A program made the translations under genes and the position numbers. Shown here one piece after another: positions 1 through 64,000 of a DNA stretch of 64,000 nucleotides (positions are counted from its first letter, which is position 1; each line of letters begins with the position of its first letter). The stretch is from contig JACOXI010000004.1 in the NCBI GenBank assembly GCA_016176335.1, positions 18,303-82,302 on the forward strand, in the 5' to 3' direction. Origin of the DNA: Candidatus Daviesbacteria bacterium. GTDB lineage: Bacteria > Patescibacteriota > Microgenomatia > Daviesbacterales > UBA10151. The notes beneath the pieces were generated by a model. The model saw nothing but the letters and a program-made list of their open reading frames with translations, was not told where the DNA came from and ran no database searches.

Positions 1-4
1 GCAG

Positions 5-445
5 GTGGAGCACGGATTAAAGTTTCTAATAGTTGATTATTTGCAGCTTATTCATGGAAGAAATCTGGAAAACAGGGTGCAGGAAGTTTCAGAGATTTCC
101 CAAAACTTAAAAAATTTGGCCAGGGAATTAAAGATTCCGGTTCTGGCTATATCACAACTTAACCGTTCGGTTGAGGCGCGGGGTACCAAAAGGCCTCAAC
201 TGGCAGATCTTCGTGAATCCGGTGCAATTGAACAGGATGCTGATGTGGTGATGTTTATTTACAGAGAAGATCCGGACAAAGGGGAAAACGTTACTTTAGA
301 TATTCAAAAACACAGAAATGGACCAACAGGAGAGATAGAGTTATTCTTTCGGGCGGAGCGGACCAAGTTTTACGGTGCGGAGAAGGCCAGAATTAAATCT
401 ACTGAAAAAGTCGAGTCAAAGGAAGCTCCTGTCGCAGCTGCCTAG
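5..445 (+). CDS. dnaB: Replicative DNA helicase DnaB, C-terminal fragment (5' end outside window)
   Basis: Translation carries the DnaB C-terminal RecA-like motifs: [39 protein letters not shown]. The ORF runs off the left edge. Confidence 0.8.
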
Positions 446-990
446 AGGATAATTAAAGTAGCAATCAGTAAATAGACTAATAAACTGATCAAGTTTTGTA
501 AGATTGTGGTAAATGGACCTGCACCTAAAGCTGGGTCTTCATGTTCTTTAAAAAGCACTTCTGGCACAATTAGAGCAATCATTGGAGCTATAATCCCATT
601 AATAAACATAGCTATGGCAACTGTTAGGGCAACATTAGTAGATCCTAACCAAAATTTGGCAAACAGCCCAAGTAAGCTGCCAAAAATTATTCCAAAAGAT
701 ATCCCAACCATCAGTTCTTTAATAAAATACTGAAAAAAATTATCTCTGAACTTTGCTAAATTTCTGACATAGATATTTTCTGTTTGAGTGCCTATAGCAT
801 CAGACATATAAACAATCACAGGCAAGAAAAACGCCAAAGAGATATTTTGAGATAAAATACTTTCAAATTTGGAAACTAAAATTGTGACAATTATTCCACC
901 TAAAAGTCCCACAATAAGCCAGGGAAATCTTTCCTTAATTAAGAGACTTACTCTTTCTTTAGCATCATCTGTGATGTGGTAATTAGCCAT
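442..990 (-). CDS. MgtE-family divalent cation transporter, membrane domain only (no CBS/N-domain)
   Basis: 182 aa with 4-5 TM helices. MgtE TM-domain motifs: [18 protein letters not shown] and [22 protein letters not shown]. Confidence 0.6.
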
Positions 991-1239
991 TAATTTGAGT
1001 ATATCATTTATAAGAGATAGAGTTGTTTAATTTGATATTTGGTGCCGGGGGAGGGAGTTCCTTCGACAGATTCGATGAACTTACTGCAAGCAAGCTCAGG
1101 ATAAACTTCTCCTCCCTCTGATCATAAACCTTTGGTGTTAAAAATACCTATTCTGGCTCAGGAGATAGCAAAAAGCTTGTGGGGTACAAAGCCTTCATTG
1201 AACATAACTAAATTTTAAACTTCAAAGAATTTTTAGATC

Positions 1240-1268
1240 TTGACATGAAAGTATATACTGGATACTAT
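1240..1268 (+). promoter_or_regulatory. Candidate sigma70-like promoter for the ArsR gene: TTGACA-17nt-TACTAT, start codon 6 nt downstream (leaderless)
   Basis: TTGACA at 1240-1245 and TACTAT at 1263-1268. ATG at 1275 with no Shine-Dalgarno sequence. Confidence 0.4.
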
Positions 1269-1274
1269 TAATAT

Positions 1275-1643
1275 ATGCTCAATCGTTCATATATTAAAGG
1301 TCATAAAGTACACCCCCATTATTTAACAGATTCTAAAATTTTATCACTTCAAAAGAGCATTAACTTTTCACTGGAAGAAGAAAAATTAGTTAGAGTTATC
1401 CGTCATTTATCAGACACTACAAAATTAAAGATTTATTTACTATTACATAAAGTTGAGGAAATATCAGTAACTGATTTAACTCAAGTTTTGGGACTTTCCC
1501 AATCAGCTGTTTCCCATGCCTTATCTGATTTAAAAAATTTAGGACTTGTGGAAAGTTATCGCTGCGGGCAATTAATCTGTTACTCGCTTAAGTTAGGTAC
1601 GAGAAAACGTAAATTGTTAAGCTTTCTTGAAAGGTTTAAGTAA
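1275..1643 (+). CDS. ArsR/SmtB-family metalloregulatory transcription factor
   Basis: Classic ArsR helix-turn-helix: ISVTDLTQVLGLSQSAVSHALSDLKNLGLV. About 120 aa. Confidence 0.8.
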   Translation: MLNRSYIKGHKVHPHYLTDSKILSLQKSINFSLEEEKLVRVIRHLSDTTKLKIYLLLHKVEEISVTDLTQVLGLSQSAVSHALSDLKNLGLVESYRCGQLICYSLKLGTRKRKLLSFLERFK

Positions 1644-1645
1644 TC

Positions 1646-2086
1646 ATGAAACCATTTAATGTATTCATTGCTATATCCCTGATTATAATTGCATTAGGTG
1701 TTTTCTTCTTTAGGAACGGATTCAACAAACCACAAAATATAGTCTCAAACACCGATTCTCCAGTTTTGATGGACAGGCTAAATTATATAGATTATTCGGA
1801 GCAGAATTTAGAGTCAGCTAAAAGAAACGGAAGACCAGTTTTGTTTTTTGCTGCCACTGTTTGGTGTCAAACCTGCCAGGCTTTGGAAAAAGAGATAAAA
1901 GAGAAGGGTAATCTCCTACCATCTGATGTAACAATACTTAAGGTTGATTATGATCATGATAGAGAAATGAATAGAAAATGGGGTGTAACTTCTCAGCATA
2001 CATTGATTGTTTTAGATCAAAATGGCAATGAAGTAAAAAGATGGATCGGCGGCAATCTTGATGCTTTAATTCAAAATTTAAACTGA
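1646..2086 (+). CDS. Membrane-anchored thioredoxin-fold protein (TlpA/ResA-like thiol:disulfide oxidoreductase)
   Basis: N-terminal TM helix followed by a thioredoxin-like WCQTC active-site motif. The start sits 3 nt after the ArsR stop. Confidence 0.7.
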   Translation: MKPFNVFIAISLIIIALGVFFFRNGFNKPQNIVSNTDSPVLMDRLNYIDYSEQNLESAKRNGRPVLFFAATVWCQTCQALEKEIKEKGNLLPSDVTILKVDYDHDREMNRKWGVTSQHTLIVLDQNGNEVKRWIGGNLDALIQNLN

Positions 2087-2096
2087 AGCAAGCTTC

Positions 2097-3776
2097 GTGC
2101 TTCGCAATAAAATTATGTTTCTGCTCATACCAATAGCTTTTATATCAGGAATATTAACAGTATTTTCACCTTGTGTTCTGCCGATACTCCCCGCTGTTTT
2201 GGCAAGCGGCATTGATGGAAATACCAGAAGGATCAAGGGGGTTATCTTAGGGCTTGTGATAAGTTTTACCGTTGCCTCTTTGCTTTTGGCAACAGTAGTT
2301 CGGGTTTTAGGTATTCCTGCAGATATTGTCAGAGCTTTAGCAGTAGTACTTTTAATTTTATTCGGAGTAAGCCTGGTATTTCCTATTATTTGGGAAAGGA
2401 TTCAGATCTGGATTGAAAGATACTGGCACTTTCAGCCAACTCAAAATCAAGGTAGTGGTTTCTGGGGAGGATTTTTAACAGGCACAAGCTTAGGAATTGT
2501 CTGGACACCCTGTATTGGTCCGGTTGTAGCAGCTATGGCAACACTGGCTGCAGTAAGCTCATTTTCTCTAACAATGGTATTAATTATTTTTGCCTACGCA
2601 ATCGGGACAGGAATACCACTGTACTTTATTGCAAGGGGTGGAAGTGCAGCTTCCCAGAAATTAACTTTTTTTAAAACCCAGAATCAGAAAATAAGACAAG
2701 TTTTTGGAATTATTATTCTAGCAACAGCATTATCTATTTGGACAGGCGCAGATAGAGTGTTGCAGGCTTGGACACTAACTAATTTACCAGAATCTTGGAC
2801 ACAACTTGCAACTACTTTTGAAAGTAAAGTTAAAGTGGATACGCAACTTAGTGAGTTAAAAGGAGGCGAACAGCAAATACAGAAGGCAACCCCTGGAGAA
2901 ACTGTGGTGAAAAAAGTATCCTTGCAAAACGATTTCAAGGGAGCAAAAATCAAGAAAGAAGATCTTTTACAAGGCTGTTTTGGGCAGGATTGCATTCCCT
3001 CAATTGATAATCCTAGATTTGAATCTATGAATGATGCTACCTGGTTAAGAGATGAAGACATTGTCTTTGCAATTGATTACAAAGGTGTGCAAAGAGCATA
3101 CCCTCAAAGAATTCTCAATTGGCACGAGATTGTCAATGATACTATCGCTAGTGATCCTGTAGCAGTTACTTTTTGCCCGCTTTGCGGGTCAGCTTTAGCT
3201 TTTGAGAGAAAGGTTGATGGGATAATTACAGAACTGGGTGTGTCTGGAAAGCTTCATAATAGTGATTTAGTTATGTATGATCGGTACGAGGGTAATTTAT
3301 GGCAACAAATTACAGGCGAGGGAATTGTCGGGCCTGCCGCAAGAAGAAATGAAGTTTTAAAACAAATTCCCATAATTACTACACCATGGGGGAAGTGGAA
3401 AAAGGAGCACCCCAATACTCAAGTGCTTTCAAGAAATACCGGCCATAGCAGAAATTACGATCAATACCCATATGGAACTTATGAACAGGATGATCAACTA
3501 TTTTTTGGTGTCAAAGGACTAGATAAAAGTCTTCAGATAAAAACAGTAGTGTATGGAATAGACGTTGATGGTAGGTCAAAGGCTTATCCGGAGAGTGCTT
3601 TTGAAACAAAAAAAGTTATAGAAGATAAGATCGGAGATACACCAATTAGATTAGAGAGAAAAGATTCTGGAGAGATCAAGGCAATAAATATACAAACAAA
3701 TGAAGAAATAATACCTATTAGGCTCTTCTGGTTTGCCTGGGTGGCATTTCACCAGGATACAGAAATTTATCCATGA
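2097..3776 (+). CDS. CcdA/DsbD-type thiol-disulfide transmembrane electron transporter fused to a C-terminal DUF3179 domain
   Basis: The N-terminal half has the CcdA signature Cys motifs in TM helices: SPCVLPILP and WTPCIGPV. The C-terminal ~300 aa has DUF3179 hallmarks: IPSIDNPRF, AYPQRIL, VTFCPLCGSA, LWQQITGE and FWFAWVAFHQDTEIY. Confidence 0.75.
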   Translation: MLRNKIMFLLIPIAFISGILTVFSPCVLPILPAVLASGIDGNTRRIKGVILGLVISFTVASLLLATVVRVLGIPADIVRALAVVLLILFGVSLVFPIIWERIQIWIERYWHFQPTQNQGSGFWGGFLTGTSLGIVWTPCIGPVVAAMATLAAVSSFSLTMVLIIFAYAIGTGIPLYFIARGGSAASQKLTFFKTQNQKIRQVFGIIILATALSIWTGADRVLQAWTLTNLPESWTQLATTFESKVKVDTQLSELKGGEQQIQKATPGETVVKKVSLQNDFKGAKIKKEDLLQGCFGQDCIPSIDNPRFESMNDATWLRDEDIVFAIDYKGVQRAYPQRILNWHEIVNDTIASDPVAVTFCPLCGSALAFERKVDGIITELGVSGKLHNSDLVMYDRYEGNLWQQITGEGIVGPAARRNEVLKQIPIITTPWGKWKKEHPNTQVLSRNTGHSRNYDQYPYGTYEQDDQLFFGVKGLDKSLQIKTVVYGIDVDGRSKAYPESAFETKKVIEDKIGDTPIRLERKDSGEIKAINIQTNEEIIPIRLFWFAWVAFHQDTEIYP

Positions 3777-4291
3777 ACAGAAAACTGATGGTTCTAAAAC
3801 AGTTGGATCTTTTTAAGGCGCTAACTGAAGATATGCTCAAATATATCAGTGAGCGTTTTGCTGAAAGAGAGTATGGCAAGAGACAGGTTATATTTGAGCC
3901 TGAAGATCGAGATAAGGTTTTTTTGTTAAAAAGCGGCAAAGTAGAGATTTATCAACTTACACCTGATGGTAAAAAAATTATTATTGATGTTTTGAGTTCT
4001 GGTGATGTTTTTGGAGATTTGGGTGTAAAAGAAGAAAATGAGCATTTTGTTGAAGCTACAACCAATTCTTTTGTTTGCGTGATGAACAAAGATGAATTTT
4101 TTGATATGGTTAGTAAAGTTCCCCAGGTTGCTAATATATTAGTTAAGGAGCTTTTCTCCAAGGTAATTGAGTCTGAAAAACAAATAGCTGCACTGGCTTC
4201 AGATAATCTTTTGGTTAAAGTAAAAAATTTACTGTTAAGACTTGCCAAAAAACATGGGGAGGTAAAGGACGACAGAGTGGTAATTACCTAA
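3773..4291 (+). CDS. Crp/Fnr-family cNMP-binding domain protein, truncated (lacks the HTH; probable pseudogene, see findings)
   Basis: The cNMP-binding beta-roll and dimerisation helix are present: GDVFGDLG ... LLLRLAKKHGEVKDDRVVIT. The ORF stops where the DNA-binding HTH should begin. Confidence 0.6.
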   Translation: MNRKLMVLKQLDLFKALTEDMLKYISERFAEREYGKRQVIFEPEDRDKVFLLKSGKVEIYQLTPDGKKIIIDVLSSGDVFGDLGVKEENEHFVEATTNSFVCVMNKDEFFDMVSKVPQVANILVKELFSKVIESEKQIAALASDNLLVKVKNLLLRLAKKHGEVKDDRVVIT

Positions 4292-4403
4292 TAAACTTGA
4301 GGAAAATAGAATAATTGAAAGAGATGGAAAAATAATCTCCTTTGACCCTCAAAAACTAGCCGAACTTTAATAAGCTATTTACACTTTTCGCATGTCCCAT
4401 TAA

Positions 4404-5513
4404 TTAATTAAAAACTCTTTGACTTTTTTCTGTTGATAGCCCTTCGTTATCTTTAGCCCCCACAACAACTATCGCATCAGGGCACTCCCCGGGAGTGTCA
4501 TAGCGCCATTCAACCTGCGAACCATCCACAGGTCCCACAAAATATCCGCAATTTATTTTCCAGACAAATGTCAGTTTTCCACCTTCAGGATCTGAAGCTG
4601 TAACTTTGAGCAAATATCGGTGGGGCGTCTCCTCGTAAGAACCATGAAGTTGTGTATTATCAATCCTTTCTACGATTGGAGGTCGGCCTGTACTTTGAGT
4701 CTTTTTGGCCTCGTCAGGCGTTTTCTGTGTTTTACCTTCAGTCGTTATTGTCCGGTCCATTTCCTCAAGTTTCTCATCTCCCGTAAGACCGTAAGCAATA
4801 CTGTAGTCTGCTGTGATTTGTTGTTTGACAATATTGGCAAACAATTTACTGACTGCATTTTTGTCAATAAGAGCAATTTGTGACCAGTTTACTGTAGTTG
4901 GAGGTATATCAAGTTGCGAAGTGCTCTTATCCTCACAATCCCAAAAAGAAATGCTGAATTTGGCAACAAATTCATATTCAATCCGCCTGTTGCTGTTTTT
5001 TGGATCTACCATAAACCCTTGTAAATCGACTTGTAAATCGAGCCTGTCAAGATTGATCCTGACAGAAGAATCTTTATCTGTTGGATAATCACAGTCCTGT
5101 GGTCCATATACCCAGCCGTCACCCGTAAAAAGCGTTTGTTTTTTGATTCCCAAGAACTCTCCAACAGTATTGACGGCTCTTTTAACCAGTCTGCCAAATG
5201 AAACCAACACGTTGGAGGGAGGTCTTTGTTCATCTAAGTAGTACTCATCAATGCGTCCGTGAACTTCACGATCAACTCGCCAGTTGCGCTTATCTTTGGC
5301 AGCCATCATGATTTCCCATTGCATGGTCTTCATTGCTTCTACCACTGCTTTTGGCCAGTTTTTGATATTTTCGGGTTTTCCATCATAAACATTTGAAGCA
5401 ATTTCAGGACTGTCTATACCAAACATCTCATATGCTGAAACATCACGAACATGGGAGAAAAAGAATAAGAGTAATATCAGGATGATAAATAACTTTGGAG
5501 CGGATTTCATCAT
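4404..5513 (-). CDS. Secreted hypothetical protein (signal peptide)
   Basis: Hydrophobic N-terminal signal sequence with an AYE cleavage-like site. No recognisable catalytic motif. Confidence 0.55.
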   Translation of the reverse strand: MMKSAPKLFIILILLLFFFSHVRDVSAYEMFGIDSPEIASNVYDGKPENIKNWPKAVVEAMKTMQWEIMMAAKDKRNWRVDREVHGRIDEYYLDEQRPPSNVLVSFGRLVKRAVNTVGEFLGIKKQTLFTGDGWVYGPQDCDYPTDKDSSVRINLDRLDLQVDLQGFMVDPKNSNRRIEYEFVAKFSISFWDCEDKSTSQLDIPPTTVNWSQIALIDKNAVSKLFANIVKQQITADYSIAYGLTGDEKLEEMDRTITTEGKTQKTPDEAKKTQSTGRPPIVERIDNTQLHGSYEETPHRYLLKVTASDPEGGKLTFVWKINCGYFVGPVDGSQVEWRYDTPGECPDAIVVVGAKDNEGLSTEKSQRVFN

Positions 5514-5517
5514 TGTT

Positions 5518-5919
5518 TTAATTAAACTTTACTTGTTGTAAAATGGCTGTCTGTTCGCCTGGATTTTGACTTACGGAGATTGTTATGGTGATTTCTTGCT
5601 TTGTTGACTTAAAAATAAGGCCTTTTTGATCTATCACCTGCCAACCATTCTCTTTGGCATTTTTCAAGAGGAAATCAAAAACCTCTTGAGGAGAATCATT
5701 TGAGGCAAAAGCAACCGCAAAATCAGATGGCGGTTTGGTTGCCATTCTAAAAATTGTAGATTCGGGATAAACCGGGAAATCCGGAACGGCGGTAGAGGAT
5801 GTATCAGAGGAAATAAGATCCAAACTGTCCTGATTTTTTACCATCACAAAAACACCTATCAGCACCACTATAGAAAGCAGCAATACAATCCGGATGTTTA
5901 ATAATTTTATTAACAACAT
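5518..5919 (-). CDS. Membrane-anchored hypothetical protein, co-oriented with and 4 nt upstream of the secreted protein
   Basis: N-terminal TM helix. Forms a tight two-gene unit with 4404..5513. Confidence 0.45.
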   Translation of the reverse strand: MLLIKLLNIRIVLLLSIVVLIGVFVMVKNQDSLDLISSDTSSTAVPDFPVYPESTIFRMATKPPSDFAVAFASNDSPQEVFDFLLKNAKENGWQVIDQKGLIFKSTKQEITITISVSQNPGEQTAILQQVKFN

Positions 5920-6078
5920 TGTTTAGCCCCTTAGATATCTTTTTGCTTGAAAAATGAATTTATCATTTTTTCTTTCTAGTACCAGTGTAGCAGAGAAATA
6001 AAAGTAAGGTCAAGGGGACCACAATTTTTGTCACTCAAATGACAGAATAGCTCAATTGAATGGTCTATTATTAAACGC

Positions 6079-6423
6079 GTGAGAGGTATTGCCACTTGCC
6101 AGGATTGTCCAATTAATATAACCATTTACCGCTTTACCGGCAGCCAGGGCTTTTTTAGTATACCCAAAAAGTGGTGTGAAGAGTGCGACCTGCTGGTGGA
6201 GTTGGTTAAAAAAACCGTCTCAAGTTTGAGATTGGAAAATAAAACAAAATTGACCATCAAGCCTTGGTTTCCCTGGTTTTGGCAGCCACTTTTAACAAAT
6301 TTAGCTTGGCATGCTCCAATTTTAACCATTAATGGAAGATTAATCAGTCAGGGGATTGTACCGGATAAGCATATCTTTACTAAAGCCCTTTTAGAAAATG
6401 TCGTTCAAACAACGGAAATATAG
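6079..6423 (+). CDS. Hypothetical protein with two CxxC motifs (possible thioredoxin-fold/metal-binding)
   Basis: CQDC and CEEC motifs. GTG start and no clear RBS, so this is a weak call. Confidence 0.35.
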   Translation: MRGIATCQDCPINITIYRFTGSQGFFSIPKKWCEECDLLVELVKKTVSSLRLENKTKLTIKPWFPWFWQPLLTNLAWHAPILTINGRLISQGIVPDKHIFTKALLENVVQTTEI

Positions 6424-6631
6424 ACAGATTAAATGTATATTTTAAACATGAACATCAAAAAAATTTTAAGCAATACAATTTTGAAAGACTTATACCTGCT
6501 TTTGACAGCGCCTATAGATAGTCCTGTTAAAAAATCTATCAACGGCAAAAAGGCTGAAGATAAATCCGAAGATCGTTTCATAAGATATATTTTAGATAAT
6601 CTGGTTGTGGGAAAAATGAAAGGAGGTAGAT

Positions 6632-6790
6632 ATGTCGCACGGACCACATCATAACTGTTTAATGTGTAGTATGGCAAAAACTGTGGGGATGATGGAGAAA
6701 CACCCAAAAGACTGTGATTGTGAAGCTCATCCCAAAAACAGGGATGAACAAAAAAGCGAAAGCAAGATCTCCGCCAGTTTAGGAATGTAG
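6632..6790 (+). CDS. Small Cys/His-rich protein, 52 aa (not in the ORF track); putative metal-binding
   Basis: AGGAGG at 6621-6626 lies 5 nt before the ATG. Product: MSHGPHHNCLMCSMAKTVGMMEKHPKDCDCEAHPKNRDEQKSESKISASLGM. Confidence 0.45.
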   Translation: MSHGPHHNCLMCSMAKTVGMMEKHPKDCDCEAHPKNRDEQKSESKISASLGM

Positions 6791-6966
6791 ATTTTGCTTA
6801 AATCAGGTTTGGGGGTAGGATATCAGTCCTAAATTTATAGACTGATTGCCGAGATTAAAAGGTCAAGCACCCAAAATTTGGTCATTGCCCGACATTCCCG
6901 GCCCTACCCTGAAACTTTGTAGTTAAAACGACAGATTTTAAAAAGAGAAAAGGATAAATTGAGACT

Positions 6967-7305
6967 ATGAAAAATAACATTCTGCATCTAACAGATCAAA
7001 ATTTTAAAGAGGAAGTTTTGAATTCAAATTTGCCGGTGATGGTAGATTACTGGGCTTCGTGGTGTTTCCCATGCAGGATAGTGGGCCCTATTATTGAAGA
7101 GTTGGCAGATGAGTTCAGTAGTAAACTAAGGGTGGGCAAATTAAATGTAGATGAAAATCCCCAAACAGCAGCCAGTTTTGGCATTATGAGTATCCCCACC
7201 ATCATAATATTTAAAGACGGTAAGCAAGTTAAGGTGATGGTCGGCGCTCAAAGTAAAGACTACTTCAAACAGCAAATTAATCAAATATTGGAGGGAAAAA
7301 TATGA
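6967..7305 (+). CDS. trxA: Thioredoxin
   Basis: WCFPC active site in the VDYWASWCFPCR context. 112 aa thioredoxin fold. Confidence 0.85.
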   Translation: MKNNILHLTDQNFKEEVLNSNLPVMVDYWASWCFPCRIVGPIIEELADEFSSKLRVGKLNVDENPQTAASFGIMSIPTIIIFKDGKQVKVMVGAQSKDYFKQQINQILEGKI

Positions 7306-7664
7306 GAAAAATTTTAATAGTACTTTTGGCAGATAAATGGAGTCATGAAAATATGGGGAGAGCATCTCACGCACTCTTGTATGCAAAGCAGTCAAAAGAG
7401 TCTGGACTGAAAGTTAAATTGATATTTGATGGTGGAGGTACTGAATGGGCGGTAGAGATGACAAAAGAGTCAAGCCATTTCTATAAACTGTATAAGGAAT
7501 TAATTGAGGCAGGGGTTGTTTTTAGCGTATGTGAATCTTGCGCCAAAGCATTTAAGGTAGAGCAAGATTTAAAAGCCGTGAAAGACCCTTTTGATGAGGA
7601 GGATCAGGGTCATCCCGATATTGGTAAGCATCTTGCATCAGGCTGGGATGTCATAATGCTTTAG
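7302..7664 (+). CDS. DsrE/DsrF(YchN)-like sulfur-relay/peroxiredoxin-like family protein
   Basis: 120 aa. MRKILIVLL...HALLYA pattern typical of the DsrE fold. Start overlaps the trxA stop. Confidence 0.55.
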   Translation: MRKILIVLLADKWSHENMGRASHALLYAKQSKESGLKVKLIFDGGGTEWAVEMTKESSHFYKLYKELIEAGVVFSVCESCAKAFKVEQDLKAVKDPFDEEDQGHPDIGKHLASGWDVIML

Positions 7665-7674
7665 TTGCTAAATT

Positions 7675-7980
7675 ATGAAAACAAAACTAATTGAACTTTG
7701 GAAAAATGATTGTGAGCATTGTGAGGCTACAAAGCCTATTCTTGAAGAGCTTGAAAAAGATGGATACCAATTTGAAAGATTTAATATAGAAACTCCGGAG
7801 GGTGAGAAAATTTGGAGAAACTACTCAAAAGAAATAGACGAGAATAATAAAAAAATGGGTTATGAATTAGGCTACATTTATACTCCTACGATAATTAATC
7901 CAGAAATCAGGAGATTAATAGCATTTCAAGATCGGGCACCGAAAAAAGAAGAAATAATAAGTCTTGCAGGTTTAGAGTAA
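7675..7980 (+). CDS. Glutaredoxin/thioredoxin-like small CxxC protein
   Basis: CEHC motif near the N-terminus (LWKNDCEHCEATKPILEEL), typical of glutaredoxin-like proteins. Confidence 0.55.
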   Translation: MKTKLIELWKNDCEHCEATKPILEELEKDGYQFERFNIETPEGEKIWRNYSKEIDENNKKMGYELGYIYTPTIINPEIRRLIAFQDRAPKKEEIISLAGLE

Positions 7981-8014
7981 AAACACTACATTATGAAAGG
8001 AGGTGTATAAAAAT

Positions 8015-8209
8015 ATGAATGATCAAAATCAAAACACTTGCATGGCATGTTCTTGCCCATGTGACATGCACAAAGAACACAGTCACTCAACCGAAAAAGC
8101 AGGTACGCAGAAGGAACATTCAATGACTTGCTCAAAATGCGGGCTTAAAGCAAAAGATCCTGGGGAAATGGAAGAGCATGGAAAAGCTCACCAGGGAGGA
8201 CAAATGTGA
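8015..8209 (+). CDS. Small Cys/His-rich protein, 64 aa; putative metal-binding
   Basis: GGAGG at 7999-8003 and ATG at 8015. Product contains CMACSCPCDMHKEHSHS and CSKCGLKAKDPGEMEEHGKAH. The GTG at 8003 in the ORF track is probably not the real start. Confidence 0.5.
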   Translation: MNDQNQNTCMACSCPCDMHKEHSHSTEKAGTQKEHSMTCSKCGLKAKDPGEMEEHGKAHQGGQM

Positions 8210-9561
8210 GGAAAAAATTTGATGTTTTAGTTGTTGGTTCAGGAGCCGGTCTTGAGGTGGCATCTTTTGCTGCCGAGCGCGGTCTGTCTGTTGCAATAGT
8301 TGAGGAAGGTCCGCTGGGTGGGACTTGTTTAAACAGAGGTTGTATTCCTTCAAAAATGTTAATCCATTCATCGGATGTTTTGGAGACTATTAAAAGCAGT
8401 GAGAAATTTGGCATTAAAAGCAAAATAGAGGGAATTGATTTTGCCTCTATTGTCAAAAGGGTGTCAGAAGTTGTTGACAGCGATTCTGTTGGTATAGAGA
8501 AAAGTATCAGAGAAAATGGCAACCCTACCCTTTATAAGATGAGGGGCAAATTTATTGGACCTAAGCTAATGCAGGTAGGTGATGAACAAATAGAAGGAGA
8601 GAAAGTTTTTATTGTGGGAGGAACCAGGCCTTCAATTCCTCCTCTTCCCGGTCTCGAAATTACACCATATCTTGATAGCACCAAGGCTTTAAGGCTGGAA
8701 AAACAGCCTGAGCATATGGTTATTATAGGGGGTGGTTATATTGCGGCAGAACTGGCTCATTTTTATGGAGCCTTGGGAACTCAAATTACTATCTTAGTCC
8801 GGGGGAAGAGAATGCTCGACAAGGAGGATGAAGAAATAGCAGACTGGTTTACTAAAGAATTTTCTAAAAAATATCAGATCTTATTTAATGCTGAAGCGGA
8901 GGCAGTTTCATACCAGGATGGCAAATTTACCATTAAATTAAAGGGTGATGGGAACAACAAAATTTATGCAGATCAACTGCTGGTGGCAGCCGGCAGAGTT
9001 CCCAACACTGATATATTGGAGGTATCCGCAACAGGAGTTGAGATGGATGATAAAGGATTTATCAAAGTTAATGAGTATTTAGAAACTAATGTAGAAGGAG
9101 TATGGGCTTTTGGAGACATTTTAGGCATTTTACCTTTTAGGCATACTGCCAATGACCAGGTGGGCTTTTCCATCAGTAATGCTTTTACAGATAAAAAAGT
9201 AGCATTTGATCCTTTTGCCATTGGCCATGCGGTTTTCTCTTCACCACAGGTTGGTGGAGTTGGTAAAACAGAGCAAGAGCTAAAAAAGATGGGCATTAAA
9301 TATAAAGTTGGAAGAGAGGAGCTTAAAAATACTGCTATGGGAGGAGCTTTGCAGGAAAATGGTTTGGCCAAAGTTATCACAGATGAAACAGGCAAGAAAA
9401 TCTTAGGTGTCCATATTATTGGTCCGCAAGCTTCAATATTAATTCATGAAGCCATAGTGGCTATGAAAGGAAATGGCACAGTAGATGCCATTACCCAATC
9501 GGTTTATATTCATCCTGCTTTACCTGAATGGTTACAAAGAGCATTTTTTGATATTGCATAA
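8206..9561 (+). CDS. Class I pyridine nucleotide-disulfide oxidoreductase (dihydrolipoamide dehydrogenase / glutathione-reductase-like)
   Basis: Redox-active disulfide motif GGTCLNRGCIPSK. FAD (GSGAGL) and NAD (GGGYIAAE) Rossmann motifs. No C-terminal Cys pair, so it is not MerA. Confidence 0.85.
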   Translation: MRKKFDVLVVGSGAGLEVASFAAERGLSVAIVEEGPLGGTCLNRGCIPSKMLIHSSDVLETIKSSEKFGIKSKIEGIDFASIVKRVSEVVDSDSVGIEKSIRENGNPTLYKMRGKFIGPKLMQVGDEQIEGEKVFIVGGTRPSIPPLPGLEITPYLDSTKALRLEKQPEHMVIIGGGYIAAELAHFYGALGTQITILVRGKRMLDKEDEEIADWFTKEFSKKYQILFNAEAEAVSYQDGKFTIKLKGDGNNKIYADQLLVAAGRVPNTDILEVSATGVEMDDKGFIKVNEYLETNVEGVWAFGDILGILPFRHTANDQVGFSISNAFTDKKVAFDPFAIGHAVFSSPQVGGVGKTEQELKKMGIKYKVGREELKNTAMGGALQENGLAKVITDETGKKILGVHIIGPQASILIHEAIVAMKGNGTVDAITQSVYIHPALPEWLQRAFFDIA

Positions 9562-9562
9562 T

Positions 9563-10090
9563 ATGTATAACCAAAAGAAACTTTTAGAATTTAGAAAACA
9601 AAAAGATAAGGCTTGGAAAAATGATGCAGAGTCTCCTTTAACGCAGGAGCAAAGACAAGAGTTTAAAGGCTTGAATTATTTTCCGCCTAATCCCAGTTTA
9701 AATTTTGAATTGGAGCTTGATAAAAATATACCGGATGTTGGTAAAAAGGTGGCTATTAAAACAACTAGTGGAGATGAGCAAATTTATCTAAGAGCTGGCA
9801 AGGTTAAATTTAGCGTTGAAGGTACTGATGTGGAGGCTATTGTTTTTGAAGATCCTGATCAAGAACAGTTTCGATATTATCTACTTTTTAGAGACCTAAC
9901 AACTGGAAAAGAAACTTATGAAAACGGCAGAATGTTACAAATTCCTCAAAAAGGAAATCAATTAATAATTGATTTTAATTACACCTATAATCCATATAGT
10001 TCATACAATGATCAATGGGATTGTCCAATAACCCTGGAAGAAAATATTTTGCCTGTAGCAATCAAGGCAGGTGAGAAGAAATTTCACTAA
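9563..10090 (+). CDS. DUF1684 family protein
   Basis: C-terminal YNPYSSYNDQWDCPITLEEN matches the DUF1684 signature. Start chosen at the ATG just after the upstream stop; the ORF track begins at 9485, inside the upstream gene. Confidence 0.6.
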   Translation: MYNQKKLLEFRKQKDKAWKNDAESPLTQEQRQEFKGLNYFPPNPSLNFELELDKNIPDVGKKVAIKTTSGDEQIYLRAGKVKFSVEGTDVEAIVFEDPDQEQFRYYLLFRDLTTGKETYENGRMLQIPQKGNQLIIDFNYTYNPYSSYNDQWDCPITLEENILPVAIKAGEKKFH

Positions 10091-10092
10091 TT

Positions 10093-10617
10093 ATGCCAAA
10101 TAAAATTATTGACTTATACAACCATACTTTTGGGCATCATCATAAGAGTTTTGATTATAATCAAATCACTGATGAGGTTTTTATAGGCACAAATATGTGC
10201 TGCCAATTCGGTTTTAATAGAGAATTACTCACAAAAAAAGTCAGAGCAGATATTAGCCTGGAAGAAGTTAGAGTAGATGCACCAATGGGGGTGGATTACT
10301 TTTTATGGCTGCCAACTAAAGATCACCAAGCCCCCACTTTTGATAAATTAACCCTTGGAGTACAAACACTGGATTTTCTAAAGGATAAGAAAATAAAAGT
10401 CTATATTCATTGTAAGAATGGGCACGGCAGAGCCCCAACACTCCTCGCAGCCTATTTTATCTACGCCAGTAGAGAAAGGAGCTCGTCTCGTTTCATTTCT
10501 CAAGGGATGGAAGTGGAAGAGGCAATAGAAAAGATAAGATCCAAAAGGCCGGAGATTCATATTAGGGATGTACAAATTGAAGCATTAAATAAATTTAAGC
10601 AAAAGATTGGAAGGTAG
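10093..10617 (+). CDS. Dual-specificity / protein-tyrosine phosphatase family protein
   Basis: Cys-X5-Arg P-loop: VYIHCKNGHGRAPT. Confidence 0.7.
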   Translation: MPNKIIDLYNHTFGHHHKSFDYNQITDEVFIGTNMCCQFGFNRELLTKKVRADISLEEVRVDAPMGVDYFLWLPTKDHQAPTFDKLTLGVQTLDFLKDKKIKVYIHCKNGHGRAPTLLAAYFIYASRERSSSRFISQGMEVEEAIEKIRSKRPEIHIRDVQIEALNKFKQKIGR

Positions 10618-10674
10618 AAAGAATAGTAGATGGAGTTACTATTGTCTTAAATAATGGCTCAATTGTCAGATATG

Positions 10675-10757
10675 TGGCCAGGGAGAGAGTCGAACTCTCA
10701 TGAGGTTGCCCTCAATAGTTTTTGAGACTATCCTGTCTGCCATTCCAGCACCTGGCC
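10675..10757 (-). tRNA. tRNA-Leu (anticodon CAA)
   Basis: Minus-strand read: acceptor GGCCAGG/CCTGGCC, D-loop GGAATGGCAGAC, anticodon stem ATAGT/ACTAT with loop CTCAAAA (anticodon CAA), long variable arm GAGG..CCTC, T-arm GAGAG-TTCGACT-CTCTC, discriminator A. CCA is not encoded. Confidence 0.9.
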
Positions 10758-10849
10758 ATTACTTCGCGTCTTCCTGGGTGAACTTAAGTTGTATATTTCC
10801 ACCCCGGCGCAAATTGAATTATACCAGTTTTTAAGATAAACTCACCTTA

Positions 10850-13390
10850 ATGAAAAATACCCACAGACTGCCGGTACATGTTAAACCAGAGCGTTACAAG
10901 ATCATGCTCAAACCTGATTTGGAAAACTTTATCTTTGAAGGAGAAGAAACAATTTATCTAAATCTGGAAAAACCAAGCAAAGAAATTATTTTGCATTCAG
11001 CTGATCTGGAAATAGAATCTGTGGAGTGGATTCACCGGGGTGAAGAAATCTGGGCTGGGAAAATCTCATATGACAAAAAAAGAGAGACTGCCACATTTAC
11101 TTTCCCAAAATCTCTGGAAAAAGGAAAGGGTGAGTTAAAATTTAAGTTTAAAGGGATTTTGAATGATAAGATGCGGGGTTTTTACAGAAGTAAGTTTGAA
11201 GTTGATGGAGTGGTCAAACACCTGGCTACCACCCAATTTGAATCAACTGATGCCAGGAGAGCTTTTCCCTGTTTTGATGAGCCTTCCCAAAAAGCTATTT
11301 TTGATGTGACCTTGATGATCCCGTCGCATATGGTGGCCATTTCCAACACCATTGAATCAAATGTCTGGGAGCATGAAACAGGGGTAAGGGTGGTGGAATT
11401 TGAACCGACCCCAAAAATGTCCACTTACCTTTTAGCCTTTATTGTGGGGGAGTTTGAATATATAGAAGGGAAAAGGGGAAAGGGTGAAGTGGTAAGGGTT
11501 TTCACTACACCAGGGAAGAAGGATCAAGCCAAATTTGCCCTTGATGTGGCCATTAAATGTATGGATTTTTATGAAGATTATTTTGATATTCCATATCCCC
11601 TTCCGGTTTTGGACTTAATAGCCATTCCGGATTTTACTGCAGGAGCAATGGAAAATTGGGGAGCAGTCACTTACAGGGAATCGACTCTTCTTTTTGATCC
11701 TAAAAAGTCATCAGTAGGGAATAAGCAATGGATAGCATTAGTAATTGCCCACGAGTTGGCTCATCAGTGGTTTGGCAATCTGGTGACTATGGAGTGGTGG
11801 ACCCATCTTTGGCTAAATGAAGGATTTGCCTCATTTATTGAATATCTGGCAATTGATCATATTTTTCCTGATTGGGATATCTGGACTCAATTTGTAGCAA
11901 TTGAGACGGAAGAAGCCTTACGCTTAGATTCTTTAAAGAATACTCACCCGATTGAGGTGGAAGTAGGTCATCCGGCGGAGATCAGTGAGATTTTTGATAA
12001 GGTTTCTTATTCCAAGGGAGCATCAATCCTAAGAATGCTTTGGCAATATTTAGGGCCAAAATTTTTCCAAAAAGGACTGCAGTATTATTTAAAGAAACAT
12101 GCCTATGGTAATGCTCAAACAGAAGATTTATGGAATGCTTTAGGGGAAGTTTCAGGTAAGCCGGCTGGGAAGATCATGGCCAATTGGACATCGAAGCCCG
12201 GACATCCACTGATTACAGTTTCAGAACATAATGATAAATTAAAACTTACCCAATCCAGATTTTTCTCCAGTACAATTTCTAAAAGAGAAACTAAAGATGA
12301 TACAGTTTGGAGTATCCCCCTAAAATATCAAAACTCAAATGTCAAATCTCAAAACTACATGTTAAATGTCAAAACTATGAATATTCCTAAACCAAAAGAT
12401 ATGGAATGGATTAAGTTGAACGACGGGGAAGTGAGTTTTGTCAGGGTTGATTATCCGCAAGAATACTTGCAAAAACTGGAGTCAGCTATTAGAACCGGAC
12501 AATTATCTGCTCCAGACAGATTAGGACTCATCAGGGATACTTTTGATTTAGCGCAAAACGGGGCAAGTCCAACCACCTTGGCGCTGGAATTGGCCCTAAG
12601 CTATAAAAATGAAGAAGACTATACTGTCTGGAGTGAACTGACAGGAAAATTGGCTCAACTGGATTCGCTTTTATACTTTGAGAATTTTTATGAGGACTTT
12701 AAAAGATACGGAAGGGAAATTTATGGCGGAGTGGCAAATAGAATGGGATGGGAAAAGAGAAAGGGAGAAAAGTATACAGATGCGCTTTTAAGAGGGATGG
12801 TTTTACTAAGAATTGGGGCATTTGGTGATGAGGGAACCATCAAGCATGCACTGGGGCTGTTTAAAAGCAGTAGCAAGATCGCCCCGGACCTTCGTGGAGT
12901 AGTTTACAACTTGGTGGCAGAAAACGGGGGAGAGACAGAATTTAAGACCTTACTTAAAATGTACAAAGATGAAGATAACCAGCAGGAAAAAGACAGGATA
13001 GGAAGGGCTTTGGGACAACCTAAGATTAAATCTCTCCTGCAAAAGACTTTAAACTTTTCAATTTCCAAAGATGTCAGGTTTCAAAATACTTTGGGGATGA
13101 TTGCTGCAGTTTGGGGAAATGCTGAAGGCAGATATCTGGCCTGGGAGTTTGTCAAAAGTAACTGGAAGTTACTGAAAGAAAGATATGCCGGAGGGCATTA
13201 TTTTACCAGAGTTTTTGGCTCTGCAGGGGAGTTTACTAAAATTTCCGATGCCAAAGATATAGAGTCCTTTGCAAGGAACAATCCCACCCCTGAAGCTAAA
13301 AGAACCATAGCCCAGGCTTTAGAACAAATTTATTCCAATGTGGAATGGTTAAAAAGAGATAAAGAGAAGATTAAGAGCTTCTTAAGTTAA
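10850..13390 (+). CDS. pepN: Aminopeptidase N (M1 family zinc metallopeptidase)
   Basis: GAMEN motif and HELAHQWFGNLVTMEWW...E zinc-binding motif. 846 aa. Confidence 0.9.
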   Translation: MKNTHRLPVHVKPERYKIMLKPDLENFIFEGEETIYLNLEKPSKEIILHSADLEIESVEWIHRGEEIWAGKISYDKKRETATFTFPKSLEKGKGELKFKFKGILNDKMRGFYRSKFEVDGVVKHLATTQFESTDARRAFPCFDEPSQKAIFDVTLMIPSHMVAISNTIESNVWEHETGVRVVEFEPTPKMSTYLLAFIVGEFEYIEGKRGKGEVVRVFTTPGKKDQAKFALDVAIKCMDFYEDYFDIPYPLPVLDLIAIPDFTAGAMENWGAVTYRESTLLFDPKKSSVGNKQWIALVIAHELAHQWFGNLVTMEWWTHLWLNEGFASFIEYLAIDHIFPDWDIWTQFVAIETEEALRLDSLKNTHPIEVEVGHPAEISEIFDKVSYSKGASILRMLWQYLGPKFFQKGLQYYLKKHAYGNAQTEDLWNALGEVSGKPAGKIMANWTSKPGHPLITVSEHNDKLKLTQSRFFSSTISKRETKDDTVWSIPLKYQNSNVKSQNYMLNVKTMNIPKPKDMEWIKLNDGEVSFVRVDYPQEYLQKLESAIRTGQLSAPDRLGLIRDTFDLAQNGASPTTLALELALSYKNEEDYTVWSELTGKLAQLDSLLYFENFYEDFKRYGREIYGGVANRMGWEKRKGEKYTDALLRGMVLLRIGAFGDEGTIKHALGLFKSSSKIAPDLRGVVYNLVAENGGETEFKTLLKMYKDEDNQQEKDRIGRALGQPKIKSLLQKTLNFSISKDVRFQNTLGMIAAVWGNAEGRYLAWEFVKSNWKLLKERYAGGHYFTRVFGSAGEFTKISDAKDIESFARNNPTPEAKRTIAQALEQIYSNVEWLKRDKEKIKSFLS

Positions 13391-14370
13391 GAAACTTCAT
13401 AATATACACCTTTGGTGGTGCCTCTTTTTTTAATTAAACCAGCATCAGATAGTTTTTTCAGATCATATCTTAAGGTTCTTTCATTGACTGATAAAAATCT
13501 CCGTCTTAAAGTATCAAAATTAACCATTCTATGTTCTTTTATAATATTTAAAATTTCAGCCCGGCGGGGAAGTAATATATCCTCAACTTTTAACTCATCT
13601 TTTTTTAGAAACTGCTCTTTAACCTCCTTGGCAGTTTCTGCAATTGCTTCTAAAATAAATTCCACATAATCTGTGACATCTTTTTCTGATGATTCCAACA
13701 CTGTGTAATACTCACTCCTGTGATTATCCAAGTATTCCTCCAAAGGCAAAATACCTTTCATGCCGTAGCCTTCTTTTTGTAAAACAGCTTGTAGCAATAA
13801 TCTACCCACTCTGCCGTTTCCATCTAAAAATGGGTGTATTTTTTCAAAGGATAAATGCACCAGTGCAGCTTTTATTGGTGCAAATTGTTCTTTTTTAGAA
13901 TTTGCAAATTTTATTAATATTTTGATAAGGGGCAGTATTTGAGAAGGTCTGGGGGGAAGATAAATGGCAATTCCGGCAGAATTAAAAATAGCTCCAACCT
14001 CTGTTCTAAATTTTCCCACATCCTGTTTTGAGGCTAAGTCTGCCATCACCACTTTGTGAAGCCTTAATATATCCTGCAATTTCAAATCTTTTGATCTTCT
14101 CACATAAACCCAATTTAAAGCTTTCAAGATGTTGAAAACTTCTTTAAGTTTTTGAGACTTTGAAGATGTTTTAGGTAACTCATCCAATCTTAGGGTATTT
14201 CCCTCAATCCGTGCAGAAAAAAGTGAGGATTTAAGGGTGGATTTTCTTCTGATGTTGGTTTCCAGCTCTTTAGGTATTTCAATTGAGTTTATAACTTCTT
14301 TTGAGGCCTCAATAGAGGAAAGTAATTGAGATATTTTATTGGTGAGAATATACTTTGGTGGAATTAGCAT
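13387..14370 (-). CDS. Fic/DOC family protein (class II, with inhibitory S/TxxxE(G/N) motif and C-terminal winged helix)
   Basis: Fic motif HPFLDGNGRVGR. Inhibitory-helix motif SARIEGN. C-terminal wHTH-like RTLRYDLKKLSDAGLIKK. Start taken at the internal ATG at 14370; the longer ORF to 14529 runs through an upstream tandem repeat. Confidence 0.8.
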   Translation of the reverse strand: MLIPPKYILTNKISQLLSSIEASKEVINSIEIPKELETNIRRKSTLKSSLFSARIEGNTLRLDELPKTSSKSQKLKEVFNILKALNWVYVRRSKDLKLQDILRLHKVVMADLASKQDVGKFRTEVGAIFNSAGIAIYLPPRPSQILPLIKILIKFANSKKEQFAPIKAALVHLSFEKIHPFLDGNGRVGRLLLQAVLQKEGYGMKGILPLEEYLDNHRSEYYTVLESSEKDVTDYVEFILEAIAETAKEVKEQFLKKDELKVEDILLPRRAEILNIIKEHRMVNFDTLRRRFLSVNERTLRYDLKKLSDAGLIKKRGTTKGVYYEVS

Positions 14371-14375
14371 AGTTT

Positions 14376-14427
14376 TCCTAATATTTCCAGATATTACCAG
14401 ATATTTCCTAATATTTCCAGATACAAA
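14376..14427. repeat. Tandem direct repeat (~2 copies of ~25 nt, ccagatatttcctaatatttccagat) in the Fic upstream region
   Basis: The sequence atatttccagatattaccagatatttcctaatatttccagata is visible directly. Confidence 0.6.
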
Positions 14428-14566
14428 TGTGGAATGGTTAAAAGGGATAAGGAAGGGATTAAGAAATTTTTGAAGCAGTTGGAACTTTAGATACAAAGTT
14501 GAAAGCAAAATCAAACCTCCTTGGCACAAAACAAAGGATGTATGATAAAATTCATAGAATAAATAT

Positions 14567-15130
14567 ATGGCCTTAAATGTTAATGAACTCCGAAACGGGA
14601 CGTTTTTTAAAGAAGGTTCAACAATATTCCAGGTTTTGCTTTATGAGCATGTTAAAACCGGCAGGGGTTCCGGAAATATCAAACTTAAAGTCAGAAATGT
14701 TCGCTCCGGTGCTGTTTTAGAAAAATCCTTTATTACCGGTGCCAGAGTTGATGAGGCTGATGTAGAAAAGAAAAAAGCCCAATTTTTATACAAAGATGGT
14801 GATAGTTTTAATTTCATGGATCCTCAAACTTTTGAGCAGTTTTCACTTTCGTCATCTGTTTTGGGTGAGCAAGCAAAATATCTGGTAGATGGGTTAGAGA
14901 TAACTTTGGTTGTGGGTGAGGGGGAGGCGCTTGGTTTGGAATTACCTATGAGTTTGGTGTACGAAGTTGCAGAAACAGGTCCGGGGGAGCGGGGCAATAC
15001 TGTTTCCAATGTTTATAAAGAAGCTATTTTAGACAATGGATTGGTAGTTAAGGTACCGATGTTTTTGAAAGCAGGAGAAAAAGTGAAGGTAGATACTAGA
15101 ACTGGAACTTACATAGAACGCGTTAAATGA
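14567..15130 (+). CDS. efp: Elongation factor P
   Basis: 187 aa. KDGDSFNFMDPQTFEQF and the KOW/OB domain organisation typical of EF-P. Confidence 0.9.
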   Translation: MALNVNELRNGTFFKEGSTIFQVLLYEHVKTGRGSGNIKLKVRNVRSGAVLEKSFITGARVDEADVEKKKAQFLYKDGDSFNFMDPQTFEQFSLSSSVLGEQAKYLVDGLEITLVVGEGEALGLELPMSLVYEVAETGPGERGNTVSNVYKEAILDNGLVVKVPMFLKAGEKVKVDTRTGTYIERVK

Positions 15131-15240
15131 TCTCAAATCTTAGATCTCAAAACTCAAATCTACATCTTAAAACTCAAAACTTTAAAGATTTAAGATTTGA
15201 GTTGTAGTTTTGACATTTGAGTTTTGACATTTGAGATACT
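15131..15240. repeat. Modular intergenic hairpin repeat (CAAAT/ATTTG heptamer-based family), copy 1
   Basis: Left arm tctcaaatcttagatctcaaaactcaaatctacatcttaaaactcaaaac and a near-inverted right arm. The 36-nt unit aaagttttgagttttaagatgtagatttgagttttg recurs inverted at 18705-18742. Confidence 0.7.
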
Positions 15241-15252
15241 ATAGTAAAGATT

Positions 15253-16140
15253 ATGGCAAAAAAGATTACTAAAGCACTAATACCTGCAGCCGGGTTTGGA
15301 ACTCGTTTCCTTCCTCAAACCAAAGCCATGCCTAAAGAGATGTTACCTATTGTGGACAAACCCGTGATCCAGTACGTGGTGGAAGAAGTGGTGGCATCAG
15401 GCATAGAAAACATTATTTTGGTGACAGGCGGAACAAAGCGGGCAATAGAGGATCATTTTGATGCGCCCAATGAAGATTTGGTGCAGAATTTAACAAACGG
15501 CAAAAAAACAGCTCTGTTGGAACAAATAAAACATATCTCTCAAATGGCCAACTTTATTTATGTCCGCCAAAAAGGACCATATGGAAATGGCACTCCTGTT
15601 TTGGCAGGAGAAGCTGTGATTGAGGATGAGCCTTTTGCAGTTCTTTGGGGAGATGAATTTATCTTATCAAACCCGCCGAGGTTACAACAAATGATCAAGG
15701 TTTTCGAAAAATATGGAGGAATGGTGATATCCGGTGTCAAAATAGAAAAGAAAGAAGACTTAAAAAGATATGGAATTGCCGATTTAGAGCCGGTTTCAGG
15801 CAATGTTTATAAAATCAAAAAAATCGTGGAAAAGCCGGATCCTGATCTTGCGCCCTCTGATATAGCAACCCACGGGGCATACATCCTTCCCCCGGAAATC
15901 TTCCCCGCATTAAAAAAGCAAACTGTTGGTCAGGGAGGGGAGATTTGGCTTGTTGATGCGATCAATACGCTCAAAGATGAGGGGATGCCTTTGTATGCAG
16001 TGGTTGTAGAAAATGGGAGATATTATGATACCGGAAATAAGTTGGAATATATGAAAACCGCAGTGGAGTTAGCCTTAAAGCACCCGGAAGTAGGGGAGGA
16101 TTTGAAAAAGTATCTTGCGGAATTAGTGGAAAAATCTTGA
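15253..16140 (+). CDS. galU: UTP--glucose-1-phosphate uridylyltransferase
   Basis: N-terminal ALIPAAGFGTRFLPQTKAMPKEMLPIVDKPVIQYVVEE. Confidence 0.9.
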   Translation: MAKKITKALIPAAGFGTRFLPQTKAMPKEMLPIVDKPVIQYVVEEVVASGIENIILVTGGTKRAIEDHFDAPNEDLVQNLTNGKKTALLEQIKHISQMANFIYVRQKGPYGNGTPVLAGEAVIEDEPFAVLWGDEFILSNPPRLQQMIKVFEKYGGMVISGVKIEKKEDLKRYGIADLEPVSGNVYKIKKIVEKPDPDLAPSDIATHGAYILPPEIFPALKKQTVGQGGEIWLVDAINTLKDEGMPLYAVVVENGRYYDTGNKLEYMKTAVELALKHPEVGEDLKKYLAELVEKS

Positions 16141-16611
16141 AGCCAAAACCACCCCTCCGACGGTTGCGACTTGAGTAAGAATTCCCCAGGGCAGTTTTAT
16201 TTTTCCGTTCATGCCGCGTTGTACATTATAAAATGTCGAAAAAGGTGCAAACTTCCACCCCAAAAGCCAATAAGGAGCTTGGAGAAAATCCCAAATCAAA
16301 GATAAGAATACTGCTATGGTAAGGTATAAATTGTCTACTAATCGACCGAATAAAAAGTAGGTCACAACCAAACCAAATGACAAATCCGCGGCGGTTTGAG
16401 CAAAAAGCAAAATTTTGCTTTTCTTTTTCCATCCCCAACCAAAATCCCAGTGCGGAATTAAGTCCAAAATAGGGTGGGATAAAGCTGCCAAAGGTATTCC
16501 TATAGAAGGATCGGGAACTGCAGCAGCTATTGCGCCTCCAACTATGGCATGTGCGGTGGCGGTCATCCAGTTAGTATAACAGCTTTTGTCAATAAATTCG
16601 ACGCTGCTCAT
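16123..16611 (-). CDS. Integral membrane protein, possibly YdjM/DUF457-like metal-dependent membrane hydrolase
   Basis: Four predicted TM segments with conserved His residues (TATAHAIVGG, SHPILDLIPHWD). Family assignment is tentative. Confidence 0.4.
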   Translation of the reverse strand: MSSVEFIDKSCYTNWMTATAHAIVGGAIAAAVPDPSIGIPLAALSHPILDLIPHWDFGWGWKKKSKILLFAQTAADLSFGLVVTYFLFGRLVDNLYLTIAVFLSLIWDFLQAPYWLLGWKFAPFSTFYNVQRGMNGKIKLPWGILTQVATVGGVVLASRFFH

Positions 16612-16679
16612 TATTGACCCTGAGCGTAGTCGAATGGGTCAATTTGATTCAAATAAGCAGGTATGATACTCTTTTGGGT

Positions 16680-17594
16680 ATGTTTCCGGTGCTTTTTTCC
16701 ATAGGTAAATTTAGCGTCTCTTCGTTCGGGGTATTTTTAGCGTTGGGGTTTTTGTTAAGTATTTTTTTGATTTGGAGATTATCCCGTGCTTGGGATTTTT
16801 CGGAGGAAAAGATTTTGGATCTGACTCTGCTGACATTTTTGGGTGGGTTAATCGGGGCAAGAATTTACTTTGTTTTGGAACATTGGGGTCTTTTTGTGGC
16901 CTCGCCCGTCAAGATCCTGCTTTTTTACAAATTTCCCGGATTTTCTTTTTGGGGAGGGGTATTAGGAGGTTGGTTAACACTTTTTTATCTCTGCAAAAAG
17001 TTCAAGTTGGATTTTTGGCAGATTGCCGATATTGTTTCTGTTGGTTTTTTAGGAGGATTTATACTGGGGAATATTGGATGTTTTTTAGGAGGTTGCGGAA
17101 TCGGTATACCTTATAAATTATTTTTTGCCGTATCAGCGGTTGGGACTATTGGAACACGTTTCCCGACACAAGCCTTGGAGGCAATACTTTTGACTTTTGT
17201 CTTGCTTAAAATCTGGTCTTTGGCAACTCACTTTCATTTAAAGGGAATGATTGTGGCGCTCACTCTAATTCTTTTAAGCGTAATAAAACTTTTGATGGAG
17301 CCTTTGAGAGCAAATCACGGTCAAAACTACTTCTTTCTGACGAACCTACTTATTTTGGGCTTGGTAATTTTTTATAAAGCAACAGGAAGAAATGTTTTTT
17401 TGGACCTTAAAAATATGGGACTATTTTTAATTGGCATAATATATAGGAGGGAAGTGAGGAAACTGTTGCTTTTGATGATAAAAAAAAGCTGGTATAATCA
17501 GACAACGGCAATTGCCTGGAAATTGAGAAATTTTAAAAAAATTGCAAGGAGGTTAAATGTCAGATTTTCCCACAAAAACAATAAAATCGATTAA
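16680..17594 (+). CDS. lgt: Prolipoprotein diacylglyceryl transferase
   Basis: Lgt signatures GGLIGARIYFVLEHW and FPTQALEAIL. Start taken at the internal ATG at 16680; the ORF track begins at 16614. Confidence 0.75.
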   Translation: MFPVLFSIGKFSVSSFGVFLALGFLLSIFLIWRLSRAWDFSEEKILDLTLLTFLGGLIGARIYFVLEHWGLFVASPVKILLFYKFPGFSFWGGVLGGWLTLFYLCKKFKLDFWQIADIVSVGFLGGFILGNIGCFLGGCGIGIPYKLFFAVSAVGTIGTRFPTQALEAILLTFVLLKIWSLATHFHLKGMIVALTLILLSVIKLLMEPLRANHGQNYFFLTNLLILGLVIFYKATGRNVFLDLKNMGLFLIGIIYRREVRKLLLLMIKKSWYNQTTAIAWKLRNFKKIARRLNVRFSHKNNKID

Positions 17595-17910
17595 AAGGCT
17601 TCTGCTAAGGCAGCAAAGAGAGGTTGAAGAAAACTTAAAAGAGATCGAGGAAGATGATCCTGCCAAATCCCCAGCATTGGCAGAATCCTCGGAACCTGGT
17701 ACTGATTCTTATATTGCGGAGACTCACACCAAGACCATGGTCTTGGGAGAGCAGCTAAAAAATGCCAGCAAGAATATCAAAAATGCCTTGGTTAAGATCA
17801 GAAGAGGCGCTTATGGTAAATGCGAAAAATGCGGCAAAAAAATTGAGCTTTTAAGACTCCTGGTTATGCCAACAGCAAAATACTGTGTCTCTTGTTCCAA
17901 AAAGACTTAA
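17557..17910 (+). CDS. DksA/TraR-family C4-type zinc-finger protein
   Basis: C-terminal CEKCGKKI...CVSC four-Cys zinc finger preceded by a coiled-coil region. Confidence 0.7.
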   Translation: MSDFPTKTIKSIKRLLLRQQREVEENLKEIEEDDPAKSPALAESSEPGTDSYIAETHTKTMVLGEQLKNASKNIKNALVKIRRGAYGKCEKCGKKIELLRLLVMPTAKYCVSCSKKT

Positions 17911-18700
17911 ACCCCCAATGAATCTTAGGAAAGTATATGAAGATGAAGATTTACTGGTTATTGACAAACCACCTGGTTTGGTAGTTGAACCCACCAAAAC
18001 AGCTAAAGCCCCAACTCTTGCCGAAATTTTGCAAAAGAGTCATGGAATTGATTTGGAAAGGGGAGGATTAATTCATAGGTTGGATAAAGATACTTCGGGA
18101 GTTTTGCTGGTTGCCAAAACCCAAAAGGCTTTGGCCAACTTACAAGCACAATTTAAGCAAAGAAAAACTAAAAAAGAATATTTGGCGCTGGTACATGGGT
18201 TTGTGGACAAAGAGGGGCAAGTGGAAGGGAACATTGGCAGGAATCCTATTAAAAGAGAGAAGTTTACAGTATTGGCAGATGAAGGCAAGGAGGCAGTTAC
18301 GGAGTATGAACCGGTAGGAAATTTTCAATTTTCAATTTTCAATTTTCAATCAATTTTCAATGATTTAAATGAGATTCAAATGAGGAAACTGGAAAGAATG
18401 AAATATAACCAATTTACTCTGCTGTCCTGTCGTCCTCTTACTGGACGGACACACCAAATTAGGGTACATTTAAAGTATATAAATCATCCGATTGTTTCGG
18501 ACCAAATTTATGCGGGCAGGAAAATGTACAGGTTAGATAAAAGATGGTGTCCAAGGCAATTTTTGCATGCTAAAAAGATTGGATTTTATCATCCTCGGAG
18601 CGGGAAGTGGATGGAGTTGGAGAGTGAGTTACCCTATGATTTAGAAAATGCATTGGGTAATCTCAAATCTCAAATGTCAAATGTCAAAACTATAACTTAA
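17885..18700 (+). CDS. RluA-family pseudouridine synthase (RluD-like) carrying an in-frame heptamer-repeat insertion
   Basis: Catalytic motif HRLDKDTSGVLLVAKT and GRTHQIRVHL. An NFQFSIFNFQSIF stretch is encoded by (ttttcaa)n at about 18320-18362. Confidence 0.85.
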   Translation: MSLVPKRLKPPMNLRKVYEDEDLLVIDKPPGLVVEPTKTAKAPTLAEILQKSHGIDLERGGLIHRLDKDTSGVLLVAKTQKALANLQAQFKQRKTKKEYLALVHGFVDKEGQVEGNIGRNPIKREKFTVLADEGKEAVTEYEPVGNFQFSIFNFQSIFNDLNEIQMRKLERMKYNQFTLLSCRPLTGRTHQIRVHLKYINHPIVSDQIYAGRKMYRLDKRWCPRQFLHAKKIGFYHPRSGKWMELESELPYDLENALGNLKSQMSNVKTIT

Positions 18701-18762
18701 ATCTTTAAAGTTTTGAGTTTTAAGATGTAGATTTGAGTTTTGCGATTTACGTTTTGAGTTAT
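18655..18762. repeat. Modular intergenic hairpin repeat, copy 2 (overlaps the last codons of the rluA-family gene)
   Basis: tctcaaatctcaaatgtcaaatgtcaaaac...aaagttttgagttttaagatgtagatttgagttttgcgatttacgttttgag. Shares units with 15131-15240 and 57335-57520. Confidence 0.7.
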
Positions 18763-20475
18763 ATGAATAATATTTTTATACAATTGGCAATAATTTTGGG
18801 TTTATCCTCGTTTTTGGGTTACGGTGTAGTTAAATTTAAATTGCCGCTTTTGATTGCTTACCTTATAGGAGGGCTGTTGATTGCTACCACCGCTATTTTC
18901 GATCCTCGGGCATCGGAGGTCTTGCATTTCTTGCCTGAAATAGGGATTGCTTTCGTGCTTTTTTTAGTTGGAATGGAGCTTGACCTTCGGGAGATCAAAA
19001 GTTTGGGAAAACCGATACTTTTGGCAGGAACCTTACAGATTATTATCACCACCATTACAGGGTCTACTGTTGCAAAACTGTTAGGTTTTGGATCTTTGGA
19101 ATCATGGTATTTGGGAGTGGGACTGGCCTTCTCCTCAACTATCCTGGTTATTAAACTGCTGATTGATAAAAAAGATGTGGGGGCGCTATATGGAAAACTG
19201 GCTGTAGGGATATTACTTTTGGAGGACCTTTTAGCGGTATTACTGTTGGTGATGTTGACAGTTTCTACGTCCATTTTTGGTTTAGGTTTTCAACAAGCTT
19301 TCCCTTACTTGACCTTAGTTTTTAAGGCAGCACTTTTATTTGTCTTGGCGCTTTCTTTAAGCAGGTTTATCCTGCCCACTATATTTAAAGCGGTGGCCAA
19401 ACAGAATGAATTGCTGTTTATCACTGCTTTAGCTTGGTGTTTTATTTATATTTCATTTGCAATTTTCCTAGGTTTTTCTGTTGTGATTGGTGCTTTTTTG
19501 GCAGGAGTGGCTTTGGCAAACTCACCCTTCCATTATCAGATCCAAGGAAAGGTAAAACCTTTACGGGAGTTTTTTGTAGCCTTATTTTTTGTTTATTTAG
19601 GCACCCGGGTAGATTTTACGGAAATAGGCAAGATCTATCCCCTGATACTTATTTTTACAGGCTATACTTTAGTGGTAAAGCCTACCATCTTTTTACTGAT
19701 TTTGGGAAGTTTTGGATTCAGAAAGCATACCATGTTTCAGACAGCCTTAAGCCTGACTCATATCAGCGAGTTTTCTTTGATACTGCTGCTTGTCGGTTTT
19801 CAGTTTGGAGTGGTCAGTCAATCGGCGCTGACCGTGATAGCCTTATCAGCAGTACTTTCAATGATTATAGCGTCAGTTGTAATTACGCATTCCAACAGAC
19901 TGTACAGAAAGTTCAAGAACTTTTTGAGTTTTTTTGAAAGAAAAAACTACAAACACTTCTTAGAAACGAGTAGTCATGACCAAAAAAATCTCACGGGGCA
20001 TATCATAGTGATTGGTGCGCGAAAAGTAGGAGGGGAGATTGTTAAACTGCTAAAAAGAGAAAAAATCCCCCAAATAGTTTTAGACTTCAACCCTTATCAG
20101 GTAGAGGCATTGACAGAAGAGAAAATACCGGTACTTTATGGGGATATGGGAGATCCGGAGGTTTTGGACGGGTTAGATTTGCCAAATGCCAGACTAATAA
20201 TCTCAACATCTGCCAGTTTGGAGGACAACCTGCTTTTGCTGGAAGAGCTAAAATCAAGACATATTAACATACCGGCGATAATCAGGGCGGATACGGCTGA
20301 TGATGCAAAGGATTTATATAAAGCCGGGGCGGATTTTGTGATAATACCGGAGATTCTGGCAGGGGATTTCTTGGTAGAAAAACTCAAAGACCATCTAAAT
20401 AGCGGAGAATTCTTTAAGGATAGAGGGAAGGTTGAATTGGAAAGACTATCCAAAAAAACCCTGGCTTGGGAATGA
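18763..20475 (+). CDS. CPA2-family monovalent cation:proton antiporter with C-terminal TrkA-N/RCK domain (KefB-like)
   Basis: About 12 TM helices followed by a Rossmann-type RCK domain: IIVIGARKVGGEIVKLL. Start taken at the ATG at 18763, just after the repeat. Confidence 0.8.
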   Translation: MNNIFIQLAIILGLSSFLGYGVVKFKLPLLIAYLIGGLLIATTAIFDPRASEVLHFLPEIGIAFVLFLVGMELDLREIKSLGKPILLAGTLQIIITTITGSTVAKLLGFGSLESWYLGVGLAFSSTILVIKLLIDKKDVGALYGKLAVGILLLEDLLAVLLLVMLTVSTSIFGLGFQQAFPYLTLVFKAALLFVLALSLSRFILPTIFKAVAKQNELLFITALAWCFIYISFAIFLGFSVVIGAFLAGVALANSPFHYQIQGKVKPLREFFVALFFVYLGTRVDFTEIGKIYPLILIFTGYTLVVKPTIFLLILGSFGFRKHTMFQTALSLTHISEFSLILLLVGFQFGVVSQSALTVIALSAVLSMIIASVVITHSNRLYRKFKNFLSFFERKNYKHFLETSSHDQKNLTGHIIVIGARKVGGEIVKLLKREKIPQIVLDFNPYQVEALTEEKIPVLYGDMGDPEVLDGLDLPNARLIISTSASLEDNLLLLEELKSRHINIPAIIRADTADDAKDLYKAGADFVIIPEILAGDFLVEKLKDHLNSGEFFKDRGKVELERLSKKTLAWE

Positions 20476-20492
20476 AGTATGAATTGGTGGGG

Positions 20493-20521
20493 TTGACAAT
20501 TTTGTAACCATTGTATATACT
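20493..20521 (+). promoter_or_regulatory. Candidate promoter of the toxin-antitoxin operon: TTGACA-17nt-TATACT, start codon 9 nt downstream
   Basis: TTGACA at 20493-20498 and TATACT at 20516-20521. ATG at 20531 with no Shine-Dalgarno sequence. Confidence 0.4.
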
Positions 20522-20530
20522 TCAGTTACT

Positions 20531-20809
20531 ATGACTACCGTGATTCATATCAAAGCTGATCGTGAAGTTAAAAAAAATGCCCAAAAAGCGGCTAAAGATT
20601 TGGGGTTGTCCTTATCTGATGTCATCAATGCTGCTCTCCGAAATTTCATCAGGACAAGGGAGGTTGTCTTCTCTGATATTCCACAAATGACTCCGGAATT
20701 GGAAAAACTTCTTGATAAGGTGGAGGATGATATAAAAAAGGGCAGGAACCTTTCCCCCAGTTTCAAAAATACGGATGAGGCCATTGATTATCTCAAAAAA
20801 CAATGGTAA
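20531..20809 (+). CDS. Type II antitoxin, RelB/DinJ family
   Basis: N-terminal ribbon-helix-helix-like IKADREVKKNAQKAAKDLGLSLSDVINAALRNFI. Its stop overlaps the start of the downstream toxin. Confidence 0.75.
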   Translation: MTTVIHIKADREVKKNAQKAAKDLGLSLSDVINAALRNFIRTREVVFSDIPQMTPELEKLLDKVEDDIKKGRNLSPSFKNTDEAIDYLKKQW

Positions 20810-21060
20810 TTAACTATCATAAGGATTTTATTAAAGACTCCAAAAGACTAACTGTTCCACAAAAAGAAAAATTAATACAAAGATTAAAACTATTCGGCCA
20901 GGAGGAATTTAATCCTATCTTAAATAATCACTCACTAAAAGGAAAATATTTAGGATATAGAAGCATTAATATAGCTGGTGATGTACGGGCTCTTTACAAG
21001 AAAAATCGTACAGAAGTAATCTTCGTGGCACTAGATTCCCACAGCAACTTATATGGTTAA
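20803..21060 (+). CDS. Type II toxin, RelE/YafQ-family mRNA interferase
   Basis: 85 aa. ...LKGKYLGYRSINIAGDVRALYKKNRTEVIFVALDSHSNLY matches the RelE/ParE-fold consensus. Start overlaps the antitoxin by 7 nt. Confidence 0.75.
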   Translation: MVINYHKDFIKDSKRLTVPQKEKLIQRLKLFGQEEFNPILNNHSLKGKYLGYRSINIAGDVRALYKKNRTEVIFVALDSHSNLYG

Positions 21061-21303
21061 TCAAATTGTGTTTGTTACACCTGTCTAAATTTTACCAGAA
21101 GTTATCTGACTCACTTATACAAGGCGAGTGAAATTCTCTATCACTCTTTGGCAACTTACCACAACGTATTCTTTGTCATAGATCTTATGAAAAAGATTAG
21201 GAATGCAATAGGAAATGGGTTATTCCAGCAACTCAAAAATGAGTATATGGGTACATAAATTATATTTAAAAACCTATATAACTACATACCCATATATCAA
21301 ATT

Positions 21304-21543
21304 TTACATAGCCGGTGCGCCACCTATCGGATTTTGTCCACCTTGTTGTTCACTGCCGCCTCCTGTCCCTGTCTCTGGAGCAGGTTCTGGAGCTGGTGAA
21401 GGTTGCGGTGCAGGTTGGTCAGTTGGAGCATAAGGTGCAGGTTGGTCTACCGGTGCCGCAGGTGCGGGTTGATCTCCTGTTGGCATACCTCCACCCATCC
21501 CACCTGGTTGATTACCACCTTGATTTGGATCATTTGGATTCAT
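21304..21543 (-). CDS. Pro/Gly/Gln-rich low-complexity hypothetical protein
   Basis: Strong RBS GGAGGGAGGTG about 8 nt upstream of the second ATG. Product MNPNDPNQGGNQPGG...PAPQPSPAPEPAP. Both strands are open here because of compositional bias, so strand choice rests on the RBS. Confidence 0.35.
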   Translation of the reverse strand: MNPNDPNQGGNQPGGMGGGMPTGDQPAPAAPVDQPAPYAPTDQPAPQPSPAPEPAPETGTGGGSEQQGGQNPIGGAPAM

Positions 21544-21607
21544 TAAAATATCACCTCCCTCCATTTAAGAGTTTACCCCCTAAACTATTGCATGGTCAAG
21601 AGTCTAT

Positions 21608-22639
21608 ATGTACACTTATGGTATGCCCTCCTTGAAGTCTGCCCGAAGAGGTGGTTGGAAAACCGTTCAAAACAAAAATAAATTAAAGAAGAAAACAAAG
21701 CTTGCTTTAGCTGTTTTAGGATTAATACTGCTGGTGATATTTGTTGGAAACTTGGTGAAATTTACTCAACCCCTTTTCGCGAAGAGTTATATTTGGGACG
21801 GTGAATTTAATCTTAATTTGGTAGTTAAGAAAAATTCCTCTGTTTCCGTTATTTCATACAACCCCAAGGAAAAAAGAATAATCCTCCTTAAAATTCCGGA
21901 AACAGTAGTTGTTGAAGTACCAAGGGAATTTGGTGAGTGGCAATTACGTTCCGTATATGATTTAGGCGAGACTAGTAAAAAGGGGGAAGGGATAGATCTT
22001 TTAAAACAAACAATCGTCACCTTCTTGGGGATTCCGATAGACGGTTTTTTGGATGCCGGAGACGTAAATGAAGTTGTTGATGCCGATTCCACACTTGAGT
22101 TTTTGCGAGAGAATTTCATTTTTTCTTTAACTTCATTTTCCAAAGTAAAAACCGATTTGACTTTATGGGAGCTGATCAGACTGAAAATGGGTATTGCCTC
22201 AACCAGATTTGACAAAGTGGAAAAATTAGATCTGACAAAAGTTTTAGATAAAGGGAACCTGGCGGACGGGACACAAGTTTTCTTCGCTGATCCTGTAAAG
22301 TTGGACAGCATGCTAAGCGGTTTTGCAGATCCCGCTATCAAAGCGGAACACAAAACCATTGCAGTTTTCAATGCAACCGAAAGATTAGCTCTTGCCCAAA
22401 AAGCATCCAGGATTATTACCAATATGGGAGGCAATGTCATTATCACTTCCAATGCCCCCACAAAAGCAGATAAAAGCCTGGTATTGGGAGAAAAATCACT
22501 GACTTTAAAAAGGATCAATCAGGTATTCAATCTAACTTGTAAGTCGAAAAGTCAAGAGTGTGATAAAATTGAGCAAGAAGGCGAGAATATTTTATCATCT
22601 CGCGCCCAAATTAATGTGATCTTGGGTATGGATTTTTAA
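21608..22639 (+). CDS. LytR-CpsA-Psr (LCP) family protein with LytR_C domain
   Basis: N-terminal TM anchor. LCP core (SVISYNPKEKRIILLKIPETVVVEVP, LLKQTIVTFLGIPIDGFLD) and a C-terminal LytR_C-like VFNATERLALAQKASRIITNMGGNVIITSNAP. Confidence 0.7.
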   Translation: MYTYGMPSLKSARRGGWKTVQNKNKLKKKTKLALAVLGLILLVIFVGNLVKFTQPLFAKSYIWDGEFNLNLVVKKNSSVSVISYNPKEKRIILLKIPETVVVEVPREFGEWQLRSVYDLGETSKKGEGIDLLKQTIVTFLGIPIDGFLDAGDVNEVVDADSTLEFLRENFIFSLTSFSKVKTDLTLWELIRLKMGIASTRFDKVEKLDLTKVLDKGNLADGTQVFFADPVKLDSMLSGFADPAIKAEHKTIAVFNATERLALAQKASRIITNMGGNVIITSNAPTKADKSLVLGEKSLTLKRINQVFNLTCKSKSQECDKIEQEGENILSSRAQINVILGMDF

Positions 22640-22644
22640 ACGCA

Positions 22645-23352
22645 ATGATTTTTTGGGTGCTACTTTTTATTTTGGTTGTTTTGATCTCCTTTGTCTTGGC
22701 CATGCAGTCAATGCGAAACTTTCGTGAGGTTCCGCAAGCTCAAGAAAAAGACTACGGGCTTTTCCTCATCAGAAAAACCATAAATATTACCGCTGATTTT
22801 TTGGATCAACTTCACACCCAGATACTTAAAGAAGGATTGATAGTAAGTTTTGAAAGATTATTTAAAGGTAGTGAGTCCACTCTTGTGTTGTTTGCCCCCA
22901 GAAAGATAACCCAAAATTATTTAACCTCCCTGGATTTAATTGAAATTGAGGATTATACAGATGTTCCTAAGGAGGATATTTTAGGATTTGAGATGGGAAC
23001 TAAAAGTTCCGATTATAAAAACAACAGAAATCTGCAAAACTTTTTCGGAAATTTCCCCAAACTGGCAGTTGATGAGACTGTTTGGTGGCAACTTATTATT
23101 ATGGCAAAAAAGGAAAGATTTTTTGAGGTTTTGCCAAGAATGATAGTCAGAGGTCGGGATTTGATAAGGGCTGCGGAAATTGAAAAAAAATTACATCATT
23201 TGGCAGGGGGCTTTTTAATAAAGATTCCCAAACCATACTCCACAGGCCAAATACTGCAGTTTTATAAGCAGAGAAGCCTTGGTAAAGATATGCACAATCC
23301 GACTTTTACATCAAACGAGGTCTTAAATCTAATTAGACTGCCTCTTCTATGA
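22645..23352 (+). CDS. Membrane-anchored hypothetical protein
   Basis: N-terminal TM helix. No recognisable motif. Confidence 0.45.
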   Translation: MIFWVLLFILVVLISFVLAMQSMRNFREVPQAQEKDYGLFLIRKTINITADFLDQLHTQILKEGLIVSFERLFKGSESTLVLFAPRKITQNYLTSLDLIEIEDYTDVPKEDILGFEMGTKSSDYKNNRNLQNFFGNFPKLAVDETVWWQLIIMAKKERFFEVLPRMIVRGRDLIRAAEIEKKLHHLAGGFLIKIPKPYSTGQILQFYKQRSLGKDMHNPTFTSNEVLNLIRLPLL

Positions 23353-24073
23353 CTTCTTCATCACTTGCCGAATCCACGCTATCTCCCGGGTCATCGACCG
23401 CAGTGATCAGGTCTGTTGTGACAACCACATCCAAGTTCCCCAAAAAGGAAGCTTGATTTTTAAATCGTTTACTTCTGAATGTTTCCCTAATCAACACAGC
23501 CAAGCCGTTCACCTTTATAGACTTAATAAAAAGTTCATATTTATTACCGCCCTTTATGAGCCTTAAAAGGTGGTATGAAACATCATCCGGCAGAACCCCA
23601 AGGTATTTCCCTTCAAAATCAGTGATGGTAATCTTTCTGTTTTTAATCACTATTTCCACCTTCATGCCGCAAAAAGTTTGGGACAGTTTCTGCGGCTCCG
23701 CCACTTTAAGCAGGCTGACAACCTTGGTTTTACCCGGCTCTTGCAAAAATAGGGAGGGAGAAAGTTTCACAGAGCCGTTTCGGTTGAGATTTTGGTTGTT
23801 TGATTTGAAGGATTTAATGATTTTTAGATTTTTAATGGCAATCGGGTTATATGGGTCGTATTTTAACACTTCGCTGTAGAATTTTTTGGCCAAATTAAAT
23901 TTGCCAAGCTCCATATTGACTCTGGCAAGCCGGGCAAGAGCATCAACATTTTGTGGTTCCACTTTTAGGATTTTTTTGTTTAATTTTAGGGCGTCTTGCC
24001 AGCTGGAATTTAACGCTGCTTCAATTGCCAGTTGAGATAAGTTTAAAGAATTAGGGGAGCTTTTCGCGTCCAT
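23333..24073 (-). CDS. TPR-repeat protein with uncharacterised C-terminal domain
   Basis: Three tetratricopeptide-like repeats at the N-terminus: ALKLNKKILKVEPQNVDALARLARVNMELGKFNLAKKFYSEVLKYDPYN. Confidence 0.55.
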   Translation of the reverse strand: MDAKSSPNSLNLSQLAIEAALNSSWQDALKLNKKILKVEPQNVDALARLARVNMELGKFNLAKKFYSEVLKYDPYNPIAIKNLKIIKSFKSNNQNLNRNGSVKLSPSLFLQEPGKTKVVSLLKVAEPQKLSQTFCGMKVEIVIKNRKITITDFEGKYLGVLPDDVSYHLLRLIKGGNKYELFIKSIKVNGLAVLIRETFRSKRFKNQASFLGNLDVVVTTDLITAVDDPGDSVDSASDEEVIEEAV

Positions 24074-24189
24074 CTAAGGATGGGAGTATAGATATAAGCC
24101 GCGGTATTGTCAACATTTTGGGTTTTATTAGTTTACTCTGTTATTGAAAAATTATACTCTATACGCTATTCTCTATCATACGTTAAATT

Positions 24190-24960
24190 ATGAGTGGACA
24201 TTCTAAATGGTCAACCATTAAAAGACAAAAAGGGGCTGCAGATATAAAAAGAGGGCTTAACTTTACTAAAGTGGCTAATGCCATTACCATCGCAGTTAAA
24301 GTGGGTGGTTCTCCTGATGCGGAGTCTAACCCAAGACTGAAGGCTGCCATGGAAGCAGCTAAAGCTGTTAATATGCCTAAGGAAAATGTGCAAAGGGCCA
24401 TTGATAGGGGTTTGGGCAGATTACCTGGCCAGGTTTTAGAAGAGGTCTTTTTTGAGGGTTTTGGACCTTATAAAGTGGCATTTTTGGTGGAAGGGGTCAC
24501 TGATAACAAGTTAAGGACCTTACAAGAAGTTAAAAGTCTGTTTGAACATTCAGGGGGAAACCTGGCAGGGCAGGGAGCTGTTTCTTATATGTTTGATAAA
24601 ATGGGGGAGATTAAAGTAAGGGGACAGCGGGCCCCCGAAGGGGAGGGTGACAGGGAACAGGAAATGTTACAGTTAATAGATTTAGGGGCAGAAGATGTTG
24701 AAGAGTTTATTGAGGGTGGAATACAAGGATATTTAGTATATACAAAAAGCCCAGAACTTAATACTATGGGTAACAAAATTACTCAAGCAGGGTATGGAGT
24801 GGAGAGCCAGGAGTTAATATATAAACCAACTGTTTTGGTGGAGATTAATAATAAAGAGCAAGCGCAAAAAGTGCTGGAATTTACAGGGAAGTTGGAAGAA
24901 TTGGATGATGTGCAAAAAGTATACGCAAATTTTGATATTGATGAACAGTTGATCGGATGA
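24190..24960 (+). CDS. yebC: YebC/PmpR-family DNA-binding transcriptional regulator
   Basis: N-terminal MSGHSKWSTIKRQKGAADIKRG is the YebC family signature. Confidence 0.9.
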   Translation: MSGHSKWSTIKRQKGAADIKRGLNFTKVANAITIAVKVGGSPDAESNPRLKAAMEAAKAVNMPKENVQRAIDRGLGRLPGQVLEEVFFEGFGPYKVAFLVEGVTDNKLRTLQEVKSLFEHSGGNLAGQGAVSYMFDKMGEIKVRGQRAPEGEGDREQEMLQLIDLGAEDVEEFIEGGIQGYLVYTKSPELNTMGNKITQAGYGVESQELIYKPTVLVEINNKEQAQKVLEFTGKLEELDDVQKVYANFDIDEQLIG

Positions 24961-24999
24961 TTGGATGATTAGATAATTGGTTAATCACAAAAATAAGCA

Positions 25000-25386
25000 A
25001 TGGCCCAAAGCTTTAATGAATTGAGGATCTGGCAAATAAGCGAACAGTTAGTGGTAAAGATTTATAAAATGACAGATATATTTCCTAAAGACGAAGTTTA
25101 TAACATAGTTTCTCAACTCCGGCGTGCTGCCGTATCAATACCCACTAATATAGCTGAAGCTCATGGTCGATATCATGATGCAGAAACTATTCACTTCTTA
25201 TATAATGCACGAGGTTCAGCCGAAGAGGTGAGAAGTTTGTTGATGACTTCATTGGATCTTGGTTATATTACTAATGATATTTTTCAACAAACGAATGAGG
25301 AATATCTCAACTTGATTAGGAGTATTAATAGTTTTGTTAGAGCTATAAGAAAAACTAATCAACCAATTAACCAATTATCTGATTAA
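25000..25386 (+). CDS. Four-helix-bundle protein (TIGR02436-like, 23S rRNA intervening-sequence protein family)
   Basis: WQISEQLVVKIYKMTDIFPKDEVYNIVSQLRRAAVSIPTNIAEAHGR is the hallmark of this family. Confidence 0.8.
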   Translation: MAQSFNELRIWQISEQLVVKIYKMTDIFPKDEVYNIVSQLRRAAVSIPTNIAEAHGRYHDAETIHFLYNARGSAEEVRSLLMTSLDLGYITNDIFQQTNEEYLNLIRSINSFVRAIRKTNQPINQLSD

Positions 25387-25388
25387 CT

Positions 25389-25922
25389 ATGATAATTTTA
25401 GGTATTGATCCTGGTACAGCTACAACAGGTTATGGAGTTATAAAAATACCTGATGATATTTTAGGTAGGGAATTCAAGTATGGTATTGAGCTGATTACTT
25501 ATGGCAATATACACACTCCAAAAGAAAGATTGATGCAGGATCGGTTGCAGATGATTCACTCGGAGCTGACTAAAATAATAAAACAATATAAACCGGATCA
25601 AATGATTTCCGAGATGCTTTTTTTTGGGGCAAATACCCGGACTGCCATTATGGTGGGCCAAGCTAGGGGAGTGATCATGCTTACAGCAGCTCAATTCAAG
25701 ATTCCTTTTCAAGATTACACTGGTCCCCAGATAAAACTGATGGTGGCAGGATCTGGCAGGGCGGATAAGAATCAGGTTCACGACGGGGTCAGAAAATTTT
25801 TAGGCACACCTGGAAGAAGAAGAAACAAACTTAAGGTAAACTGGAAGGGTGGCCACTTGGATGATGCCACAGATGCTTTGGCCATTGCCATTTGCCATGT
25901 ATTAAAATTGGCAGCAAAATGA
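25389..25922 (+). CDS. ruvC: Crossover junction endodeoxyribonuclease RuvC
   Basis: MIILGIDPGTATTGYGV N-terminus with catalytic Asp, plus the conserved HDGV/DALAIAICH region. Confidence 0.9.
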   Translation: MIILGIDPGTATTGYGVIKIPDDILGREFKYGIELITYGNIHTPKERLMQDRLQMIHSELTKIIKQYKPDQMISEMLFFGANTRTAIMVGQARGVIMLTAAQFKIPFQDYTGPQIKLMVAGSGRADKNQVHDGVRKFLGTPGRRRNKLKVNWKGGHLDDATDALAIAICHVLKLAAK

Positions 25923-26689
25923 CAAAGAGACAAAAAATAATCATTACCGCAATCCTATTAACTGCGGGACTACTGTCTACACAGCTGGTAGACTTTAATT
26001 TAAGATTTAGATTTATTGCAGGACTGGGAATTTTAGCCTGCATTCTCTCTCTTTGGGCCCTGCGAGAGGGTTTGAATACAACCAAGGCAGTGATTTTGAT
26101 GATATTGCCCACTCTTTATACGTTGGCTGTTGCATCTTTTTATTTTTTATTACCTGTTAGGTGGTTAACAAGGCTGCCTGTGGCATTTGCCTTTGGATTA
26201 ACATTTTACCTTTGCCTGCTTTCACAAAACGTATTCAATGTAGCTGCCATAAGAACAATTCCTTTGTACAGGGCAGCCTCAACAGCCGCATTTTTATTCA
26301 CTCTTCTTTCAGCTTTTTTTATATTTAATGTGGTACATGCTTTTAATCTGCTATTTTTGTGGAATGGATTGATGGTTGGTTTGATCAGCTTTCCTTTAAT
26401 TTTGCAGATTCTTTGGTCAATTTCAATGGAGGATAAAGTTCCCACCGAAACTTACATCCAAAGTTTTATTTTGAGTCTGATAATGGGGGAGTTGGCTTTG
26501 GCTTTTTCCTTTTGGCCCATCCCCACAACCATTTGGTCATTGGCGCTCTCATCAAGTATGTATGTGCTTTTGGGGCTAACCTCGCAATTTTTAAAAGGCA
26601 AGGTTAATAAAAGGGTAGTGTGGGAGTATATCGGGATTGGAGTTTTGGTACTTTTGGTCAGTTTATTTTTGACCTCTTGGACAGGATAA
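25919..26689 (+). CDS. Polytopic membrane hypothetical protein
   Basis: About 7 TM helices. ATGA start/stop overlap with ruvC. Confidence 0.5.
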   Translation: MTKRQKIIITAILLTAGLLSTQLVDFNLRFRFIAGLGILACILSLWALREGLNTTKAVILMILPTLYTLAVASFYFLLPVRWLTRLPVAFAFGLTFYLCLLSQNVFNVAAIRTIPLYRAASTAAFLFTLLSAFFIFNVVHAFNLLFLWNGLMVGLISFPLILQILWSISMEDKVPTETYIQSFILSLIMGELALAFSFWPIPTTIWSLALSSSMYVLLGLTSQFLKGKVNKRVVWEYIGIGVLVLLVSLFLTSWTG

Positions 26690-26697
26690 TTTAAAAA

Positions 26698-26725
26698 TTT
26701 CTAATTTCTAATTTCTAATTTCTAA
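26698..26725. repeat. Heptamer microsatellite (tttctaa)x4
   Basis: Direct tandem tttctaatttctaatttctaatttctaa, visible in the sequence. Confidence 0.8.
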
Positions 26726-27571
26726 ACTAAGAGGGGGAGTAGAGGGGTATATAGAATTATATAAACGTGAAAAATTTAGCGGAAATTCGTGAAAACTAGG
26801 GTTGATACAGTATGATGTAGTTAACAGGTATGAATGTGGAAAACTATAGGTCTCGTGGTGCTCGCTTCGCTTACTCCTTTGCGAGCCTGCGAGTGTTACG
26901 CTACTATTACGTTTGAGTGGTACAATAGCGCTTCTCTCCTTGATAACCTTTATATTTTATCAGCACTAGATTGATATAGTTGCTAATTAAACCCGAAGGA
27001 GTCGGAGAAGAGTGTGTCTTGGACGTACCTGTAACTAAAGCAATAGAAGTGCAAGAATACAGATTGGTGTTTTGTCTTTATGGTTTTAAATTCTTTATCC
27101 TCTTTTAAGCAAAACCTCCTGCTACCCAATTTTGATGTCGGACAATATAAGAAAACAACAAAATCGGAGAAGTGGTCAGATTCTCAAATTCCTTATTAAA
27201 TAAGAGATTTGGTGAGGAAGTTTAAGAATTTTTTCAGGTGCCCAAAAACGGTAATTCCCGTCCAAAATTTTATTATTTTAGAAATTTAAATTTTAAAATA
27301 TATCAATATTTAGTTTGGGCTTTCCTGACAACATAATCTGGATGATGGTAGGGTGGCACCCTCCCCCAATAAGCCGTTTTTGGGCCATTACAGGGCTTGG
27401 TGCCTAAACGTGCCCAGAGCGTAATGAAGAATAGCAGTCATTGTGTTAATGGGCTCACTCCATAATGTTTTGCGGGCCCCGATAGCGTCTAGAAGCTTAT
27501 TTGGTCACTTAGATATATTATATTGCTGGCCTCAAATTACTACTTGACAACACTTATGTAGGCTTGATATT

Positions 27572-28579
27572 ATGAGTATAATCAACCTAACACTCATTAT
27601 GTCAAGTTCCACCACTCCGCCAAAAAAGAAAATATCTCTTCCCTTGTTTGATGATTTTTTGCTGCATTTACAAACGAACAACTACTCTACCGAGACAATT
27701 TACAATTACGAAAGGGATCTTCTTACATTCACCTATTTTCTTGACAAAGAAATACAAAAAGACTTTGATGCAATCACCAAGTCCGACATTGAGCATTACA
27801 AAGGTTATCTTTTATCTACCGATCGTAAAACTGCAATTTCGAAGGAGGGTGCCTTAACTAAGTTACAAAGTGGATCCATGAATAGATTACTGTCATCTCT
27901 TAGGAGCTACTTGAAGTTTCTTATTTTTCAGGATTATAAGATTCCCATCCAGCCGGAGTTTATTAGAATGGTGAGAAAAGAAAAAAAACATTATAAAGTT
28001 GCAGAACTTGAAGAGTTAACTTCTTTAATTGAGTCACCATCTGTTTTAGAAAAAGATCCTATTGTGGCATCCCGAAATCGGGCTATGCTCGAAGTGCTTT
28101 TTGCAACAGGCATGAGAATTTCTGAACTTCTTTCCTTAAATAGAAGAGATATTGATCAAACCGGAAGGATTTTTATTATGGGTAAAGGTAAGAAGGAGCG
28201 TTTTGTTTATCTGACGGAGCGGGCCAAGTCTTTGATTGATGTTTATCTTAGATTAAGGAAGGATAATCTGCCTGCCCTATTTGTCCCTCAAAAAGGTAAA
28301 AGAATAGGTAAAAAAGATTGCCGTATTTCTCCTAACTATTTGCAATCCAAAATTAAAAGTTACCGTGAGAAATTAGGAATAATTGTGCCTACCAGCGCTC
28401 ACTCGCTGCGCCATGGTTTTGCTACTTATTTGGCAGAAGAAGGTGCCTCCCCTGCCGCGATACAGATTCTTCTTGGTCACGAATCTTTAAATACTACCAC
28501 TCGATATGTCAATGTTTCAGATAGATTTGCAGAAGAAGCTCATCGGAAATTTCATCCTCTTTCAGAAAAGCCTTCATAA
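27572..28579 (+). CDS. Tyrosine site-specific recombinase, XerC/XerD/integrase family
   Basis: N-terminal SAM-like domain (YSTETIYNYERDLLTFTYFL). C-terminal catalytic motifs HSLRHGFATYLAEEG and LLGHESLNTTTRYVNV (R..HxxR..Y). Confidence 0.85.
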   Translation: MSIINLTLIMSSSTTPPKKKISLPLFDDFLLHLQTNNYSTETIYNYERDLLTFTYFLDKEIQKDFDAITKSDIEHYKGYLLSTDRKTAISKEGALTKLQSGSMNRLLSSLRSYLKFLIFQDYKIPIQPEFIRMVRKEKKHYKVAELEELTSLIESPSVLEKDPIVASRNRAMLEVLFATGMRISELLSLNRRDIDQTGRIFIMGKGKKERFVYLTERAKSLIDVYLRLRKDNLPALFVPQKGKRIGKKDCRISPNYLQSKIKSYREKLGIIVPTSAHSLRHGFATYLAEEGASPAAIQILLGHESLNTTTRYVNVSDRFAEEAHRKFHPLSEKPS

Positions 28580-28666
28580 CTTGCTTCAAGTTACAAGAAG
28601 CAAGATGTAATCTTGCGATTATAATTAGCTTGACTTTGTAACTTAAATTGTTCTAGTGTAATTATA

Positions 28667-28939
28667 ATGGATTATTCCGCAGAAAAATTATTTTCCAAGA
28701 AAAATATCATTACCTTTCTTTTGTTGGCAATTATTGCTGCTGCTGTTCCTTTGGGTTTAAAGCTGGTGCAAACCCAACAGATATTAAGATCCCGGGCAGT
28801 TGCCCCGGGAAACGAGGTAACTTTTCCCGAACTTACCAGACAAGACGCGGAGGGAAATCCTCTAACCAATACCCAGCAAATTCAAATTAGGCTGGAATCA
28901 CCGTTTGGCCCGCCGGCAAGTACAACACAAACACAATGA
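28667..28939 (+). CDS. Small membrane-anchored protein resembling the N-terminal module of the downstream giant protein
   Basis: TM helix followed by LKLVQTQQILRSRAVAPG, paralogous to VRLVQQQTQLKSKAVDTCG at the start of 28936..32391. Stop overlaps that gene's start. Confidence 0.4.
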   Translation: MDYSAEKLFSKKNIITFLLLAIIAAAVPLGLKLVQTQQILRSRAVAPGNEVTFPELTRQDAEGNPLTNTQQIQIRLESPFGPPASTTQTQ

Positions 28940-31900
28940 ATTTCTTTGCTCTAAAAAATATAATCGGTTTTTTAATAGTTATAACTTTGATCTCCGGTGT
29001 TGCTATTGGTGTAAGGCTGGTACAGCAGCAAACTCAACTTAAATCCAAAGCAGTTGATACTTGCGGAGATAATCCTGTACCTCCACCTGAAGGTGGTTAT
29101 ACTTGGAAAGCGGATTGTAGTTCGGTATGTAATAGTAATACTGACTGTCCCATAGGAGCTAATAATCAAGAGGGGTGGTGTTATGGATTTGAAGGTGGAG
29201 CAAAGTGTCTTAAATTAGTATCAACTGGAAATGTAGGAACAGGTGCAGCACCTGTGGCAGGGCAAGCCTGCAGTGCTGCTGATGGTTGTGGTGAAAGAAA
29301 TGGCCTCTATTGTCGAGGTTTTGATGGAGGATCTTACACATGGATTTCTGAAACAGATGCTAAGAACTTTTGCTCTAGTCAGCAACGTCTGACTGCCGAG
29401 TGTGAGGGCGTCACCAAAGCTTGGTGTTGGGATACTACTGGTACAGGGGCAGCAGCATGGCATCCCACCCCTCCCGAGGAAGGCAGGCAATGTGACAAGC
29501 GGATCAGTTGCGGCCGTGCAATATGGTTACCCGACCAAGGCAAGAAACTATATTGCCGAAGTTTTAATAACCAGAACGACTTTAGATGGATTGATGAAAA
29601 CACAGCTTTGCAGCGCTGTGCCAGCAAACAGTACCAAACCACCCAATGTACCCCAGACGGCAGGAGCAGTCCGGAGACTACTGCCTGGTGTTGGAATGAT
29701 GGTTTGTGGCGTACCACTACCCCTCCTGCGGGTGGTCCAGATACCCCTGCCTGTACTGTGGATCTTAAAGCTAACGGATCTGATGGACCGGTGACTGTGG
29801 ATAATAATGCCACCGTAACTTTATCCTGGACCTCTCAAAATGCTGACAGAGTTAATGCCACCGGGGCCTGGTCGGGATCAAAAAGTACTTCTGGTTCAGA
29901 AACCACTGATCCATTGTCTGGTCCCAGTAGTTCGACCTTTTCCCTAACTTGTTTTAAGAATAACTCTACCCAAACTTCGGTTGATTCTGTTCAAGTTAAT
30001 GTGAGAGGTCCCGGGGGTGCTGCACCATCTGCCCAAGATTTCTCTATTTCTGCTTCCGCCCCGAACCCGGCAAGTATTACAGCAGGAGCTTCTGCCAGCT
30101 CCACCTCCACCGTCACTATTACCTCACTTAACAGCTTCAACAGCGCTGTGGTTTTATCAGCCGTCTCTCCCCGTACAGATATCACTGCTAGCGTTAATCC
30201 TACCTCCGTTACCCCTGCAGCTAATGGCACAGCAGCCACCAGTACTCTAACCATCACCACCGCTGCTGCTACCCCTGTCGGTAGTTACACCATCAACGTT
30301 ACCGGTACCAGCGGAGCTCTCACCCACCCCGTCGCAGTCCCCCTAACAGTAGTTTCTACTGCTTCTGCTCCTACTGCAGGCAGCAGATGTGACTATGACA
30401 TATTAGATATAAACGGCAGGAGCGTAAAGACTACTGGCCCTATTTATGAAAATGATAGATACACCTTCAGAATTACCATGACCAATACCGGCAGAGCAGG
30501 ACAGAGTGGAGATTGGACCAAATCTAACCAATGGTTGCAGGCACTTGAGAACACCGAATCTGCGTGGAGAATTGCCCAACGCTTTCAATTACCCAAAGAT
30601 CAGGTATCAAAAGATACAAGTGTTGTTTTTAATATAGATGCGACTGCTGGTCCGATTTCGACCCAAGATAAAAACTTTGAGGATAGGCCAACTTCCTTTT
30701 CCATGGCAGAAACCGGCACAGGCCCTTTTGGGGCAACTTGTCCTACGGAAGTAAGAGTCTTAAGAAAGCCGGCAGGTTTGGTATCTACCAAATGTTATGT
30801 CATATCGGAGAATCGAAGTGAAGTAGATAGTGTCTTAAGTTGTGATGATCCTTTGGCAAAACCATATACTAACAATCCCACAATTAGAAACTACACTTTT
30901 AGAGATCAGACTCCCGGAAAAAAGTTCATCTTTGTTAAGTTTTTCGATGTCAATAACCGCCCCAGCAATATGATTACAAAAACCGTTACTTACTCCCCCA
31001 ATCCGGCCATATCAAACGTTCTCTGTGCTTATGGTGGTTCCGGTCTGACCACCGTTTATAATATAACAGGTAATGGTTTCGGCTTGAGGAATGTCAATAA
31101 CAGGCTAAAAGTGGGTGATCAAAATGCCACAATACTGTCATGGGGGTCTGCAGAAATTACTGCCCAAGTTGATCAAAGAGTTGAAGGGGACACTGCTTTG
31201 CAGGTTGCTTTGGAAGATGGAAGAAAGGCTGACGGTTCTTGTGCTGTTGGGATAACCACAGCCACCTTGTCCGTTAAAAATCAATGCTTGAGTGGACAAT
31301 TTGATACGGATAATGTTGATGTGAAACTCTTTAGCAACGGGCCTGAACCGTTTGTCAGACAAACAATCAAAACAGATAAAGAAGGAAAAGCCCAAGGGTT
31401 TATTCCAAAACTTGAGAAAAACAAAAATTACACTATGATTGTTAAAGCTCCCGGTACTCTGGCAAAAGGAGTGGTATTTCGGACAACCTCGGGAACAAGT
31501 GTGATTGGGCCGATTGTTCTGCCTTGTGGAAATATTGCCCCTCTTCCTGTTCCTGATAACGTAATAAATTCATTTGATGTCAGTGCTCTTTTTTCCCAGT
31601 GGAGCTTGGTAAAAGATGTTTCAAAGCCGGCTGATTTGAATAGGGACGGCAGGGTCAACAGTGTTGATTATGCTTTTATGAAGCTTAATTTTAACCAGCA
31701 GGATGACGTATTTACCCTACCGGTTGTTGCGTCTCCTACTCCATCACCATCACCAAGTCCTTCACCTTCAGTTGTTCCTTCTTCCTTTTCCAGCGCCGAT
31801 GTATTTCGTGATTATATTCTGAATGCCTATGGTTTTACCGCAACTGCGGCGGATTTTATAAAGCGTAATTCTACTATTACAGTGAATGACTTAAGCGATT

Positions 31901-32391
31901 CCTGTAGCGGTGGTGGAGGTTTTTGGATTCCGGCCACTAGAAATGTTCAATTGAATTGTGCCCAACACGAAGGGACAGTACATGAACTTTCTCATGTTTG
32001 GTGGCATACATTCAGGTTACAAAATCCAGAGATGGTTAAAGGACTAGCACGGGATGTGGTAAGGCTTGCAGATGGTGATGGATCATCAATTGCTGTGGCA
32101 TTTGCCCGTACCTATGTATACGGAGATGGAGGAAGTTTTAAGGGAATGTATTGTAATAATGGTTGTGTTGCTGATGTCCATAATCTTCAAGATAGTGATT
32201 TCGATCTAACAGAGGCAGCCAGTAATGCTAAAATTAATGATTGGGAAATTTATGCTGGTTTGTCCTCTTGGACTGTGGGGAGGTTTAAAACTGGTTCAAG
32301 AGCGTTACCATCTTACTTTTGGAAGTATTTCGAACCACAATTTACAGGAACAATCCAGATAACACCATACTATGACGGAGGACATGCTTGA
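28936..32391 (+). CDS. Giant surface protein: N-terminal signal anchor, Cys-rich repeats, Ig-like (CARDB/PKD-like) domains, dockerin-like module, Pro/Ser linker, C-terminal HExxH zincin-like domain
   Basis: Three Cys-rich repeats (YCRGF...WI.E..A...C...Q..T..C........AWCW). Ig-like repeats (TVTLSWTSQNADRVNATGAWSG; TINVTGTSGALTHPVAVPLTVV). Dockerin-type Ca-loop repeats NSFDVSALFSQW and DLNRDGRVNSVDYAFMKLNF. SPTPSPSPSPSPS linker. TVHELSHVWWH metalloprotease motif. GC content is visibly higher than the surrounding sequence. Confidence 0.8.
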   Translation: MNFFALKNIIGFLIVITLISGVAIGVRLVQQQTQLKSKAVDTCGDNPVPPPEGGYTWKADCSSVCNSNTDCPIGANNQEGWCYGFEGGAKCLKLVSTGNVGTGAAPVAGQACSAADGCGERNGLYCRGFDGGSYTWISETDAKNFCSSQQRLTAECEGVTKAWCWDTTGTGAAAWHPTPPEEGRQCDKRISCGRAIWLPDQGKKLYCRSFNNQNDFRWIDENTALQRCASKQYQTTQCTPDGRSSPETTAWCWNDGLWRTTTPPAGGPDTPACTVDLKANGSDGPVTVDNNATVTLSWTSQNADRVNATGAWSGSKSTSGSETTDPLSGPSSSTFSLTCFKNNSTQTSVDSVQVNVRGPGGAAPSAQDFSISASAPNPASITAGASASSTSTVTITSLNSFNSAVVLSAVSPRTDITASVNPTSVTPAANGTAATSTLTITTAAATPVGSYTINVTGTSGALTHPVAVPLTVVSTASAPTAGSRCDYDILDINGRSVKTTGPIYENDRYTFRITMTNTGRAGQSGDWTKSNQWLQALENTESAWRIAQRFQLPKDQVSKDTSVVFNIDATAGPISTQDKNFEDRPTSFSMAETGTGPFGATCPTEVRVLRKPAGLVSTKCYVISENRSEVDSVLSCDDPLAKPYTNNPTIRNYTFRDQTPGKKFIFVKFFDVNNRPSNMITKTVTYSPNPAISNVLCAYGGSGLTTVYNITGNGFGLRNVNNRLKVGDQNATILSWGSAEITAQVDQRVEGDTALQVALEDGRKADGSCAVGITTATLSVKNQCLSGQFDTDNVDVKLFSNGPEPFVRQTIKTDKEGKAQGFIPKLEKNKNYTMIVKAPGTLAKGVVFRTTSGTSVIGPIVLPCGNIAPLPVPDNVINSFDVSALFSQWSLVKDVSKPADLNRDGRVNSVDYAFMKLNFNQQDDVFTLPVVASPTPSPSPSPSPSVVPSSFSSADVFRDYILNAYGFTATAADFIKRNSTITVNDLSDSCSGGGGFWIPATRNVQLNCAQHEGTVHELSHVWWHTFRLQNPEMVKGLARDVVRLADGDGSSIAVAFARTYVYGDGGSFKGMYCNNGCVADVHNLQDSDFDLTEAASNAKINDWEIYAGLSSWTVGRFKTGSRALPSYFWKYFEPQFTGTIQITPYYDGGHA

Positions 32392-32423
32392 CGGTAACAA
32401 CCGATAGGCGGTAAGCTAAAATT

Positions 32424-33008
32424 ATGGATAATCAAAATAAATGGCTAGGGTTAATCAATAAAAAAAACATCCTGATACTTTTGGGAGCGGTTATTGTGGT
32501 GGAAGTTTTGTGGGCCGGTTGGACTCTTTATCAAACAAACAGGCAGATCGTTCAAACGGTTCCCCCTGTTGCCACCAAACCTCAACCTACCCAAATTGAG
32601 CTTCGAACAGATAAAACAAGCGTTAAAGTGGGAGAAAAGTTTACAGTTTCTATAAATATGTTATCCGACAAATCAACTGACGGGGCTGATTTGATCATAA
32701 ATTATGACCCGAAACTTCTGTTGGCTGAACCGCTTACCTTGGGTACACTTTACAATGAATATCCCAAAAATACAATTGACGCTCGGGCTGGTAAGATTAC
32801 TGTTTCCGGTATTTCAACCGCAACGGACGGGATCAAGCCAAACGGGTTATTCGGTTCGATGGTATTTACGGCCAAAGGTCAAGGCCAGTCCTCTATATCT
32901 TTGGAATTTACACCGGGATCAACAGTTGACACCAATATTATAGAACAAGGAACAGGCAAAGATATACTGGAGAAAGTCAAGAATGTGGAGGTAACAATTA
33001 GTCCATGA
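32424..33008 (+). CDS. Cohesin-domain protein with N-terminal membrane anchor
   Basis: N-terminal TM helix. Cohesin-like beta-sandwich motifs: VGEKFTVSINM, LIINYDPKLL, AGKITVSGIS, GLFGSMVFTAKGQG. Confidence 0.65.
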   Translation: MDNQNKWLGLINKKNILILLGAVIVVEVLWAGWTLYQTNRQIVQTVPPVATKPQPTQIELRTDKTSVKVGEKFTVSINMLSDKSTDGADLIINYDPKLLLAEPLTLGTLYNEYPKNTIDARAGKITVSGISTATDGIKPNGLFGSMVFTAKGQGQSSISLEFTPGSTVDTNIIEQGTGKDILEKVKNVEVTISP

Positions 33009-33802
33009 GAATTCAAAATGTTTTTCAAACTGCCTTCGGCAGAACAAAATTCAAAATTCAAAATTACAATTCAAAATTTAAAATTTTTAAAACTTTTTAC
33101 TTTTTACTTGCATTTTTGACTTTTAATTTTTACCTTTTAACTTTTCCCACCCCTGCGCTTGCCCAAGCCGCCACCCTGTCCCTTTCTCCCTCCTCGGGCA
33201 CATTTAACAGGAGCTGTACCATTACTTTGGATATCAGATTGGATACAGCGGGAGCTCAAACAGACGGTACAGATGCGATCTTAACTTATGACTCATCAAG
33301 ACTTACTGCTACCTCAATTACAAGCGGAAATATCTATCCTGATTATCCCGGAAATAATATTGATGATACGAACGGGAAGATTACTGTTTCAGGTTTAGCC
33401 TCTGTTTCTTCTGCTTTTTCCGGGCAAGGAAGTGTTGCTACGGTCAAATTTACGATTAAAGATAACGCTCCAACAGGTGCAACTCAAGTCAAGTTTGATT
33501 TTGACCCGTCCGATAAAAGTAAAACTACAGATTCCAATGTAGTACAAAGAGGTACTGCTTCGGATATATTAAGTTCGGTGGTGAATGGAAATTATAATGT
33601 TGGAACAGGCACATGCGCCGCCGCACCCGCAACAGCCGTAAAAGGAGGACAAGGAGCTGTTTCCACACCATCAGGTAAAACTCTCGATCAGTTAGTAGAC
33701 AAAACAGGAAAAGGACCAGGCACACCCGAGCTCACCTTTACCCTGACAATTGTGGGATCGGTTTTGGTAGTGTTGGGAATTTTAGGATTGGCACTACTCT
33801 AA
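33005..33802 (+). CDS. Cohesin-domain protein with signal peptide and C-terminal membrane anchor (paralog of 32424..33008)
   Basis: ILTYDSSRLTATSITSGNIYPDY, NGKITVSGLAS and GSVATVKFTIKDNAPTGATQVKF match the cohesin consensus. C-terminal TM LTIVGSVLVVLGILGLALL. The N-terminal ~30 codons are built from the repeat family (ctgccttcggcagaacaaa + attcaaa units). Confidence 0.65.
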   Translation: MRIQNVFQTAFGRTKFKIQNYNSKFKIFKTFYFLLAFLTFNFYLLTFPTPALAQAATLSLSPSSGTFNRSCTITLDIRLDTAGAQTDGTDAILTYDSSRLTATSITSGNIYPDYPGNNIDDTNGKITVSGLASVSSAFSGQGSVATVKFTIKDNAPTGATQVKFDFDPSDKSKTTDSNVVQRGTASDILSSVVNGNYNVGTGTCAAAPATAVKGGQGAVSTPSGKTLDQLVDKTGKGPGTPELTFTLTIVGSVLVVLGILGLALL

Positions 33803-33930
33803 TCTCAAATCTTAGATCTCCCGTCAAAGACGAGGCTCGCTCGCCTCGTGGCGAAGCAATGGGCCTCTGGCGGCAAATCGCAAATCTGCAACTTATGACA
33901 TTTGAGTTTTGAGATAATAATGTCGTACAA
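33803..33930. repeat. Modular intergenic hairpin repeat, copy 3, with embedded GC-rich palindromic insert
   Basis: tctcaaatcttagatctc ... [cgaggctcgctcgcctcgtggcgaagc ...] ... acatttgagttttgagata. The termini match copy 1. Confidence 0.65.
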
Positions 33931-33935
33931 TATTA

Positions 33936-34826
33936 TTGATGCAACTGTCCAATCTAATTACTGACTTCCTGGAATATTTAGAACTTGAGCGAAACGCCTC
34001 CCAACTGACAATTAAAAACTATGACTATTACCTGAAAAGATTTTTGGAATTTGCCCGCTCGCCATCGCTACGCTCAGGCGTTAGCGGGCGAGCCGGAAAT
34101 ATTAGCCCCAGAGAAATCAATCTGGACTTGGTCGGGAAATACAGGCTATACCTGTCCCGAAAGCCGCTAAAACGCATCACCCAAAACTTTTTTCTGATTG
34201 CCCTGCGGGCATTTTTGAGATACTTGGCGCAAATTGATATCACCACCCTACCTCCCCAAAAAGTGGAGCTTTGGGAAACAGACGCGCGACCGATAAATTT
34301 TTTGGACCAAACTCACTTGAGATTTCTGCTTAAGGCTCCTGATATAACTAAAAAGGATGGTATGCGCGACCGTGCTATTTTGGAGATGCTTTTTTCAACC
34401 GGTCTGCTTGTATCGGAATTGGCATCCTTAAATTGCGACACAATTAATTTAGGAAGTTGGGAATTTCGGATCATTGGAAAAGGAGGGAAAGAGCGGGTGG
34501 TTTTCATTTCCGATTCCGCTCATGGATGGTTGAGAAAATACCTAATGGTCAGAAAAGATACTTTTAAGCCCTTATTTATCAGGTTTCAAGGAAAAGTTGA
34601 CCCTGCAAACGGCGGTGAATCAATGAGATTGACTACTCGCTCTATTGAGAGAATCGTAGAAAAATATGCTAGCCGGCTGGGTTTGCCTATCAAGGTTACT
34701 CCCCACACATTAAGGCACTCATTTGCAATGGATTTGCTGACCTCCGGCGAGGATATAAGATCTGTTCAAGAAATGTTAGGTCACTCCTCTATCTCCACCA
34801 CGCAAATTTATACACGTCACAAATAA
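33936..34826 (+). CDS. Tyrosine site-specific recombinase XerD/XerC-like, with a GC-rich in-frame insertion
   Basis: Catalytic motifs HTLRHSFAMDLLTSGEDIRSVQEMLGHSSISTTQIYTRH. Insertion RSPSLRSGVSGRAGN is encoded by gcccgctcgccatcgctacgctcaggcgttagcgggcgagcc. Confidence 0.85.
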   Translation: MMQLSNLITDFLEYLELERNASQLTIKNYDYYLKRFLEFARSPSLRSGVSGRAGNISPREINLDLVGKYRLYLSRKPLKRITQNFFLIALRAFLRYLAQIDITTLPPQKVELWETDARPINFLDQTHLRFLLKAPDITKKDGMRDRAILEMLFSTGLLVSELASLNCDTINLGSWEFRIIGKGGKERVVFISDSAHGWLRKYLMVRKDTFKPLFIRFQGKVDPANGGESMRLTTRSIERIVEKYASRLGLPIKVTPHTLRHSFAMDLLTSGEDIRSVQEMLGHSSISTTQIYTRHK

Positions 34827-34860
34827 ATCTTACTTTTCCTCATCTGCTACAATATATTTT

Positions 34861-35412
34861 ATGGATCAAAAAACAAAAAACATTCTGATTAAAACCGCCC
34901 TGTTTATAGTAAGCATCAGTTTTGGCTGGTATCTGGTAAAAAGCGGCATCTTACTTAACTTAATTGCAACAGTTATTCCTTATAAATTTATAGCAGAGTT
35001 TATCGCCGGTGTTCTTTATACTTCTTTTCTAACCTCGCCTATATCCTTGGCCATGCTTTTGGTTATTGCTCAAGAGTCAAACCCCATCATGATTGCTCTA
35101 ATTGGCGGATTGGGGGCCGCTTGTGGAGATCTTTTGATTATAAAATTATTCAGAGACAATAAAAGCGATGTTTTGAGTGTCACAAGACAGCTGCAACTTC
35201 ACAAAATAGACACAATCCTTAAGAAATTTCATCTGGAATTCCTCATTCCCCTAATTGGGGCAGCAATTATTGCTTCTCCTTTCCCTGATGAGATTGGACT
35301 GCTGATGCTTGGGGTGTCAAAATTAACATATGTAAGAATTGCCAAAATAAGTTTTGTCTTAAATTCAGCTGGAATCCTGCTTATTGTGACGCCTATTAAT
35401 TTACTCTCATGA
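34861..35412 (+). CDS. Small polytopic membrane protein, hypothetical
   Basis: 4-5 TM helices. Start of the P-type ATPase overlaps its stop (ATGA). Confidence 0.45.
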   Translation: MDQKTKNILIKTALFIVSISFGWYLVKSGILLNLIATVIPYKFIAEFIAGVLYTSFLTSPISLAMLLVIAQESNPIMIALIGGLGAACGDLLIIKLFRDNKSDVLSVTRQLQLHKIDTILKKFHLEFLIPLIGAAIIASPFPDEIGLLMLGVSKLTYVRIAKISFVLNSAGILLIVTPINLLS

Positions 35413-37727
35413 AAGGATTAACCACCAAGCAAGCCAAAGAGGCACTTTTGCTGTACGGCCCCAATGTACTGCCCAAAAAAGGCGGCTATCCTGCCTTAAA
35501 AATATTTTTAAATCAGTTTAAAAATCCTTTCTCTTATGTTTTGCTTGCTGCTGTAGGATTTGCTTTTATTATTGGCGATAGAATTGACGCTGCTCTTATT
35601 GCCTCAATACTGGTATTAAACACTGCTTTGGGTTTTTGGCAGGAATTTAAAGCTTCCCGTGAGCTTGAAGCTTTAAAAAGCCTGGAAGTGTTATATTGCA
35701 AAGTTTTAAGGGACGGATCTGTAGTTGAGATTCCCTCATCTTCGTTGGTCCCCAAAGATATAGTCATTTTGGAAGCAGGAGATAAGGTTCCCGCAGACGG
35801 GAAAGCAATTGAAACATACTCTTTGCAAATTAATGAAGCAATCTTAAGCGGTGAATCTTTGCCGGTTGTGAAGGGTATCAAAGAGGGAGAAAATGCCCTT
35901 TTTCTAGGAACAACGGTGGCAGCGGGCAGAGGTAAATTTGAAGTTTTGAAAACAGGGTCTAACAGCCGTTTTGGTGGTATTGCCCGGTCTTTGACCGAGC
36001 TGGAAGACGAGAAAACTCCTTTGGAGATATCTTTGTCAAAACTTATCAAAAAAGTGGCAATTATTGTTTTATTGGTATCTGCCTTGATATTTTTCACCAG
36101 GTTCCTGCAAGGATTTGAGCCAAAAGAGGCATTCTTAACCAGTATTGCTTTGATGGTTGCTGCAGTTCCTGAAGGCTTGCCTGCTGTGGTGACCATAGTT
36201 TTGGCACTGGGAGTGCGTAAGATGTATGGCAAACATGCCCTAGTGCGCAAAATGATTGCGGTGGAATCCTTGGGAGGAGCAACCGTTATTTTGACAGACA
36301 AAACAGGTACTTTAACAAAAAACCAGATGCGGGTGCAAAATGTCAGAAGTGTTAAAGGAAAAGAAGTTAATTTATTCAAGTGCGCTGTACTTTGCAACAG
36401 CGCCAACTTGGTTTTAAAAGAAGATGGTTCTTCAGCTGAAGAATTTGACATACTGGGTGACACAACAGAGGGTGCACTGCTTCTTTGGGCAAAAGATCAG
36501 GGTAAAGATATTGATCTTTTAAGATCTGAAGGAAAACTTGTTGAGGAAATCCCCTTTTCTTTGCAAGCGAGAAAAATGACTGTTGTTTGGGAACATCATG
36601 GCAAAAAGACAACCTATACCAAAGGCGCACCCGAGGTGATCTTAAAAGAAGTTAAATTGAGCGAGAAAGATTTGGAATTTTGGGATCAGGAATATCAGAA
36701 AATGGCCTCCAAAGGTTTGAGGGTTTTAGCATTCTCTGAAGATCGCGAGTTTTTAGGATTGGTGGGCATTGCCGATCAAATAAGAGATGAAGCCAAAGAG
36801 GCCATCAGGATTGCCAAAGGTGCAGGAATTAAGATTGCCATGGTCACAGGAGATAATGAGCTGACAGCAAAAACTGTGGCAGAAGAGCTTGGACTTTTAG
36901 GCAAGGGAGATGAGGTTTTGACAGGAGGCCAGCTTGCTTTGTTAACTGATGATGAGTTAAAGAATAGACTTGCTAAAGTTTCAGTTTATGCCAGGATCAC
37001 CCCCCAGGACAAATTAAGACTGGTGAAAGTTTTCCAAAGCATGGGAGAAGTGGTGGCAGTGACTGGTGACGGAGTAAATGATTCTTTGGCACTAAAATCG
37101 GCCCAAATTGGAGTTTCTATGGGGAAAGTAGGCTCGGATGTGGCCAAGGAAGCATCTGATATAGTTTTGCTGGACGATAATTTTGCCACCCTTATTGTAG
37201 CTATTGAACAGGGAAGGTCAATTTATGCAAATATTTTAAAAGTTATTAAATTTTTGCTGACCGGAAATTTTTCCGAGATTTTACTTATTGGGGTGGCTTC
37301 TTTTTTGGCACTTCCTTCTCCCCTTTTGCCGGTACAAATTCTTTGGATTAATTTTGTCACCGACGGCTTGCCTGCCCTGGCCTTGGGATTTGATACTCCC
37401 TCATCTCACATTATGAAAATTTCTCCGCAAAAGGAGAACAATATCTTAAATCGTTCGATGGTTAGCTATATCTTAACAGGAGGTTTGACAATTGCCGCCA
37501 TCTGTCTTGTGACCTTTTATTTTGTATATCAAAATCTTGGCTTGCCTGAAGCTCGGGCTTGGGTTTTTTCAACCATGGTTGTTTTACAGATGGCGTTGCC
37601 ATTTATAATCAGAAGGCACCATTCAATTACTTCCAATAAAAAACTGTTAGGAGCTGTTATTTTGATGTTGGTGCTGCAAGCTTTAATTGTGACTGTGCCG
37701 CAGTTGGGAAGGATGTTTGGAATTTAA
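35409..37727 (+). CDS. Cation-transporting P-type ATPase (type II, Ca2+/Mg2+-like)
   Basis: Phosphorylation motif DKTGTLT, PEGLP in TM4, hinge VTGDGVNDSLAL, 10 TM organisation. Confidence 0.9.
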   Translation: MKGLTTKQAKEALLLYGPNVLPKKGGYPALKIFLNQFKNPFSYVLLAAVGFAFIIGDRIDAALIASILVLNTALGFWQEFKASRELEALKSLEVLYCKVLRDGSVVEIPSSSLVPKDIVILEAGDKVPADGKAIETYSLQINEAILSGESLPVVKGIKEGENALFLGTTVAAGRGKFEVLKTGSNSRFGGIARSLTELEDEKTPLEISLSKLIKKVAIIVLLVSALIFFTRFLQGFEPKEAFLTSIALMVAAVPEGLPAVVTIVLALGVRKMYGKHALVRKMIAVESLGGATVILTDKTGTLTKNQMRVQNVRSVKGKEVNLFKCAVLCNSANLVLKEDGSSAEEFDILGDTTEGALLLWAKDQGKDIDLLRSEGKLVEEIPFSLQARKMTVVWEHHGKKTTYTKGAPEVILKEVKLSEKDLEFWDQEYQKMASKGLRVLAFSEDREFLGLVGIADQIRDEAKEAIRIAKGAGIKIAMVTGDNELTAKTVAEELGLLGKGDEVLTGGQLALLTDDELKNRLAKVSVYARITPQDKLRLVKVFQSMGEVVAVTGDGVNDSLALKSAQIGVSMGKVGSDVAKEASDIVLLDDNFATLIVAIEQGRSIYANILKVIKFLLTGNFSEILLIGVASFLALPSPLLPVQILWINFVTDGLPALALGFDTPSSHIMKISPQKENNILNRSMVSYILTGGLTIAAICLVTFYFVYQNLGLPEARAWVFSTMVVLQMALPFIIRRHHSITSNKKLLGAVILMLVLQALIVTVPQLGRMFGI

Positions 37728-37743
37728 ATAGGAAGCAAATAAA

Positions 37744-37956
37744 CTACACTGTTGGTTTACCTGCCAGGCCATAAATAAAAAGATCGTTTACCAGCCCGAT
37801 TGCCTGGTAAGGCCAGCTTAAAATAACACTGTAGAATCCGGGCGAGAGAAAAGATAGAAATGGCCATCTGTAATAAATTGCAAAAATTATGGCAAAAATG
37901 AAGCCTATGGTGAAATAGCCAATTGCTATATTTGAAATCAGTTTACCTTTACCCAT
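37744..37956 (+). CDS. Small hydrophobic hypothetical protein (70 aa)
   Basis: Two predicted TM helices. No other support. Confidence 0.25.
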
Positions 37957-37959
37957 AAA

Positions 37960-40533
37960 TTAATCGCCATTTTTAGCATCAGCTGTTTTTTCTTTAGATG
38001 AAACAGTTGTTGCCGCCGCCACTTTTTCCCCTGCTCTTACCCTCATTAAAATCACTCCTTGGGTTTGTCTCTGCAGGGTTGGAACTTCTTTAAGGCTCAT
38101 TTTAATCAGCTGACCTTTGGTTGAGGTTAAAACCAACGTATCTTTGGATTTGTCCACAATCTGGGCTGTCACTATCTGACCTGTTTTAGCAGTAATTTGT
38201 GCCGCTTTCACTCCTTGCCCTCCCCTTCCCTGCCTTGACCAGCCTGTTGTTTTAGTTTTCTTTCCTAAACCATTTTCCATCACTACCAAAAGCTCTCCCT
38301 CGATCTTCCCTAATGTATTTAAAGATACCACCTCATCATCTTTTCCAAGCCTTATGCCTCTAACTCCAGATGTATCTCTATGAGTGGGTTTAACCCCTTT
38401 TTCCCAAAACCTGATAGACTTACCTTTTTTGGAAACAATGATGACATCATCATTCCCTGTTGTTGGGGCAACCCAACCCAAAATATCACCCGGGTCAAGC
38501 TTGATTGCAACCAAGCCACTTTTTCTGATATTGGCATATTCATCTAAAGAAGTTTTTTTAACAGTGCCGCGCCCGGTACACATAAAGAAGTATTTGGCGC
38601 TTTCACGGTTTCCTCGGGTGGTCAACACAGCAGTAACTTTCTCCTCTTGTTCAACATTAATCAGATTTACAATGGCTTGACCTTTGGCCGCCCTTTGAGT
38701 TTCAGGAATTTCCCAAACTTTAATTTGGAAAACCCTACCTTTATCTGTAAAAAATAATAAACTGTCATGGGTCTGGGTATAGAAGATATGGGACACTGCA
38801 TCTGTTTCTTTGGTGGAGATCCCCATCACTCCTTTTCCACCCCGCTGTTGTGTCCTAAAAGAGTGAGGAGCTTGTCTTTTGATATATCCCCCCTCGGTGA
38901 TGGTGACAATAGTGATCTCATTTGGTACCAAATCTTCCTCGTTAAACTCACCAATTTTTTGTTTATAAACCCTTGTTCTTCTGTCATCGGCATACTTTTC
39001 TTTAATTCTGACAAGTTCCTCTTTGATCACTTTCAGGATTTTTTCAGGGTGGAGAAGCAAGTCCTCAAGGTAGGCAATCAGTTCTTTAACCATCTTTAGT
39101 TCATCTTCAATCTTTTGCCGCTCCAGCGCAGCCAGACGCCGCAGTTGCATGTCTAAAATAGCAACAGACTGGATCTCCGTAAGCTTAAATTTAACCATCA
39201 AATTCTGCTTTGCAGAATCCGCATCCTTACTTTTTTTGATGGTTTCAATGACCTCGTCAATATGCAAAACAGCGATTTGTAATCCTTCCAAGATATGTTC
39301 CCTGGCGCGAGCTTCGCTCAACTCAAATTCAGACCTTCTTCGCACAATAGTTTGCCTGTGTCTTATAAACTCCTCCAAAATGTGTTTTAAGGTCAAAAGG
39401 TGCGGGACTCCGTCAACCAAAGCAACCAAATTAACATTAAATACAGATTGCATGGCTGTTGATTTATAGAGGTTGTTTAAGAGGGATTGGGGTTTGGCAT
39501 CCCTTTTTAGATCAAACACGATCCGAACCATTTGTTTTCTGTCTGATTCGTCCCGCAAATCCCCAATCCCCTCCAGTTTTTTGTCTTTTACCATGTCTGC
39601 AATTCTGGCAATTAATGTTGCTTTGTTAACTTGGTACGGAAGTTCCGAGACAATAATCTGCATTTTTCCTGCCGGCGTCTCATCAATTTCCGCTTTTGCT
39701 CTTATGACAATCCGCCCCTTCCCTGTGCCATAGGCTGCCAAAATTTCACTTTGATCATAAATTGAGCCTCCTGTTGGAAAGTCTGGGCCTTTGACAAATC
39801 GCACCAGGTCTTCAACAGTAGCAGCAGAAGAAAAGCTATCAGTCTTCAGTACCGCTTCGCCCGCCTTTGGCGAGGCTTCGCTCTCCGTCGTCAGATCTGA
39901 TGACTGATGACTGATGACTGATGACTCTTTTGCCGGGTGTTCTATCATATAAATTAGGGCATCGCACACCTCCCCCAAGTTATGCGGCGGGATTTGAGTT
40001 GCCATACCAACAGCAATACCGGAGGCGCCATTAAGCAGTAAATTAGGTATAACAGATGGGAGTACAACAGGTTCTTGTATAGTTCCTGAATAATTATCCA
40101 CAAAATCAACGGTATTTTTGCCAATATCCCGCAGTAATTCCCCGGAGATTGCTGCCAACCGTGCTTCCGTATACCTCATGGCTGCAGGTGAATCCCCATC
40201 AATAGATCCAAAATTTCCCTGTCCGTCAATCAACATATATCTCATGGAGAAATTTTGAGCCATCCTGACCATGGCCTCATAAACCGGAGCATCGCCGTGC
40301 GGGTGTAAATTCTTCAAAACCTCACCAACCACAGCTGCACTTTTTTGATATCTAGACGTGTGGTGTAATCCCTGCTCATGCATGGCAAAAACAATTCTTC
40401 TTTGCACGGGCTTTAAGCCGTCCCGCACATCAGGCAGGGCGCGGGACACAATAACAGACATGGCATAGTCAAGGTATGACCTTTTCATCTCTTCTATAAT
40501 TGGAGATGGTTGTATTTTGCCGATGTTTGCCAT
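37960..40533 (-). CDS. gyrA: DNA gyrase subunit A, with a ~30-aa in-frame insertion containing a (tgatgac)x4 tandem and a GC-rich palindromic segment
   Basis: N-terminal [10 protein letters not shown] and [11 protein letters not shown]-terminal beta-pinwheel repeats. Insertion [31 protein letters not shown] lies before GPDFPTGG, encoded at about 39840-39925. Confidence 0.9.
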
Positions 40534-40608
40534 TGTTGAGGATCAAAAAAGAGCTTAACGCTCTGGTTTGATTATATCGCTTTTAGGAATGCAGAGCAAG
40601 AAGAATAT

Positions 40609-40637
40609 TTGCTATTTAGTCCTATAGGCTATATAAT
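40609..40637 (+). promoter_or_regulatory. Candidate promoter TTGCTA-17nt-TATAAT, with ATG 7 nt downstream (leaderless)
   Basis: TTGCTA at 40609-40614, exact 17-nt spacer, TATAAT at 40632-40637. ATG at 40644. Confidence 0.45.
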
Positions 40638-40643
40638 GCTGAC

Positions 40644-41405
40644 ATGAATGAACTTGATAGACAAGCTTTGGATGAATTTCGGCACGAGCATGAGGATGTG
40701 CGACCGAATCCTGGACAGGGCAGAAGATTATTAAGGGCCACATTAAAAACCAAAGAAGCAATGCTCCGAAGTATTAAGTCAGGTGATGTCGAATTAAAAG
40801 GAGAATTGCTTGATTGTCGAGCCTGGCTATTTGCAACATATCAAAAGGTGCCCTCTCTTCCTCATCTTTGTGCTGCATATTCAATAGATTTGATTGAATT
40901 AGTTGTGACGAGAGGATACCTTGAACCTCTTTTAGAAAAAATAAAAAGGATGCCATATCTGTCCACTAAGGAGGACATCGTAGAAGCAGTTAGTTGGTGT
41001 GACATTATGCAGGGTGGAACGCTTACATTAGGTCATATTTATGCTGCGGAAAGAGAAATTGAGGGTGTAAGTGAACAGGCAATTGCTGCAACAGCCACTT
41101 TGGTGACGCAGAACGAAGGTGACGCAGCTCAATTATATCTTAAGTTACAGCCAGGTTTAAAAGCTCTCTCTACCGAGGCAGCCCAGTTGTTGTTAGGTGA
41201 CAAAGGACGAACAGGTCTTCCATTATTGGAGGCGCAAGTACAAAAATTAGAAAGAGTCAAATTAGGAAAAGGAGAGATTCCTCTACCCTTACCTTATCAC
41301 CCATTTCAAATAGTTAGTATGCTTTTAGCAGGAGCAGAAATGGCTAGAGACTCTTATCAGGTTCTTTACCCTATTGCAGAACAACTACCTCCATACAGAC
41401 CTTAA
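40644..41405 (+). CDS. Hypothetical soluble protein, compositionally distinct (higher GC)
   Basis: 253-aa ORF with no TM segments and no recognisable motif. Visibly higher GC than its neighbours. Confidence 0.5.
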   Translation: MNELDRQALDEFRHEHEDVRPNPGQGRRLLRATLKTKEAMLRSIKSGDVELKGELLDCRAWLFATYQKVPSLPHLCAAYSIDLIELVVTRGYLEPLLEKIKRMPYLSTKEDIVEAVSWCDIMQGGTLTLGHIYAAEREIEGVSEQAIAATATLVTQNEGDAAQLYLKLQPGLKALSTEAAQLLLGDKGRTGLPLLEAQVQKLERVKLGKGEIPLPLPYHPFQIVSMLLAGAEMARDSYQVLYPIAEQLPPYRP

Positions 41406-42058
41406 CTTTTTCCTGATATTTTTTTCCAGACTCTGAATGGATATTTTTTAGGCCAATTACGCCAGGCCTGTTTGTCTCTGTAAAGAGGAAATTCACTCTT
41501 TTTGACCCAATGAAGTTTATCAGGATCACGAATATGGTCAACAAAAACTTTGCCGTTTAGATGGTCAATTTCGTGCTGGAAAATTCTGGCTATATAACCT
41601 TTGTGTGTCTCGTTTACCAATCTTCCATCAGTCCCATAAGCATGGATTTTGATTGATGTTGGGCGGGAGACAATGCCGCAAACCCTGCCCATCGAATAAC
41701 ATCCTTCATACCACTCCCCTTTTTGTTTTGCAGTCCATGTGATTTCTGGATTGATGTAGATATGTAAATCTCCAACTTTTCCTCGCCCGCAACGCCTCGC
41801 AAGCTCGTCTTGCGTGGCGGGCAGGCCTTTTCCATCAGCCTTTACATCCACCAAAATTATTCTTTTGGAAATGCCGATTTGCGGTGCAGCCAAACCCACC
41901 ATGATAGGTTTGGTTGGATCCTTCTGCTCCCCATAGGCTACGTTTAGCATGGTTTGGATAATATTTTGAATTGTTTTAGAATTGATTTCAGATCTGGGGA
42001 TTTCTTTGGCAATTTTTGAAAGAACCGGATCATTTGGCTTAAGAAATGGATTTCTCAT
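41402..42058 (-). CDS. def: Peptide deformylase with a ~20-aa GC-rich in-frame insertion
   Basis: PDF motifs GLAAPQIG, EGCYS, HEIDHLNG. Insertion GLPATQDELARRCGRGKVGDL is encoded by cctcgcccgcaacgcctcgcaagctcgtcttgcgtggcgggcagg at about 41790-41835. Confidence 0.8.
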   Translation of the reverse strand: MRNPFLKPNDPVLSKIAKEIPRSEINSKTIQNIIQTMLNVAYGEQKDPTKPIMVGLAAPQIGISKRIILVDVKADGKGLPATQDELARRCGRGKVGDLHIYINPEITWTAKQKGEWYEGCYSMGRVCGIVSRPTSIKIHAYGTDGRLVNETHKGYIARIFQHEIDHLNGKVFVDHIRDPDKLHWVKKSEFPLYRDKQAWRNWPKKYPFRVWKKISGKS

Positions 42059-42061
42059 TTT

Positions 42062-43243
42062 GTGTATTCAGAGTATAATACCAGCATGGTCAAATTAAAA
42101 ATCGGGTTATTTTTTGGAGGAAGATCTACAGAACATGAAATTTCGGTTTTAACCGCACTCCAAACTTATGAGAATCTGGACTTGTCTAAATGCGAAGTAA
42201 TTCCTGTGTATGTAAGTAAGGCAGGAGATTTTTACACAAATCCGAAATTTTTGGAATTAAAAAATTTTCAAGATGTGGAATCTCTCCTGCTTGCCTCTAC
42301 CAAAGTAGTCTTTGTTAAAGGGGGGTTAAAAACTGCGGGCTTTTTCGGAAAAACTATCCCTTTGGATGTGGCATTATTGGCGTTTCATGGGTCTTTTGGG
42401 GAGGATGGTTGTGTCCAAGGTTTACTGGAAATGTATCAGATACCCTACACAGGCTTTAATGTTTTAGCTTCTGCTGTGGCTATGGATAAAGTTTTGTCCA
42501 AAGCTTTATTTAAGGAACTGGGATTGCCTGTTGGTGAATATGTGGAAGTTAAAAGAGCAGACTGGCTTTCTGATTCAAAAAGTGCTTTAAAAAAGATTCA
42601 AAATAAGTTGGAGTATCCCCTATTTATAAAACCTGCCACAATTGGTTCGTCCATCGGGGTAAGCAAAGCCAAAGATGAAGACTCCTTCAGCTTTGCTTTG
42701 GAGGTGGCTTTTACATATTCTGAAAAAGTTGTGGTGGAAGAAGCTTTTGAAGGAAAAATTGAGGTAAACTGTTCCGCTTTGGGTTATGAGGATGTTAAAG
42801 CATCTGTTTGTGAGATGCCGGTTGCATCAGAGGAAATTTTATCTTTTGCTGATAAATATCAAAGGGGCGGAGGTAAGGGTAGCAAAGGTGCTGGTATGGC
42901 TGCTCTTTCCAGAATTATTCCTGCTCCAATCAGCCAGAGGCTGACTTTGCAGATACAGGAAGCAACAATTAAAGTTTTTAAAGCTTTGGATGGTTGTGGG
43001 GTGGCAAGAATTGATTATTTTGTGGATAAGAAAAATGAGAAGTTTTGGATTAATGAGATTAACTCCCCGCCCGGTTCTTTTGCTTTTTATCTTTGGGAAA
43101 AATCAGGGATTAAGTTTTCTAAACTTTTGGATATGTTAATAGAATATGCCTTAAAGCGCGCAGGCAACCAAAGCAAAACCCAATACATATTTGAAAGCGG
43201 TCTGCTTTCCCAAATGGCCCAAAAAGGCGGAGTAAAAAGTTAA
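42062..43243 (+). CDS. ddl: D-alanine--D-alanine ligase
   Basis: ATP-grasp organisation: HGSFGEDG, KPATIGSSIGVSKA, EINSPPGS. Carries a Gly/Lys-rich insertion QRGGGKGSKGAG. Confidence 0.85.
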   Translation: MYSEYNTSMVKLKIGLFFGGRSTEHEISVLTALQTYENLDLSKCEVIPVYVSKAGDFYTNPKFLELKNFQDVESLLLASTKVVFVKGGLKTAGFFGKTIPLDVALLAFHGSFGEDGCVQGLLEMYQIPYTGFNVLASAVAMDKVLSKALFKELGLPVGEYVEVKRADWLSDSKSALKKIQNKLEYPLFIKPATIGSSIGVSKAKDEDSFSFALEVAFTYSEKVVVEEAFEGKIEVNCSALGYEDVKASVCEMPVASEEILSFADKYQRGGGKGSKGAGMAALSRIIPAPISQRLTLQIQEATIKVFKALDGCGVARIDYFVDKKNEKFWINEINSPPGSFAFYLWEKSGIKFSKLLDMLIEYALKRAGNQSKTQYIFESGLLSQMAQKGGVKS

Positions 43244-43274
43244 TATTTTAATAACATATTGACAATACAAATTT

Positions 43275-44204
43275 ATGGATTACTATCAAAGTAATATGCC
43301 TGATGGTAGTAGTCAAAATTCCTCTCAAGATCATACCTTAGTTGAGGTAATAAATGAGGTCAATAGCGATCCCATTATAAGACAGCGATTAATGAGGCGT
43401 TTAGTGGAAAAAACTGGTAGACATGTAATAAGCTATGTGTCTTCTAATGCTCCCCTTCCCCAAGCTTTTATTAACGATTGGGATGCAGAAATAATTGAAA
43501 ACATTCTAAAAAGTTACGGAAGTAAATTTGAGAAAATAGATTTAATTTTACACAGTGGTGGAGGTTTCGCTGAGTCTGCGGAAAGAATCGTTAATAGCAT
43601 GTATAGCTACTGTAAGGATTTTCGGGTCATTATTCCTACTCAAGCAAAAAGTGCAGCCACTATAGTTGCTATGGGATCAAGCAAAATACTAATGAGCGAT
43701 ACTTCTGAGATCGGTTCTATTGATCCGCAACTACCTAATGGTATTGCTGCCCAGTCCGTAATAAAAGCATATGAAGAATTAATGCAAACAATAGAAGAAA
43801 AACAGCAGGATGGCAAACCATATGAAGCAGAATTAGTACTGATTAATAAAATTGATCCAGTATTGTTAAGAGAATGTCGTAAATATATGGATTTAGCCCA
43901 AGATATAGCATCTAAATTATTGAATAAGAAAATGCGATCAAAAAGAAATCCTATAAATGTTGATGAAATAGGGATGAATTTTTTAGATGATAGTAGAACC
44001 TTCTCCCATGGAAGATTAATTGGCTGGGAGGCAGCAAAAGATCTAGGTCTTAAGATTAAATATATTGATAAAAATGATGAGATTTGGAAGCTCGTCTGGG
44101 AAATTTATATAAGATCTAAAATAGCAATAGAAAGAAGTATGTTAGCAAAAATTATCGAAGATCAAAATAATTCATTGAATCCTGGACAATTGCCTGTAAG
44201 ATAG
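43275..44204 (+). CDS. SDH-type (serine dehydrogenase proteinase, PF01972-like) ClpP/S49-fold peptidase
   Basis: LILHSGGGFAESAERI ... AKSAATIVAMGSSKILM matches the ClpP-fold SDH protease signature. AT-rich gene. Confidence 0.55.
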   Translation: MDYYQSNMPDGSSQNSSQDHTLVEVINEVNSDPIIRQRLMRRLVEKTGRHVISYVSSNAPLPQAFINDWDAEIIENILKSYGSKFEKIDLILHSGGGFAESAERIVNSMYSYCKDFRVIIPTQAKSAATIVAMGSSKILMSDTSEIGSIDPQLPNGIAAQSVIKAYEELMQTIEEKQQDGKPYEAELVLINKIDPVLLRECRKYMDLAQDIASKLLNKKMRSKRNPINVDEIGMNFLDDSRTFSHGRLIGWEAAKDLGLKIKYIDKNDEIWKLVWEIYIRSKIAIERSMLAKIIEDQNNSLNPGQLPVR

Positions 44205-44414
44205 AGGTAGGCTAACTTTAGTTGATCCTTTAGTTGGTGATGATTCTGGAAAAGTAAAACTCGAATCAATAATATTTTTATTGTTAAATTTATTAATTTT
44301 TTCAATTTTATCTAATAGATCAATGACTCTTTTGTAAGGGATGCCAGCAGCCTGTTTTATAGTATTTTTATCTTTCATATTGATAACCATATCCATATTA
44401 CAATAAAAAGTCAA
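44172..44414 (-). CDS. Small hypothetical protein (possible HTH)
   Basis: 80-aa ORF convergent with the SDH peptidase. NTIKQAAGIPYKRVIDLL is weakly HTH-like. Start uncertain. Confidence 0.2.
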   Translation of the reverse strand: MTFYCNMDMVINMKDKNTIKQAAGIPYKRVIDLLDKIEKINKFNNKNIIDSSFTFPESSPTKGSTKVSLPLSYRQLSRIQ

Positions 44415-44484
44415 GAATTCATAGTTAGCAAGTTGGCATAAAATACAAATACTTTAATGAAAAATTAATTATAAAGATGTAAGT

Positions 44485-45897
44485 TTAAAAATATTGGTCT
44501 GGGAGGTCATTTTCAAGGAGAATAACTGCTCTCGCAGTTGCGAGGGTGGACAGAAGTTTGATTCCATTTTGTGTTGAAGATACTAAATGAATTTTGGTTT
44601 TTGGAAAATCGGATAAGCCTTTTAGTAAATCTTCTTTGGCGTTTTCTCCGACGATGATAAACTCATCTACTACTTTGGCAGTATCTTTGGCAAATTCTTG
44701 ATTTTCTTTGGAGCTTTCTTGCCCTAACTCCACTAACCCCGGGGTAATAATAATTCTTTGTGTTGCCGGATATTCTGATAACAATTTTAGAGAGGCTCTT
44801 GAGGCCTCGGGGTTGGTGTTATAGGTATTATCAATTATCGTCATACTGCCCTGTTTTTTAATCTCTAATCTATGTGGAGTCGGAAGCATGAGTTTTGCTC
44901 TGTCCTTAATTTCAGAAAGTGTAAGTCCTAATTGTAACGCGGCCACTGACGCGGCCAGCAAATTTTGTACATGATGTTCGCCTGTTAATGGAATTTTAAT
45001 GTCCGCTTTTCCTTTGGGAGTGTGTATGGTAAATTCTGTCCCATCAGTTCCTGTTTTAATGTCAGTTGCATAAAATGGATCATTATTACTTCCATAAAAT
45101 ATAACTTTGGCAGATAAACTGGAAGCATTATTTTTTATCTGTTCATAGGTACTGTTTAAAATAGCTGTTCCATTCTTTTCTAAAGCTTGTGGCAGTTCAA
45201 ATTTAGCATGGGCTATATTTTCCAAAGTGCCAAATGCTTGCAGATGCTGGGGAGCAACAGCTGTGATAATTCCTATTTGCGGTTTTACTAAATTGGCAAT
45301 TTTTGCAATTTCTCCTCTTTTATAAGCCCCTATTTCACAAATAAAAATATCTGTTTTTTCTTTAACCAAATCCATGACAGTTTGGGCAATACCTATCGGG
45401 GTATTAAAACTTTTTGGGGTTTTAACAACATAATATTTTTTAAAAAGAAGTGTATATAAAATATCTTTGGTGGAAGTTTTACCGAAAGAACCTGTGATTG
45501 CCACAACTTTTAAATTAGGCAATTTAGCTAATGTTTCTTTTGCTTGAGAAAGAATTTTCCCTTTTAGATAACTTTCCAAAGGTGTATATAAAAAGTTTGA
45601 GATCACTAAAAATACAGGAGAAAAGATAAGCAGAAAAAGAAAGATCAAATAAAGAGATATCAAGTTTGGAGATATACTGGCGGTAATATATATGCTCACC
45701 ATGATAATCAAAACAGTTGAGGTGATAAAAAGAGCCAAAGCTTTCTTAGTCCATTCCAGTTGGTGTTTTTTTTGTAAGTTCCTTCTGGTTGGATTTTTGA
45801 GAAACCATCTTAAATAATCTTGGGAATTATATTCAAAAACTTGGTAAATATATAAATGATCAAATAACGGAAAAATTTTAGATAATAATTTTTTCAT
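44485..45897 (-). CDS. murF: UDP-N-acetylmuramoyl-tripeptide--D-alanyl-D-alanine ligase with an N-terminal transmembrane extension
   Basis: Mur ligase P-loop ITGSFGKTSTKD and the MurF-type DNTYNTNPEAS motif. The first ~110 aa contain 2-3 TM helices in place of the usual MurF N-domain. Confidence 0.75.
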   Translation of the reverse strand: MKKLLSKIFPLFDHLYIYQVFEYNSQDYLRWFLKNPTRRNLQKKHQLEWTKKALALFITSTVLIIMVSIYITASISPNLISLYLIFLFLLIFSPVFLVISNFLYTPLESYLKGKILSQAKETLAKLPNLKVVAITGSFGKTSTKDILYTLLFKKYYVVKTPKSFNTPIGIAQTVMDLVKEKTDIFICEIGAYKRGEIAKIANLVKPQIGIITAVAPQHLQAFGTLENIAHAKFELPQALEKNGTAILNSTYEQIKNNASSLSAKVIFYGSNNDPFYATDIKTGTDGTEFTIHTPKGKADIKIPLTGEHHVQNLLAASVAALQLGLTLSEIKDRAKLMLPTPHRLEIKKQGSMTIIDNTYNTNPEASRASLKLLSEYPATQRIIITPGLVELGQESSKENQEFAKDTAKVVDEFIIVGENAKEDLLKGLSDFPKTKIHLVSSTQNGIKLLSTLATARAVILLENDLPDQYF

Positions 45898-45962
45898 AAG
45901 GTAACCCTTCGACTGGTTCGACTACTTCGACTTCGCTCACCACAAGTCCGCTCAGGGTGAAA

Positions 45963-46709
45963 TTATTCCAGGAATAATTTCACATAATTTGCAAACCTTT
46001 CCGGGTCGTGGACATGTAAAAAATGACCCTGTTCTTCCATAATGATAAGCTTGGAATTTGGCAAAAGCCGATACATCCTTTTGCCATACTTTAAAGGAAC
46101 TGCTCTGTCAGCATCCCCCCAAATAAGTAAAGTTTCATTGCCTACTTTTTTCAAATTATCAGTTAAATCCTCCTTGAGAGTTTTAAGCAGTGTATCTTTC
46201 ATAACTCCCGCATTTTCGTAATCAGACTCAATTTTTTTGTAAAACTTTTTTCTGATGATTGTTTTTATATTAAAAATATCTGGTATTAGATAATGGACAA
46301 TTTTTGCCAACGGGTAAGCGATGGTATTAGCAAAAGAATGATCTCTTTTTAGTCCGGCAGAACCTACCAGAATTAATTTATCCATTAAATTTGGATAAAG
46401 GTTGGCAAATCTGATGGAAATTTTACCACCAAAAGAATGGCCCAGGAGAGTTGGTTTGGAAATCTTTTTTTTCCTAATAAAGTCTGCGATGATTTGTGCA
46501 TAATCTTTTGTATTAAAAGCTTTTTTAGGAATATCTGATCTTCCAAAACCTGGTAAATCCAAAATCCACAAAGTCAGATTATCTTTTAGCAAATCCACAG
46601 ACGGCCAAAATGTTGAAGAGTCCAATCCCCAACCATGCAAAAGGATTAAATTTTTTCCTGTGCCAACCTTTTGAAAATATATTCTCTGATTATTAATTGT
46701 TATGTACAT
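45963..46709 (-). CDS. Alpha/beta-hydrolase fold protein
   Basis: Nucleophile elbow GHSFGG. HGWG oxyanion region near the N-terminus. Confidence 0.8.
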   Translation of the reverse strand: MYITINNQRIYFQKVGTGKNLILLHGWGLDSSTFWPSVDLLKDNLTLWILDLPGFGRSDIPKKAFNTKDYAQIIADFIRKKKISKPTLLGHSFGGKISIRFANLYPNLMDKLILVGSAGLKRDHSFANTIAYPLAKIVHYLIPDIFNIKTIIRKKFYKKIESDYENAGVMKDTLLKTLKEDLTDNLKKVGNETLLIWGDADRAVPLKYGKRMYRLLPNSKLIIMEEQGHFLHVHDPERFANYVKLFLE

Positions 46710-46802
46710 AGCCTACTATTGTATCTTTTTTGGTCACAACTCTCCAGTTTCTAAAGATATGCAATATATTGTGGATTGATTTATATGTTTGTCTGATTTA
46801 TT

Positions 46803-47339
46803 GTGGTAATTATGCAGATTGGTTTATTGTCCATGATTATTGTTGTATTTGGAGTATTATCCCGACTCATTCCCCATGCTCCAAACTTCGTTCCAATCGG
46901 GGCGTTGATGCTTTTTGGAGGAGCATATTTGCCGAAAAAACTTTTATGGTTACCTCTCTTGGCATTGTTTATTTCAGATTATTTCATCGGTTTTTATGGA
47001 ACAGATATGGTTTATGTTTACGGTAGTTTTGCTTTGGTAGGGTTAATCGGACTTTGGTTGAGAACTCACAAAACACCACATTTTGTTTTAGGTGGAGCAT
47101 TCTTTTCTTCGGTTTTGTTCTTTATAATTACCAACTTTGGAGTTTGGGCGCCACCCAATAATTGGTACCCACACAACTTAAGTGGTCTACTGCAAAGTTA
47201 CATTATGGCGATCCCCTTTTTCAGAAACTCACTTATAGGTGATTTAGGTTATACAATTTTGCTTTTCGGTGGTTATGAGCTAACTCAAAGACTTGCCAGG
47301 AAATATCTTCCTGCAAAATTATTTAATTTAGCATTTTAG
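46803..47339 (+). CDS. Polytopic membrane hypothetical protein
   Basis: 5 TM helices. No motif recognised. Confidence 0.45.
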   Translation: MVIMQIGLLSMIIVVFGVLSRLIPHAPNFVPIGALMLFGGAYLPKKLLWLPLLALFISDYFIGFYGTDMVYVYGSFALVGLIGLWLRTHKTPHFVLGGAFFSSVLFFIITNFGVWAPPNNWYPHNLSGLLQSYIMAIPFFRNSLIGDLGYTILLFGGYELTQRLARKYLPAKLFNLAF

Positions 47340-48448
47340 TTTTTAGGTTCATAGAAGTTCTTAATTAATTTACTAGTATAATCTACTTCATCAATTATCA
47401 TTTCGGGATAAAGAGGTAATGATAAAATTTCCTTCACAAACTTTCTGGCATTTGGCAAAGATAGATTACCGTATTCAGGTTTCAAAAACGGCTGGTCAGG
47501 GATAATTTTAGGAAAGTGGATGAATGTTTGTACCCCACTTCTTTTTAAATATCCCATCAACTTATCCCTCTTTTTTGCTCTAATGACAAATAAATGGAAA
47601 TTAGCATTATTAAGATTATCCGCTTTAACAATTTTGAGAGATGGAATATTGGAAAGATGACTTATATACCTTATAGCCAGTCTCCTCCTTTGGTTGTTTT
47701 GGGAATCCAGCGATTTTAACTTAATATAAAGTAGAGCAGCTTGAATTTCGTCTAATCTGCTGTTTAGAGCAAACCTGACATGATGGTATTTTTTGTTCTG
47801 ACCATAATCTCTAATTTCCCTGCAAACATCAGCATTTTTTTTATTGTTTGTTACAATTGCCCCCCCATCCCCTAAAGCCCCCAAATTTTTGGTAGGATAA
47901 AAAGAAAAACAACCCAGGTCACCAAATGTCCCTAATTTTTTTCCTGTAAAAGATGATCCATGGGCTTGGGCAGCATCTTCCACTAAATAAAGATTATATT
48001 GTTTACAGATAGCTTGAATTTTTTCCAAATTAACAGAGTTTCCGTAAAGGTGAACTGGTAAAATTGCTTTGGTTGCTTTGGTAATTGCTTTTTCAATCAA
48101 ACCTTCGTTTATTAGTCCATCGTCTTTCGTATCCACAAAAACAGGTATTGCTCCAACTGCCAAAATTGCTAAAGTTGTGGCCACAGCAGAAATAGGAGTA
48201 GTAATTACCTCATCATCTTTGCCTATTCCCAAACTCATTAAAGAAATTTGAATTGCCTCTAGCCCATTTCCCACACCAATGCAATACTTAGCCCCTAAAT
48301 ATTTGGCAAATTTTTCCTCAAACTCTAATACGTTTTTAGAAAGTATGTAATTTCCAGAGTCCAATACTTTTAAAAAAGCATTTTGTAGCTCTTTGGTAAC
48401 TTTTGTGGCAGGTACGAGATTATTAAACTTAACTTGCCTTTTTCCCAT
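47336..48448 (-). CDS. DegT/DnrJ/EryC1/StrS-family PLP-dependent sugar aminotransferase
   Basis: Family motifs throughout, including CIGVGNGLEAIQISL, SFYPTKNLGALGDGGAIVTN and the PLP-Lys region. Confidence 0.85.
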   Translation of the reverse strand: MGKRQVKFNNLVPATKVTKELQNAFLKVLDSGNYILSKNVLEFEEKFAKYLGAKYCIGVGNGLEAIQISLMSLGIGKDDEVITTPISAVATTLAILAVGAIPVFVDTKDDGLINEGLIEKAITKATKAILPVHLYGNSVNLEKIQAICKQYNLYLVEDAAQAHGSSFTGKKLGTFGDLGCFSFYPTKNLGALGDGGAIVTNNKKNADVCREIRDYGQNKKYHHVRFALNSRLDEIQAALLYIKLKSLDSQNNQRRRLAIRYISHLSNIPSLKIVKADNLNNANFHLFVIRAKKRDKLMGYLKRSGVQTFIHFPKIIPDQPFLKPEYGNLSLPNARKFVKEILSLPLYPEMIIDEVDYTSKLIKNFYEPKN

Positions 48449-48851
48449 TGGCTATTTTTAAAAACTTTTGATAGTCTCTGATATAATCCTTAGGGTCAAA
48501 AACAGCAGATGAAAGTACCAACAAAATAGTATCTTTTTTGAATCCATGCATCTCGTGCCATATTAACCTATCAATTAAAAGCCCCTCATTTGGTTTATTT
48601 AATATTATCTTTTCTTTTCTTTTACCATTATCTAAAACCATCTCTAAATTGCCCTGAATACAAAAAAGAACCTGTCTGTTTTTATAATGCGCATGGAATC
48701 CTCTTGGGTATTTTGTCACTGCTTTTGTGATGTAATAAACTCTTTTGATAGAAAAAGGTATGTGATCTTTTGTTTGTGCAAAATAGAGACAACAATCATC
48801 AAAAATTTCCGGAATCTTAATTATCTTGATTAAATTAGTTTTCCCTCGCAT
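48429..48851 (-). CDS. WxcM/FdtA-like cupin (dTDP-4-keto-6-deoxyhexose 3,4-isomerase family)
   Basis: Cupin motifs HAHYKNRQVLFCIQG and LIWHEMHGF. Overlaps and shares orientation with the aminotransferase and the GT2 gene. Confidence 0.7.
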   Translation of the reverse strand: MRGKTNLIKIIKIPEIFDDCCLYFAQTKDHIPFSIKRVYYITKAVTKYPRGFHAHYKNRQVLFCIQGNLEMVLDNGKRKEKIILNKPNEGLLIDRLIWHEMHGFKKDTILLVLSSAVFDPKDYIRDYQKFLKIANGKKAS

Positions 48852-49626
48852 GAGAGGGATTATATATGTAGGGAGGTAAAAGTTGCAATCTTAATCTTTT
48901 AAATACCCTGAGTAATTTATATATTAGCATTAGTTCAAGCCACAGCATAAGAAGTTCTGATAAGGTAATTAAAATTCTGTTGATTCTAAAAAACTGAGAA
49001 ACTCCAAACCTTCTTTCCAAATGATGAACGGATACTTGCCTAAATTTGGCTCCTGTTCTTTGAGCTTTTTTCACCAGTTCAATACAAATTGCCCCACTTG
49101 AACATTTAAGATTTAGTTTTTTGATAACTCGTTTTCTAATTAATCTAAAATCACAATCAATATCCAATATTGGAACCCAAAAAAGCCACCTTGTAAAAAA
49201 ACTATATAAATTACCGATAACTATTCTATAAGTAGGATCATGTCTGGACATTTTCATTCCATTTATAAAATCAACATCCTTGCTCATTAAAGATAAAAGA
49301 ATTGATAGTTCTGATACATCATATTGTCCGTCCCCATCTGTATAAAAGATAAGCTCATTTTTTGCAGCTTTAAACCCACTTCGTAATGCTCCTCCATATC
49401 CAAGATTTTGTTGATGAAAAATTAGTTTAAGGTAGGAGTATTTTTTAGCGAGATTGTTAAGATAAATTCTTGAGCCATCTGTAGAACCATCATCTACAAC
49501 TATTACCTCGTATTTTTTAGTAAACTTCCTGACAGTTTCAGAGGCATCTGTTATAAGTTTCCCAATGGATTGCCTGTCATTGTAACAGGGAAAAAAGATA
49601 GATACACTGTTTCTTTTTGATATCAT
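48835..49626 (-). CDS. Family 2 glycosyltransferase (polyprenyl-phosphate sugar transferase, ArnC/DPM1-like)
   Basis: FFPCYNDRQSIGKLI, VIVVDDGSTDGS (DxD), and a C-terminal TM tail. Confidence 0.85.
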   Translation of the reverse strand: MISKRNSVSIFFPCYNDRQSIGKLITDASETVRKFTKKYEVIVVDDGSTDGSRIYLNNLAKKYSYLKLIFHQQNLGYGGALRSGFKAAKNELIFYTDGDGQYDVSELSILLSLMSKDVDFINGMKMSRHDPTYRIVIGNLYSFFTRWLFWVPILDIDCDFRLIRKRVIKKLNLKCSSGAICIELVKKAQRTGAKFRQVSVHHLERRFGVSQFFRINRILITLSELLMLWLELMLIYKLLRVFKRLRLQLLPPYIYNPSHAREN

Positions 49627-49650
49627 CCCAATAATGTATACTCTTATCTT

Positions 49651-51246
49651 ATGGCATTTTCAAGAATACTTCCTCTAACCGCTATTTTTTTAATATTTTT
49701 TACCCTCTTTGTCTTTTTGTCCATTAGAACTATGACATCTGTCCCTTTTTATGATTTTGATGAAGCACATAGAGCAGAAAATGCCAAACGGATGAAAGAA
49801 TACAAAAGTTTCTTTGTTCCTTTGACTGGTTCTTCCTATGATAGAGTTGAGCATTTAAAGATTCCTTTTAGGGAAAATGGAGATTTTTATCTTTATTACC
49901 ATTTGGAAAGACCTCCTCTAATCTATATTCTGATGTTTATATCCACCACCATTTTTGGTGATGTTGAATGGGCTTATCGTTTACCCTCATTTCTATTTGG
50001 AATCTTAACTATAGCTTGCTTGATATTTTTTATCAAAAAAGAGACAGGTAATATATTCGCAATCTCAATAGGACTTTTATCTTTAATTACTTCAGCTGAC
50101 CTTTGGTTATCCTCACAATATGCCCAGATGGATACGGGCATAACTTTTTTCTTAACAGCTAGTTTGTTGACTCTTATATATTTTGTTCAGAGCCGGAAAA
50201 CTTTTTTAATATTTTTATCTGGCATATTTTTTGGTTTTGCATTACTTAGTAAATTACAGCCTGCTGTGATTTTTATCTTTCCCCTGATCGGCTTGTTAAT
50301 TTTAAGAAAGATTCATATTGCTGATTTATTTAAATTTGGATTGGGGTTTTTAATAATTTTTCTACCCTGGATGATTCATCTAATTGTAAAATTTGGCATA
50401 ACAGATGCAATTCGAATTATGCCGGGCTTTGCTCTAACTTCTGCATCAATTATAAACATCCATCAAAAAGCTCCCATTTTTTGGTATATGCGTTGGTGGT
50501 GGGATAGTTTCCGACCCGGGTGGACGATATTTTTGGGACTCTTGATTTTTGATATTGTATCGAAAAATTTAAATTGGAAAAAGATAACCCTATTATTCTA
50601 TATATTTGGAGGTTTACTTTCATTTTCAATCGCCATTAATAAGATCTGGTGGTATGTATTACCTCTGATACCGGCTATTTGTTATTATATTTTTCTTTCT
50701 GTTAATGATTATATTCAAAATGAAAAAAAGGCACTTGATAATCTATCTTTTACAATTGTGGTAGCATCCTTACCAATATTTTTGAGGTCTTCAAATTTAA
50801 TCAGTATGATCTATGGGATTTCAATTACCACTATTGTTTTTCTTATCTTAAAAAATAAATTATCAATTAAAATAAACCCCAGAATAAAAAAACAAACTAT
50901 TTTTTACATTGTTGTAGCTTTCAGTCTGCTGCTATTCTCTTTACAATTTCCTAAAATCACCCCTTATCACAGAAATGTCAAGGAAGTGGCTCTGTATTAC
51001 AAAAATTTGTCTTATCCCAAGTGTTTATGGCTTGGAGATATGCCAGGTGAGGCAGTGTTATTTTACTCAAATGCAGGAGAGGTACCACCGCTTAATCAAA
51101 CCAATCAAACAACACAAATTTTCTCAAACTGTAAAGATAACTTCCTGATAACTCCTGAAAGGTATAATGGTAACAAACCAATCATAAGTAGAGGAAGTAT
51201 CAGACTTTATCAATTAACAAAAGATTCTAAATGGTTATCTGAATAA
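49651..51246 (+). CDS. ArnT/PMT-like (GT-C, family 39/83) integral membrane glycosyltransferase
   Basis: About 11-13 TM helices. The first extracytoplasmic loop has the conserved DFDEAHRAE-type acidic motif of PMT/ArnT-like GT-C enzymes. It sits next to the polyprenyl-P sugar synthesis genes. Confidence 0.65.
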   Translation: MAFSRILPLTAIFLIFFTLFVFLSIRTMTSVPFYDFDEAHRAENAKRMKEYKSFFVPLTGSSYDRVEHLKIPFRENGDFYLYYHLERPPLIYILMFISTTIFGDVEWAYRLPSFLFGILTIACLIFFIKKETGNIFAISIGLLSLITSADLWLSSQYAQMDTGITFFLTASLLTLIYFVQSRKTFLIFLSGIFFGFALLSKLQPAVIFIFPLIGLLILRKIHIADLFKFGLGFLIIFLPWMIHLIVKFGITDAIRIMPGFALTSASIINIHQKAPIFWYMRWWWDSFRPGWTIFLGLLIFDIVSKNLNWKKITLLFYIFGGLLSFSIAINKIWWYVLPLIPAICYYIFLSVNDYIQNEKKALDNLSFTIVVASLPIFLRSSNLISMIYGISITTIVFLILKNKLSIKINPRIKKQTIFYIVVAFSLLLFSLQFPKITPYHRNVKEVALYYKNLSYPKCLWLGDMPGEAVLFYSNAGEVPPLNQTNQTTQIFSNCKDNFLITPERYNGNKPIISRGSIRLYQLTKDSKWLSE

Positions 51247-52566
51247 TTTTTCAACTGCTGTATTAAATTTTCTTCCCCTATCAAATTCGTTCTGAAATAA
51301 ATTAAAAGAAGTGGCTGCAGGAGAGAAGAGAATAATATCACCGGATTTTACTTCTACTTTTACATCTTCAAGCAGCTTTTCCAGATCATTATATGGACCA
51401 TATATTTTGAGATTGCTTCTCCGCCTGCTGGCGGATCGCAATGACGAAAGGATAGAATCAGTGGAGTCACCTTCTAAGAAAAATACTTTTTTAACATTTT
51501 CATCTACAACCTTTGAAAACTCTTTATAATCCATCCCTTTGTTCATCCCGCCGCAGATTAAAATACAATTTGGAAAAGTTTTTATAGCTTGAATAGCTGC
51601 ATCAGGAACTGTGGCTGTAGTATCGTTATAAATCTTAATTCCATTCCATTCTTTTATTAACTCCATTCTGAATAGTACTCCTTTAAATTTGGAGATGGTA
51701 TCCAGAATCTGTTCCTTTGGGATATCAAATGTTTTACCCAAAGCTAACGTAGCTGCTATATTAGATTTATTATGTTTACCCATAAGGACCGGCTTAAAAT
51801 CTTCTGGCAAATCAGACACAGAATAAAAAATAATTTGCCCCTGAAACCCTTTTAAAAATTCAGGATTATTTAAAGAGGGATCGGCTTTATTTATAAAGAT
51901 AAAATCATCAGGAGTTTGATAAAGGCCAATTATTTTTTTTGAATAAATATACTCATCCATTGATTTGTAATAATTTAAATGATCAGGATATATATTTGTT
52001 ATGATTGCCCACCTGGGGGAAACTTTATGTTGGTCAAATGCCTCAAGCTGAAAAGATGATATTTCCAATACAACCAGAGTTTTTTCGTCAACTTGATCAA
52101 TTGTATCCAAAACACTTTTGCCGATATTGCCTGCCAAAACCGTATTTTTACCTCTAGCTTTCAAAACCTCATAAATTAGCGAAGCTGTTGTGGATTTTCC
52201 TTTTGTTCCTGTAACTCCAATAATTTGTTCTGGTTTAACATAATCTAGAAAAATTCCCATATCCTGCTCAACTCTTTTACCCAATTTTCTGGCATATTCA
52301 ATAAAAGAATTTCCAGGTTTTACTGCCGGGTTTCTAATAATTGTATCTGCCCAGTCAAAATCCTTGTGTTTATGTCCACCTAAAGTATAGGTGATTTCCG
52401 GATAATTTTTAAGCTGATCAAGAGATGATTGTAAAATTTCTTCTTTCCTTAAATCAGTAACTTTAACTTGCGCACCTTGTTTGGCAAAAAATTGGGCGGA
52501 TCCTACTCCTCCCTGGTTTAAGCCCAGCCCAAAAATAAGAACCTTAATATTTTTAAATTTATTCAT
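51235..52566 (-). CDS. murD: UDP-N-acetylmuramoylalanine--D-glutamate ligase
   Basis: N-terminal Rossmann-like VLIFGLGLNQGG. Mur ligase P-loop GVTGTKGKSTTASL. Confidence 0.85.
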   Translation of the reverse strand: MNKFKNIKVLIFGLGLNQGGVGSAQFFAKQGAQVKVTDLRKEEILQSSLDQLKNYPEITYTLGGHKHKDFDWADTIIRNPAVKPGNSFIEYARKLGKRVEQDMGIFLDYVKPEQIIGVTGTKGKSTTASLIYEVLKARGKNTVLAGNIGKSVLDTIDQVDEKTLVVLEISSFQLEAFDQHKVSPRWAIITNIYPDHLNYYKSMDEYIYSKKIIGLYQTPDDFIFINKADPSLNNPEFLKGFQGQIIFYSVSDLPEDFKPVLMGKHNKSNIAATLALGKTFDIPKEQILDTISKFKGVLFRMELIKEWNGIKIYNDTTATVPDAAIQAIKTFPNCILICGGMNKGMDYKEFSKVVDENVKKVFFLEGDSTDSILSSLRSASRRRSNLKIYGPYNDLEKLLEDVKVEVKSGDIILFSPAATSFNLFQNEFDRGRKFNTAVEKLFR

Positions 52567-53182
52567 TTGGATTTTTAATACCTTGTAATTCTTTAATAAA
52601 AAAATCTACCCCGTCTGATTCCAACTTAATATATGCTGAATTAGATACTGCGCCTACAAAATAAGTTTCTTCGGATAAGTGATTAAGCAACACCATCATC
52701 ATTCCTCCGTGGCTGACAATTAACACTGTCTTGCCTAAATATCGAGCAGCAACTTCCCTAAGAAAAGTAATAAATCTGCTGATTGCTTCTTCATCGGTTT
52801 CATATCCCCCGTAAGGTCTGTAACCAACTCTTTCTTTTTTGCTTAAATTTTCCCATATACGATGGAACTCTTGCATCATATGATATGGTGTACCATCTAA
52901 TTTGCCGTAGCGTCTCTCCCGCAATAAATGAGTTGTTTCTATGGCCAGCTTCCGCTCCACTGCAATAATTTCAGCAGTTTTTTTGGCTCGAACTAAATCG
53001 GAAGAGAAGATAGCATTAAACTTAACATCTTTCAAATCTTTGTTTAAAGCCTTTGCCTGTTGGATCCCTTTATTATTTAAAGGAATATTTGATTCTCCTT
53101 GAGTTTTACCTTCGGCATTCCAATCTGTTTCTCCGTGCCTAACTATATACAAAATACAATAATTTTGCTCCTTTTTTGCCAT
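52559..53182 (-). CDS. Histidine phosphatase family protein (phosphoglycerate-mutase-like)
   Basis: Catalytic LYIVRHGETDWN motif. Start placed at the ATG at 53182, which has a TATAAT immediately upstream on the minus strand; the longer ORF runs to 53215. Confidence 0.7.
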   Translation of the reverse strand: MAKKEQNYCILYIVRHGETDWNAEGKTQGESNIPLNNKGIQQAKALNKDLKDVKFNAIFSSDLVRAKKTAEIIAVERKLAIETTHLLRERRYGKLDGTPYHMMQEFHRIWENLSKKERVGYRPYGGYETDEEAISRFITFLREVAARYLGKTVLIVSHGGMMMVLLNHLSEETYFVGAVSNSAYIKLESDGVDFFIKELQGIKNPNE

Positions 53183-53991
53183 GAATGGTATTATACAATT
53201 CTCGATGAATAACAATCCAATCGGAGTATTTGATTCTGGAATCGGTGGGTTAACTGTTGCCAGAGAAATTGTGAAACAGTTGCCTCACGAGAGCATCATC
53301 TACTTAGGTGATACTGCCAGAGTTCCTTATGGTACAAGATCAAAAGAGATTGTCATAAAGTTTGCTTTAGAGCTTGCCAACTTTCTCTTAAGGCGGAAAG
53401 TGAAATCTCTAGTAGTCGCCTGTAATACCATCTCCGCAGTGGCTTTGGATAAAATAAAAAATATTTCCCCTGTCCCAATTTTGGATGTAATCGCTCCTGC
53501 TGTTAAAAAGGGAGTAAGAGCAACAAAGAATAAAAGGATTGGAGTAATTGGGACTTCAGGTACAATTCAAAGTGGAGCTTATGCACTCCAGATTAAAAAG
53601 ATCGATCCTAGGATTAAGGTTTTTTCTGTAAGTTGTCCCCTATTTGTACCTTTAGCAGAAGAAGGGTTACACAAACATCAAGCCACAAGATTAATTGCAA
53701 AGGATTATTTGGATGAATTGGTTCGCTTAAAGATAGATACTTTAATTTTGGGTTGTACACACTATCCTTTGCTCTATGACACGATTACAGAGATCTTAGG
53801 ACCTAAGGTTACATTGATTGATTCAGCTCAACCAACAATCGAATCATTAAAAAAAGTTTTAGAAGAAAAAGGCTTAATATCAGAAAATAACAACCCAACT
53901 TATGAATTTTATGTGACAGATGCTCCAGGAAGAGTTTATCAGGTAACAAGAAGGTTTTTTGGTAGTAAGCTTAAGGGAAAAATTAAAAAGG

Positions 53992-54008
<17 letters not shown>
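53181..54008 (+). CDS. murI: Glutamate racemase
   Basis: PIGVFDSGIGGLTV and the second catalytic region LILGCTHYPLL. An alternative start at 53205 would avoid the divergent 2-nt overlap. Confidence 0.8.
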
Positions 54009-57317
<3,309 letters not shown>

Positions 57318-57334
57318 TTAAGTATAGTTTACTA

Positions 57335-57520
57335 CAAAATAATCTCAAATGTTAGATCTTAAATGTCAATCCTTCGATTACACTCAGGATGATACTGAGC
57401 GAAGTCGAAGTATCAAAACTACAACTTTTAACTGCCTTCGGCAGAACAAATCTAAAATCTACTAAAAAGTTTTAAGATTTACGATATAGATTTGCGTTTT
57501 GCGATTTGAGTTTTGAGTTA
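57335..57520. repeat. Modular intergenic hairpin repeat, copy 4 (composite)
   Basis: aatctcaaatgttagatcttaaatgtcaat...ctgagcgaagtcgaagtatc...ctgccttcggcagaacaaa...gatttgcgttttgcgatttgagttttgag. Shares sub-modules with 15131, 18655, 33803, 33018-33090 and 45900-45950. Confidence 0.65.
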
Positions 57521-58159
57521 TCTTGCCTTTGGCATTTTTAGCATTAAATATTCCAAAATTGCCCTAATGTTGACATTTTGTGCGGCCCATTTTTCAGCTT
57601 CTATAAGTTCTTTTAAAAAGTTTAATTCTTCACCTTTCAGGTGGGATCGTAGATTTTGGTGGAAGTACTGGATTAGAAAATGTAGAAACTCCTCCCTGTT
57701 TTTTAATTTCTCAATATATTCAAATCTCTCTTCCATGCTTGCAGCCAGCAGCTTTTCTACTTTCTCCATGTTATCTACGTCCGGTGTGTCAGGTTGGTCC
57801 TGGAGGTTGATTATTTGACAACGAGATACCACAGTTGGTAAAAGCTTGGCATCTGAATCTGCCCCTAAAATAAATAGAGCATCCTTTGGTAATTCCTCAA
57901 TGGTTTTCAAAAGGGCGTTTTGGGCCTCAATTGTTAAATTTGTAGCGTCTGCCAAAACAACCGATCTTCCTTTCGATTGATATGGTTTTAGAGAAAAGTG
58001 TCCCTTGATGGCTCTTGCTTGTTCTATCCCTAGTTTGGAGCTTTCCTGAAAATACAAAAGATCAGGATGGGGGTTTTTAAATCCTTCTTCCCCCAAAATT
58101 TCCTTTATAAACTTCTGCCGTTCACTTGAGTTGGAAGATATCAAAAGCCTGGCAATCAC
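57518..58159 (-). CDS. holB: DNA polymerase III subunit delta' (clamp-loader AAA+ like)
   Basis: Degenerate Walker-like region, TVVSRCQ sensor motif, and the size typical of delta'. Confidence 0.65.
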   Translation of the reverse strand: MIARLLISSNSSERQKFIKEILGEEGFKNPHPDLLYFQESSKLGIEQARAIKGHFSLKPYQSKGRSVVLADATNLTIEAQNALLKTIEELPKDALFILGADSDAKLLPTVVSRCQIINLQDQPDTPDVDNMEKVEKLLAASMEERFEYIEKLKNREEFLHFLIQYFHQNLRSHLKGEELNFLKELIEAEKWAAQNVNIRAILEYLMLKMPKAR

Positions 58160-58188
58160 AAGTTACCAGTTTACACGATTGACACAAT

Positions 58189-59961
58189 TTGATCAATCTG
58201 AACATAATAGGTATATACCCCTACCGTAGACGGTTCGGGCTACTGCTTATGGCAACACAACCTGCTCAAAAAAACAGCACAATAGAAGATATCCTTTTTC
58301 AAAAAGGTTTGATTACTGCGGATCAATTATCGGCAGTAAAGCTTGAAAGCATCAATTCCGGTCAGAGCGCTGATCAAATCTTAATTCAACACAATCTTTT
58401 GCCGGTTGACAAAGTTACTGAAGCCAAGGCGCAACTTTTGAACGTACCCTTCATAAAATTGGAGGGAAAAGCTATCTCCTCCGATGTCCTCAACCTAATT
58501 CCTGAACCGGCTGCTCGTCGTTATACTATAATCCCTTTTGAAAAAAACGGTGATGAGTTGTATGTGGCAATGGCAGATCCTTTGGATATTCAGATCAGCC
58601 AATTTATTGAAAAAAGAAGCGGTAAAAGAGTCAAACCGTTTTTGGCCATTCCCGGAGATATTTTAAAGGCCATTGGTGACCAATATTCCCAAAATCTGAC
58701 TTCGGAGGTAACCTCTGCCTTAAAAGAGGTTCAATCGGTCAAACCGGAGGAGCAGTTGGAAAGTGGACCGGAGGTTATAAGAGAAGCACCGGTTTCCAAT
58801 ATAGTCAGCCAACTCATGGAGTATGCCATCAAAACAAGAGCTTCGGATATTCATATAGAACCGCAGGAAGATCGGACCAGGGTTAGGTATAGGATTGACG
58901 GGATTCTGCATGAAAAGGTGCTGCTTCCCAAAGGAGTGCATGACGCTGTTGTATCCAGGATTAAGATTTTATCAAACTTAAAAATTGACGAAAGAAGACT
59001 ACCCCAGGATGGGAGATTTACCTTTGTTTATGGTGAAAATGAGGTTGATCTTCGTATATCCACGATCCCGACTGTTTTTGGAGAAAAGATTGTGATGCGG
59101 CTTCTACCTAAATCCACCGGTGCTCCCAGTCTTTTGGAATTAGGCTTAAGAGGGATCTCGCTAAAGAATTTGGAGTCGCAGCTTTTAAGAACACACGGTA
59201 TTATTTTAGTGTGCGGGCCCACAGGATCCGGAAAAACAACCACCCTTTATTCGGTTTTGACCAAAATCTCCACAACAAAAGTTAATGTGGTGACAATCGA
59301 AGATCCTGTTGAATATCAGATTACTGGAGTTAACCAAGTTCAGGTAAACCCTCAAGCCGGGCTTACCTTTGCCTCGGCCCTGCGCTCCTTTTTGCGACAG
59401 GATCCAAATATAATCATGGTGGGTGAGGTAAGGGATGCGGAAACTGCAGATTTGGCAATTCAGGCGGCTTTAACAGGTCATCAGGTCTTCTCAACAGTTC
59501 ACACAAACTCTGCATCAGGTGCTCCCCCAAGGCTTTTGGATATGGGAGTTGAACCGTTTCTTTTAGCTTCCTCTTTAAACGCGGTTGTAGGACAGCGGGT
59601 TGTCAGGAAGATTTGTCCAAAATGTAAAGTGGAGTTTGCGGCAACATCTGAAGTATTGGAAGGTATTAAATCGGTTTTGGGTAATGTGATGCCCCAGTCA
59701 GCAAAAATGGGAGTCAAGCTATATAAAGGACAGGGGTGTGACTTCTGCGCCCGCACAGGATATTTGGGCAGAGTTGGAATTTTTGAAGTTCTAATAACAA
59801 ATGAATCTATCTCAAAACTGATACTGGAGCATGCATCTTCTGGCTCCATAGAAGGAAAGGCGAAAGAAAACGGGATGATAACTATGAAACAGGATGGTTT
59901 TTTGAAAGTTCTAGAGGGAATTACTACCTTGGAGGAGGTATTAAGAGTAGCGCAAGACTAG
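58189..59961 (+). CDS. pilB: Type IV pilus assembly ATPase PilB / GspE family
   Basis: N-terminal GSPII_E_N-like domain. Walker A GPTGSGKTTT, Asp box, Walker B, His box. Tetracysteine CPKC...CDFC. True start may be the ATG at 58249. Confidence 0.85.
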   Translation: MINLNIIGIYPYRRRFGLLLMATQPAQKNSTIEDILFQKGLITADQLSAVKLESINSGQSADQILIQHNLLPVDKVTEAKAQLLNVPFIKLEGKAISSDVLNLIPEPAARRYTIIPFEKNGDELYVAMADPLDIQISQFIEKRSGKRVKPFLAIPGDILKAIGDQYSQNLTSEVTSALKEVQSVKPEEQLESGPEVIREAPVSNIVSQLMEYAIKTRASDIHIEPQEDRTRVRYRIDGILHEKVLLPKGVHDAVVSRIKILSNLKIDERRLPQDGRFTFVYGENEVDLRISTIPTVFGEKIVMRLLPKSTGAPSLLELGLRGISLKNLESQLLRTHGIILVCGPTGSGKTTTLYSVLTKISTTKVNVVTIEDPVEYQITGVNQVQVNPQAGLTFASALRSFLRQDPNIIMVGEVRDAETADLAIQAALTGHQVFSTVHTNSASGAPPRLLDMGVEPFLLASSLNAVVGQRVVRKICPKCKVEFAATSEVLEGIKSVLGNVMPQSAKMGVKLYKGQGCDFCARTGYLGRVGIFEVLITNESISKLILEHASSGSIEGKAKENGMITMKQDGFLKVLEGITTLEEVLRVAQD

Positions 59962-60035
59962 GGGTAAGGGTAAACCGTAAAGGGTAAAGAAAAAAAATAC
60001 TTTCCCCTTAACGTTTCACGCTTTACCCTAACATT

Positions 60036-61088
60036 ATGAATATTCAGCAGCTTTTAGAATTGACCATGGCAAGAAACGCATCAGATCTGCACCTTTCAGT
60101 AGGGTACCCCCCCATTCTTCGGATTCATGGTGATTTGATTCCTGTTCCCGGCGAATCAATTTTAACCCCTGAACAAGTAGAAACTATGATCTTTTCTCTT
60201 TTAACAACAGATCAAAGAAATATCTTTAATCAGTCATTCGAGTTTGATTTCTCATTTGAATTTGAGGGTAAAGCTAGGTTTAGAGTTAATATTTATAAGC
60301 AGAAAGGGTATAATGCTGCTGCTTTAAGACTAATTCCTTTTAAGATTCCCCCCTTAGAGCAATTGGGTTTACCCACCGTTGTTGAGCAACTGGCTGGTTT
60401 GAAACAGGGTTTTATTTTAGTGACAGGGCCAACAGGACATGGAAAATCCACCACTTTGGCATCTTTCATAAGCAAAATAAACTTTGAAAGAGCTGTGCAT
60501 GTAATAACTATAGAGGACCCGATAGAGTATGTGTATCCGAAGGCTAAGGCTTTAATTGAACAAAGGGAGATGTACAAAGATACAAGATCCTGGGGCAATG
60601 CGCTACGTTCTGCTTTAAGGGAGGACCCGGATGTAGTTTTAATTGGAGAAATGCGGGATTTGGAAACAATTGCCTCTGCCATGACTATTGCCGAAACAGG
60701 CCATTTGGTTTTTGCCACACTTCATACCAATTCCGCCGCTCAATCCATTGACAGGATCGTTGATGTTTTTCCGGAAATTCAACAGCCACAAGTCAGACTG
60801 CAACTGGCAGCTACTCTTGAGGCCATTCTTTCTTTGAGATTGGTTCCCACCATTGAACCGGGCAGGACTTTGGCAGCGGAGATTCTGATTGCATCCTCTG
60901 GAGTAAGAAATATTATCAGGGAGGGAAAATCTCACTTGATTGATAATCTTATTGAAACTTCAGCAGAAATGGGGATGCAGATTCTAGAGCGGTCTCTTGC
61001 GGATTTGGTAAAGAAGGGAAAAATCTCCCCTGATGTGGCCTTACGTTTTGCCCAAAGACCGGAACTTTTAAATAAGTTACTTAGGTAA
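60036..61088 (+). CDS. pilT: Twitching-motility (pilus retraction) ATPase PilT
   Basis: 350 aa. Walker A GPTGHGKSTT. PilT-specific AIRNLIREGK-like motif IIREGKSHLI. Confidence 0.85.
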   Translation: MNIQQLLELTMARNASDLHLSVGYPPILRIHGDLIPVPGESILTPEQVETMIFSLLTTDQRNIFNQSFEFDFSFEFEGKARFRVNIYKQKGYNAAALRLIPFKIPPLEQLGLPTVVEQLAGLKQGFILVTGPTGHGKSTTLASFISKINFERAVHVITIEDPIEYVYPKAKALIEQREMYKDTRSWGNALRSALREDPDVVLIGEMRDLETIASAMTIAETGHLVFATLHTNSAAQSIDRIVDVFPEIQQPQVRLQLAATLEAILSLRLVPTIEPGRTLAAEILIASSGVRNIIREGKSHLIDNLIETSAEMGMQILERSLADLVKKGKISPDVALRFAQRPELLNKLLR

Positions 61089-61109
61089 CTTAAGCTGCTT
61101 AACTCAAAT

Positions 61110-62312
61110 ATGGCTGAATTCATTTATAAAGCAAGGGATATGCAGGGAGCAGACCACACTGGGGATATCAAAACTCCCGATATCCGTTCTGCAGCAACGC
61201 TCTTGAGAAAAAAAGGGTTGATAGTTATCTCAATAAAATCTAAAGGTGTCCCTTCCGTAAAATTTTTGGATAAATTTTTAAACAGAGTTAGTTTCACGGA
61301 GCTTGTTATTATCACCAGACAACTGGCCACAATGATTTCTTCGGGTTTGGTTTTATCAGAAGCCGTAGATATATTAGAGGAACAACAAACCAATAAAACT
61401 CTGAAAAAGGCCCTGGAAGAGATATCCCAAGATATAAAAGGAGGTTTAACGCTTGCCCAAGCTCTAGGTAAGTATCCTGATATCTTTCCAAAACTTTATA
61501 TAAATTTGGTTAAAAGCGGTGAGGCTTCCGGAAAGTTGGATCAGGTGCTTTTGCAAATGGCTGACGGGTTGGAAAAAGAAAGGGAGTTTAAAGCAAAAAT
61601 AAAGGGGGCAATGATTTATCCGGCAGTGGTTTTAGGAATGATGCTGGTTGTTATCACAATAATGATGGTTTTTGTGATCCCGAAGCTGGTGGCTTTGTAT
61701 GAGCAATCTACCATAGAATTACCTCTCCCCACCAAGATTTTGATTTTCACCTCCAATGCATTTATTAATTTTTGGTGGCTTGGCCTTATATTAATTATTA
61801 CAGCTTCTATAGCGCTAAACAGGTGGAATAAAACAGCGGAAGGCAATTTTTTCTTGGGTAAATTTATACTTCGGCTGCCAATTGTCGGGAAAATAGTTAC
61901 CAACGTTACTTTAACCAACTTTAATAGAACATTCGGCCTTTTAACTTCCGCAGGTATCCCCCTTTTGGAATCAATAGGTATTGTGTCGGATTTGACTGAT
62001 AATCCCATCTTTAAAAAAACCTTGAAAGATGCTTACGCGGGAGTAGAAAAGGGACTACCTTTTTCTTCTCTTCTGACCGTGAGTGTTTTCCCTCAAATTG
62101 TCGGGCAGATGATAAGAGTTGGAGAAGAAACAGGGAAAGTGGATGAAATATTCTTAAAGCTTGGGGATTATTTCGAATCGGAGTCAGATCACCTGATTAA
62201 AAACTTGACTGTTGCCATAGAACCGCTTGTGCTTATAATTTTGGGGGTAGGAGTGGCGTTTTTGGTGATATCAATAATCTTACCCATTTATAAGCTCACA
62301 ACTTCGTTTTGA
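61110..62312 (+). CDS. pilC: Type IV pilus inner-membrane platform protein PilC (GspF family)
   Basis: Two GspF repeats each followed by TM helices: LATMISSGLVLSEAVDIL and LLTSAGIPLLESIGIV. Confidence 0.85.
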   Translation: MAEFIYKARDMQGADHTGDIKTPDIRSAATLLRKKGLIVISIKSKGVPSVKFLDKFLNRVSFTELVIITRQLATMISSGLVLSEAVDILEEQQTNKTLKKALEEISQDIKGGLTLAQALGKYPDIFPKLYINLVKSGEASGKLDQVLLQMADGLEKEREFKAKIKGAMIYPAVVLGMMLVVITIMMVFVIPKLVALYEQSTIELPLPTKILIFTSNAFINFWWLGLILIITASIALNRWNKTAEGNFFLGKFILRLPIVGKIVTNVTLTNFNRTFGLLTSAGIPLLESIGIVSDLTDNPIFKKTLKDAYAGVEKGLPFSSLLTVSVFPQIVGQMIRVGEETGKVDEIFLKLGDYFESESDHLIKNLTVAIEPLVLIILGVGVAFLVISIILPIYKLTTSF

Positions 62313-62445
62313 GCTTGCGAGAACGTCGCTACTATTGAAATCGTTGCTTCAATAGTGACTTTGTTCTCTAAAGTTGACCACCTCTTTTTAATTTTGCTTT
62401 TTCGCCTCTTGACGAAACATAATTGTTTGTGAATACAATGGAAGG

Positions 62446-63018
62446 GTGAAACGTTTGAAAGAATCTGCTCATGTTCGATATTTGGGTTTTACCCTTGTTG
62501 AACTGTTGGTTGTTATTGCAATTGTGGCAATTTTGGCAGCGGTGGTGGTTCTCATTATTAATCCATTAGAGCTGACCCGTAGAGGTCGGGATGCGGCCAG
62601 GTTAACTGATTTGGCCAACTTGCAAAGTGCCATAAATATAGCAGTTCAAGAGTCCACTGGTGCGGGTGCAGTGGCAGTACTCTGCAGCGGTTCCGGCACA
62701 TACCCCTGTAACGGATCAAGTAACATAGGCACAAGAGTATCAGATGGGACTGGTTGGGTGAAAGTAAACTTAAGTTCTCAAAAGAGTGTATCACTACCAA
62801 CTTTGCCAGTTGATCCAGTCAATAATGCTACCTATCACTATGCTTATTGTGCCAATAATGATGCATGGGAAATTGATGCGGTTTTGGAATCGGATCAGCA
62901 AAAAGGCAGGATGGAATCAGATGGTGGTAATGAAAATGCCACTGATACAGGAGGTCGTTATGAGGTAGGTTCTAATCTGACCTTAATTGCTGCATCAGGT
63001 GGGAGTTGTACTTATTAA
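62446..63018 (+). CDS. Type IV pilin (prepilin with class III signal peptide)
   Basis: Leader MKRLKESAHVRYLG followed by FTLVELLVVIAIVAILAAVV, the G|FTLxE cleavage/methylation motif. Confidence 0.75.
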   Translation: MKRLKESAHVRYLGFTLVELLVVIAIVAILAAVVVLIINPLELTRRGRDAARLTDLANLQSAINIAVQESTGAGAVAVLCSGSGTYPCNGSSNIGTRVSDGTGWVKVNLSSQKSVSLPTLPVDPVNNATYHYAYCANNDAWEIDAVLESDQQKGRMESDGGNENATDTGGRYEVGSNLTLIAASGGSCTY

Positions 63019-63941
63019 TGTGGTGGGGATCAGCAGGTTTTGTCATTGGTACAATTTTAGGGAGTTTTGTTAAGGTGCTGGCTGATCGGAGTTTAAACAA
63101 CAGGTCTTTTTGGGGAAGGTCATACTGCCCTAAGTGCAAACATCAATTGCACTGGTACGATCTTATTCCTATTGTTTCATATATTAACCTTACAGGTAGG
63201 TGTCGTTATTGTAATAAAAAGATAGGTTCAGAATATATCCTGGTTGAAGTGGTAATGGGTGTTTTGGTGGGTTTTCTCTTTTGGCAAAGCTCATCAAATT
63301 TTCAATTTTCAATTCTTAATTTTCAATCAATACTTAATTTTCAATTTTCAATTTTTTTGCTGGAACTGGTTCTTAAAACTTTTTTTGTCGTCATACTTTT
63401 GGCGCTTTTTATTACGGATTTTAAAAAAATGCTTATTCCCGATAGGATTATCATTCCGTCCATAGTTTTAGGAATAATAGCCAACCTACTGCTTGTTTTT
63501 TTAAAAACAGGTTATCTTTATTTTTACCTTTCCCAAAATATAATTGGCAAGTTTCTTCTCCCCCCGCACAGTGACTATTTCAGGAGGCATGCTCTGATGA
63601 TTGCGGAGCCTTTTTTGTATTCTGTAGTTTTGGCCATGGCAATTGGCGGATTTTTTTTAAGTTTGATCATTATTACCAAAGGTAGAGGAATGGGAGGCGG
63701 AGATGTAAAATTAGGTATATTTTTAGGGTTGATGTTAGGTTTCCCCCAGGCTGTTTTGGCAATGGTTTTGGCGTTTATTATCGGTGCTGTCTTTTCCATA
63801 TTCTTAATACTTTTAAAGAAAAAAAGATGGGGTCAGATAATAGCTTTTGGCCCTTTTTTGGTTTTGGGAAGTTTCATTACTCTTTTTTGGGGCAATCAGA
63901 TTTTAGAGTGGTATCTGCATATACTACTGCCTGCTACTTGA
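63006..63941 (+). CDS. pilD: Prepilin peptidase PilD (A24 family), carrying an in-frame heptamer-repeat insertion
   Basis: N-terminal zinc ribbon CPKCKHQL...CRYCNKKI and catalytic Asp regions. NFQFSILNFQSILNFQFSIF is encoded by (ttttcaa)-type repeats at about 63295-63355. Confidence 0.8.
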   Translation: MYLLMWWGSAGFVIGTILGSFVKVLADRSLNNRSFWGRSYCPKCKHQLHWYDLIPIVSYINLTGRCRYCNKKIGSEYILVEVVMGVLVGFLFWQSSSNFQFSILNFQSILNFQFSIFLLELVLKTFFVVILLALFITDFKKMLIPDRIIIPSIVLGIIANLLLVFLKTGYLYFYLSQNIIGKFLLPPHSDYFRRHALMIAEPFLYSVVLAMAIGGFFLSLIIITKGRGMGGGDVKLGIFLGLMLGFPQAVLAMVLAFIIGAVFSIFLILLKKKRWGQIIAFGPFLVLGSFITLFWGNQILEWYLHILLPAT

Positions 63942-64000
63942 CAAAGAATTAATGTTATGTAAATGTTAAAGTAACATTATTTAATTTATGTTATGAACAA

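Follow-up and report, generated by a model that had tools for sequence, protein, structure and literature searches.

A putative thiol:disulfide relay operon encoding small Cys/His-rich proteins in a CPR bacterium

Among the described systems closest to the gene cluster at positions 1275–10617 of the window, a 64,000-nt stretch of a Candidatus Daviesbacteria contig, are the CcdA/DsbD relays, which pass electrons from thioredoxin through CcdA to extracytoplasmic thioredoxins of the TlpA/ResA type. Other parts of the cluster recall mycothione reductase (Mtr) and the class I flavoprotein disulfide reductases (FDRs), the SmtB/SmtA systems, the C2H2 zinc fingers of Ros/MucR, and the Haloferax volcanii micro-proteins with zinc fingers. 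As in the CcdA/DsbD relays, the locus encodes a DsbD_TM domain with two membrane Cys motifs, a membrane-anchored thioredoxin-fold acceptor, and a cytoplasmic thioredoxin together with an NAD(P)H flavoprotein. Unlike those relays, the island lacks a client from cytochrome c maturation, Msr, or sporulation; its fused or adjacent client is the uncharacterised DUF3179, and it additionally encodes DUF1684, a protein with the DSP fold, the small Cys/His-rich proteins, and a class I reductase of its own that is of the NADPH type. We assign a probability of about 60% to the reading of the stretch as a conserved CPR operon for a thiol:disulfide relay, autoregulated by its ArsR, which would carry NADPH electrons to extracellular thiol proteins, with the small proteins working on the glutaredoxin/reductase arm.

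Domains were assigned by Pfam and NCBIfam profile searches of the translated genes between 1275 and 10617, which lie on the forward strand except where stated. Each thiol/disulfide gene named in the initial annotation was recovered in this way; its list leaves out crp, two minus-strand genes, a third small open reading frame (ORF), and an RNA element. The cluster begins with an ArsR/SmtB-family repressor (1275–1643; HTH_5, and NF033788 at 67 bits against a cut-off of 55), followed by a membrane-anchored thioredoxin with a Pfam match, a WCQTC motif, and one predicted N-terminal transmembrane helix (1646–2086), and by a fusion of CcdA (DsbD_TM) to DUF3179 identified by Pfam (2097–3776), in which SPCVLP and TPCIGP were read directly from the sequence and the DUF3179 part carries CPLC. 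The adjoining Crp-family regulator (3773–4370, gene 3773–4291) retains an intact cNMP-binding domain in Pfam, and its HTH is destroyed: compared with the 99.6–100% identical contig L098, where crp is intact and encodes 216 amino acids, roughly 61–68 nt are deleted and the frame is shifted, with loss of the HTH. On the minus strand, genes for a 369-aa secreted or anchored protein (4404–5513) and a 133-aa anchored protein (5518–5919) had no family match in the Pfam-A scan, and both are missing from the syntenic loci L005–L007. Beyond them lie a thioredoxin-fold CxxC protein with TCQDC and WCEEC (6079–6423; a weak Thioredoxin_3 match and a 75% identical orthologue in L005), the small ORFs o73 (6448–6654) and ORF A (6632–6790), and the RNA element (6800–6921). 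Pfam/NCBIfam matches define thioredoxin (WCFPC; 6967–7305), a DsrE-like protein (CESC; 7302–7664), a glutaredoxin-like protein (CEHC; 7675–7980), and, after ORF B (8015–8209), the FDR (8206–9561). The cluster closes with two proteins identified by Pfam, a DUF1684 protein whose true start is at about 9563 (9563–10090), syntenic in L005, L011, L013, and L030, and a DSP-fold Cys phosphatase-like protein (HCKNGHGR; 10093–10617), the gene of which adjoins ccdA in other CPR loci. The RNA element, located in the 5′ region of trx, is conserved in its layout of TCAGGTTTGGGGGTAGGA, variable hairpins, and CCTACCC..CTGA, and has no Rfam match; it constitutes a new conserved structured RNA leader.

The two small ORFs proposed in the initial annotation proved to be genuine at 6632–6790 and 8015–8209. 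A 5.8-billion-protein collection contains eight homologues of ORF A (best E 3e-23) and 14 of ORF B (best E 1e-29), and both ORFs are under purifying selection across their full length (dN/dS 0.05–0.30, dS from 0.7 to saturated). ORF A, a 52-aa Cys4His4 miniprotein preceded by AAAGGAGGT 5 nt 5′ of its ATG, has the motif M-x-H-G-x-H-H-x-C-L-M-C...H-x3-C-x-C-E and belongs to a family narrower than that of ORF B, with no match in PDB, Pfam, or NCBIfam. The term unannotated was fair for it: the gene caller chose an overlapping 68-aa ORF in L098, and in L030 the ORF A-like gene was likewise missed by gene calling. One homologue, from a Levybacteria MAG, is annotated as "hypothetical protein". The invariant M-x-H N-terminus and Met-rich stretch of ORF A resemble Ni/Cu-binding N-termini. 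The third small ORF, o73 (68 aa; ...LLTAPID...DNLVVG), was recognised by conservation and is called in L098; it overlaps the start of ORF A by 23 nt, has no Pfam match, and occurs like a leader ORF ahead of different genes.

ORF B, of 64 amino acids, was assigned the start codon ATG 8015 instead of GTG 8003 because its homologues all open with MNDQN, and its stop codon overlaps the start of the FDR gene (ATGTGA) here and in L005. Its segment C9-M-A-C-S-C-P-C-D-M-H-K-E-H-S-H24 represents a near-invariant Cys4His3 module, M1, with the consensus C-M-A-C-S-C-P-C-E-x-H-K-E-H-x-H and no counterpart in Pfam, NCBIfam, or PDB. We found 54 distinct M1 proteins, in which modules are swapped among M1, C2H2, and CxxC/CxC; the module is rare, as 1.84 billion representatives yielded 41 clusters at E ≤ 0.001, and these include unrelated C2H2 proteins. 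M1 is a new, previously undescribed metal-binding-type motif occurring across CPR bacteria. The C-terminal half of ORF B, C39-x2-C42-x12-H55-x3-H59, has the classical C2H2 zinc finger pattern with the hydrophobic core positions and a predicted beta-beta-alpha arrangement, and relatives of ORF B have Pfam matches to C2H2. The AF2 models of the small proteins were poor (pLDDT 64 and 59), and Foldseek matches to C2H2 fingers were not significant (E > 1). ORF B shares its finger pattern and hydrophobic core positions with classical C2H2 zinc fingers, and, like the Haloferax micro-proteins, it has fewer than 70 residues and consists of metal-binding modules only. Unlike Ros/MucR, the ORF B protein is acidic and lacks a basic region for DNA binding, and the zinc ribbons of the H. 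volcanii micro-proteins are of the C(P)XCG type instead of C2H2 or M1 (PMC9779718, PMC6562870, PMC10716476).

Metal binding by the small proteins is argued from His-to-Cys swaps at ligand positions. H24 of ORF A is Cys in the L030 homologue, H-x3-H is replaced by C-x2-C in relatives of ORF B, and the last His of M1 is Cys in 3 of 62 modules; within one genomic slot, M1 itself can be replaced by a C2H2 finger. Most likely, then, ORF A and ORF B are small cytoplasmic proteins whose invariant Cys and His residues would bind metal, probably Zn(II). Of the earlier proposal that they are metal-binding and metallothionein-like, the first part is favoured by these invariant residues and swaps, and the second is not: half of ORF B is a C2H2 finger, the non-ligand residues of M1 and the finger are near-invariant, unlike those of metallothioneins, and no metallothionein family in Pfam, including PF02069, matched even at E ≤ 10.

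Like the SmtB/SmtA systems, the locus combines an ArsR-family repressor and a 12-2-12 operator with small Cys/His-rich proteins nearby, the CxCxxC-like runs of which are reminiscent of SmtA. A promoter-like site upstream of arsR, TTGACA-17-TACTAT (1240–1268, forward strand, 10/12 matches), keeps its TTGACA box in L005 amid diverged flanking DNA, and its location implies that the arsR mRNA is leaderless or nearly so. The palindrome that the initial annotation had suggested looking for at this promoter exists as an inverted repeat with perfect 10-nt arms, AATATATGCTCA-AT-CGTTCATATATT (1270–1295, forward strand), which directly follows the -10 box and overlaps the arsR ATG at 1275. This putative operator occurs as a single copy in the window at 0 mismatches, is kept in L005 with one change, and agrees with published 12-2-12 operators (PMC8790569); the arsR gene of L014 carries the same arms, AATATATG-N10-CATATATT, although the L014 ArsR is only 38% identical. 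ArsR is predicted to repress its own operon through this operator over its own start codon. The proposed control of the whole cluster by ArsR holds for the first operon, from arsR to crp, but the second half would be out of reach because two opposite-strand genes intervene and the window contains no second operator copy. Unlike in the SmtB/SmtA systems, the small genes do not adjoin the operator, their products combine tightly conserved non-ligand sequence with the lack of a PF02069 match, and ArsR has no characterised metal site (alpha3, alpha3N, alpha4c, or alpha5 ligand sets): alpha3 reads EISVTDL in place of ELCVCDL, and Asp/His ligands are missing from alpha5. ArsR has a His-rich N-terminus and a Cys pair on the DNA-binding wing (RCGQLIC), and its signal is most likely thiol oxidation or a thiophilic ligand acting through this pair and not a classical metal site.

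The nearest solved structures to the FDR are mycothione reductases, with 277 bits for 8qcj against 232 for the best Lpd, and the resemblance extends to a redox centre (CLNRGC), a dyad (HPxxPE), and an NADPH-type motif (VRGKRML). An identity as MerA was ruled out, as the C-terminal Cys pair is missing and mycothione reductases are closer. Unlike Mtr, the FDR scores under every NCBIfam equivalog cut-off (Mtr, Lpd, GR, MerA) and is coupled translationally to a small zinc-finger-like gene, which is not known for Mtr. In other CPR loci, stand-alone DUF3179 proteins have an N-terminal signal anchor and an invariant CPLC, and the domain is probably extracytoplasmic; selenocysteine forms with UxxC/T exist (PMC9312934, PMC13188914). 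The membrane-anchored thioredoxin probably serves CcdA as its acceptor outside the cytoplasm.

The gene order recurs in relatives, as the initial annotation had proposed to check. Thirteen genes follow an identical order in L005–L007 with gaps below 65 nt, L011 and L013 are similar, and in L030 the slot between the glutaredoxin and FDR genes is occupied by a C2H2-C2H2 protein. Across 22 M1 loci from several CPR lineages (the L017 and L024 neighbourhoods being checked by Pfam), raw counts without background control place CcdA near the M1 gene in 20, Trx/Redoxin in 19, DUF3179 in 18, glutaredoxin in 18 (nine within 110 nt), and a flavoprotein reductase in 14. The ORF B homologue of L001 adjoins neither reductase nor glutaredoxin, so the partnership is not obligatory; beside it lie MshA-like, BshB-like, and truncated CysRS/MshC-like genes, a further likeness to Mtr. 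Related islands also contain NADPH-producing enzymes, namely GDH (L004, L008, L024) and a G6PD/6PGD fusion (L030).

The initial annotation had read the cluster as a metal homeostasis island, that is, a Cu/Zn/Hg/As stress island with ArsR as metal sensor and ORF A and ORF B as metallothioneins or metallochaperones sequestering or delivering metal. The canonical 12-2-12 operator, as in SmtB-type repressors of metallothionein genes, the ligand swaps in the small proteins, and the N-terminus and Met-rich stretch of ORF A would fit this reading, as would the listing of DUF3179 among selenoproteins beside metal-handling proteins (PMC9312934, PMC13188914). We nevertheless regard it as unlikely, and favour a thiol relay instead: neither the cluster nor the 22 related loci contain a metal transporter, known chaperone, P-type ATPase, CDF, MerT/P, ArsB/Acr3, or CopZ, the constant neighbours are thioredoxin, glutaredoxin, CcdA, and reductases, and the ArsR without metal sites, the mycothione-reductase-like FDR without the MerA Cys pair, and the non-metallothionein character of the small proteins all point away from metal resistance.

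Two further roles for the small proteins deserve weighing. That they are rubredoxin-like iron proteins taking electrons from the adjacent flavoprotein to an acceptor, as in the rubredoxin/rubredoxin reductase pair, is quite improbable; a Pyr_redox_2 flavoprotein directly adjoins M1 genes in 14 of the 22 loci, and many family members have CxxCG knuckles, one with a weak rubredoxin-type Zn-ribbon match (E 0.048), but there is neither a rubredoxin Pfam match nor a second CPxCG knuckle, the islands lack a rubredoxin-dependent acceptor (rubrerythrin, SOR, FDP), and the Levybacteria slot holds C2H2-C2H2 proteins, C2H2 fingers being structural Zn sites. It is harder still to believe that ORF A and ORF B are Cys/His-rich leader peptides, tying translation of reductase or thioredoxin to Cys/His supply, or precursors of modified peptides or cofactors. 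Such roles might be suggested by the ATGTGA overlap, by the leader-like behaviour of o73, and by a Cys-rich core of 16 residues that is extremely conserved, as in peptide-cofactor precursors; yet M1 genes may precede a reductase gene, follow it, or lie apart from it, modules shuffle with bona fide zinc fingers, selection acts on the whole length, and no island contains maturation enzymes (radical SAM, YcaO, MbnBC-like).

In the thiol:disulfide relay that we favour, NADPH would reduce the mycothione-reductase-like flavoprotein, which would keep the cytoplasmic carriers reduced, namely thioredoxin, the glutaredoxin-like and DsrE-like proteins, and perhaps also a thiol of low molecular weight. 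Electrons would then go outward through the CcdA membrane domain to the membrane-anchored thioredoxin and the CcdA-fused DUF3179, the invariant CPLC of which is a likely terminal redox or metal site, and ArsR, on its operator, would most likely sense thiol oxidation or a thiophilic ligand. We place ORF A and ORF B with the glutaredoxin/reductase arm because both are acidic and adjoin Trx/Grx-fold genes, and because ORF B is coupled translationally to the reductase. They are probably neither DNA-binding factors nor bulk metallothioneins, and might instead serve the relay as Zn-thiolate redox switches, adaptors, or buffers held reduced by the reductase arm.

Scans against Pfam and NCBIfam confirmed the gene list of the initial annotation, which had described the segment 1275-10617 as a thiol-redox and metal homeostasis cluster. 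In this AT-rich window (GC 0.32-0.45), they identified an ArsR regulator (1275-1643), a thioredoxin with one N-terminal membrane helix (1646-2086), a CcdA(DsbD_TM)-DUF3179 fusion (2097-3776), a CxxC protein with weak likeness to Thioredoxin_3 (6079-6423), a thioredoxin (6967-7305), a DsrE-like protein (7302-7664), a glutaredoxin (Grx)-like protein (7675-7980), a class I flavoprotein disulfide reductase (FDR, 8206-9561), a DUF1684 protein (9563-10090), and a DSP-fold Cys phosphatase-like protein (10093-10617). The following had been absent from the annotation: a Crp-family gene (3773-4291, in the locus 3773-4370), two minus-strand genes without a Pfam match (4404-5513 and 5518-5919), a third small ORF (o73, 6448-6654, plus strand), and an RNA element (6800-6921, plus strand). 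The thiol part of the description stands, whereas the metal-homeostasis part does not; the island is better described as a thiol:disulfide relay accompanied by accessory miniproteins that resemble zinc fingers. In crp, a deletion of ~61-68 nt at 4282-4291 has removed the HTH core and shifted the reading frame, whereas the nearly identical contig L098 (SRR4343435; 99.6-100% identity) lacks the deletion and encodes an intact Crp of 216 aa. The deletion could be either strain-level variation or decay, or an assembly error. Downstream of the island, a tRNA-Leu(CAA) gene at 10674-10757 on the minus strand (52.5 bits with Rfam, in agreement with ARAGORN) is the sole Rfam match in 1-12000. With Rfam gathering thresholds, no match was listed for the whole window, this tRNA included, a difference due to tool filtering and not to biology. 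A hairpin considered at 1035-1140 was discarded because it folds no better than shuffled sequences (z -1.8).

Gene order and membership recur in the relatives of the window, which are Candidatus Levybacteria and Daviesbacteria metagenome-assembled genomes, so the cluster is not scattered. Three related loci (L005-L007) share the same order in one tight array of 13 genes with gaps below 65 nt: ArsR, membrane thioredoxin, CcdA-DUF3179, an intact Crp, a thioredoxin-fold protein, the 52-aa miniprotein ORF A, thioredoxin, the Grx-like protein, the 64-aa miniprotein ORF B, the reductase, a 127-aa gene, DUF1684, and the DSP-fold protein. Two Daviesbacteria loci (L011 and L013) retain CcdA-DUF3179, the Grx-like protein, ORF B, the reductase, DUF1684, and the DSP-fold protein, and a 617-kb Levybacteria contig (L030) carries Crp, three thioredoxins, CcdA-DUF3179, two glutaredoxins, the reductase, a G6PD/6PGD fusion, and DUF1684, with a C2H2-C2H2 protein occupying the slot of ORF B. 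An alignment scan with ORF B, using one genome per species, found 19 loci, among them Daviesbacteria, Yanofsky-, Magasanik-, Azam-, Lipton-, Wildermuth-, and Harrisonbacteria. In the flanks fetched around the small gene at 22 loci, the neighbors were, as raw counts without a background control, CcdA (20/22), thioredoxin or Redoxin (19/22), DUF3179 (18/22), Grx (18/22, nine of them within 110 nt), and, at 14/22 each, ArsR, the DSP-fold protein, and a flavoprotein reductase of class I or of a 323-aa TrxR-like type. Pfam scans of two of these loci (L017 and L024) confirm these identities and additionally detect DoxX, DUF3105, and glutamate dehydrogenase. That membership persists while the order varies between lineages argues for functional linkage. 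In many lineages of the candidate phyla radiation (CPR; L016-L029), the gene of the DSP-fold "phosphatase" (HCx5R) adjoins or overlaps ccdA, for example at 9421-9942 beside 9672-10694 in L024 and at 3720-4157 beside 4177-4839 in L018. From this position, the protein seems more likely to serve the membrane relay than to dephosphorylate proteins.

Both Cys/His-rich small ORFs noted initially are real, conserved genes. ORF A (6632-6790, plus strand), encoding a Cys4His4 miniprotein, has eight homologues with 67-88% identity, and ORF B (8015-8209, plus strand) has 14 with 56-91% identity. Pairwise dN/dS values of 0.05-0.19 for ORF A and 0.05-0.30 for ORF B, at dS from 0.7 to saturation, indicate purifying selection on both, so that a lack of conservation does not count against the initial annotation. 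ORF A is preceded by a strong Shine-Dalgarno sequence, AAAGGAGGT. ORF B starts at ATG 8015, because every homologue begins with MNDQN, and its stop codon shares nucleotides with the GTG at which the reductase starts (ATGTGA). The invariant residues are H3, H6, H7, C9, C12, H24, C28, and C30 in ORF A, and C9, C12, C14, C16, H19, H22, H24, C39, and C42 in ORF B. Neither protein matched a Pfam or NCBIfam profile, and a look-up of their exact sequences returned no database record. At 9234-9386 of L030, between the gene of a 117-aa membrane protein and two Grx genes, lies a further gene resembling ORF A, unannotated and preceded by a strong ribosome-binding site; in its product, H24 is replaced by Cys.

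The C-terminal half of ORF B, C39-x2-C42-x12-H55-x3-H59, is spaced like a classical C2H2 finger and carries A/F and M/L in the hydrophobic core positions. ORF B itself had no Pfam match at E ≤ 10, C2H2 profiles (PF00096/PF13894) included. Searched against the PDB, its family profile gave a best E of 0.0035, and all matches were C2H2 fingers except for two ribosomal zinc ribbons. Its C2H2-C2H2 relatives have precomputed PF00096/PF13894 matches flagged as faint. The AlphaFold2 models of both miniproteins are of low confidence, and we used only the local beta-beta-alpha element of ORF B: residues 37-60 form a hairpin and a helix with pLDDT ~77 in a poor overall model (64). With Foldseek, the top PDB matches to the ORF B model were all C2H2 fingers, at local r.m.s.d. 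of 0.5-2.5 Å and non-significant E-values above 1. For ORF A, a profile search matched no PDB chain.

The N-terminal half of ORF B contains a Cys4His3 module, M1. Combining the related loci with the results of a profile search that exhaustively covered 1.84 billion representatives (41 matches at E ≤ 0.001) gave 54 distinct proteins, which together contain 62 M1 modules. These modules share the consensus C-M-A-C-S-C-P-C-[ED]-x-H-K-E-H-[NT]-[HC], and the non-ligand residues Ala3, Pro7, Lys12, and Glu13 also hardly vary. Searches of Pfam, NCBIfam, and the PDB matched nothing to M1, apart from a single, meaningless 9-residue PDB match with M1 alone, and the string CMACSCPC was found in no paper in a literature search. 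The family is modular, comprising the arrangements M1-C2H2, M1-CxxC/CxC, M1-M1, M1-M1-CxxC/CxC, CxxC/CC-M1 in permuted order, and C2H2-C2H2. ORF A resembles the CxxC/CxC module in pattern only; the spacing differs, and we do not claim homology between the two.

What the cysteines and histidines do can be judged from their substitutions. In three relatives of ORF B, H-x3-H is replaced by C-x2-C; the last His of M1 is Cys in three modules; and, in relatives, a zinc finger takes the place of M1 at the corresponding genomic position. Metal sites behave in this way, and disulfide-forming cysteines do not, from which we infer that the Cys/His residues of ORF A, ORF B, and M1 could be metal-binding sites. 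The initial suggestion of metallothionein-like proteins was not borne out. Neither ORF A, ORF B, nor four other family members matched bacterial metallothionein (SmtA/BmtA, PF02069) in Pfam at E ≤ 10, and ORF A and ORF B gave no match of any kind in NCBIfam at E ≤ 0.01. A rubredoxin-type site is likewise disfavored, since ORF A and ORF B lack the two CxxCG/CPxCG knuckles and a rubredoxin match in Pfam. Both miniproteins are acidic, without a basic surface as read from their sequences, which argues against DNA binding.

The regulator at the head of the island is a winged-HTH protein of the ArsR family (HTH_5, PF01022, E 3.9e-10; NF033788, 67 bits against a cut-off of 55). A promoter, TTGACA-17-TACTAT at 1240-1268, lies directly before a putative 12-2-12 operator, AATATATGCTCA-AT-CGTTCATATATT (1270-1295), which covers the ATG and whose arms contain a perfect 10-nt inverted repeat. 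The site is unique in the window and agrees with published SmtB/ArsR 12-2-12 repeats (PMC8790569). It is kept in L005 with one change while the remaining upstream DNA has diverged, and its arms recur around the start region of an ArsR gene (L014) whose product is only 38% identical. The ArsRs of other CPR islands come with palindromes of their own, located at the promoter or start. No second ArsR operator occurs inside the cluster, and two opposite-strand genes precede its second half, so the predicted operator could govern only arsR to crp; the proposed ArsR control could thus apply to that part, whereas the genes from 6079 onward are out of its reach in the window. A perfect, Crp-family-like palindrome, TGTCA-N6-TGACA (TGTCACTCAAATGACA; 6029-6044), lies upstream of the 6079 gene and is unique in the window; we rejected it as a Crp-type operator because it is absent from all related loci. 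None of the characterized ArsR metal sites (alpha3 CxC, alpha3N, alpha4c, alpha5 D/H-x-H...H/E) is present: the alpha3 sequence is EISVTDL, Cys is absent from the recognition helix, and alpha5 (GTRKRKLLSFLERFK) contains neither Asp nor His. The only cysteines are two on the wing, RCGQLIC. The subfamily keeps the wing Cys (xCY) and a second Cys, on alpha3 in most lineages and on the neighboring wing strand in the window. This pattern suggests a thiol-based or soft-ligand sensor.

The flavoprotein reductase consists of Pyr_redox_2 and Pyr_redox_dim and has the class I architecture, with a CxxxxC redox centre (CLNRGC) and a C-terminal His-Glu dyad (HPALPE). The nearest solved structures are mycothione reductases (Mtr), with 277 bits for 8qcj against 232 for the best dihydrolipoyl dehydrogenase, and its GGTCLNRGCIPSK and IHPALPE segments align with those of 8qcj. 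VRGKRML aligns with IGRSQRLL of 8qcj, a pattern that we take as a sign of NADPH use. The enzyme nevertheless falls below all equivalog cut-offs, namely those of mycothione reductase (NF005884, 396 versus 501 bits; TIGR03452, 354 versus 636) as well as Lpd, GR, and MerA. Mercuric reductase was rejected on further grounds: the C-terminus, ...PEWLQRAFFDIA, has no Cys and hence no C-terminal Cys pair, TIGR02053 scores 329 versus 454, and mer genes are lacking. No mycothiol biosynthesis genes (MshA-D) occur in the 64-kb window. Beside an ORF B homologue in another genome (L001 5781-9486, GCA_964396715.1), we observed a gene set resembling low-molecular-weight-thiol biosynthesis: a GT4 glycosyltransferase best matching MshA (290 bits), a PIG-L deacetylase best matching BshB1, and a 402-aa CysRS without the anticodon-binding end that also scores 318 bits to MshC, all three of these matches below cut-off, together with a His-phosphatase. 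The set hints at synthesis of a mycothiol- or bacillithiol-like thiol in some of these CPR bacteria, which would be consistent with an Mtr-like reductase. NAD(P)H-generating enzymes are also encoded inside islands, as glutamate dehydrogenases (GDH) in L004 (6682-7971), L008-L010 (L008 2261-3376), and L024 (5274-6404), and as the 795-aa G6PD/6PGD fusion in L030 (11594-13981). The redox islands thus appear to carry their own reductant supply.

CcdA, as is established for the family, carries electrons from thioredoxin in the cytoplasm to thioredoxin-fold proteins on the extracytoplasmic side. The CcdA/DsbD domain of the window (PF02683, E 1.6e-12) has the motifs FSPCVLP and WTPCIGP, so that two membrane helices carry a single Cys each. 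Its fusion partner DUF3179, for which a sequence search found no solved structure, also exists as stand-alone proteins at other CPR loci, with an N-terminal signal anchor and an invariant CPLC. Selenocysteine forms of DUF3179 with UxxC/T at this motif (PMC9312934, PMC13188914) mark CPLC as a redox or metal site. We infer an electron path in which NADPH would reduce the flavoprotein reductase, the reductase would pass electrons to thioredoxin and the Grx-like and DsrE-like proteins, these would reduce CcdA, and CcdA would supply the membrane thioredoxin and DUF3179 outside the cell. Because the small genes directly adjoin thioredoxin- and Grx-fold genes, with ORF B coupled to the reductase, their products are most simply read as putative Zn-thiolate accessory proteins of the reductase arm, which might act as a switch, an adaptor, or a buffer.

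Upstream of ORF A, o73 (68 aa) overlaps its start by 23 nt and belongs to a family of 57-68 aa (...TLWTAPID...DNLIIG...) without a Pfam match. The gene caller on L098 called o73 and not ORF A. Homologues occur at L001 5622-5768, L008 2072-2254, L037 407-580, L050 1706-1882, and L058 379-576 and 7045-7221. Such ORFs stand directly upstream of unrelated genes: ORF A, the MshA-like GT4 (L001), GDH (L008), and a LexA-like gene (L037 and L058) that we named by eye from its sequence. In this, o73 resembles a leader ORF or a multi-copy small protein.

The RNA element at 6800-6921 lies 3' of ORF A in the window, L004, and L008, and is absent from L005. Its copies span about 90-130 nt, with a variable interior and a long conserved closing helix (TCAG/CTGA, GTT/AAC, GGGGGTAGGA/TCCTACCC; fold z = -3.3), and include L004 5478-5594, L008 1931-2045, and L058 248-373 and 6923-7039, in addition to nine other distinct metagenome loci. 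Covariation is seen at the outermost pair (AU, CG, UA), and only this strand shows G-U pairs. The L058 copy at 6923-7039, on which the covariance model had not been trained, was recovered by it at 63 bits, directly before the second o73-like ORF, with two compensatory changes (GGGGGCAGGA/TCCTGCCC and GCT/AGC). A metagenome scan yielded eleven distinct copies, all of them located shortly before a gene start and, in several cases, immediately 5' of an o73-like ORF; among the 66 matches to the 17-mer used, the ~52 without a 3' arm are probably due to chance. The element has no Rfam match and resembles a 5' leader RNA that might have a regulatory or stabilizing role.

In summary, the island is built from parts of known kinds, namely a CcdA relay, a class I reductase, an ArsR repressor, and C2H2 fingers. 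M1, the CPR-wide DUF3179-centred island, and the RNA leader are described in none of the databases or papers searched, and our literature search found nothing on this island in CPR. The analysis yields a testable electron path, a defined predicted operator, and a new Cys4His3 motif of 16 residues that swaps with a classical C2H2 finger, with a compact structured RNA leader outside Rfam as a by-product. It also illustrates that gene callers still overlook conserved, functional genes of 50-65 aa where ORFs overlap. A bolder proposal, to which we give little credence, is that M1 miniproteins might be dedicated redox partners of flavoprotein reductases across CPR, as an encoded thiol mediator or a protein substrate replacing a glutathione-like thiol, feeding NADPH electrons via CcdA to DUF3179 as a new terminal extracellular reductase important for the episymbiotic lifestyle. 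CPR bacteria constitute a large, almost wholly uncultivated share of bacterial diversity with minimal metabolism, and the island, with its uncharacterized hallmark parts DUF3179, DUF1684, the DSP-fold protein, and the small proteins, is kept across several of their lineages, so it likely matters for their physiology.

What the first reader, a model, noticed from the sequence alone, without database searches (positions are those of the whole stretch)
13337..14480. Fic-family gene inserted at the 3' end of pepN between imperfect direct repeats
The last ~54 nt of pepN (13337-13390, aatgtggaatggttaaaaagagataaagagaagattaagagcttcttaag) recur 1.09 kb downstream at 14426-14480 (aatgtggaatggttaaaagggataaggaagggattaagaaatttttgaag). 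An 18-nt core is identical and the rest has diverged. The Fic/DOC gene sits exactly between the two copies on the opposite strand. It has the HPFLDGNGRVGR motif, an SxxxEGN inhibitory motif and a C-terminal winged helix. A ~25-nt tandem repeat lies in its promoter region. This is the footprint of an insertion that duplicated, or carried, the target gene's 3' end. It marks the Fic module as accessory or mobile.
Basis: seen in the sequence. Interest (0 to 1): 0.6.

Follow-up and report, generated by a model that had tools for sequence, protein, structure and literature searches.

The report
Old Fic-gene insertion scar in pepN
A self-contained Fic (SoFic-type) enzyme gene was inserted long ago into the last codons of the pepN aminopeptidase gene of a Daviesbacteria lineage, leaving a duplicated about 50-base pepN tail on either side; this is a real but fairly ordinary scar of gene relocation.

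Summary
Window 13332-13386 (the pepN tail) recurs at 14421-14475, 1,089 nt downstream. An 18-nt core is identical, and the match scores far above shuffles and above anything else in the window. Correcting one base in copy B gives a full pepN C-terminus (NVEWLKRDKEGIKKFLKQLEL*), and copy B lies 76 nt from efp, as in relatives with no insert. The 1,039 nt in between hold only a 327-aa class II Fic-wHTH gene (SoFic/CccR type) and a 10-bp-phased repeat array upstream of its start codon.

In relatives, pepN->efp adjacency is ancestral. Every Fic at least 80% identical to this one lies between pepN and efp, mostly with the same pepN-tail remnant. Every Fic at 60-78% identity with recognisable neighbours lies at rpsF-ssb/ychF. 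The pepN-locus genes form one clade nested inside that group.

I read this as a single ancient relocation that was then inherited vertically under purifying selection, not an active mobile cassette. No integrase, transposase or terminal inverted repeats were found. The repeat array accompanies the gene at both loci and is probably its autoregulatory operator. The pepN-efp gap also collects toxin-antitoxin genes in other genomes. The insertion mechanism remains unresolved.

The parts
10850..13390 (+). pepN, an M1-family aminopeptidase of 846 aa; the target gene
   Evidence: Pfam Peptidase_M1_N, Peptidase_M1 and ERAP1_C, E 1e-53 to 1e-91. Orthologues are 62-78% identical in Daviesbacteria loci.
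13332..13386 (+). Copy A: the functional pepN tail (…SNVEWLKRDKEKIKSFL). It is cut off just after FL, at the junction with the Fic 3' end.
   Evidence: Alignment with copy B. The same junction sequence TTCTTAARTxA-GAAACTTCATAATATACACC is present in L081, L082 and L086.
13387..14370 (-). Fic gene, 327 aa: a class II (self-inhibited) Fic AMP-transferase with a C-terminal winged helix (SoFic/CccR type). Its stop codon overlaps the pepN stop.
   Evidence: Pfam Fic 69.5 bits. PADLOC SoFic profile E 9.8e-57. AlphaFold2 model pLDDT 81; Foldseek full-length matches to SoFic 3zec/3eqx and CccR 7xux, E about 1e-10. A 100% identical protein is annotated as Daviesbacteria Fic.
14200..14217 (-). Codons for the inhibitory-helix motif SARIEG (residues 52-57)
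   Evidence: Regex (S/T)xxxE(G/N). S52, A53, E56 and G57 are invariant in 25 homologues and R54 is nearly invariant. CccR has the same S59ARIEG motif (PMC9755527).
13801..13836 (-). Codons for the Fic active-site motif HPFLDGNGRVGR (residues 179-190)
   Evidence: Invariant or nearly invariant in 25 homologues.
13390..13587 (-). Winged helix-turn-helix domain of Fic (about residues 262-327)
   Evidence: Pfam HTH_DeoR, residues 269-315, 21.8 bits against a cut-off of 21. The model shows H262-265, H268-280, E282-284, H285-291, H297-309, E313-316 and E323-326. Partial Foldseek matches to the HlyU/SqrR winged-helix proteins.
14371..14424 (-). Array of 4-5 direct GGNAATAT units with exactly 10-bp spacing, ending at the Fic ATG. 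Probably the promoter/operator that travels with the gene.
   Evidence: Tandem Repeats Finder: period 10, 4.3 copies. The pattern occurs nowhere else in the window, and 0 of 100 shuffles reached the observed count. An array with 10-nt spacing lies upstream of the ATG in 23 of 24 family members, at both the pepN and the rpsF/ychF loci.
14421..14490 (+). Copy B: the displaced, frameshifted original 3' end of pepN (pseudo-tail, …NVEWLK[R]DKEGIKKFLKQLEL*), 76 nt upstream of efp
   Evidence: Equivalent remnants lie upstream of Fic in L081/L097, L086, L082/L098 and L004, and in the Fic-less gaps of L021, L003 and L001.
14567..15130 (+). efp (elongation factor P); the ancestral immediate downstream neighbour of pepN
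   Evidence: Pfam EFP_N, EFP and Elong-fact-P_C. The order pepN-efp-galU is conserved in relatives.

Best explanation
**What happened.** In an ancestor of one Daviesbacteria subclade, a compact unit was copied or moved into the last codons of pepN. The unit consists of a SoFic/CccR-type Fic-wHTH gene and the 10-bp-phased repeat array at its start. It came from the family's older position at rpsF-ssb/ychF, either in the same genome or in a relative's.

**The resulting structure.**
- The event left a direct duplication of at least 50 nt of the pepN tail.
- The proximal copy (A) still completes pepN. It ends right after 'FL', and its stop codon overlaps the Fic stop.
- The distal copy (B) is the displaced original 3' end. 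It is now a frameshifted pseudo-tail at the normal distance from efp.

**What followed.** The unit has since been inherited vertically under purifying selection. In some lineages it was lost or remodelled, for example L003, L021 and L001. The two copies have occasionally undergone gene conversion.

**Shown versus inferred.**
- Shown: the duplication, the exact content of the insert, the ancestral pepN-efp adjacency, the clean split between the two loci, and the monophyly of the pepN-locus Fic genes.
- Inferred: the physical mechanism. The most likely route is recombinase-independent. One option is a Campbell-type single crossover of a circular fragment that carried a pepN tail. Another is a staggered-break or template-switch insertion.
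- Inferred: the repeat array is the operator bound by the Fic protein's own winged-helix domain, and the enzyme AMPylates a cellular target such as EF-Tu, possibly for anti-phage defence.
For: **The duplication is real.**
- It is statistically well above background.
- Copy B translates to a complete pepN C-terminus after a 1-nt correction.
- Copy B sits 76 nt from efp. Empty sites have pepN-efp gaps of 0-136 nt.

**The insert is minimal.** Positions 13387-14425 run exactly from the Fic stop codon to the end of the repeat array.

**Relatives support a single old event.**
- The order pepN-efp-galU is conserved in 26 Daviesbacteria-level loci, and efp directly follows pepN in deeper lineages as well.
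- All Fic genes at least 80% identical lie pepN<-Fic->efp: L004, L081-86, L097-101 and L118.
- All Fic genes at 60-78% identity with recognisable neighbours lie at rpsF-ssb/ychF.
- In a neighbour-joining tree, the pepN-locus Fic genes form one clade nested inside the rpsF/ychF group.
- Remnants of the pepN tail lie upstream of Fic in L081/L097 (E 5e-8 and 1.8e-7), L086 (5e-8), L082/L098 (5.5e-4 and 2e-3) and, weakly, L004.

**Decayed versions still sit between the two copies.**
- L003 keeps the repeat array and a 70-aa winged-helix-only stub of Fic between copy A and copy B.
- L021 keeps a 'CCAGATA' array relic next to its remnant.

**Sequence evolution fits.**
- Fic identity is 80-89%, against 71-78% for pepN and 69-82% for full-length efp matches.
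- In L081, copies A and B share 40 identical nt that include lineage-specific changes, which points to gene conversion.

**Function.**
- PADLOC SoFic profile E 1e-56, and a full-length fold match to SoFic and CccR.
- CccR represses its own promoter through its HTH domain (PMC9755527).
- SoFic binds the 100 bp upstream of its own start codon and AMPylates EF-Tu (bioRxiv 10.64898/2026.07.09.737422).
Against: - The pepN tree is star-like. Fic-bearing genomes are interspersed with empty-site genomes. A single origin therefore needs several losses, and repeated gains are not excluded.
- The remnants in L001 and L003 extend 12-21 nt further left than the window's copy. Either the original duplication was longer or these were separate events.
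- B copies resemble the functional tails of L003 and L021 (84-90%) more than they resemble their own A copies (75-80%). That fits an imported replacement tail better than a simple target duplication. The difference rests largely on one K/G codon.
- No genome was available in full, so I could not check whether the rpsF/ychF site is empty where Fic sits at pepN. Relocation and duplication cannot yet be told apart.
- Operator binding, enzyme activity and a defence role were not tested.
Confidence: 0.72

Rival explanations
1. This is the decayed remnant of an integrase-borne island or prophage. On this reading, the element integrated site-specifically in the pepN 3' end and carried its own replacement pepN tail, as phage 21 and e14 do in E. 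coli icd. Fic was cargo at the edge of the element and everything else was later deleted.
For: - Direct repeats consist of the target gene's 3' end, and the gene is restored by the proximal copy.
- An identical 18-20 nt core is followed by divergent distal parts.
- B copies are closer to other genomes' native tails than to their own A copies.
- The same gap holds other toxin-antitoxin-type cargo with remnants in L001 and L003.
Against: - No integrase, excisionase or phage gene is present in the insert, in any relative's pepN-efp gap, or in the Fic-side flanks of the loci with called genes.
- The insert boundaries coincide exactly with the Fic stop codon and the repeat array.
- The Fic family's older home is a chromosomal housekeeping locus, not a mobile element.
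- The core 18-mer in IMG/VR gave only 7 in-CDS matches in two unrelated gene families, with no flanking homology, i.e. chance matches.
Confidence: 0.13
2. The conserved pepN-tail core (AATGTGGAATGGTTAAAAAGRGA) is a recurrent attachment site. On this reading, different small cassettes (Fic, DUF2283/PBECR, retropepsin, HicAB) were delivered independently in different genomes by an unidentified trans-acting recombination system.
For: - Remnants with different left boundaries and different cargo occur in L001, L003 and the Fic group.
- The core is essentially invariant in non-coding remnants of 6 of 8 genomes, whereas the flanking intergenic DNA cannot be aligned.
- The pepN-efp gap varies from 0 to 2.6 kb.
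Against: - L003 still holds the Fic winged-helix stub and repeat array between A and B, so its remnant can derive from the same event.
- L021 holds an array relic next to its remnant.
- Gene conversion from the coding copy (seen in L081) can explain why the core is preserved.
- Much cargo lies outside the A-B interval, for example hicAB in L003 and the 97-aa ORF in L004, and VapC-like genes lie in L018, which has no remnant at all.
- No candidate recombinase was found.
Confidence: 0.1
3. Fic is ancestral between pepN and efp and was lost elsewhere, and the second pepN tail is an unrelated local duplication or a chance AT-rich similarity.
For: Many relatives have a remodelled pepN-efp gap, so losses clearly do occur.
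Against: - Direct pepN-efp adjacency extends to distant CPR lineages.
- The pepN-locus Fic genes are a derived clade within the rpsF/ychF-locus Fic genes.
- Chance is excluded by the shuffle results and the profile E-value.
- The duplication brackets the Fic unit exactly.
Confidence: 0.03

Closest known systems
SoFic / CccR-type class II Fic-wHTH AMP-transferases (Shewanella SoFic, PDB 3eqx/3zec; Yersinia CccR, PDB 7xux; the PADLOC 'SoFic' single-gene anti-phage system)
   Same: - The active-site motif HPFLDGNGRVGR is present.
- An intramolecular inhibitory helix SARIEG is present, identical to CccR's S59ARIEG.
- There is a C-terminal winged helix.
- The predicted fold matches over the full length.
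- PADLOC SoFic profile E 1e-56.
[quoted passage not shown] SoFic and CccR bind their own promoters in that region (PMC9755527; bioRxiv 10.64898/2026.07.09.737422).
   Different: - Only about 23% identical to SoFic. The protein scores far below the NCBIfam SoFic equivalog cut-off (66 against 550 bits).
- The putative operator is 4-5 direct repeats with 10-bp phasing, not the two palindromes reported for CccR.
- No downstream small antitoxin such as E. coli AS1 (PMC12249575) is possible, because the Fic 3' end overlaps pepN.
- The host is a CPR bacterium, where the gene behaves as a conserved, syntenic resident rather than a patchy defence-island gene.
Integrative elements that target the 3' end of a protein gene and carry a replacement end (phage 21 / e14 in E. 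coli icd; recalled from general knowledge, not tested here)
   Same: - The target gene's 3' end is directly duplicated on both sides of the insert.
- The proximal copy keeps the gene intact.
- The distal copy is a displaced pseudo-end.
- An identical core is followed by diverged sequence.
   Different: - No integrase or any other element gene is present.
- The insert is a single 1-kb gene with its promoter.
- The event is ancient and fixed in a clade.
- No free or attP-bearing form was found.
Variable 'islets' or hotspots between conserved core genes that accumulate toxin-antitoxin and defence genes
   Same: Across relatives, the pepN-efp gap holds HicAB, a PIN/VapC-like gene, a DUF2283 plus PBECR-like nuclease pair, a retropepsin-like gene and unknown small ORFs.
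   Different: Here the flanking scar, a duplicated gene tail, is preserved and can be traced across species, which is unusual for such islets.

Membership tests
Class II Fic AMP-transferase with C-terminal wHTH (SoFic/CccR type) | Fic active-site motif HxFx(D/E)GNGRxxR | tested here: met
   HPFLDGNGRVGR at residues 179-190. Invariant or nearly invariant across 25 homologues. Pfam Fic 69.5 bits against a cut-off of 24.
Class II Fic AMP-transferase with C-terminal wHTH (SoFic/CccR type) | Inhibitory helix motif (S/T)xxxE(G/N) in the same chain, N-terminal to the Fic core | tested here: met
   SARIEG at residues 52-57, inside predicted helix 34-55. S52, A53, E56 and G57 are invariant.
Class II Fic AMP-transferase with C-terminal wHTH (SoFic/CccR type) | [quoted passage not shown] | tested here: met
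   HTH_DeoR 21.8 bits against a cut-off of 21, which is marginal. The AlphaFold2 model (pLDDT 81) has the helix and strand pattern of a winged helix at residues 262-326. Foldseek aligns the full length to SoFic 3zec_B (E 2.9e-10, TM 0.66) and CccR 7xux (E 5e-10).
Class II Fic AMP-transferase with C-terminal wHTH (SoFic/CccR type) | Match to curated SoFic family profiles | tested here: inconclusive
   PADLOC SoFic E 9.8e-57, covering profile positions 42-345 of 361. The NCBIfam SoFic equivalog scores only 66 bits against a cut-off of 550. The protein is therefore a family member but not an equivalog of SoFic.
Class II Fic AMP-transferase with C-terminal wHTH (SoFic/CccR type) | AMPylation activity, target (EF-Tu or FtsZ), phage defence, binding to its own promoter | not testable with these tools
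   There is only indirect support. The 10-bp-phased array is conserved upstream of 23 of 24 family members. It is retained together with a winged-helix-only stub in L003.
Integrase-mediated genomic island / prophage with att duplication | Direct repeats made of the target's 3' end flank the insert, and the target gene is kept intact | tested here: met
Integrase-mediated genomic island / prophage with att duplication | Integrase (with or without excisionase) encoded within the element | tested here: not met
   The insert encodes only Fic. None of the 20 gap ORFs scanned against Pfam had a recombinase domain; the remaining gap ORFs were only listed. None of the called genes in the Fic-side flanks of loci L081-L086 has one either.
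Integrase-mediated genomic island / prophage with att duplication | An attP-bearing free element exists | tested here: not met
   The 18-mer core in IMG/VR gave 7 hits. All lie within the coding sequences of two unrelated gene families and show no flanking homology. The metagenome collection was not scanned for attP.
IS element / transposon | Transposase, terminal inverted repeats, short target-site duplication | tested here: not met
   There is no transposase ORF. The terminal inverted-repeat test scored 7.5 against shuffles of 7.3 +/- 1.2. The duplication is about 50 nt, far longer than typical target-site duplications.

The most novel reading that the evidence does not exclude
The invariant roughly 20-nt core of the pepN tail could be a genuine recombination (att-like) site. 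An as yet unknown, trans-acting system in Daviesbacteria/CPR would use it to capture single-gene cassettes, including Fic and toxin-antitoxin modules. That would make pepN-efp an integron-like hotspot without a local integrase.
Probability: 0.1. Interest if true: 0.6.

Novelty: new member of a known kind. Interest (0 to 1): 0.3.

Why it matters
- **A dated gene relocation in a streamlined genome.** This is a clean, traceable case of a single gene moving within a CPR lineage. CPR bacteria have few recognised mobile elements. The 50-nt scar has survived across species-level divergence, apparently with help from gene conversion.
- **An unusual distribution for a defence-type gene.** A SoFic-type, defence-associated Fic enzyme is a conserved and syntenic resident across Daviesbacteria. 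It is not a patchy island gene.
- **A directly testable operator.** The 4-5 GGNAATAT units at 10-bp spacing are a candidate operator for Fic-wHTH autoregulation. L003 provides a natural derivative that keeps only the winged helix and the array.
- **Scope.** None of this overturns current understanding.

Tried and rejected
1. **attP-bearing viruses.** I searched IMG/VR for the 18-mer core. The 7 exact hits belong to two unrelated phage gene families and have no extended homology, so I treat them as chance.
2. **A matching scar at the older locus.** I looked for a ychF-tail remnant upstream of Fic at the rpsF/ychF locus. None was found (scores 10.5-12.5).
3. **Microhomology at the left junction.** I considered recombination between ychF 'EFL' and pepN 'KFL' codons. 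The sequences are suggestive but too short and too diverged to support the idea.
4. **Terminal inverted repeats.** None are present at the insert ends.
5. **Copy B kept as the efp promoter.** This is unlikely. By eye, an independent TTGGCA…TGATAAAAT element lies downstream of copy B, although the scan tool did not list it because the spacer is 19 nt. In addition, L001 and L004 have other genes between the remnant and efp.
6. **Using A/B sequence 'types' to separate target duplication from an imported tail.** The result is ambiguous, because it hinges on one K/G codon that flips between lineages.
7. **Counting gains and losses on a pepN neighbour-joining tree.** The tree is star-like and unresolved.
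8. **A second Fic or a second cassette in the window.** There is none.
9. **The rpsF/ychF locus in this genome.** It does not lie within the 64-kb window, so I could not tell relocation from duplication.


Full report
**1. The observation**

The window comes from a Candidatus Daviesbacteria (CPR/Microgenomates) genome, because the Fic protein is 100% identical to an NCBI Daviesbacteria entry.

The local gene order is:
- tRNA-Leu(CAA), 10674-10757, minus strand
- pepN, 10850-13390, plus strand
- Fic, 13387-14370, minus strand
- efp, 14567-15130, plus strand
- galU, 15253-16140, plus strand

The pepN tail recurs 1,089 nt downstream.
- The exact 18-mer AATGTGGAATGGTTAAAA occurs only at 13337 and 14426, even with 3 mismatches allowed.
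- The gapped alignment covers 13332-13386 versus 14421-14475 and scores 29.
- Randomised versions of the intergenic region gave mean 11.3, sd 2.0 and maximum 23.5, with 0 of 5000 reaching 29. The best score elsewhere in the window is 17.5.
- A nucleotide profile of 25 pepN tails detects copy B at E = 2e-6.
- Copy B has lost one A. With that restored it reads NVEWLKRDKEGIKKFLKQLEL*, a normal pepN C-terminus.

The one correction is that the 'about 25-nt' promoter repeat is a 10-nt unit repeated 4.3 times.

**2. Anatomy of the insert**

- The homology between the copies ends at 13386. The Fic stop codon is the complement of 13387-13389.
- On the other side, the repeat array ends at 14424 and copy B starts at 14426. 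A weaker match extends back to 14421.
- The inserted DNA is therefore 13387-14425, 1,039 nt. It contains only the Fic ORF and about 55 nt of upstream array.
- Copy A completes pepN (…KSFLS*) and is cut off just after 'FL'. The same junction is present in L081, L082 and L086.
- Copy B continues to a full tail with its own stop at 14488-14490. It lies 76 nt from efp, within the 0-136 nt range of uninterrupted sites.
- The insert has no terminal inverted repeats and encodes no recombinase.

**3. Relatives**

I fetched 80 pepN loci from species-representative genomes.
- In 26 Daviesbacteria-level loci the order pepN-efp-galU is conserved.
- Nine of these have pepN-efp gaps of 0-136 nt. Deeper lineages also have efp directly after pepN.
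- Direct adjacency is therefore ancestral, and Fic is an insertion.

I then looked up the genomic contexts of Fic homologues and ran a metagenome scan. These gave a clean split.
- Every Fic at least 80% identical to the window's lies between pepN and efp, convergent with pepN: L004, L081-86, L097-101 and L118.
- Every Fic at 60-78% identity with recognisable neighbours lies between rpsF-ssb(-rpsR) and ychF.
- In a neighbour-joining tree, the pepN-locus Fic genes form one clade nested inside the rpsF/ychF group.

The pepN-tail remnant is present upstream of Fic in L081/L097, L086, L082/L098 and, weakly, L004. It is absent in L085, L100 and L101.

Three Fic-less genomes still carry a remnant in the gap.
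- L021 has a 'CCAGATA' relic of the repeat array next to its remnant.
- L003 keeps the repeat array and a 70-aa stub of Fic consisting only of the winged helix, between copy A and the remnant.
- L001 has other cargo between the copies.

Fic is 80-89% identical across the Fic-bearing genomes. pepN is 71-78% identical and full-length efp matches are 69-82% identical. Fic is therefore a selected resident gene.

The simplest reading is one ancient insertion followed by vertical descent, with later losses and remodelling. The pepN tree is too star-like to count the events.

**4. How the duplication arose**

Two topologies fit the data.
- (a) A true target duplication, from a staggered break or a template switch.
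- (b) A Campbell-type crossover, either by homologous recombination or by an integrase, with a circular molecule that already carried a pepN tail.

The evidence bearing on this choice is as follows.
- B copies resemble the native tails of L003 and L021 (84-90%) more than they resemble their own A copies (75-80%). This leans towards (b), but the difference depends largely on one K/G codon that flips among lineages.
- In L081, copies A and B are identical over 40 nt that include lineage-specific substitutions. Gene conversion therefore operates between the copies.
- Gene conversion probably also explains why the 20-nt core is invariant in non-coding remnants while the neighbouring intergenic DNA cannot be aligned.
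- No integrase or transposase appears in any relative's gap or in the flanks with called genes.
- The IMG/VR hits to the core are chance matches.

I favour a recombinase-independent event, but the mechanism is unresolved.

**5. What the gene is**

- Pfam Fic plus a marginal HTH_DeoR match.
- The motifs HPFLDGNGRVGR and SARIEG.
- PADLOC SoFic profile E 1e-56.
- An AlphaFold2 model with pLDDT 81, whose best full-length Foldseek matches are SoFic (3zec/3eqx), M. marinum Fic (7cb8) and CccR (7xux).

It is a class II, self-inhibited Fic AMP-transferase with a winged helix. It falls well below the NCBIfam SoFic equivalog cut-off, so it is a distant family member.

Published work provides the functional analogy.
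- CccR represses its own promoter through its HTH domain (PMC9755527).
- SoFic binds the 100 bp upstream of its start codon and AMPylates EF-Tu (bioRxiv 10.64898/2026.07.09.737422).
- E. coli Sofic has a downstream antitoxin, AS1 (PMC12249575).

**6. The repeat array**

- On the Fic sense strand it consists of 4-5 GGNAATAT units at exactly 10-nt spacing, ending at or overlapping the ATG.
- It is present in 23 of 24 family members at both loci, down to 60% protein identity.
- It is unique within the window.
- In L003 it is retained together with the winged-helix stub alone.

I infer that it is the promoter/operator bound by the protein's own winged helix. This has not been tested.

**7. The locus as a hotspot**

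Across relatives the pepN-efp gap ranges from 0 to 2.6 kb. It holds HicA/HicB, a PIN-domain gene, a DUF2283 plus PBECR-like nuclease pair, a retropepsin-like gene, membrane proteins and unknown small ORFs.

**8. Verdict**

The finding is real, and its core interpretation as an insertion scar is correct. 'Accessory or mobile' overstates the case. This is an old, fixed relocation of a conserved gene and there is no sign of an active element. It is a new member of known kinds: a SoFic-type Fic gene, and an insertion with a duplicated target 3' end. Interest is modest, about 0.3. The most useful by-product is the testable operator array.

Noticed in passing
window 14371-14424; also L004, L081-L086, L094-L096, L100-L117, L123 upstream of each Fic ATG: An array of 4-5 GGNAATAT units at exactly 10-bp spacing is conserved upstream of 23 of 24 Fic family members, whichever locus they occupy. 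In many of them the ATG lies inside the last unit (…GGCAATATATGGTAAT…), which suggests a leaderless or near-leaderless transcript.
   Followed up: partly
L003 9005-9262 (minus strand): The Fic gene is reduced to its repeat array, its start codon and a 70-aa protein consisting only of the winged helix. The whole catalytic domain has been deleted internally. This is a natural separation of the DNA-binding part from the enzyme.
   Followed up: partly
pepN-efp gaps of L001, L003, L004, L011, L013, L016, L018, L021, L026: The gap is a variable islet holding HicA/HicB (L003), a PIN-domain gene with a small partner (L018), a DUF2283 plus PBECR-like nuclease pair (L001), a retropepsin-like protease (L003, and also near efp in L085) and several ORFs with no Pfam match.
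   Followed up: partly
window 12323-12377, 15129-15235, 18659-18760, 33045-33145, 57489-57519, 63297-63355: Heptamer-based tandem repeats (AAATCTC / CTCAAAA and their complements) are dispersed through the window. One lies inside pepN, where it encodes KYQNSNVKSQNYMLNVKT in a loop that carries different lineage-specific insertions in L001, L007, L015, L025 and L026. After efp the repeats form an inverted pair that could act as a hairpin terminator.
   Followed up: partly
L022 8544-10430 versus window 8206-10090: The dihydrolipoyl-dehydrogenase-like and DUF1684-like genes lie upstream of pepN in the window. In L022 they lie between pepN and efp on the opposite strand, which indicates a local rearrangement at the same hotspot.
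   Followed up: no
L004 2725-2838; L081 (pepN called as 727 + 93 aa): In L004 the pepN tail reads through 22 extra codons (…KNYCKNRSCQTNVSYGGHRILNPGA*) into the antisense of a neighbouring 209-aa ORF. In L081 pepN is split into two called ORFs, either by a frameshift or by an assembly error.
   Followed up: no
L095 5988-6002; L104 4969-4978; window 13387-13390: At both the rpsF/ychF locus and the pepN locus, the Fic 3' end overlaps the 3' end of a convergent housekeeping gene by 4-16 nt. Convergent overlapping transcription therefore appears to be a recurring feature of this gene's context.
   Followed up: no

What the first reader, a model, noticed from the sequence alone, without database searches (positions are those of the whole stretch)
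15131..15240. Family of modular CAAAT/ATTTG-based hairpin repeats at intergenic sites, sometimes extending into coding termini
At least four intergenic loci carry composite repeats: 15131-15240, 18655-18762, 33803-33930 and 57335-57520. They are built from tcaaat / gtcaaa / caaaact units and their complements, arranged as long imperfect inverted repeats. The 36-nt unit aaagttttgagttttaagatgtagatttgagttttg occurs in opposite orientations at 15158-15193 and 18705-18742. Termini such as tctcaaatcttagatctc are shared between 15131 and 33803.

Related units are translated in-frame inside genes: in pepN (12335-12375, encoding NSNVKSQNYMLNVKT), at the 3' end of the rluA-family gene (NLKSQMSNVKTIT), and in the N-terminal ~30 codons of the cohesin protein at 33018-33090 (ctgccttcggcagaacaaa + attcaaa units). 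This behaves like a MITE/REP-like mobile repeat family. It probably provides terminators, and it also remodels protein termini.
Basis: seen in the sequence. Interest (0 to 1): 0.55.

Follow-up and report, generated by a model that had tools for sequence, protein, structure and literature searches.

The report
Heptamer-armed hairpin repeats, IVS-like mobile cassettes
The flagged repeats are a real family of about 110-180 bp hairpin elements in a Candidatus Daviesbacteria genome that insert at the stop/start junction between genes and sometimes inside genes; they look like gene-less copies of the little-understood "intervening sequence" cassettes that carry a four-helix-bundle gene in 23S rRNA and in operons of many bacterial phyla.

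Summary
Four intergenic copies, one in-frame half copy in an M1 peptidase and a related N-terminal insert form one repeat family; a 20-nt terminal pattern has 4 exact hits against 0 expected. Each arm holds about 7 degenerate heptamers (CTCAAAT type), and GC-rich mini-hairpins are nested inside some copies. The window is from Candidatus Daviesbacteria (CPR).

At four junctions the relatives have overlapping stop/start codons (ATGA or TAATG) where the window has an element. Two of these inserts are flanked by a duplicated ATGA. The coding copies are lineage-specific insertions.

In a related contig the same arm family brackets a PF05635 gene (23S rRNA intervening-sequence protein, four-helix bundle). 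The window has such a cassette between yebC and ruvC. Twelve of 14 PF05635 genes examined, from cyanobacteria, Bacteroidota, CPR and a genuine 23S rRNA IVS, have 7/8-nt arrays on both flanks, against 0 of 60 control genes.

Best reading: these are ORF-less derivatives of IVS-like mobile cassettes whose RNA stems are probably RNase III substrates. They are not classical terminators, because the window copies have no U-run. The mobilising enzyme is unknown.

The parts
15131..15252 (.). ORF-less hairpin element between efp and galU. The palindrome is 15131-15238 (arm A then arm B). The tail 15239-15252 holds a -10-like TATAGT 7 nt before the galU ATG. The element is flanked by ATGA (15127-15130) and ATGG (15253-15256).
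   Evidence: The site is empty (ATGA overlap) in L158 and L159. Promoter-like TTGAGT-17-TATAGT.
18659..18764 (.). ORF-less hairpin element in the opposite orientation (arm B then arm A). The rluA reading frame runs 42 nt into it and ends at the element's TAA (18698-18700). The nhaP-like ATGA follows at 18765.
   Evidence: I1: 85% over 100 nt to 15132-15231, inverted; empty ATGA overlap in L160 and L161.
33803..33938 (.). Hairpin element (33803-33917) with a nested GC-rich hairpin module (about 33821-33872) and an A/T-rich tail (33918-33938) before the ATG of a tyrosine-recombinase gene (33939).
   Evidence: Empty TAATG overlap in L165 and L162-164. Outward promoter-like sites at both ends.
57341..57521 (.). 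Composite element between holB-like and gyrB (both on the minus strand). Arms B and A are interrupted by two nested GC-rich modules: 57372-57412 (CCTTCGA..CTCAGGATGA..GAGCGAAGTCGAAG) and 57430-57450 (AACTGCCTTCGGCAGAACAAA).
12321..12381 (+). A single arm (4 heptamers + CTACAT + 2 heptamers) in frame in the M1 peptidase gene, encoding KYQNSNVKSQNYMLNVKT.
   Evidence: E 9e-14; lineage-specific; empty in L158 and L159; another heptamer type in L157 at the same site.
33020..33145 (+). N-terminus of the cohesin-domain ORF, built from CAAAATT / ACTTTTT heptamers. 33020-33070 is a 51-nt in-frame insert (29-nt CTGCCTTCGGCAG mini-hairpin module plus duplicated heptamers) that is absent from the closest ortholog.
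24961..25388 (+). ORF-bearing cassette of the same class. Inverted 7/8-mer arms (24961-24999 and about 25345-25388) bracket a PF05635 four-helix-bundle gene (25000-25386). It is inserted between yebC and ruvC and flanked by ATGA on both sides (24957-24960 and 25389-25392).
   Evidence: Pfam E 8.6e-35; arms cofold -32.4 kcal/mol; relative L178 has the yebC/ruvC ATGA overlap; PDB 2GSC homolog.
59962..60032 (.). Hairpin with a different heptamer type (GGGTAAA / TTTACCC). It fills the pilB|pilT spacer from the stop codon to the start codon.
18320..18361 (+). In-frame (AATTTTC)n array inside rluA (NFQFSIFNFQSIF). The same array type is at 63297-63355 in the pilD-like gene.
39897..39926 (-). In-frame (GTCATCA)x4 array plus an adjacent GC-rich module inserted in gyrA after about residue 202 ([25 protein letters not shown]). 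It splits the Pfam domain match.

Best explanation
The flagged repeats are ORF-less copies of a mobile, palindromic cassette of the 23S rRNA intervening-sequence (IVS) type.

**Architecture.** The full form is [array of about 5-8 heptamers] - [PF05635 four-helix-bundle gene] - [inverted array]. The short form keeps only the two arms, which then form a hairpin of about 50 bp interrupted by a mismatch roughly every 7 nt.

**Where they insert.** Both forms insert exactly where one gene's stop codon overlaps the next gene's start codon (ATGA or TAATG). Duplication of ATGA recreates both codons, so the insertion does little harm. Where there is no duplication, the upstream ORF reads into the element until one of its built-in stop codons, which gives the protein a new tail. 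Single arms and arrays also land in frame in permissive protein loops. Small GC-rich hairpin modules in turn insert into the A/T-rich arms.

**What they do once transcribed (inferred).** Within an operon the stem is most likely cut by RNase III, as shown experimentally for rRNA IVS stems. This would separate the two cistrons. The last heptamers (TTGAGA / TTGAGT) together with the tail can act as an outward promoter for the downstream gene.

**Shown here:** family membership, arm architecture, filled/empty sites, lineage-specific coding inserts, and the association with PF05635.

**Inferred:** RNase III cleavage, promoter activity, derivation of the short form by loss of the ORF, and the still unidentified enzyme that moves the elements.
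For: - **Real family.** 4 hits against 0 expected; arm profile hits at E 1e-13 to 1e-15.
- **Whole-element copying.** Arms 15L~18R are 90% identical, 18R~57R 84% and 15R~18L 80%. Within one element the arms are 76% and 67% identical.
- **Four of four junctions are empty in relatives.** efp|galU ATGA; rluA|nhaP ATGA; cohesin|recombinase TAATG; yebC|ruvC ATGA.
- **ATGA...ATGA/ATGG flank two inserts.** This holds for the yebC|ruvC cassette and the efp|galU hairpin, and the downstream N-termini keep their length.
- **Same arm family around a PF05635 ORF.** In L135 the arms score E 7e-10 and 1.5e-8 and bracket a PF05635 ORF with Pfam E 1.9e-20. The L135 arm ends (..TTAAATCT | ORF | TAAAGTTTTGAG..) join up to within one base of the centre of the window's ORF-less copy, TTAAATCTTTAAAGTTTTGAG.
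- **General association.** 12 of 14 PF05635 genes have 7/8-nt periodic arrays on both flanks, against 0 of 60 other window genes (Fisher 4e-12). The arms start at the upstream stop codon and end at the downstream ATG. L176 is a genuine helix-45 23S rRNA IVS with heptamer arms.
- **Literature.** IVS stems are cut by RNase III, and the Coxiella IVS has strain-variable GACAGAT heptamers (PMC4990558).
- **Coding inserts are lineage-specific**.
- **The sense strand folds better** in 3 of 4 window copies and in L088, L145, L149, L128 and the rpoA|rplQ copies.
Against: - No recombinase or transposase is tied to the elements. PF05635 has no known catalytic activity. About 60 window ORFs contain no transposase.
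- The duplicated ATGA is clean at only 2 of 4 sites. Part of that pattern would be demanded by selection for a stop and a start codon in any case.
- Seven full-length copies show no compensatory base-pair changes (0 of 23 pairs; covariation term +2.2). Selection on RNA structure is therefore not demonstrated.
- Hairpins built from other heptamer types show no strand asymmetry.
- Only 1 of the 119 cross-phylum array loci holds a PF05635 gene. The arrays could therefore be a general feature that these genes merely sit in.
- RNase III cleavage and promoter use are untested, and promoter-like hits are not enriched overall.
- The 60 control genes come from a single genome.
Confidence: 0.6

Rival explanations
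1. This is an ordinary MITE family. The elements are non-autonomous deletion derivatives of a conventional insertion sequence whose transposase lies elsewhere in the genome. PF05635 genes are only occasional passengers or neighbours.
For: Terminal inverted repeats, small size, several copies in both orientations, insertion polymorphism, nesting of modules, and outward -35-like ends. All of these are typical MITE traits (review PMC10969869).
Against: No transposase occurs in the 64 kb window or in the related loci next to elements. The arms are tandem heptamers rather than a unique TIR. The same arm family and the same kind of junction are used by an ORF-bearing PF05635 cassette. The association of PF05635 with flanking arrays holds across phyla. 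The pattern is absent from 2.9 million viral contigs.
Confidence: 0.17
2. These are host-selected RNA elements: terminators, attenuators or mRNA-stabilising hairpins placed between cistrons. They are similar because one host factor recognises them, not because they move.
For: A short version with a conserved stem, a variable loop and a T-run is conserved at the rpoA|rplQ spacer in at least 12 related contigs. Its changes are U-A to U-G only. The sense strand usually folds better.
Against: The window copies have no T-run. Copies occur in both orientations. There is no covariation. The sites are empty in close relatives at housekeeping junctions that work well when overlapping. Copies also occur inside coding sequence.
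Confidence: 0.1
3. There is no mobility. The arrays arise in place by replication slippage of A-rich sequence (long simple-sequence repeats with 7-nt units), and palindromes arise by template switching. Similarity between loci is convergence.
For: Heptamer arrays of many sequence types fill these genomes. The in-frame rluA array evolves in concert: AATTTTC x4 in the window against AATTTAC x4 in L160, at the same position. The same sites carry different heptamer types in different lineages. Heptamers are the most abundant long SSR unit in prokaryotes (Mrazek 2007, as cited in PMC4679880).
Against: An irregular unit order (4 heptamers + CTACAT + CTTAAAA CTCAAAA CTTTAAAG) and a 36-nt exact block are shared between distant loci. 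The A and B arms are inherited as a pair. Slippage explains how arrays turn over, not how the family became dispersed.
Confidence: 0.08
4. The arrays are binding sites for a heptad-recognising DNA-binding protein (nucleoid-associated or centromere-like, in the manner of the heptad operators bound by ribbon-helix-helix proteins). The hairpin potential is incidental.
For: The TCAAA/TTTGA core of every unit is invariant while the flanking positions vary, and there is no structural covariation. In Geobacter, paired heptamer arrays were proposed to be binding sites for a global regulator (PMC2700814).
Against: No candidate protein has been identified. The heptamer sequence differs widely between loci in one genome. 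The arrays tolerate being translated. The comparison with ribbon-helix-helix heptad operators rests on my own knowledge, not on a test made here.
Confidence: 0.05

Closest known systems
23S rRNA intervening sequences (IVS) with an S23p / PF05635 ORF (Leptospira, Coxiella, Brucella, Xanthomonas group)
   Same: Both have terminal inverted repeats forming a long stem, with or without a roughly 120-aa four-helix-bundle ORF in the loop. Heptameric repeats occur next to the ORF and vary in copy number (Coxiella GACAGAT; PMC4990558). L176, a real helix-45 IVS, has heptamer arms like the window cassette. Sizes are comparable: the window cassette is 428 nt.
   Different: The window elements are not in rRNA. 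They sit between protein-coding genes at stop/start overlaps, or in frame inside genes. The flagged copies have no ORF, are multi-copy and carry nested GC-rich modules. RNase III cleavage has not been tested for them.
Correia repeat-enclosed elements of Neisseria (MITE)
   Same: Both are elements of about 100-200 bp with inverted ends, located in intergenic regions and co-transcribed with flanking genes. Correia hairpins are cut by RNase III and their ends create sigma-70-type promoters (PMC10969869). The window copies have outward TTGAGA/TTGAGT -35-like boxes.
   Different: There is no sequence similarity. The arms here are tandem heptamers. The duplication is ATGA at stop/start overlaps rather than TA. 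No IHF site has been shown.
Rickettsia palindromic elements (RPE)
   Same: Both are palindromic repeats that are often inserted in frame into unrelated housekeeping genes, adding peptide segments (PMC10969869). Here the affected proteins are the M1 peptidase, RluA, GyrA, PilD and a cohesin-domain protein.
   Different: The sequence and host phylum differ. Here the coding copies are half elements or plain arrays, and the complete palindromes are intergenic.
Heptanucleotide long simple-sequence repeats (cyanobacterial STRR, TAACTGA repeats of Beggiatoaceae, Geobacter GGACCGG / MTYCTGA sites)
   Same: Both consist of tandem 7-nt units in short arrays, located between genes (often from stop codon to start codon) and sometimes within genes, in a patchy set of phyla including Cyanobacteria and Bacteroidota (PMC4679880, PMC2700814). 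(ATCTCAA)n arrays were found in at least 119 loci from many phyla.
   Different: The window family is not a plain array. It is a dispersed composite palindrome with a fixed irregular unit order. Full two-arm matches were found only in CPR contigs.
REP / BIME and REPIN-RAYT systems; pneumococcal BOX/RUP/SPRITE
   Same: Both are short palindromic, modular, multi-copy elements that insert into one another and lie between genes of an operon.
   Different: No RAYT (Y1 transposase) gene was seen in the window. REP elements are strictly extragenic, whereas these also occur in coding sequence. The unit structure is different.

Membership tests
MITE (miniature inverted-repeat transposable element) | Short (under about 500 bp), non-coding, with terminal inverted repeats | tested here: met
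   Elements of 106-181 bp with ends TAATCTCAAAT ... ATTTGAGAT(A/T).
MITE (miniature inverted-repeat transposable element) | Several dispersed copies and insertion polymorphism between relatives | tested here: met
   4 full copies plus 2 partial copies in 64 kb. Three ORF-less sites are empty in relatives.
MITE (miniature inverted-repeat transposable element) | Target-site duplication of fixed length | tested here: inconclusive
   ATGA/ATGG flank the 15131 element and ATGA/ATGA flank the PF05635 cassette. There is no left copy at 18659, and 33803 is ambiguous.
MITE (miniature inverted-repeat transposable element) | A parent IS with the same termini and a transposase | tested here: not met
   No transposase among about 60 window ORFs. 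The only ORF-bearing relatives carry PF05635. The whole genome was not available.
23S rRNA IVS-type element | Terminal complementary sequences forming a long stem around a loop that may hold an S23p/PF05635 ORF | tested here: met
   Window cassette 24961-25388. L135 has the flagged arm family around a PF05635 ORF. The ORF-less copies fold as stems.
23S rRNA IVS-type element | Located in helix 25 or helix 45 of 23S rRNA | tested here: not met
   All window copies lie between or within protein-coding genes. There is no rRNA in the window.
23S rRNA IVS-type element | Excised from the transcript by RNase III | not testable with these tools
   Shown for Coxiella, Salmonella and Leptospira IVS (PMC4990558). 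Here there is only the roughly 50-bp imperfect stem.
Intrinsic (Rho-independent) terminator | GC-rich stem-loop directly followed by a U-run | tested here: not met
   The stems are A/T-rich. The sequences after them are TACTATAG.., TTATATGA.. and TAATAATG... None is called terminator-like by the scan. The criterion is met only by the short rpoA|rplQ versions in relatives.
Rickettsia palindromic elements | In-frame insertion of a repeat into conserved protein genes | tested here: met
   M1 peptidase, RluA tail, cohesin-domain N-terminus, GyrA and PilD.
Rickettsia palindromic elements | Sequence membership in an RPE family | not tested
   No RPE sequences were available for comparison. The host phylum differs.
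TIGR arrays (TIGR-Tas) | Tandem 36-nt units with edge and loop repeats and box C/D motifs, next to a Nop-domain Tas gene | tested here: not met
   The period is 7, not 36. No Nop-domain protein is in the window. Definition from PMC12045711.
Integron attC sites | Imperfect palindromes after each ORF of a one-directional cassette array next to an intI gene | tested here: not met
   The copies are scattered between housekeeping genes (efp, galU, rluA, gyrB) in both orientations. There is no cassette array. The definition is from my own knowledge.
Heptanucleotide long SSR | Tandem 7-nt units whose copies change together or vary in number between relatives | tested here: met
   TRF finds period 7 in all arms. 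The rluA array is AATTTTC x4 in the window and AATTTAC x4 in L160.

The most novel reading that the evidence does not exclude
PF05635 four-helix-bundle genes, wherever they occur (rRNA IVS, cas operons, housekeeping operons), are the cargo of one widespread and so far unrecognised class of mobile cassette. Its ends are inverted heptamer arrays, and it targets stop/start overlaps (ATGA) so that insertion does no harm.

Under this reading, the pentameric, Avd-like protein binds the arrays of about 5-7 heptamers and takes part in propagating or processing the cassette. The ORF-less offspring of these cassettes would account for much of the unexplained heptamer repeat load (STRR, TAACTGA and similar) in Cyanobacteria, Bacteroidota, Planctomycetota, CPR and other groups. 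They would also supply new protein loops, tails and signal-peptide segments.
Probability: 0.2. Interest if true: 0.85.

Novelty: new variant of a known kind. Interest (0 to 1): 0.7.

Why it matters
The function of 23S rRNA intervening sequences and of their S23p/PF05635 protein has been open for about 30 years, and so has the origin of abundant heptamer repeats in many bacterial phyla. This window joins the two problems and makes them testable.

- One arm family occurs both with and without the PF05635 gene.
- Both forms use the same kind of insertion site.
- Clean filled/empty pairs exist among relatives.

For CPR genomics the finding also has practical value. It explains assembly breaks: contigs carrying identical efp and galU genes end inside the repeat. 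It explains spurious or extended ORF termini. It explains lineage-specific inserts in essential proteins such as GyrA.

Tried and rejected
- **Rfam.** There were no hits at gathering thresholds in the window. Permissive searches gave only sub-threshold generic long-hairpin matches to miRNA-precursor models, or nothing. The gathering scan also missed a tRNA-Leu that ARAGORN finds, so its silence is not absolute.
- **TIGR-Tas arrays.** Rejected: wrong period and no Nop-domain gene.
- **Integron attC sites and DNA-uptake-sequence pairs.** Considered and rejected on context and copy density.
- **Structural covariation.** None in 7 full-length copies.
- **A fixed target-site duplication of TA or TAA.** Not consistent across copies. 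The left-hand TAA in relatives is partly imposed by my search pattern.
- **Viral origin.** The pattern is absent from viral contigs.
- **Transposase search.** None found in the window.
- **Cross-phylum (ATCTCAA)n hits.** These are mostly plain arrays, not the composite element. Their gene context is mixed, and only one of the 119 loci holds a PF05635 gene.
- **Sense/antisense folding asymmetry.** It holds for the CTCAAAT family but not for hairpins of other heptamer types.
- **Assembly breaks as evidence of many genomic copies.** The 36-nt block shared by the two window copies is enough to explain them.

Full report

The self-comparison of the window groups them into shared direct- and inverted-repeat families.

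- A degenerate 20-nt terminal pattern has 4 exact hits, one per locus, and 0 in 100 dinucleotide-preserving shuffles.
- An internal 13-mer has 7 hits against 0.57 expected.
- The 36-nt exact block is at 18707-18742 and, reverse-complemented, at 15148-15183.
- All four elements fold into long imperfect hairpins with z-scores of -3.1 to -5.7 on either strand.

**2. Anatomy**

TRF shows that every arm is a run of degenerate heptamers of the form (C/G)TCAAA(A/T). Aligned arms share a fixed irregular order:

TAA-TCTCAAAT, three more heptamers, a 6-nt CTACAT unit, CTTAAAA, CTCAAAA, and a central palindrome CTTTAAAG.

Each element has two distinguishable arms, A and B.

- Same-type arms of different elements are 80-90% identical.
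- The two arms of one element are only 67-76% identical.
- Whole elements were therefore copied, and they occur in both orientations: A then B at 15131 and 33803, B then A at 18659 and 57341.

In the hairpin the invariant TCAAA/TTTGA cores pair and the variable positions give a mismatch about every 7 nt.

Two copies carry nested GC-rich mini-hairpins. One of them, CTGCCTTCGGCAGAACAAA, is also found exactly at 33030 inside a coding region.

**3. Organism and relatives**

The M1 peptidase of the window is identical to a protein of a Candidatus Daviesbacteria MAG, on a contig of 219,288 bp.

Full two-arm matches to the arm profile were found only in CPR contigs: L088/L129 (Daviesbacteria), L131, L133, L135, L145-L147 and L149. 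The pattern is absent from viral contigs.

A looser pattern hit at least 119 loci in many phyla. These are plain (ATCTCAA)n arrays, not the composite element.

**4. Mobility**

Four gene junctions that hold an element in the window could be compared with relatives.

| Junction | Relatives | Window |
|---|---|---|
| efp/galU | overlap as ATGA in L158 and L159; L157 has a hairpin of another heptamer type (TCATAAA) at the same site | 122-nt insert |
| rluA/nhaP | overlap as ATGA in L160 and L161 | element inserted; rluA reads into it |
| cohesin gene / tyrosine recombinase | overlap as TAATG in L165 and L162-164, whose protein is 91% identical | 136 nt between stop and start codon |
| yebC/ruvC | overlap as ATGA in L178 | 428-nt PF05635 cassette |

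At efp|galU the insert is flanked by ATGA and ATGG. At yebC|ruvC it is flanked by ATGA and ATGA. In both cases the downstream protein keeps its N-terminal length. This is most simply explained by duplication of the 4-bp overlap.

At rluA|nhaP only the right-hand ATGA is present. The rluA frame therefore reads into the element and stops at an internal TAA, which is the origin of the 12-residue tail. The fourth site is ambiguous. I therefore treat the duplication as suggestive, not proven.

**5. Coding copies**

- *M1 peptidase.* Among 116 orthologs, the position after WSIPL is an indel hotspot. About half have no insert. The window and P0002 have the heptamer-derived KYQNSNVKSQNYMLNVKT. Several others have related K(T/I)QN-type inserts, and others carry translated GC-rich repeats such as SLRG...RNDG. 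At DNA level L158 and L159 are empty, and L157 has an (AGTACCA)n array at the same site.
- *RluA.* The window tail is not seen in any of the 70 orthologs displayed. A few orthologs have other repeat-derived tails.
- *Cohesin-domain protein.* The closest ortholog lacks a 51-nt block that contains the GC module.
- *Concerted change.* The rluA array sits at a conserved position, but all its units change together between species: AATTTTC x4, AATTTAC x4, and peptide pairs such as RLQ..RLQ and KCQ..KCQ. So arrays also evolve in place, by slippage-like homogenisation.

**6. The link to intervening-sequence cassettes**

In contig L135 two arms of the flagged family (E 7e-10 and 1.5e-8 to the window arm profile) bracket a 116-residue PF05635 ORF. 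Joining the inner ends of the L135 arms reproduces, to within one base, the centre of the window's ORF-less copy.

The window itself has a PF05635 gene (25000-25386, E 8.6e-35; homolog of PDB 2GSC). It is bracketed by inverted 7/8-mer arms that cofold at -32.4 kcal/mol.

A tblastn search of plasmids found 33 records, mostly from cyanobacteria and Riemerella. In the 12 I fetched:

- The gene is typically a co-directional insert between operon genes (for example cas6|cas4 and cas10|cmr3).
- The arms begin at the upstream stop codon and end at the downstream ATG.
- One of them, L176, is a genuine helix-45 23S rRNA IVS of Azospirillum with (GGACGGA/GGACAGA)n arms.

Overall, 12 of 14 PF05635 genes have period-7/8 arrays on both flanks, against 0 of 60 other window genes (Fisher 4e-12).

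The literature already notes strain-variable GACAGAT heptamers in the Coxiella IVS, RNase III excision of IVS stems, and the unresolved idea that the IVS is a mobile element (PMC4990558). PF05635 is homologous to the Avd protein of diversity-generating retroelements (PMC10053308). In the library available here I found no paper that generalises the heptamer-arm architecture or describes ORF-less derivatives.

**7. How it probably works**

*Shown here:*
- a dispersed palindromic family;
- insertion at stop/start overlaps;
- built-in stop codons (TAA at both ends, TAG in the CTTAGAT unit);
- in-frame half copies;
- nesting of GC modules;
- ORF-bearing relatives.

*Inferred:*
- The elements lie inside operons, so they are transcribed.
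- A roughly 50-bp imperfect stem is a plausible RNase III substrate, by analogy with rRNA IVS and Correia elements.
- The terminal TTGAGA/TTGAGT, together with a -10-like box in the tail, could drive the downstream gene. The box sits 7 nt before the start codon: TATAGT-7-ATG at 15240, TACAAT-7-ATG at 33926, and TATAAT-7-ATG in L157.

It fits only the short rpoA|rplQ versions in relatives.

There is no covariation support for a selected RNA structure. The sense-strand folding advantage is modest and limited to this family.

The enzyme that moves the elements is unknown. The window has no transposase, only two tyrosine recombinases.

**8. Verdict**

The finding is real. The MITE/REP-like reading is largely right. 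The better description is an ORF-less derivative of IVS-type PF05635 cassettes with heptamer arms. I rate it a new variant of a known kind, with interest 0.7.

*Main caveats:*
- The association test is small and its controls are heterogeneous.
- The duplication evidence rests on only two clean sites.
- No expression or cleavage data are available.

Noticed in passing
window 26690-27571: An 882-nt stretch without an ORF lies between a DUF5656 gene and a tyrosine-recombinase gene. It starts with a perfect (AATTTCT)x4 array right after the stop codon. The relative L178 has a similar 835-nt gap between the same two genes. Rfam has no hit there, so it could hold an undescribed non-coding RNA or a degraded element.
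   Followed up: partly
window 1040-1130, 45898-45962, 57372-57412: A second, GC-rich repeat type (CCTTCGA...GCTCAGG(A/G)TGA, GAGCGAAGTCGAAG) occurs in intergenic spacers and nested in the 57341 element. Its translations resemble the SLRG/LRMT-type junk peptides seen as inserts in peptidase and RluA orthologs.
   Followed up: partly
L016, L037, L104, L105, L114 (Patescibacteria loci): (ATCTCAA)n arrays lie in frame inside leucyl-tRNA synthetase genes (..APEHK IISNLKSQISNL SEVENY..). In L037 they occur at two sites in the same gene.
   Followed up: no
L003-L121 (genome-contig hits): The same heptamer, ATCTCAA, forms arrays of 3-9 units in Cyanobacteria (many Microcoleus and Nostoc), Planctomycetota, Verrucomicrobiota, Bacteroidota, Acidobacteriota, Chloroflexota and CPR. 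In 26 of 120 cases the array lies just upstream of an ORF start. In Microcoleus the array sits in the loop of a conserved GGTCAAT...ATTGACC stem.
   Followed up: partly
window 10674-10757 (-): ARAGORN finds a tRNA-Leu(CAA) that the Rfam gathering-threshold scan of the whole window did not report. A zero result from that scan should therefore not be read as absence of RNA genes.
   Followed up: yes
L001, L002, L122-L126 (Logan contigs): Short-read contigs from six sequencing runs carry efp or galU genes identical to the window. They all end inside the 15131 element, and L122 also ends at the (AATTTTC)n array in rluA. The repeats fragment assemblies of this organism.
   Followed up: yes
window 57306-57319 (-): A small GC hairpin followed by a T-run (AAGCCTTAGGGCTT TTTTAT) lies between the 57341 element and the gyrB start codon, downstream of a promoter-like TTGAGA-16-TATACT. 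Its role as a 5' leader hairpin or a terminator is unclear.
   Followed up: no
L158 741-1188 and L159 6591-6666: An orthologous gene with no Pfam match has different heptamer hairpins at its 5' end in two relatives: AGGGTAT/CCCTAAT in one and AGGTTAC/GTAACCT in the other. The same heptamers (AGGGTGT, AGGTGAC) flank PF05635 genes on Nostoc, Calothrix and Anabaena plasmids (L171-L173).
   Followed up: partly
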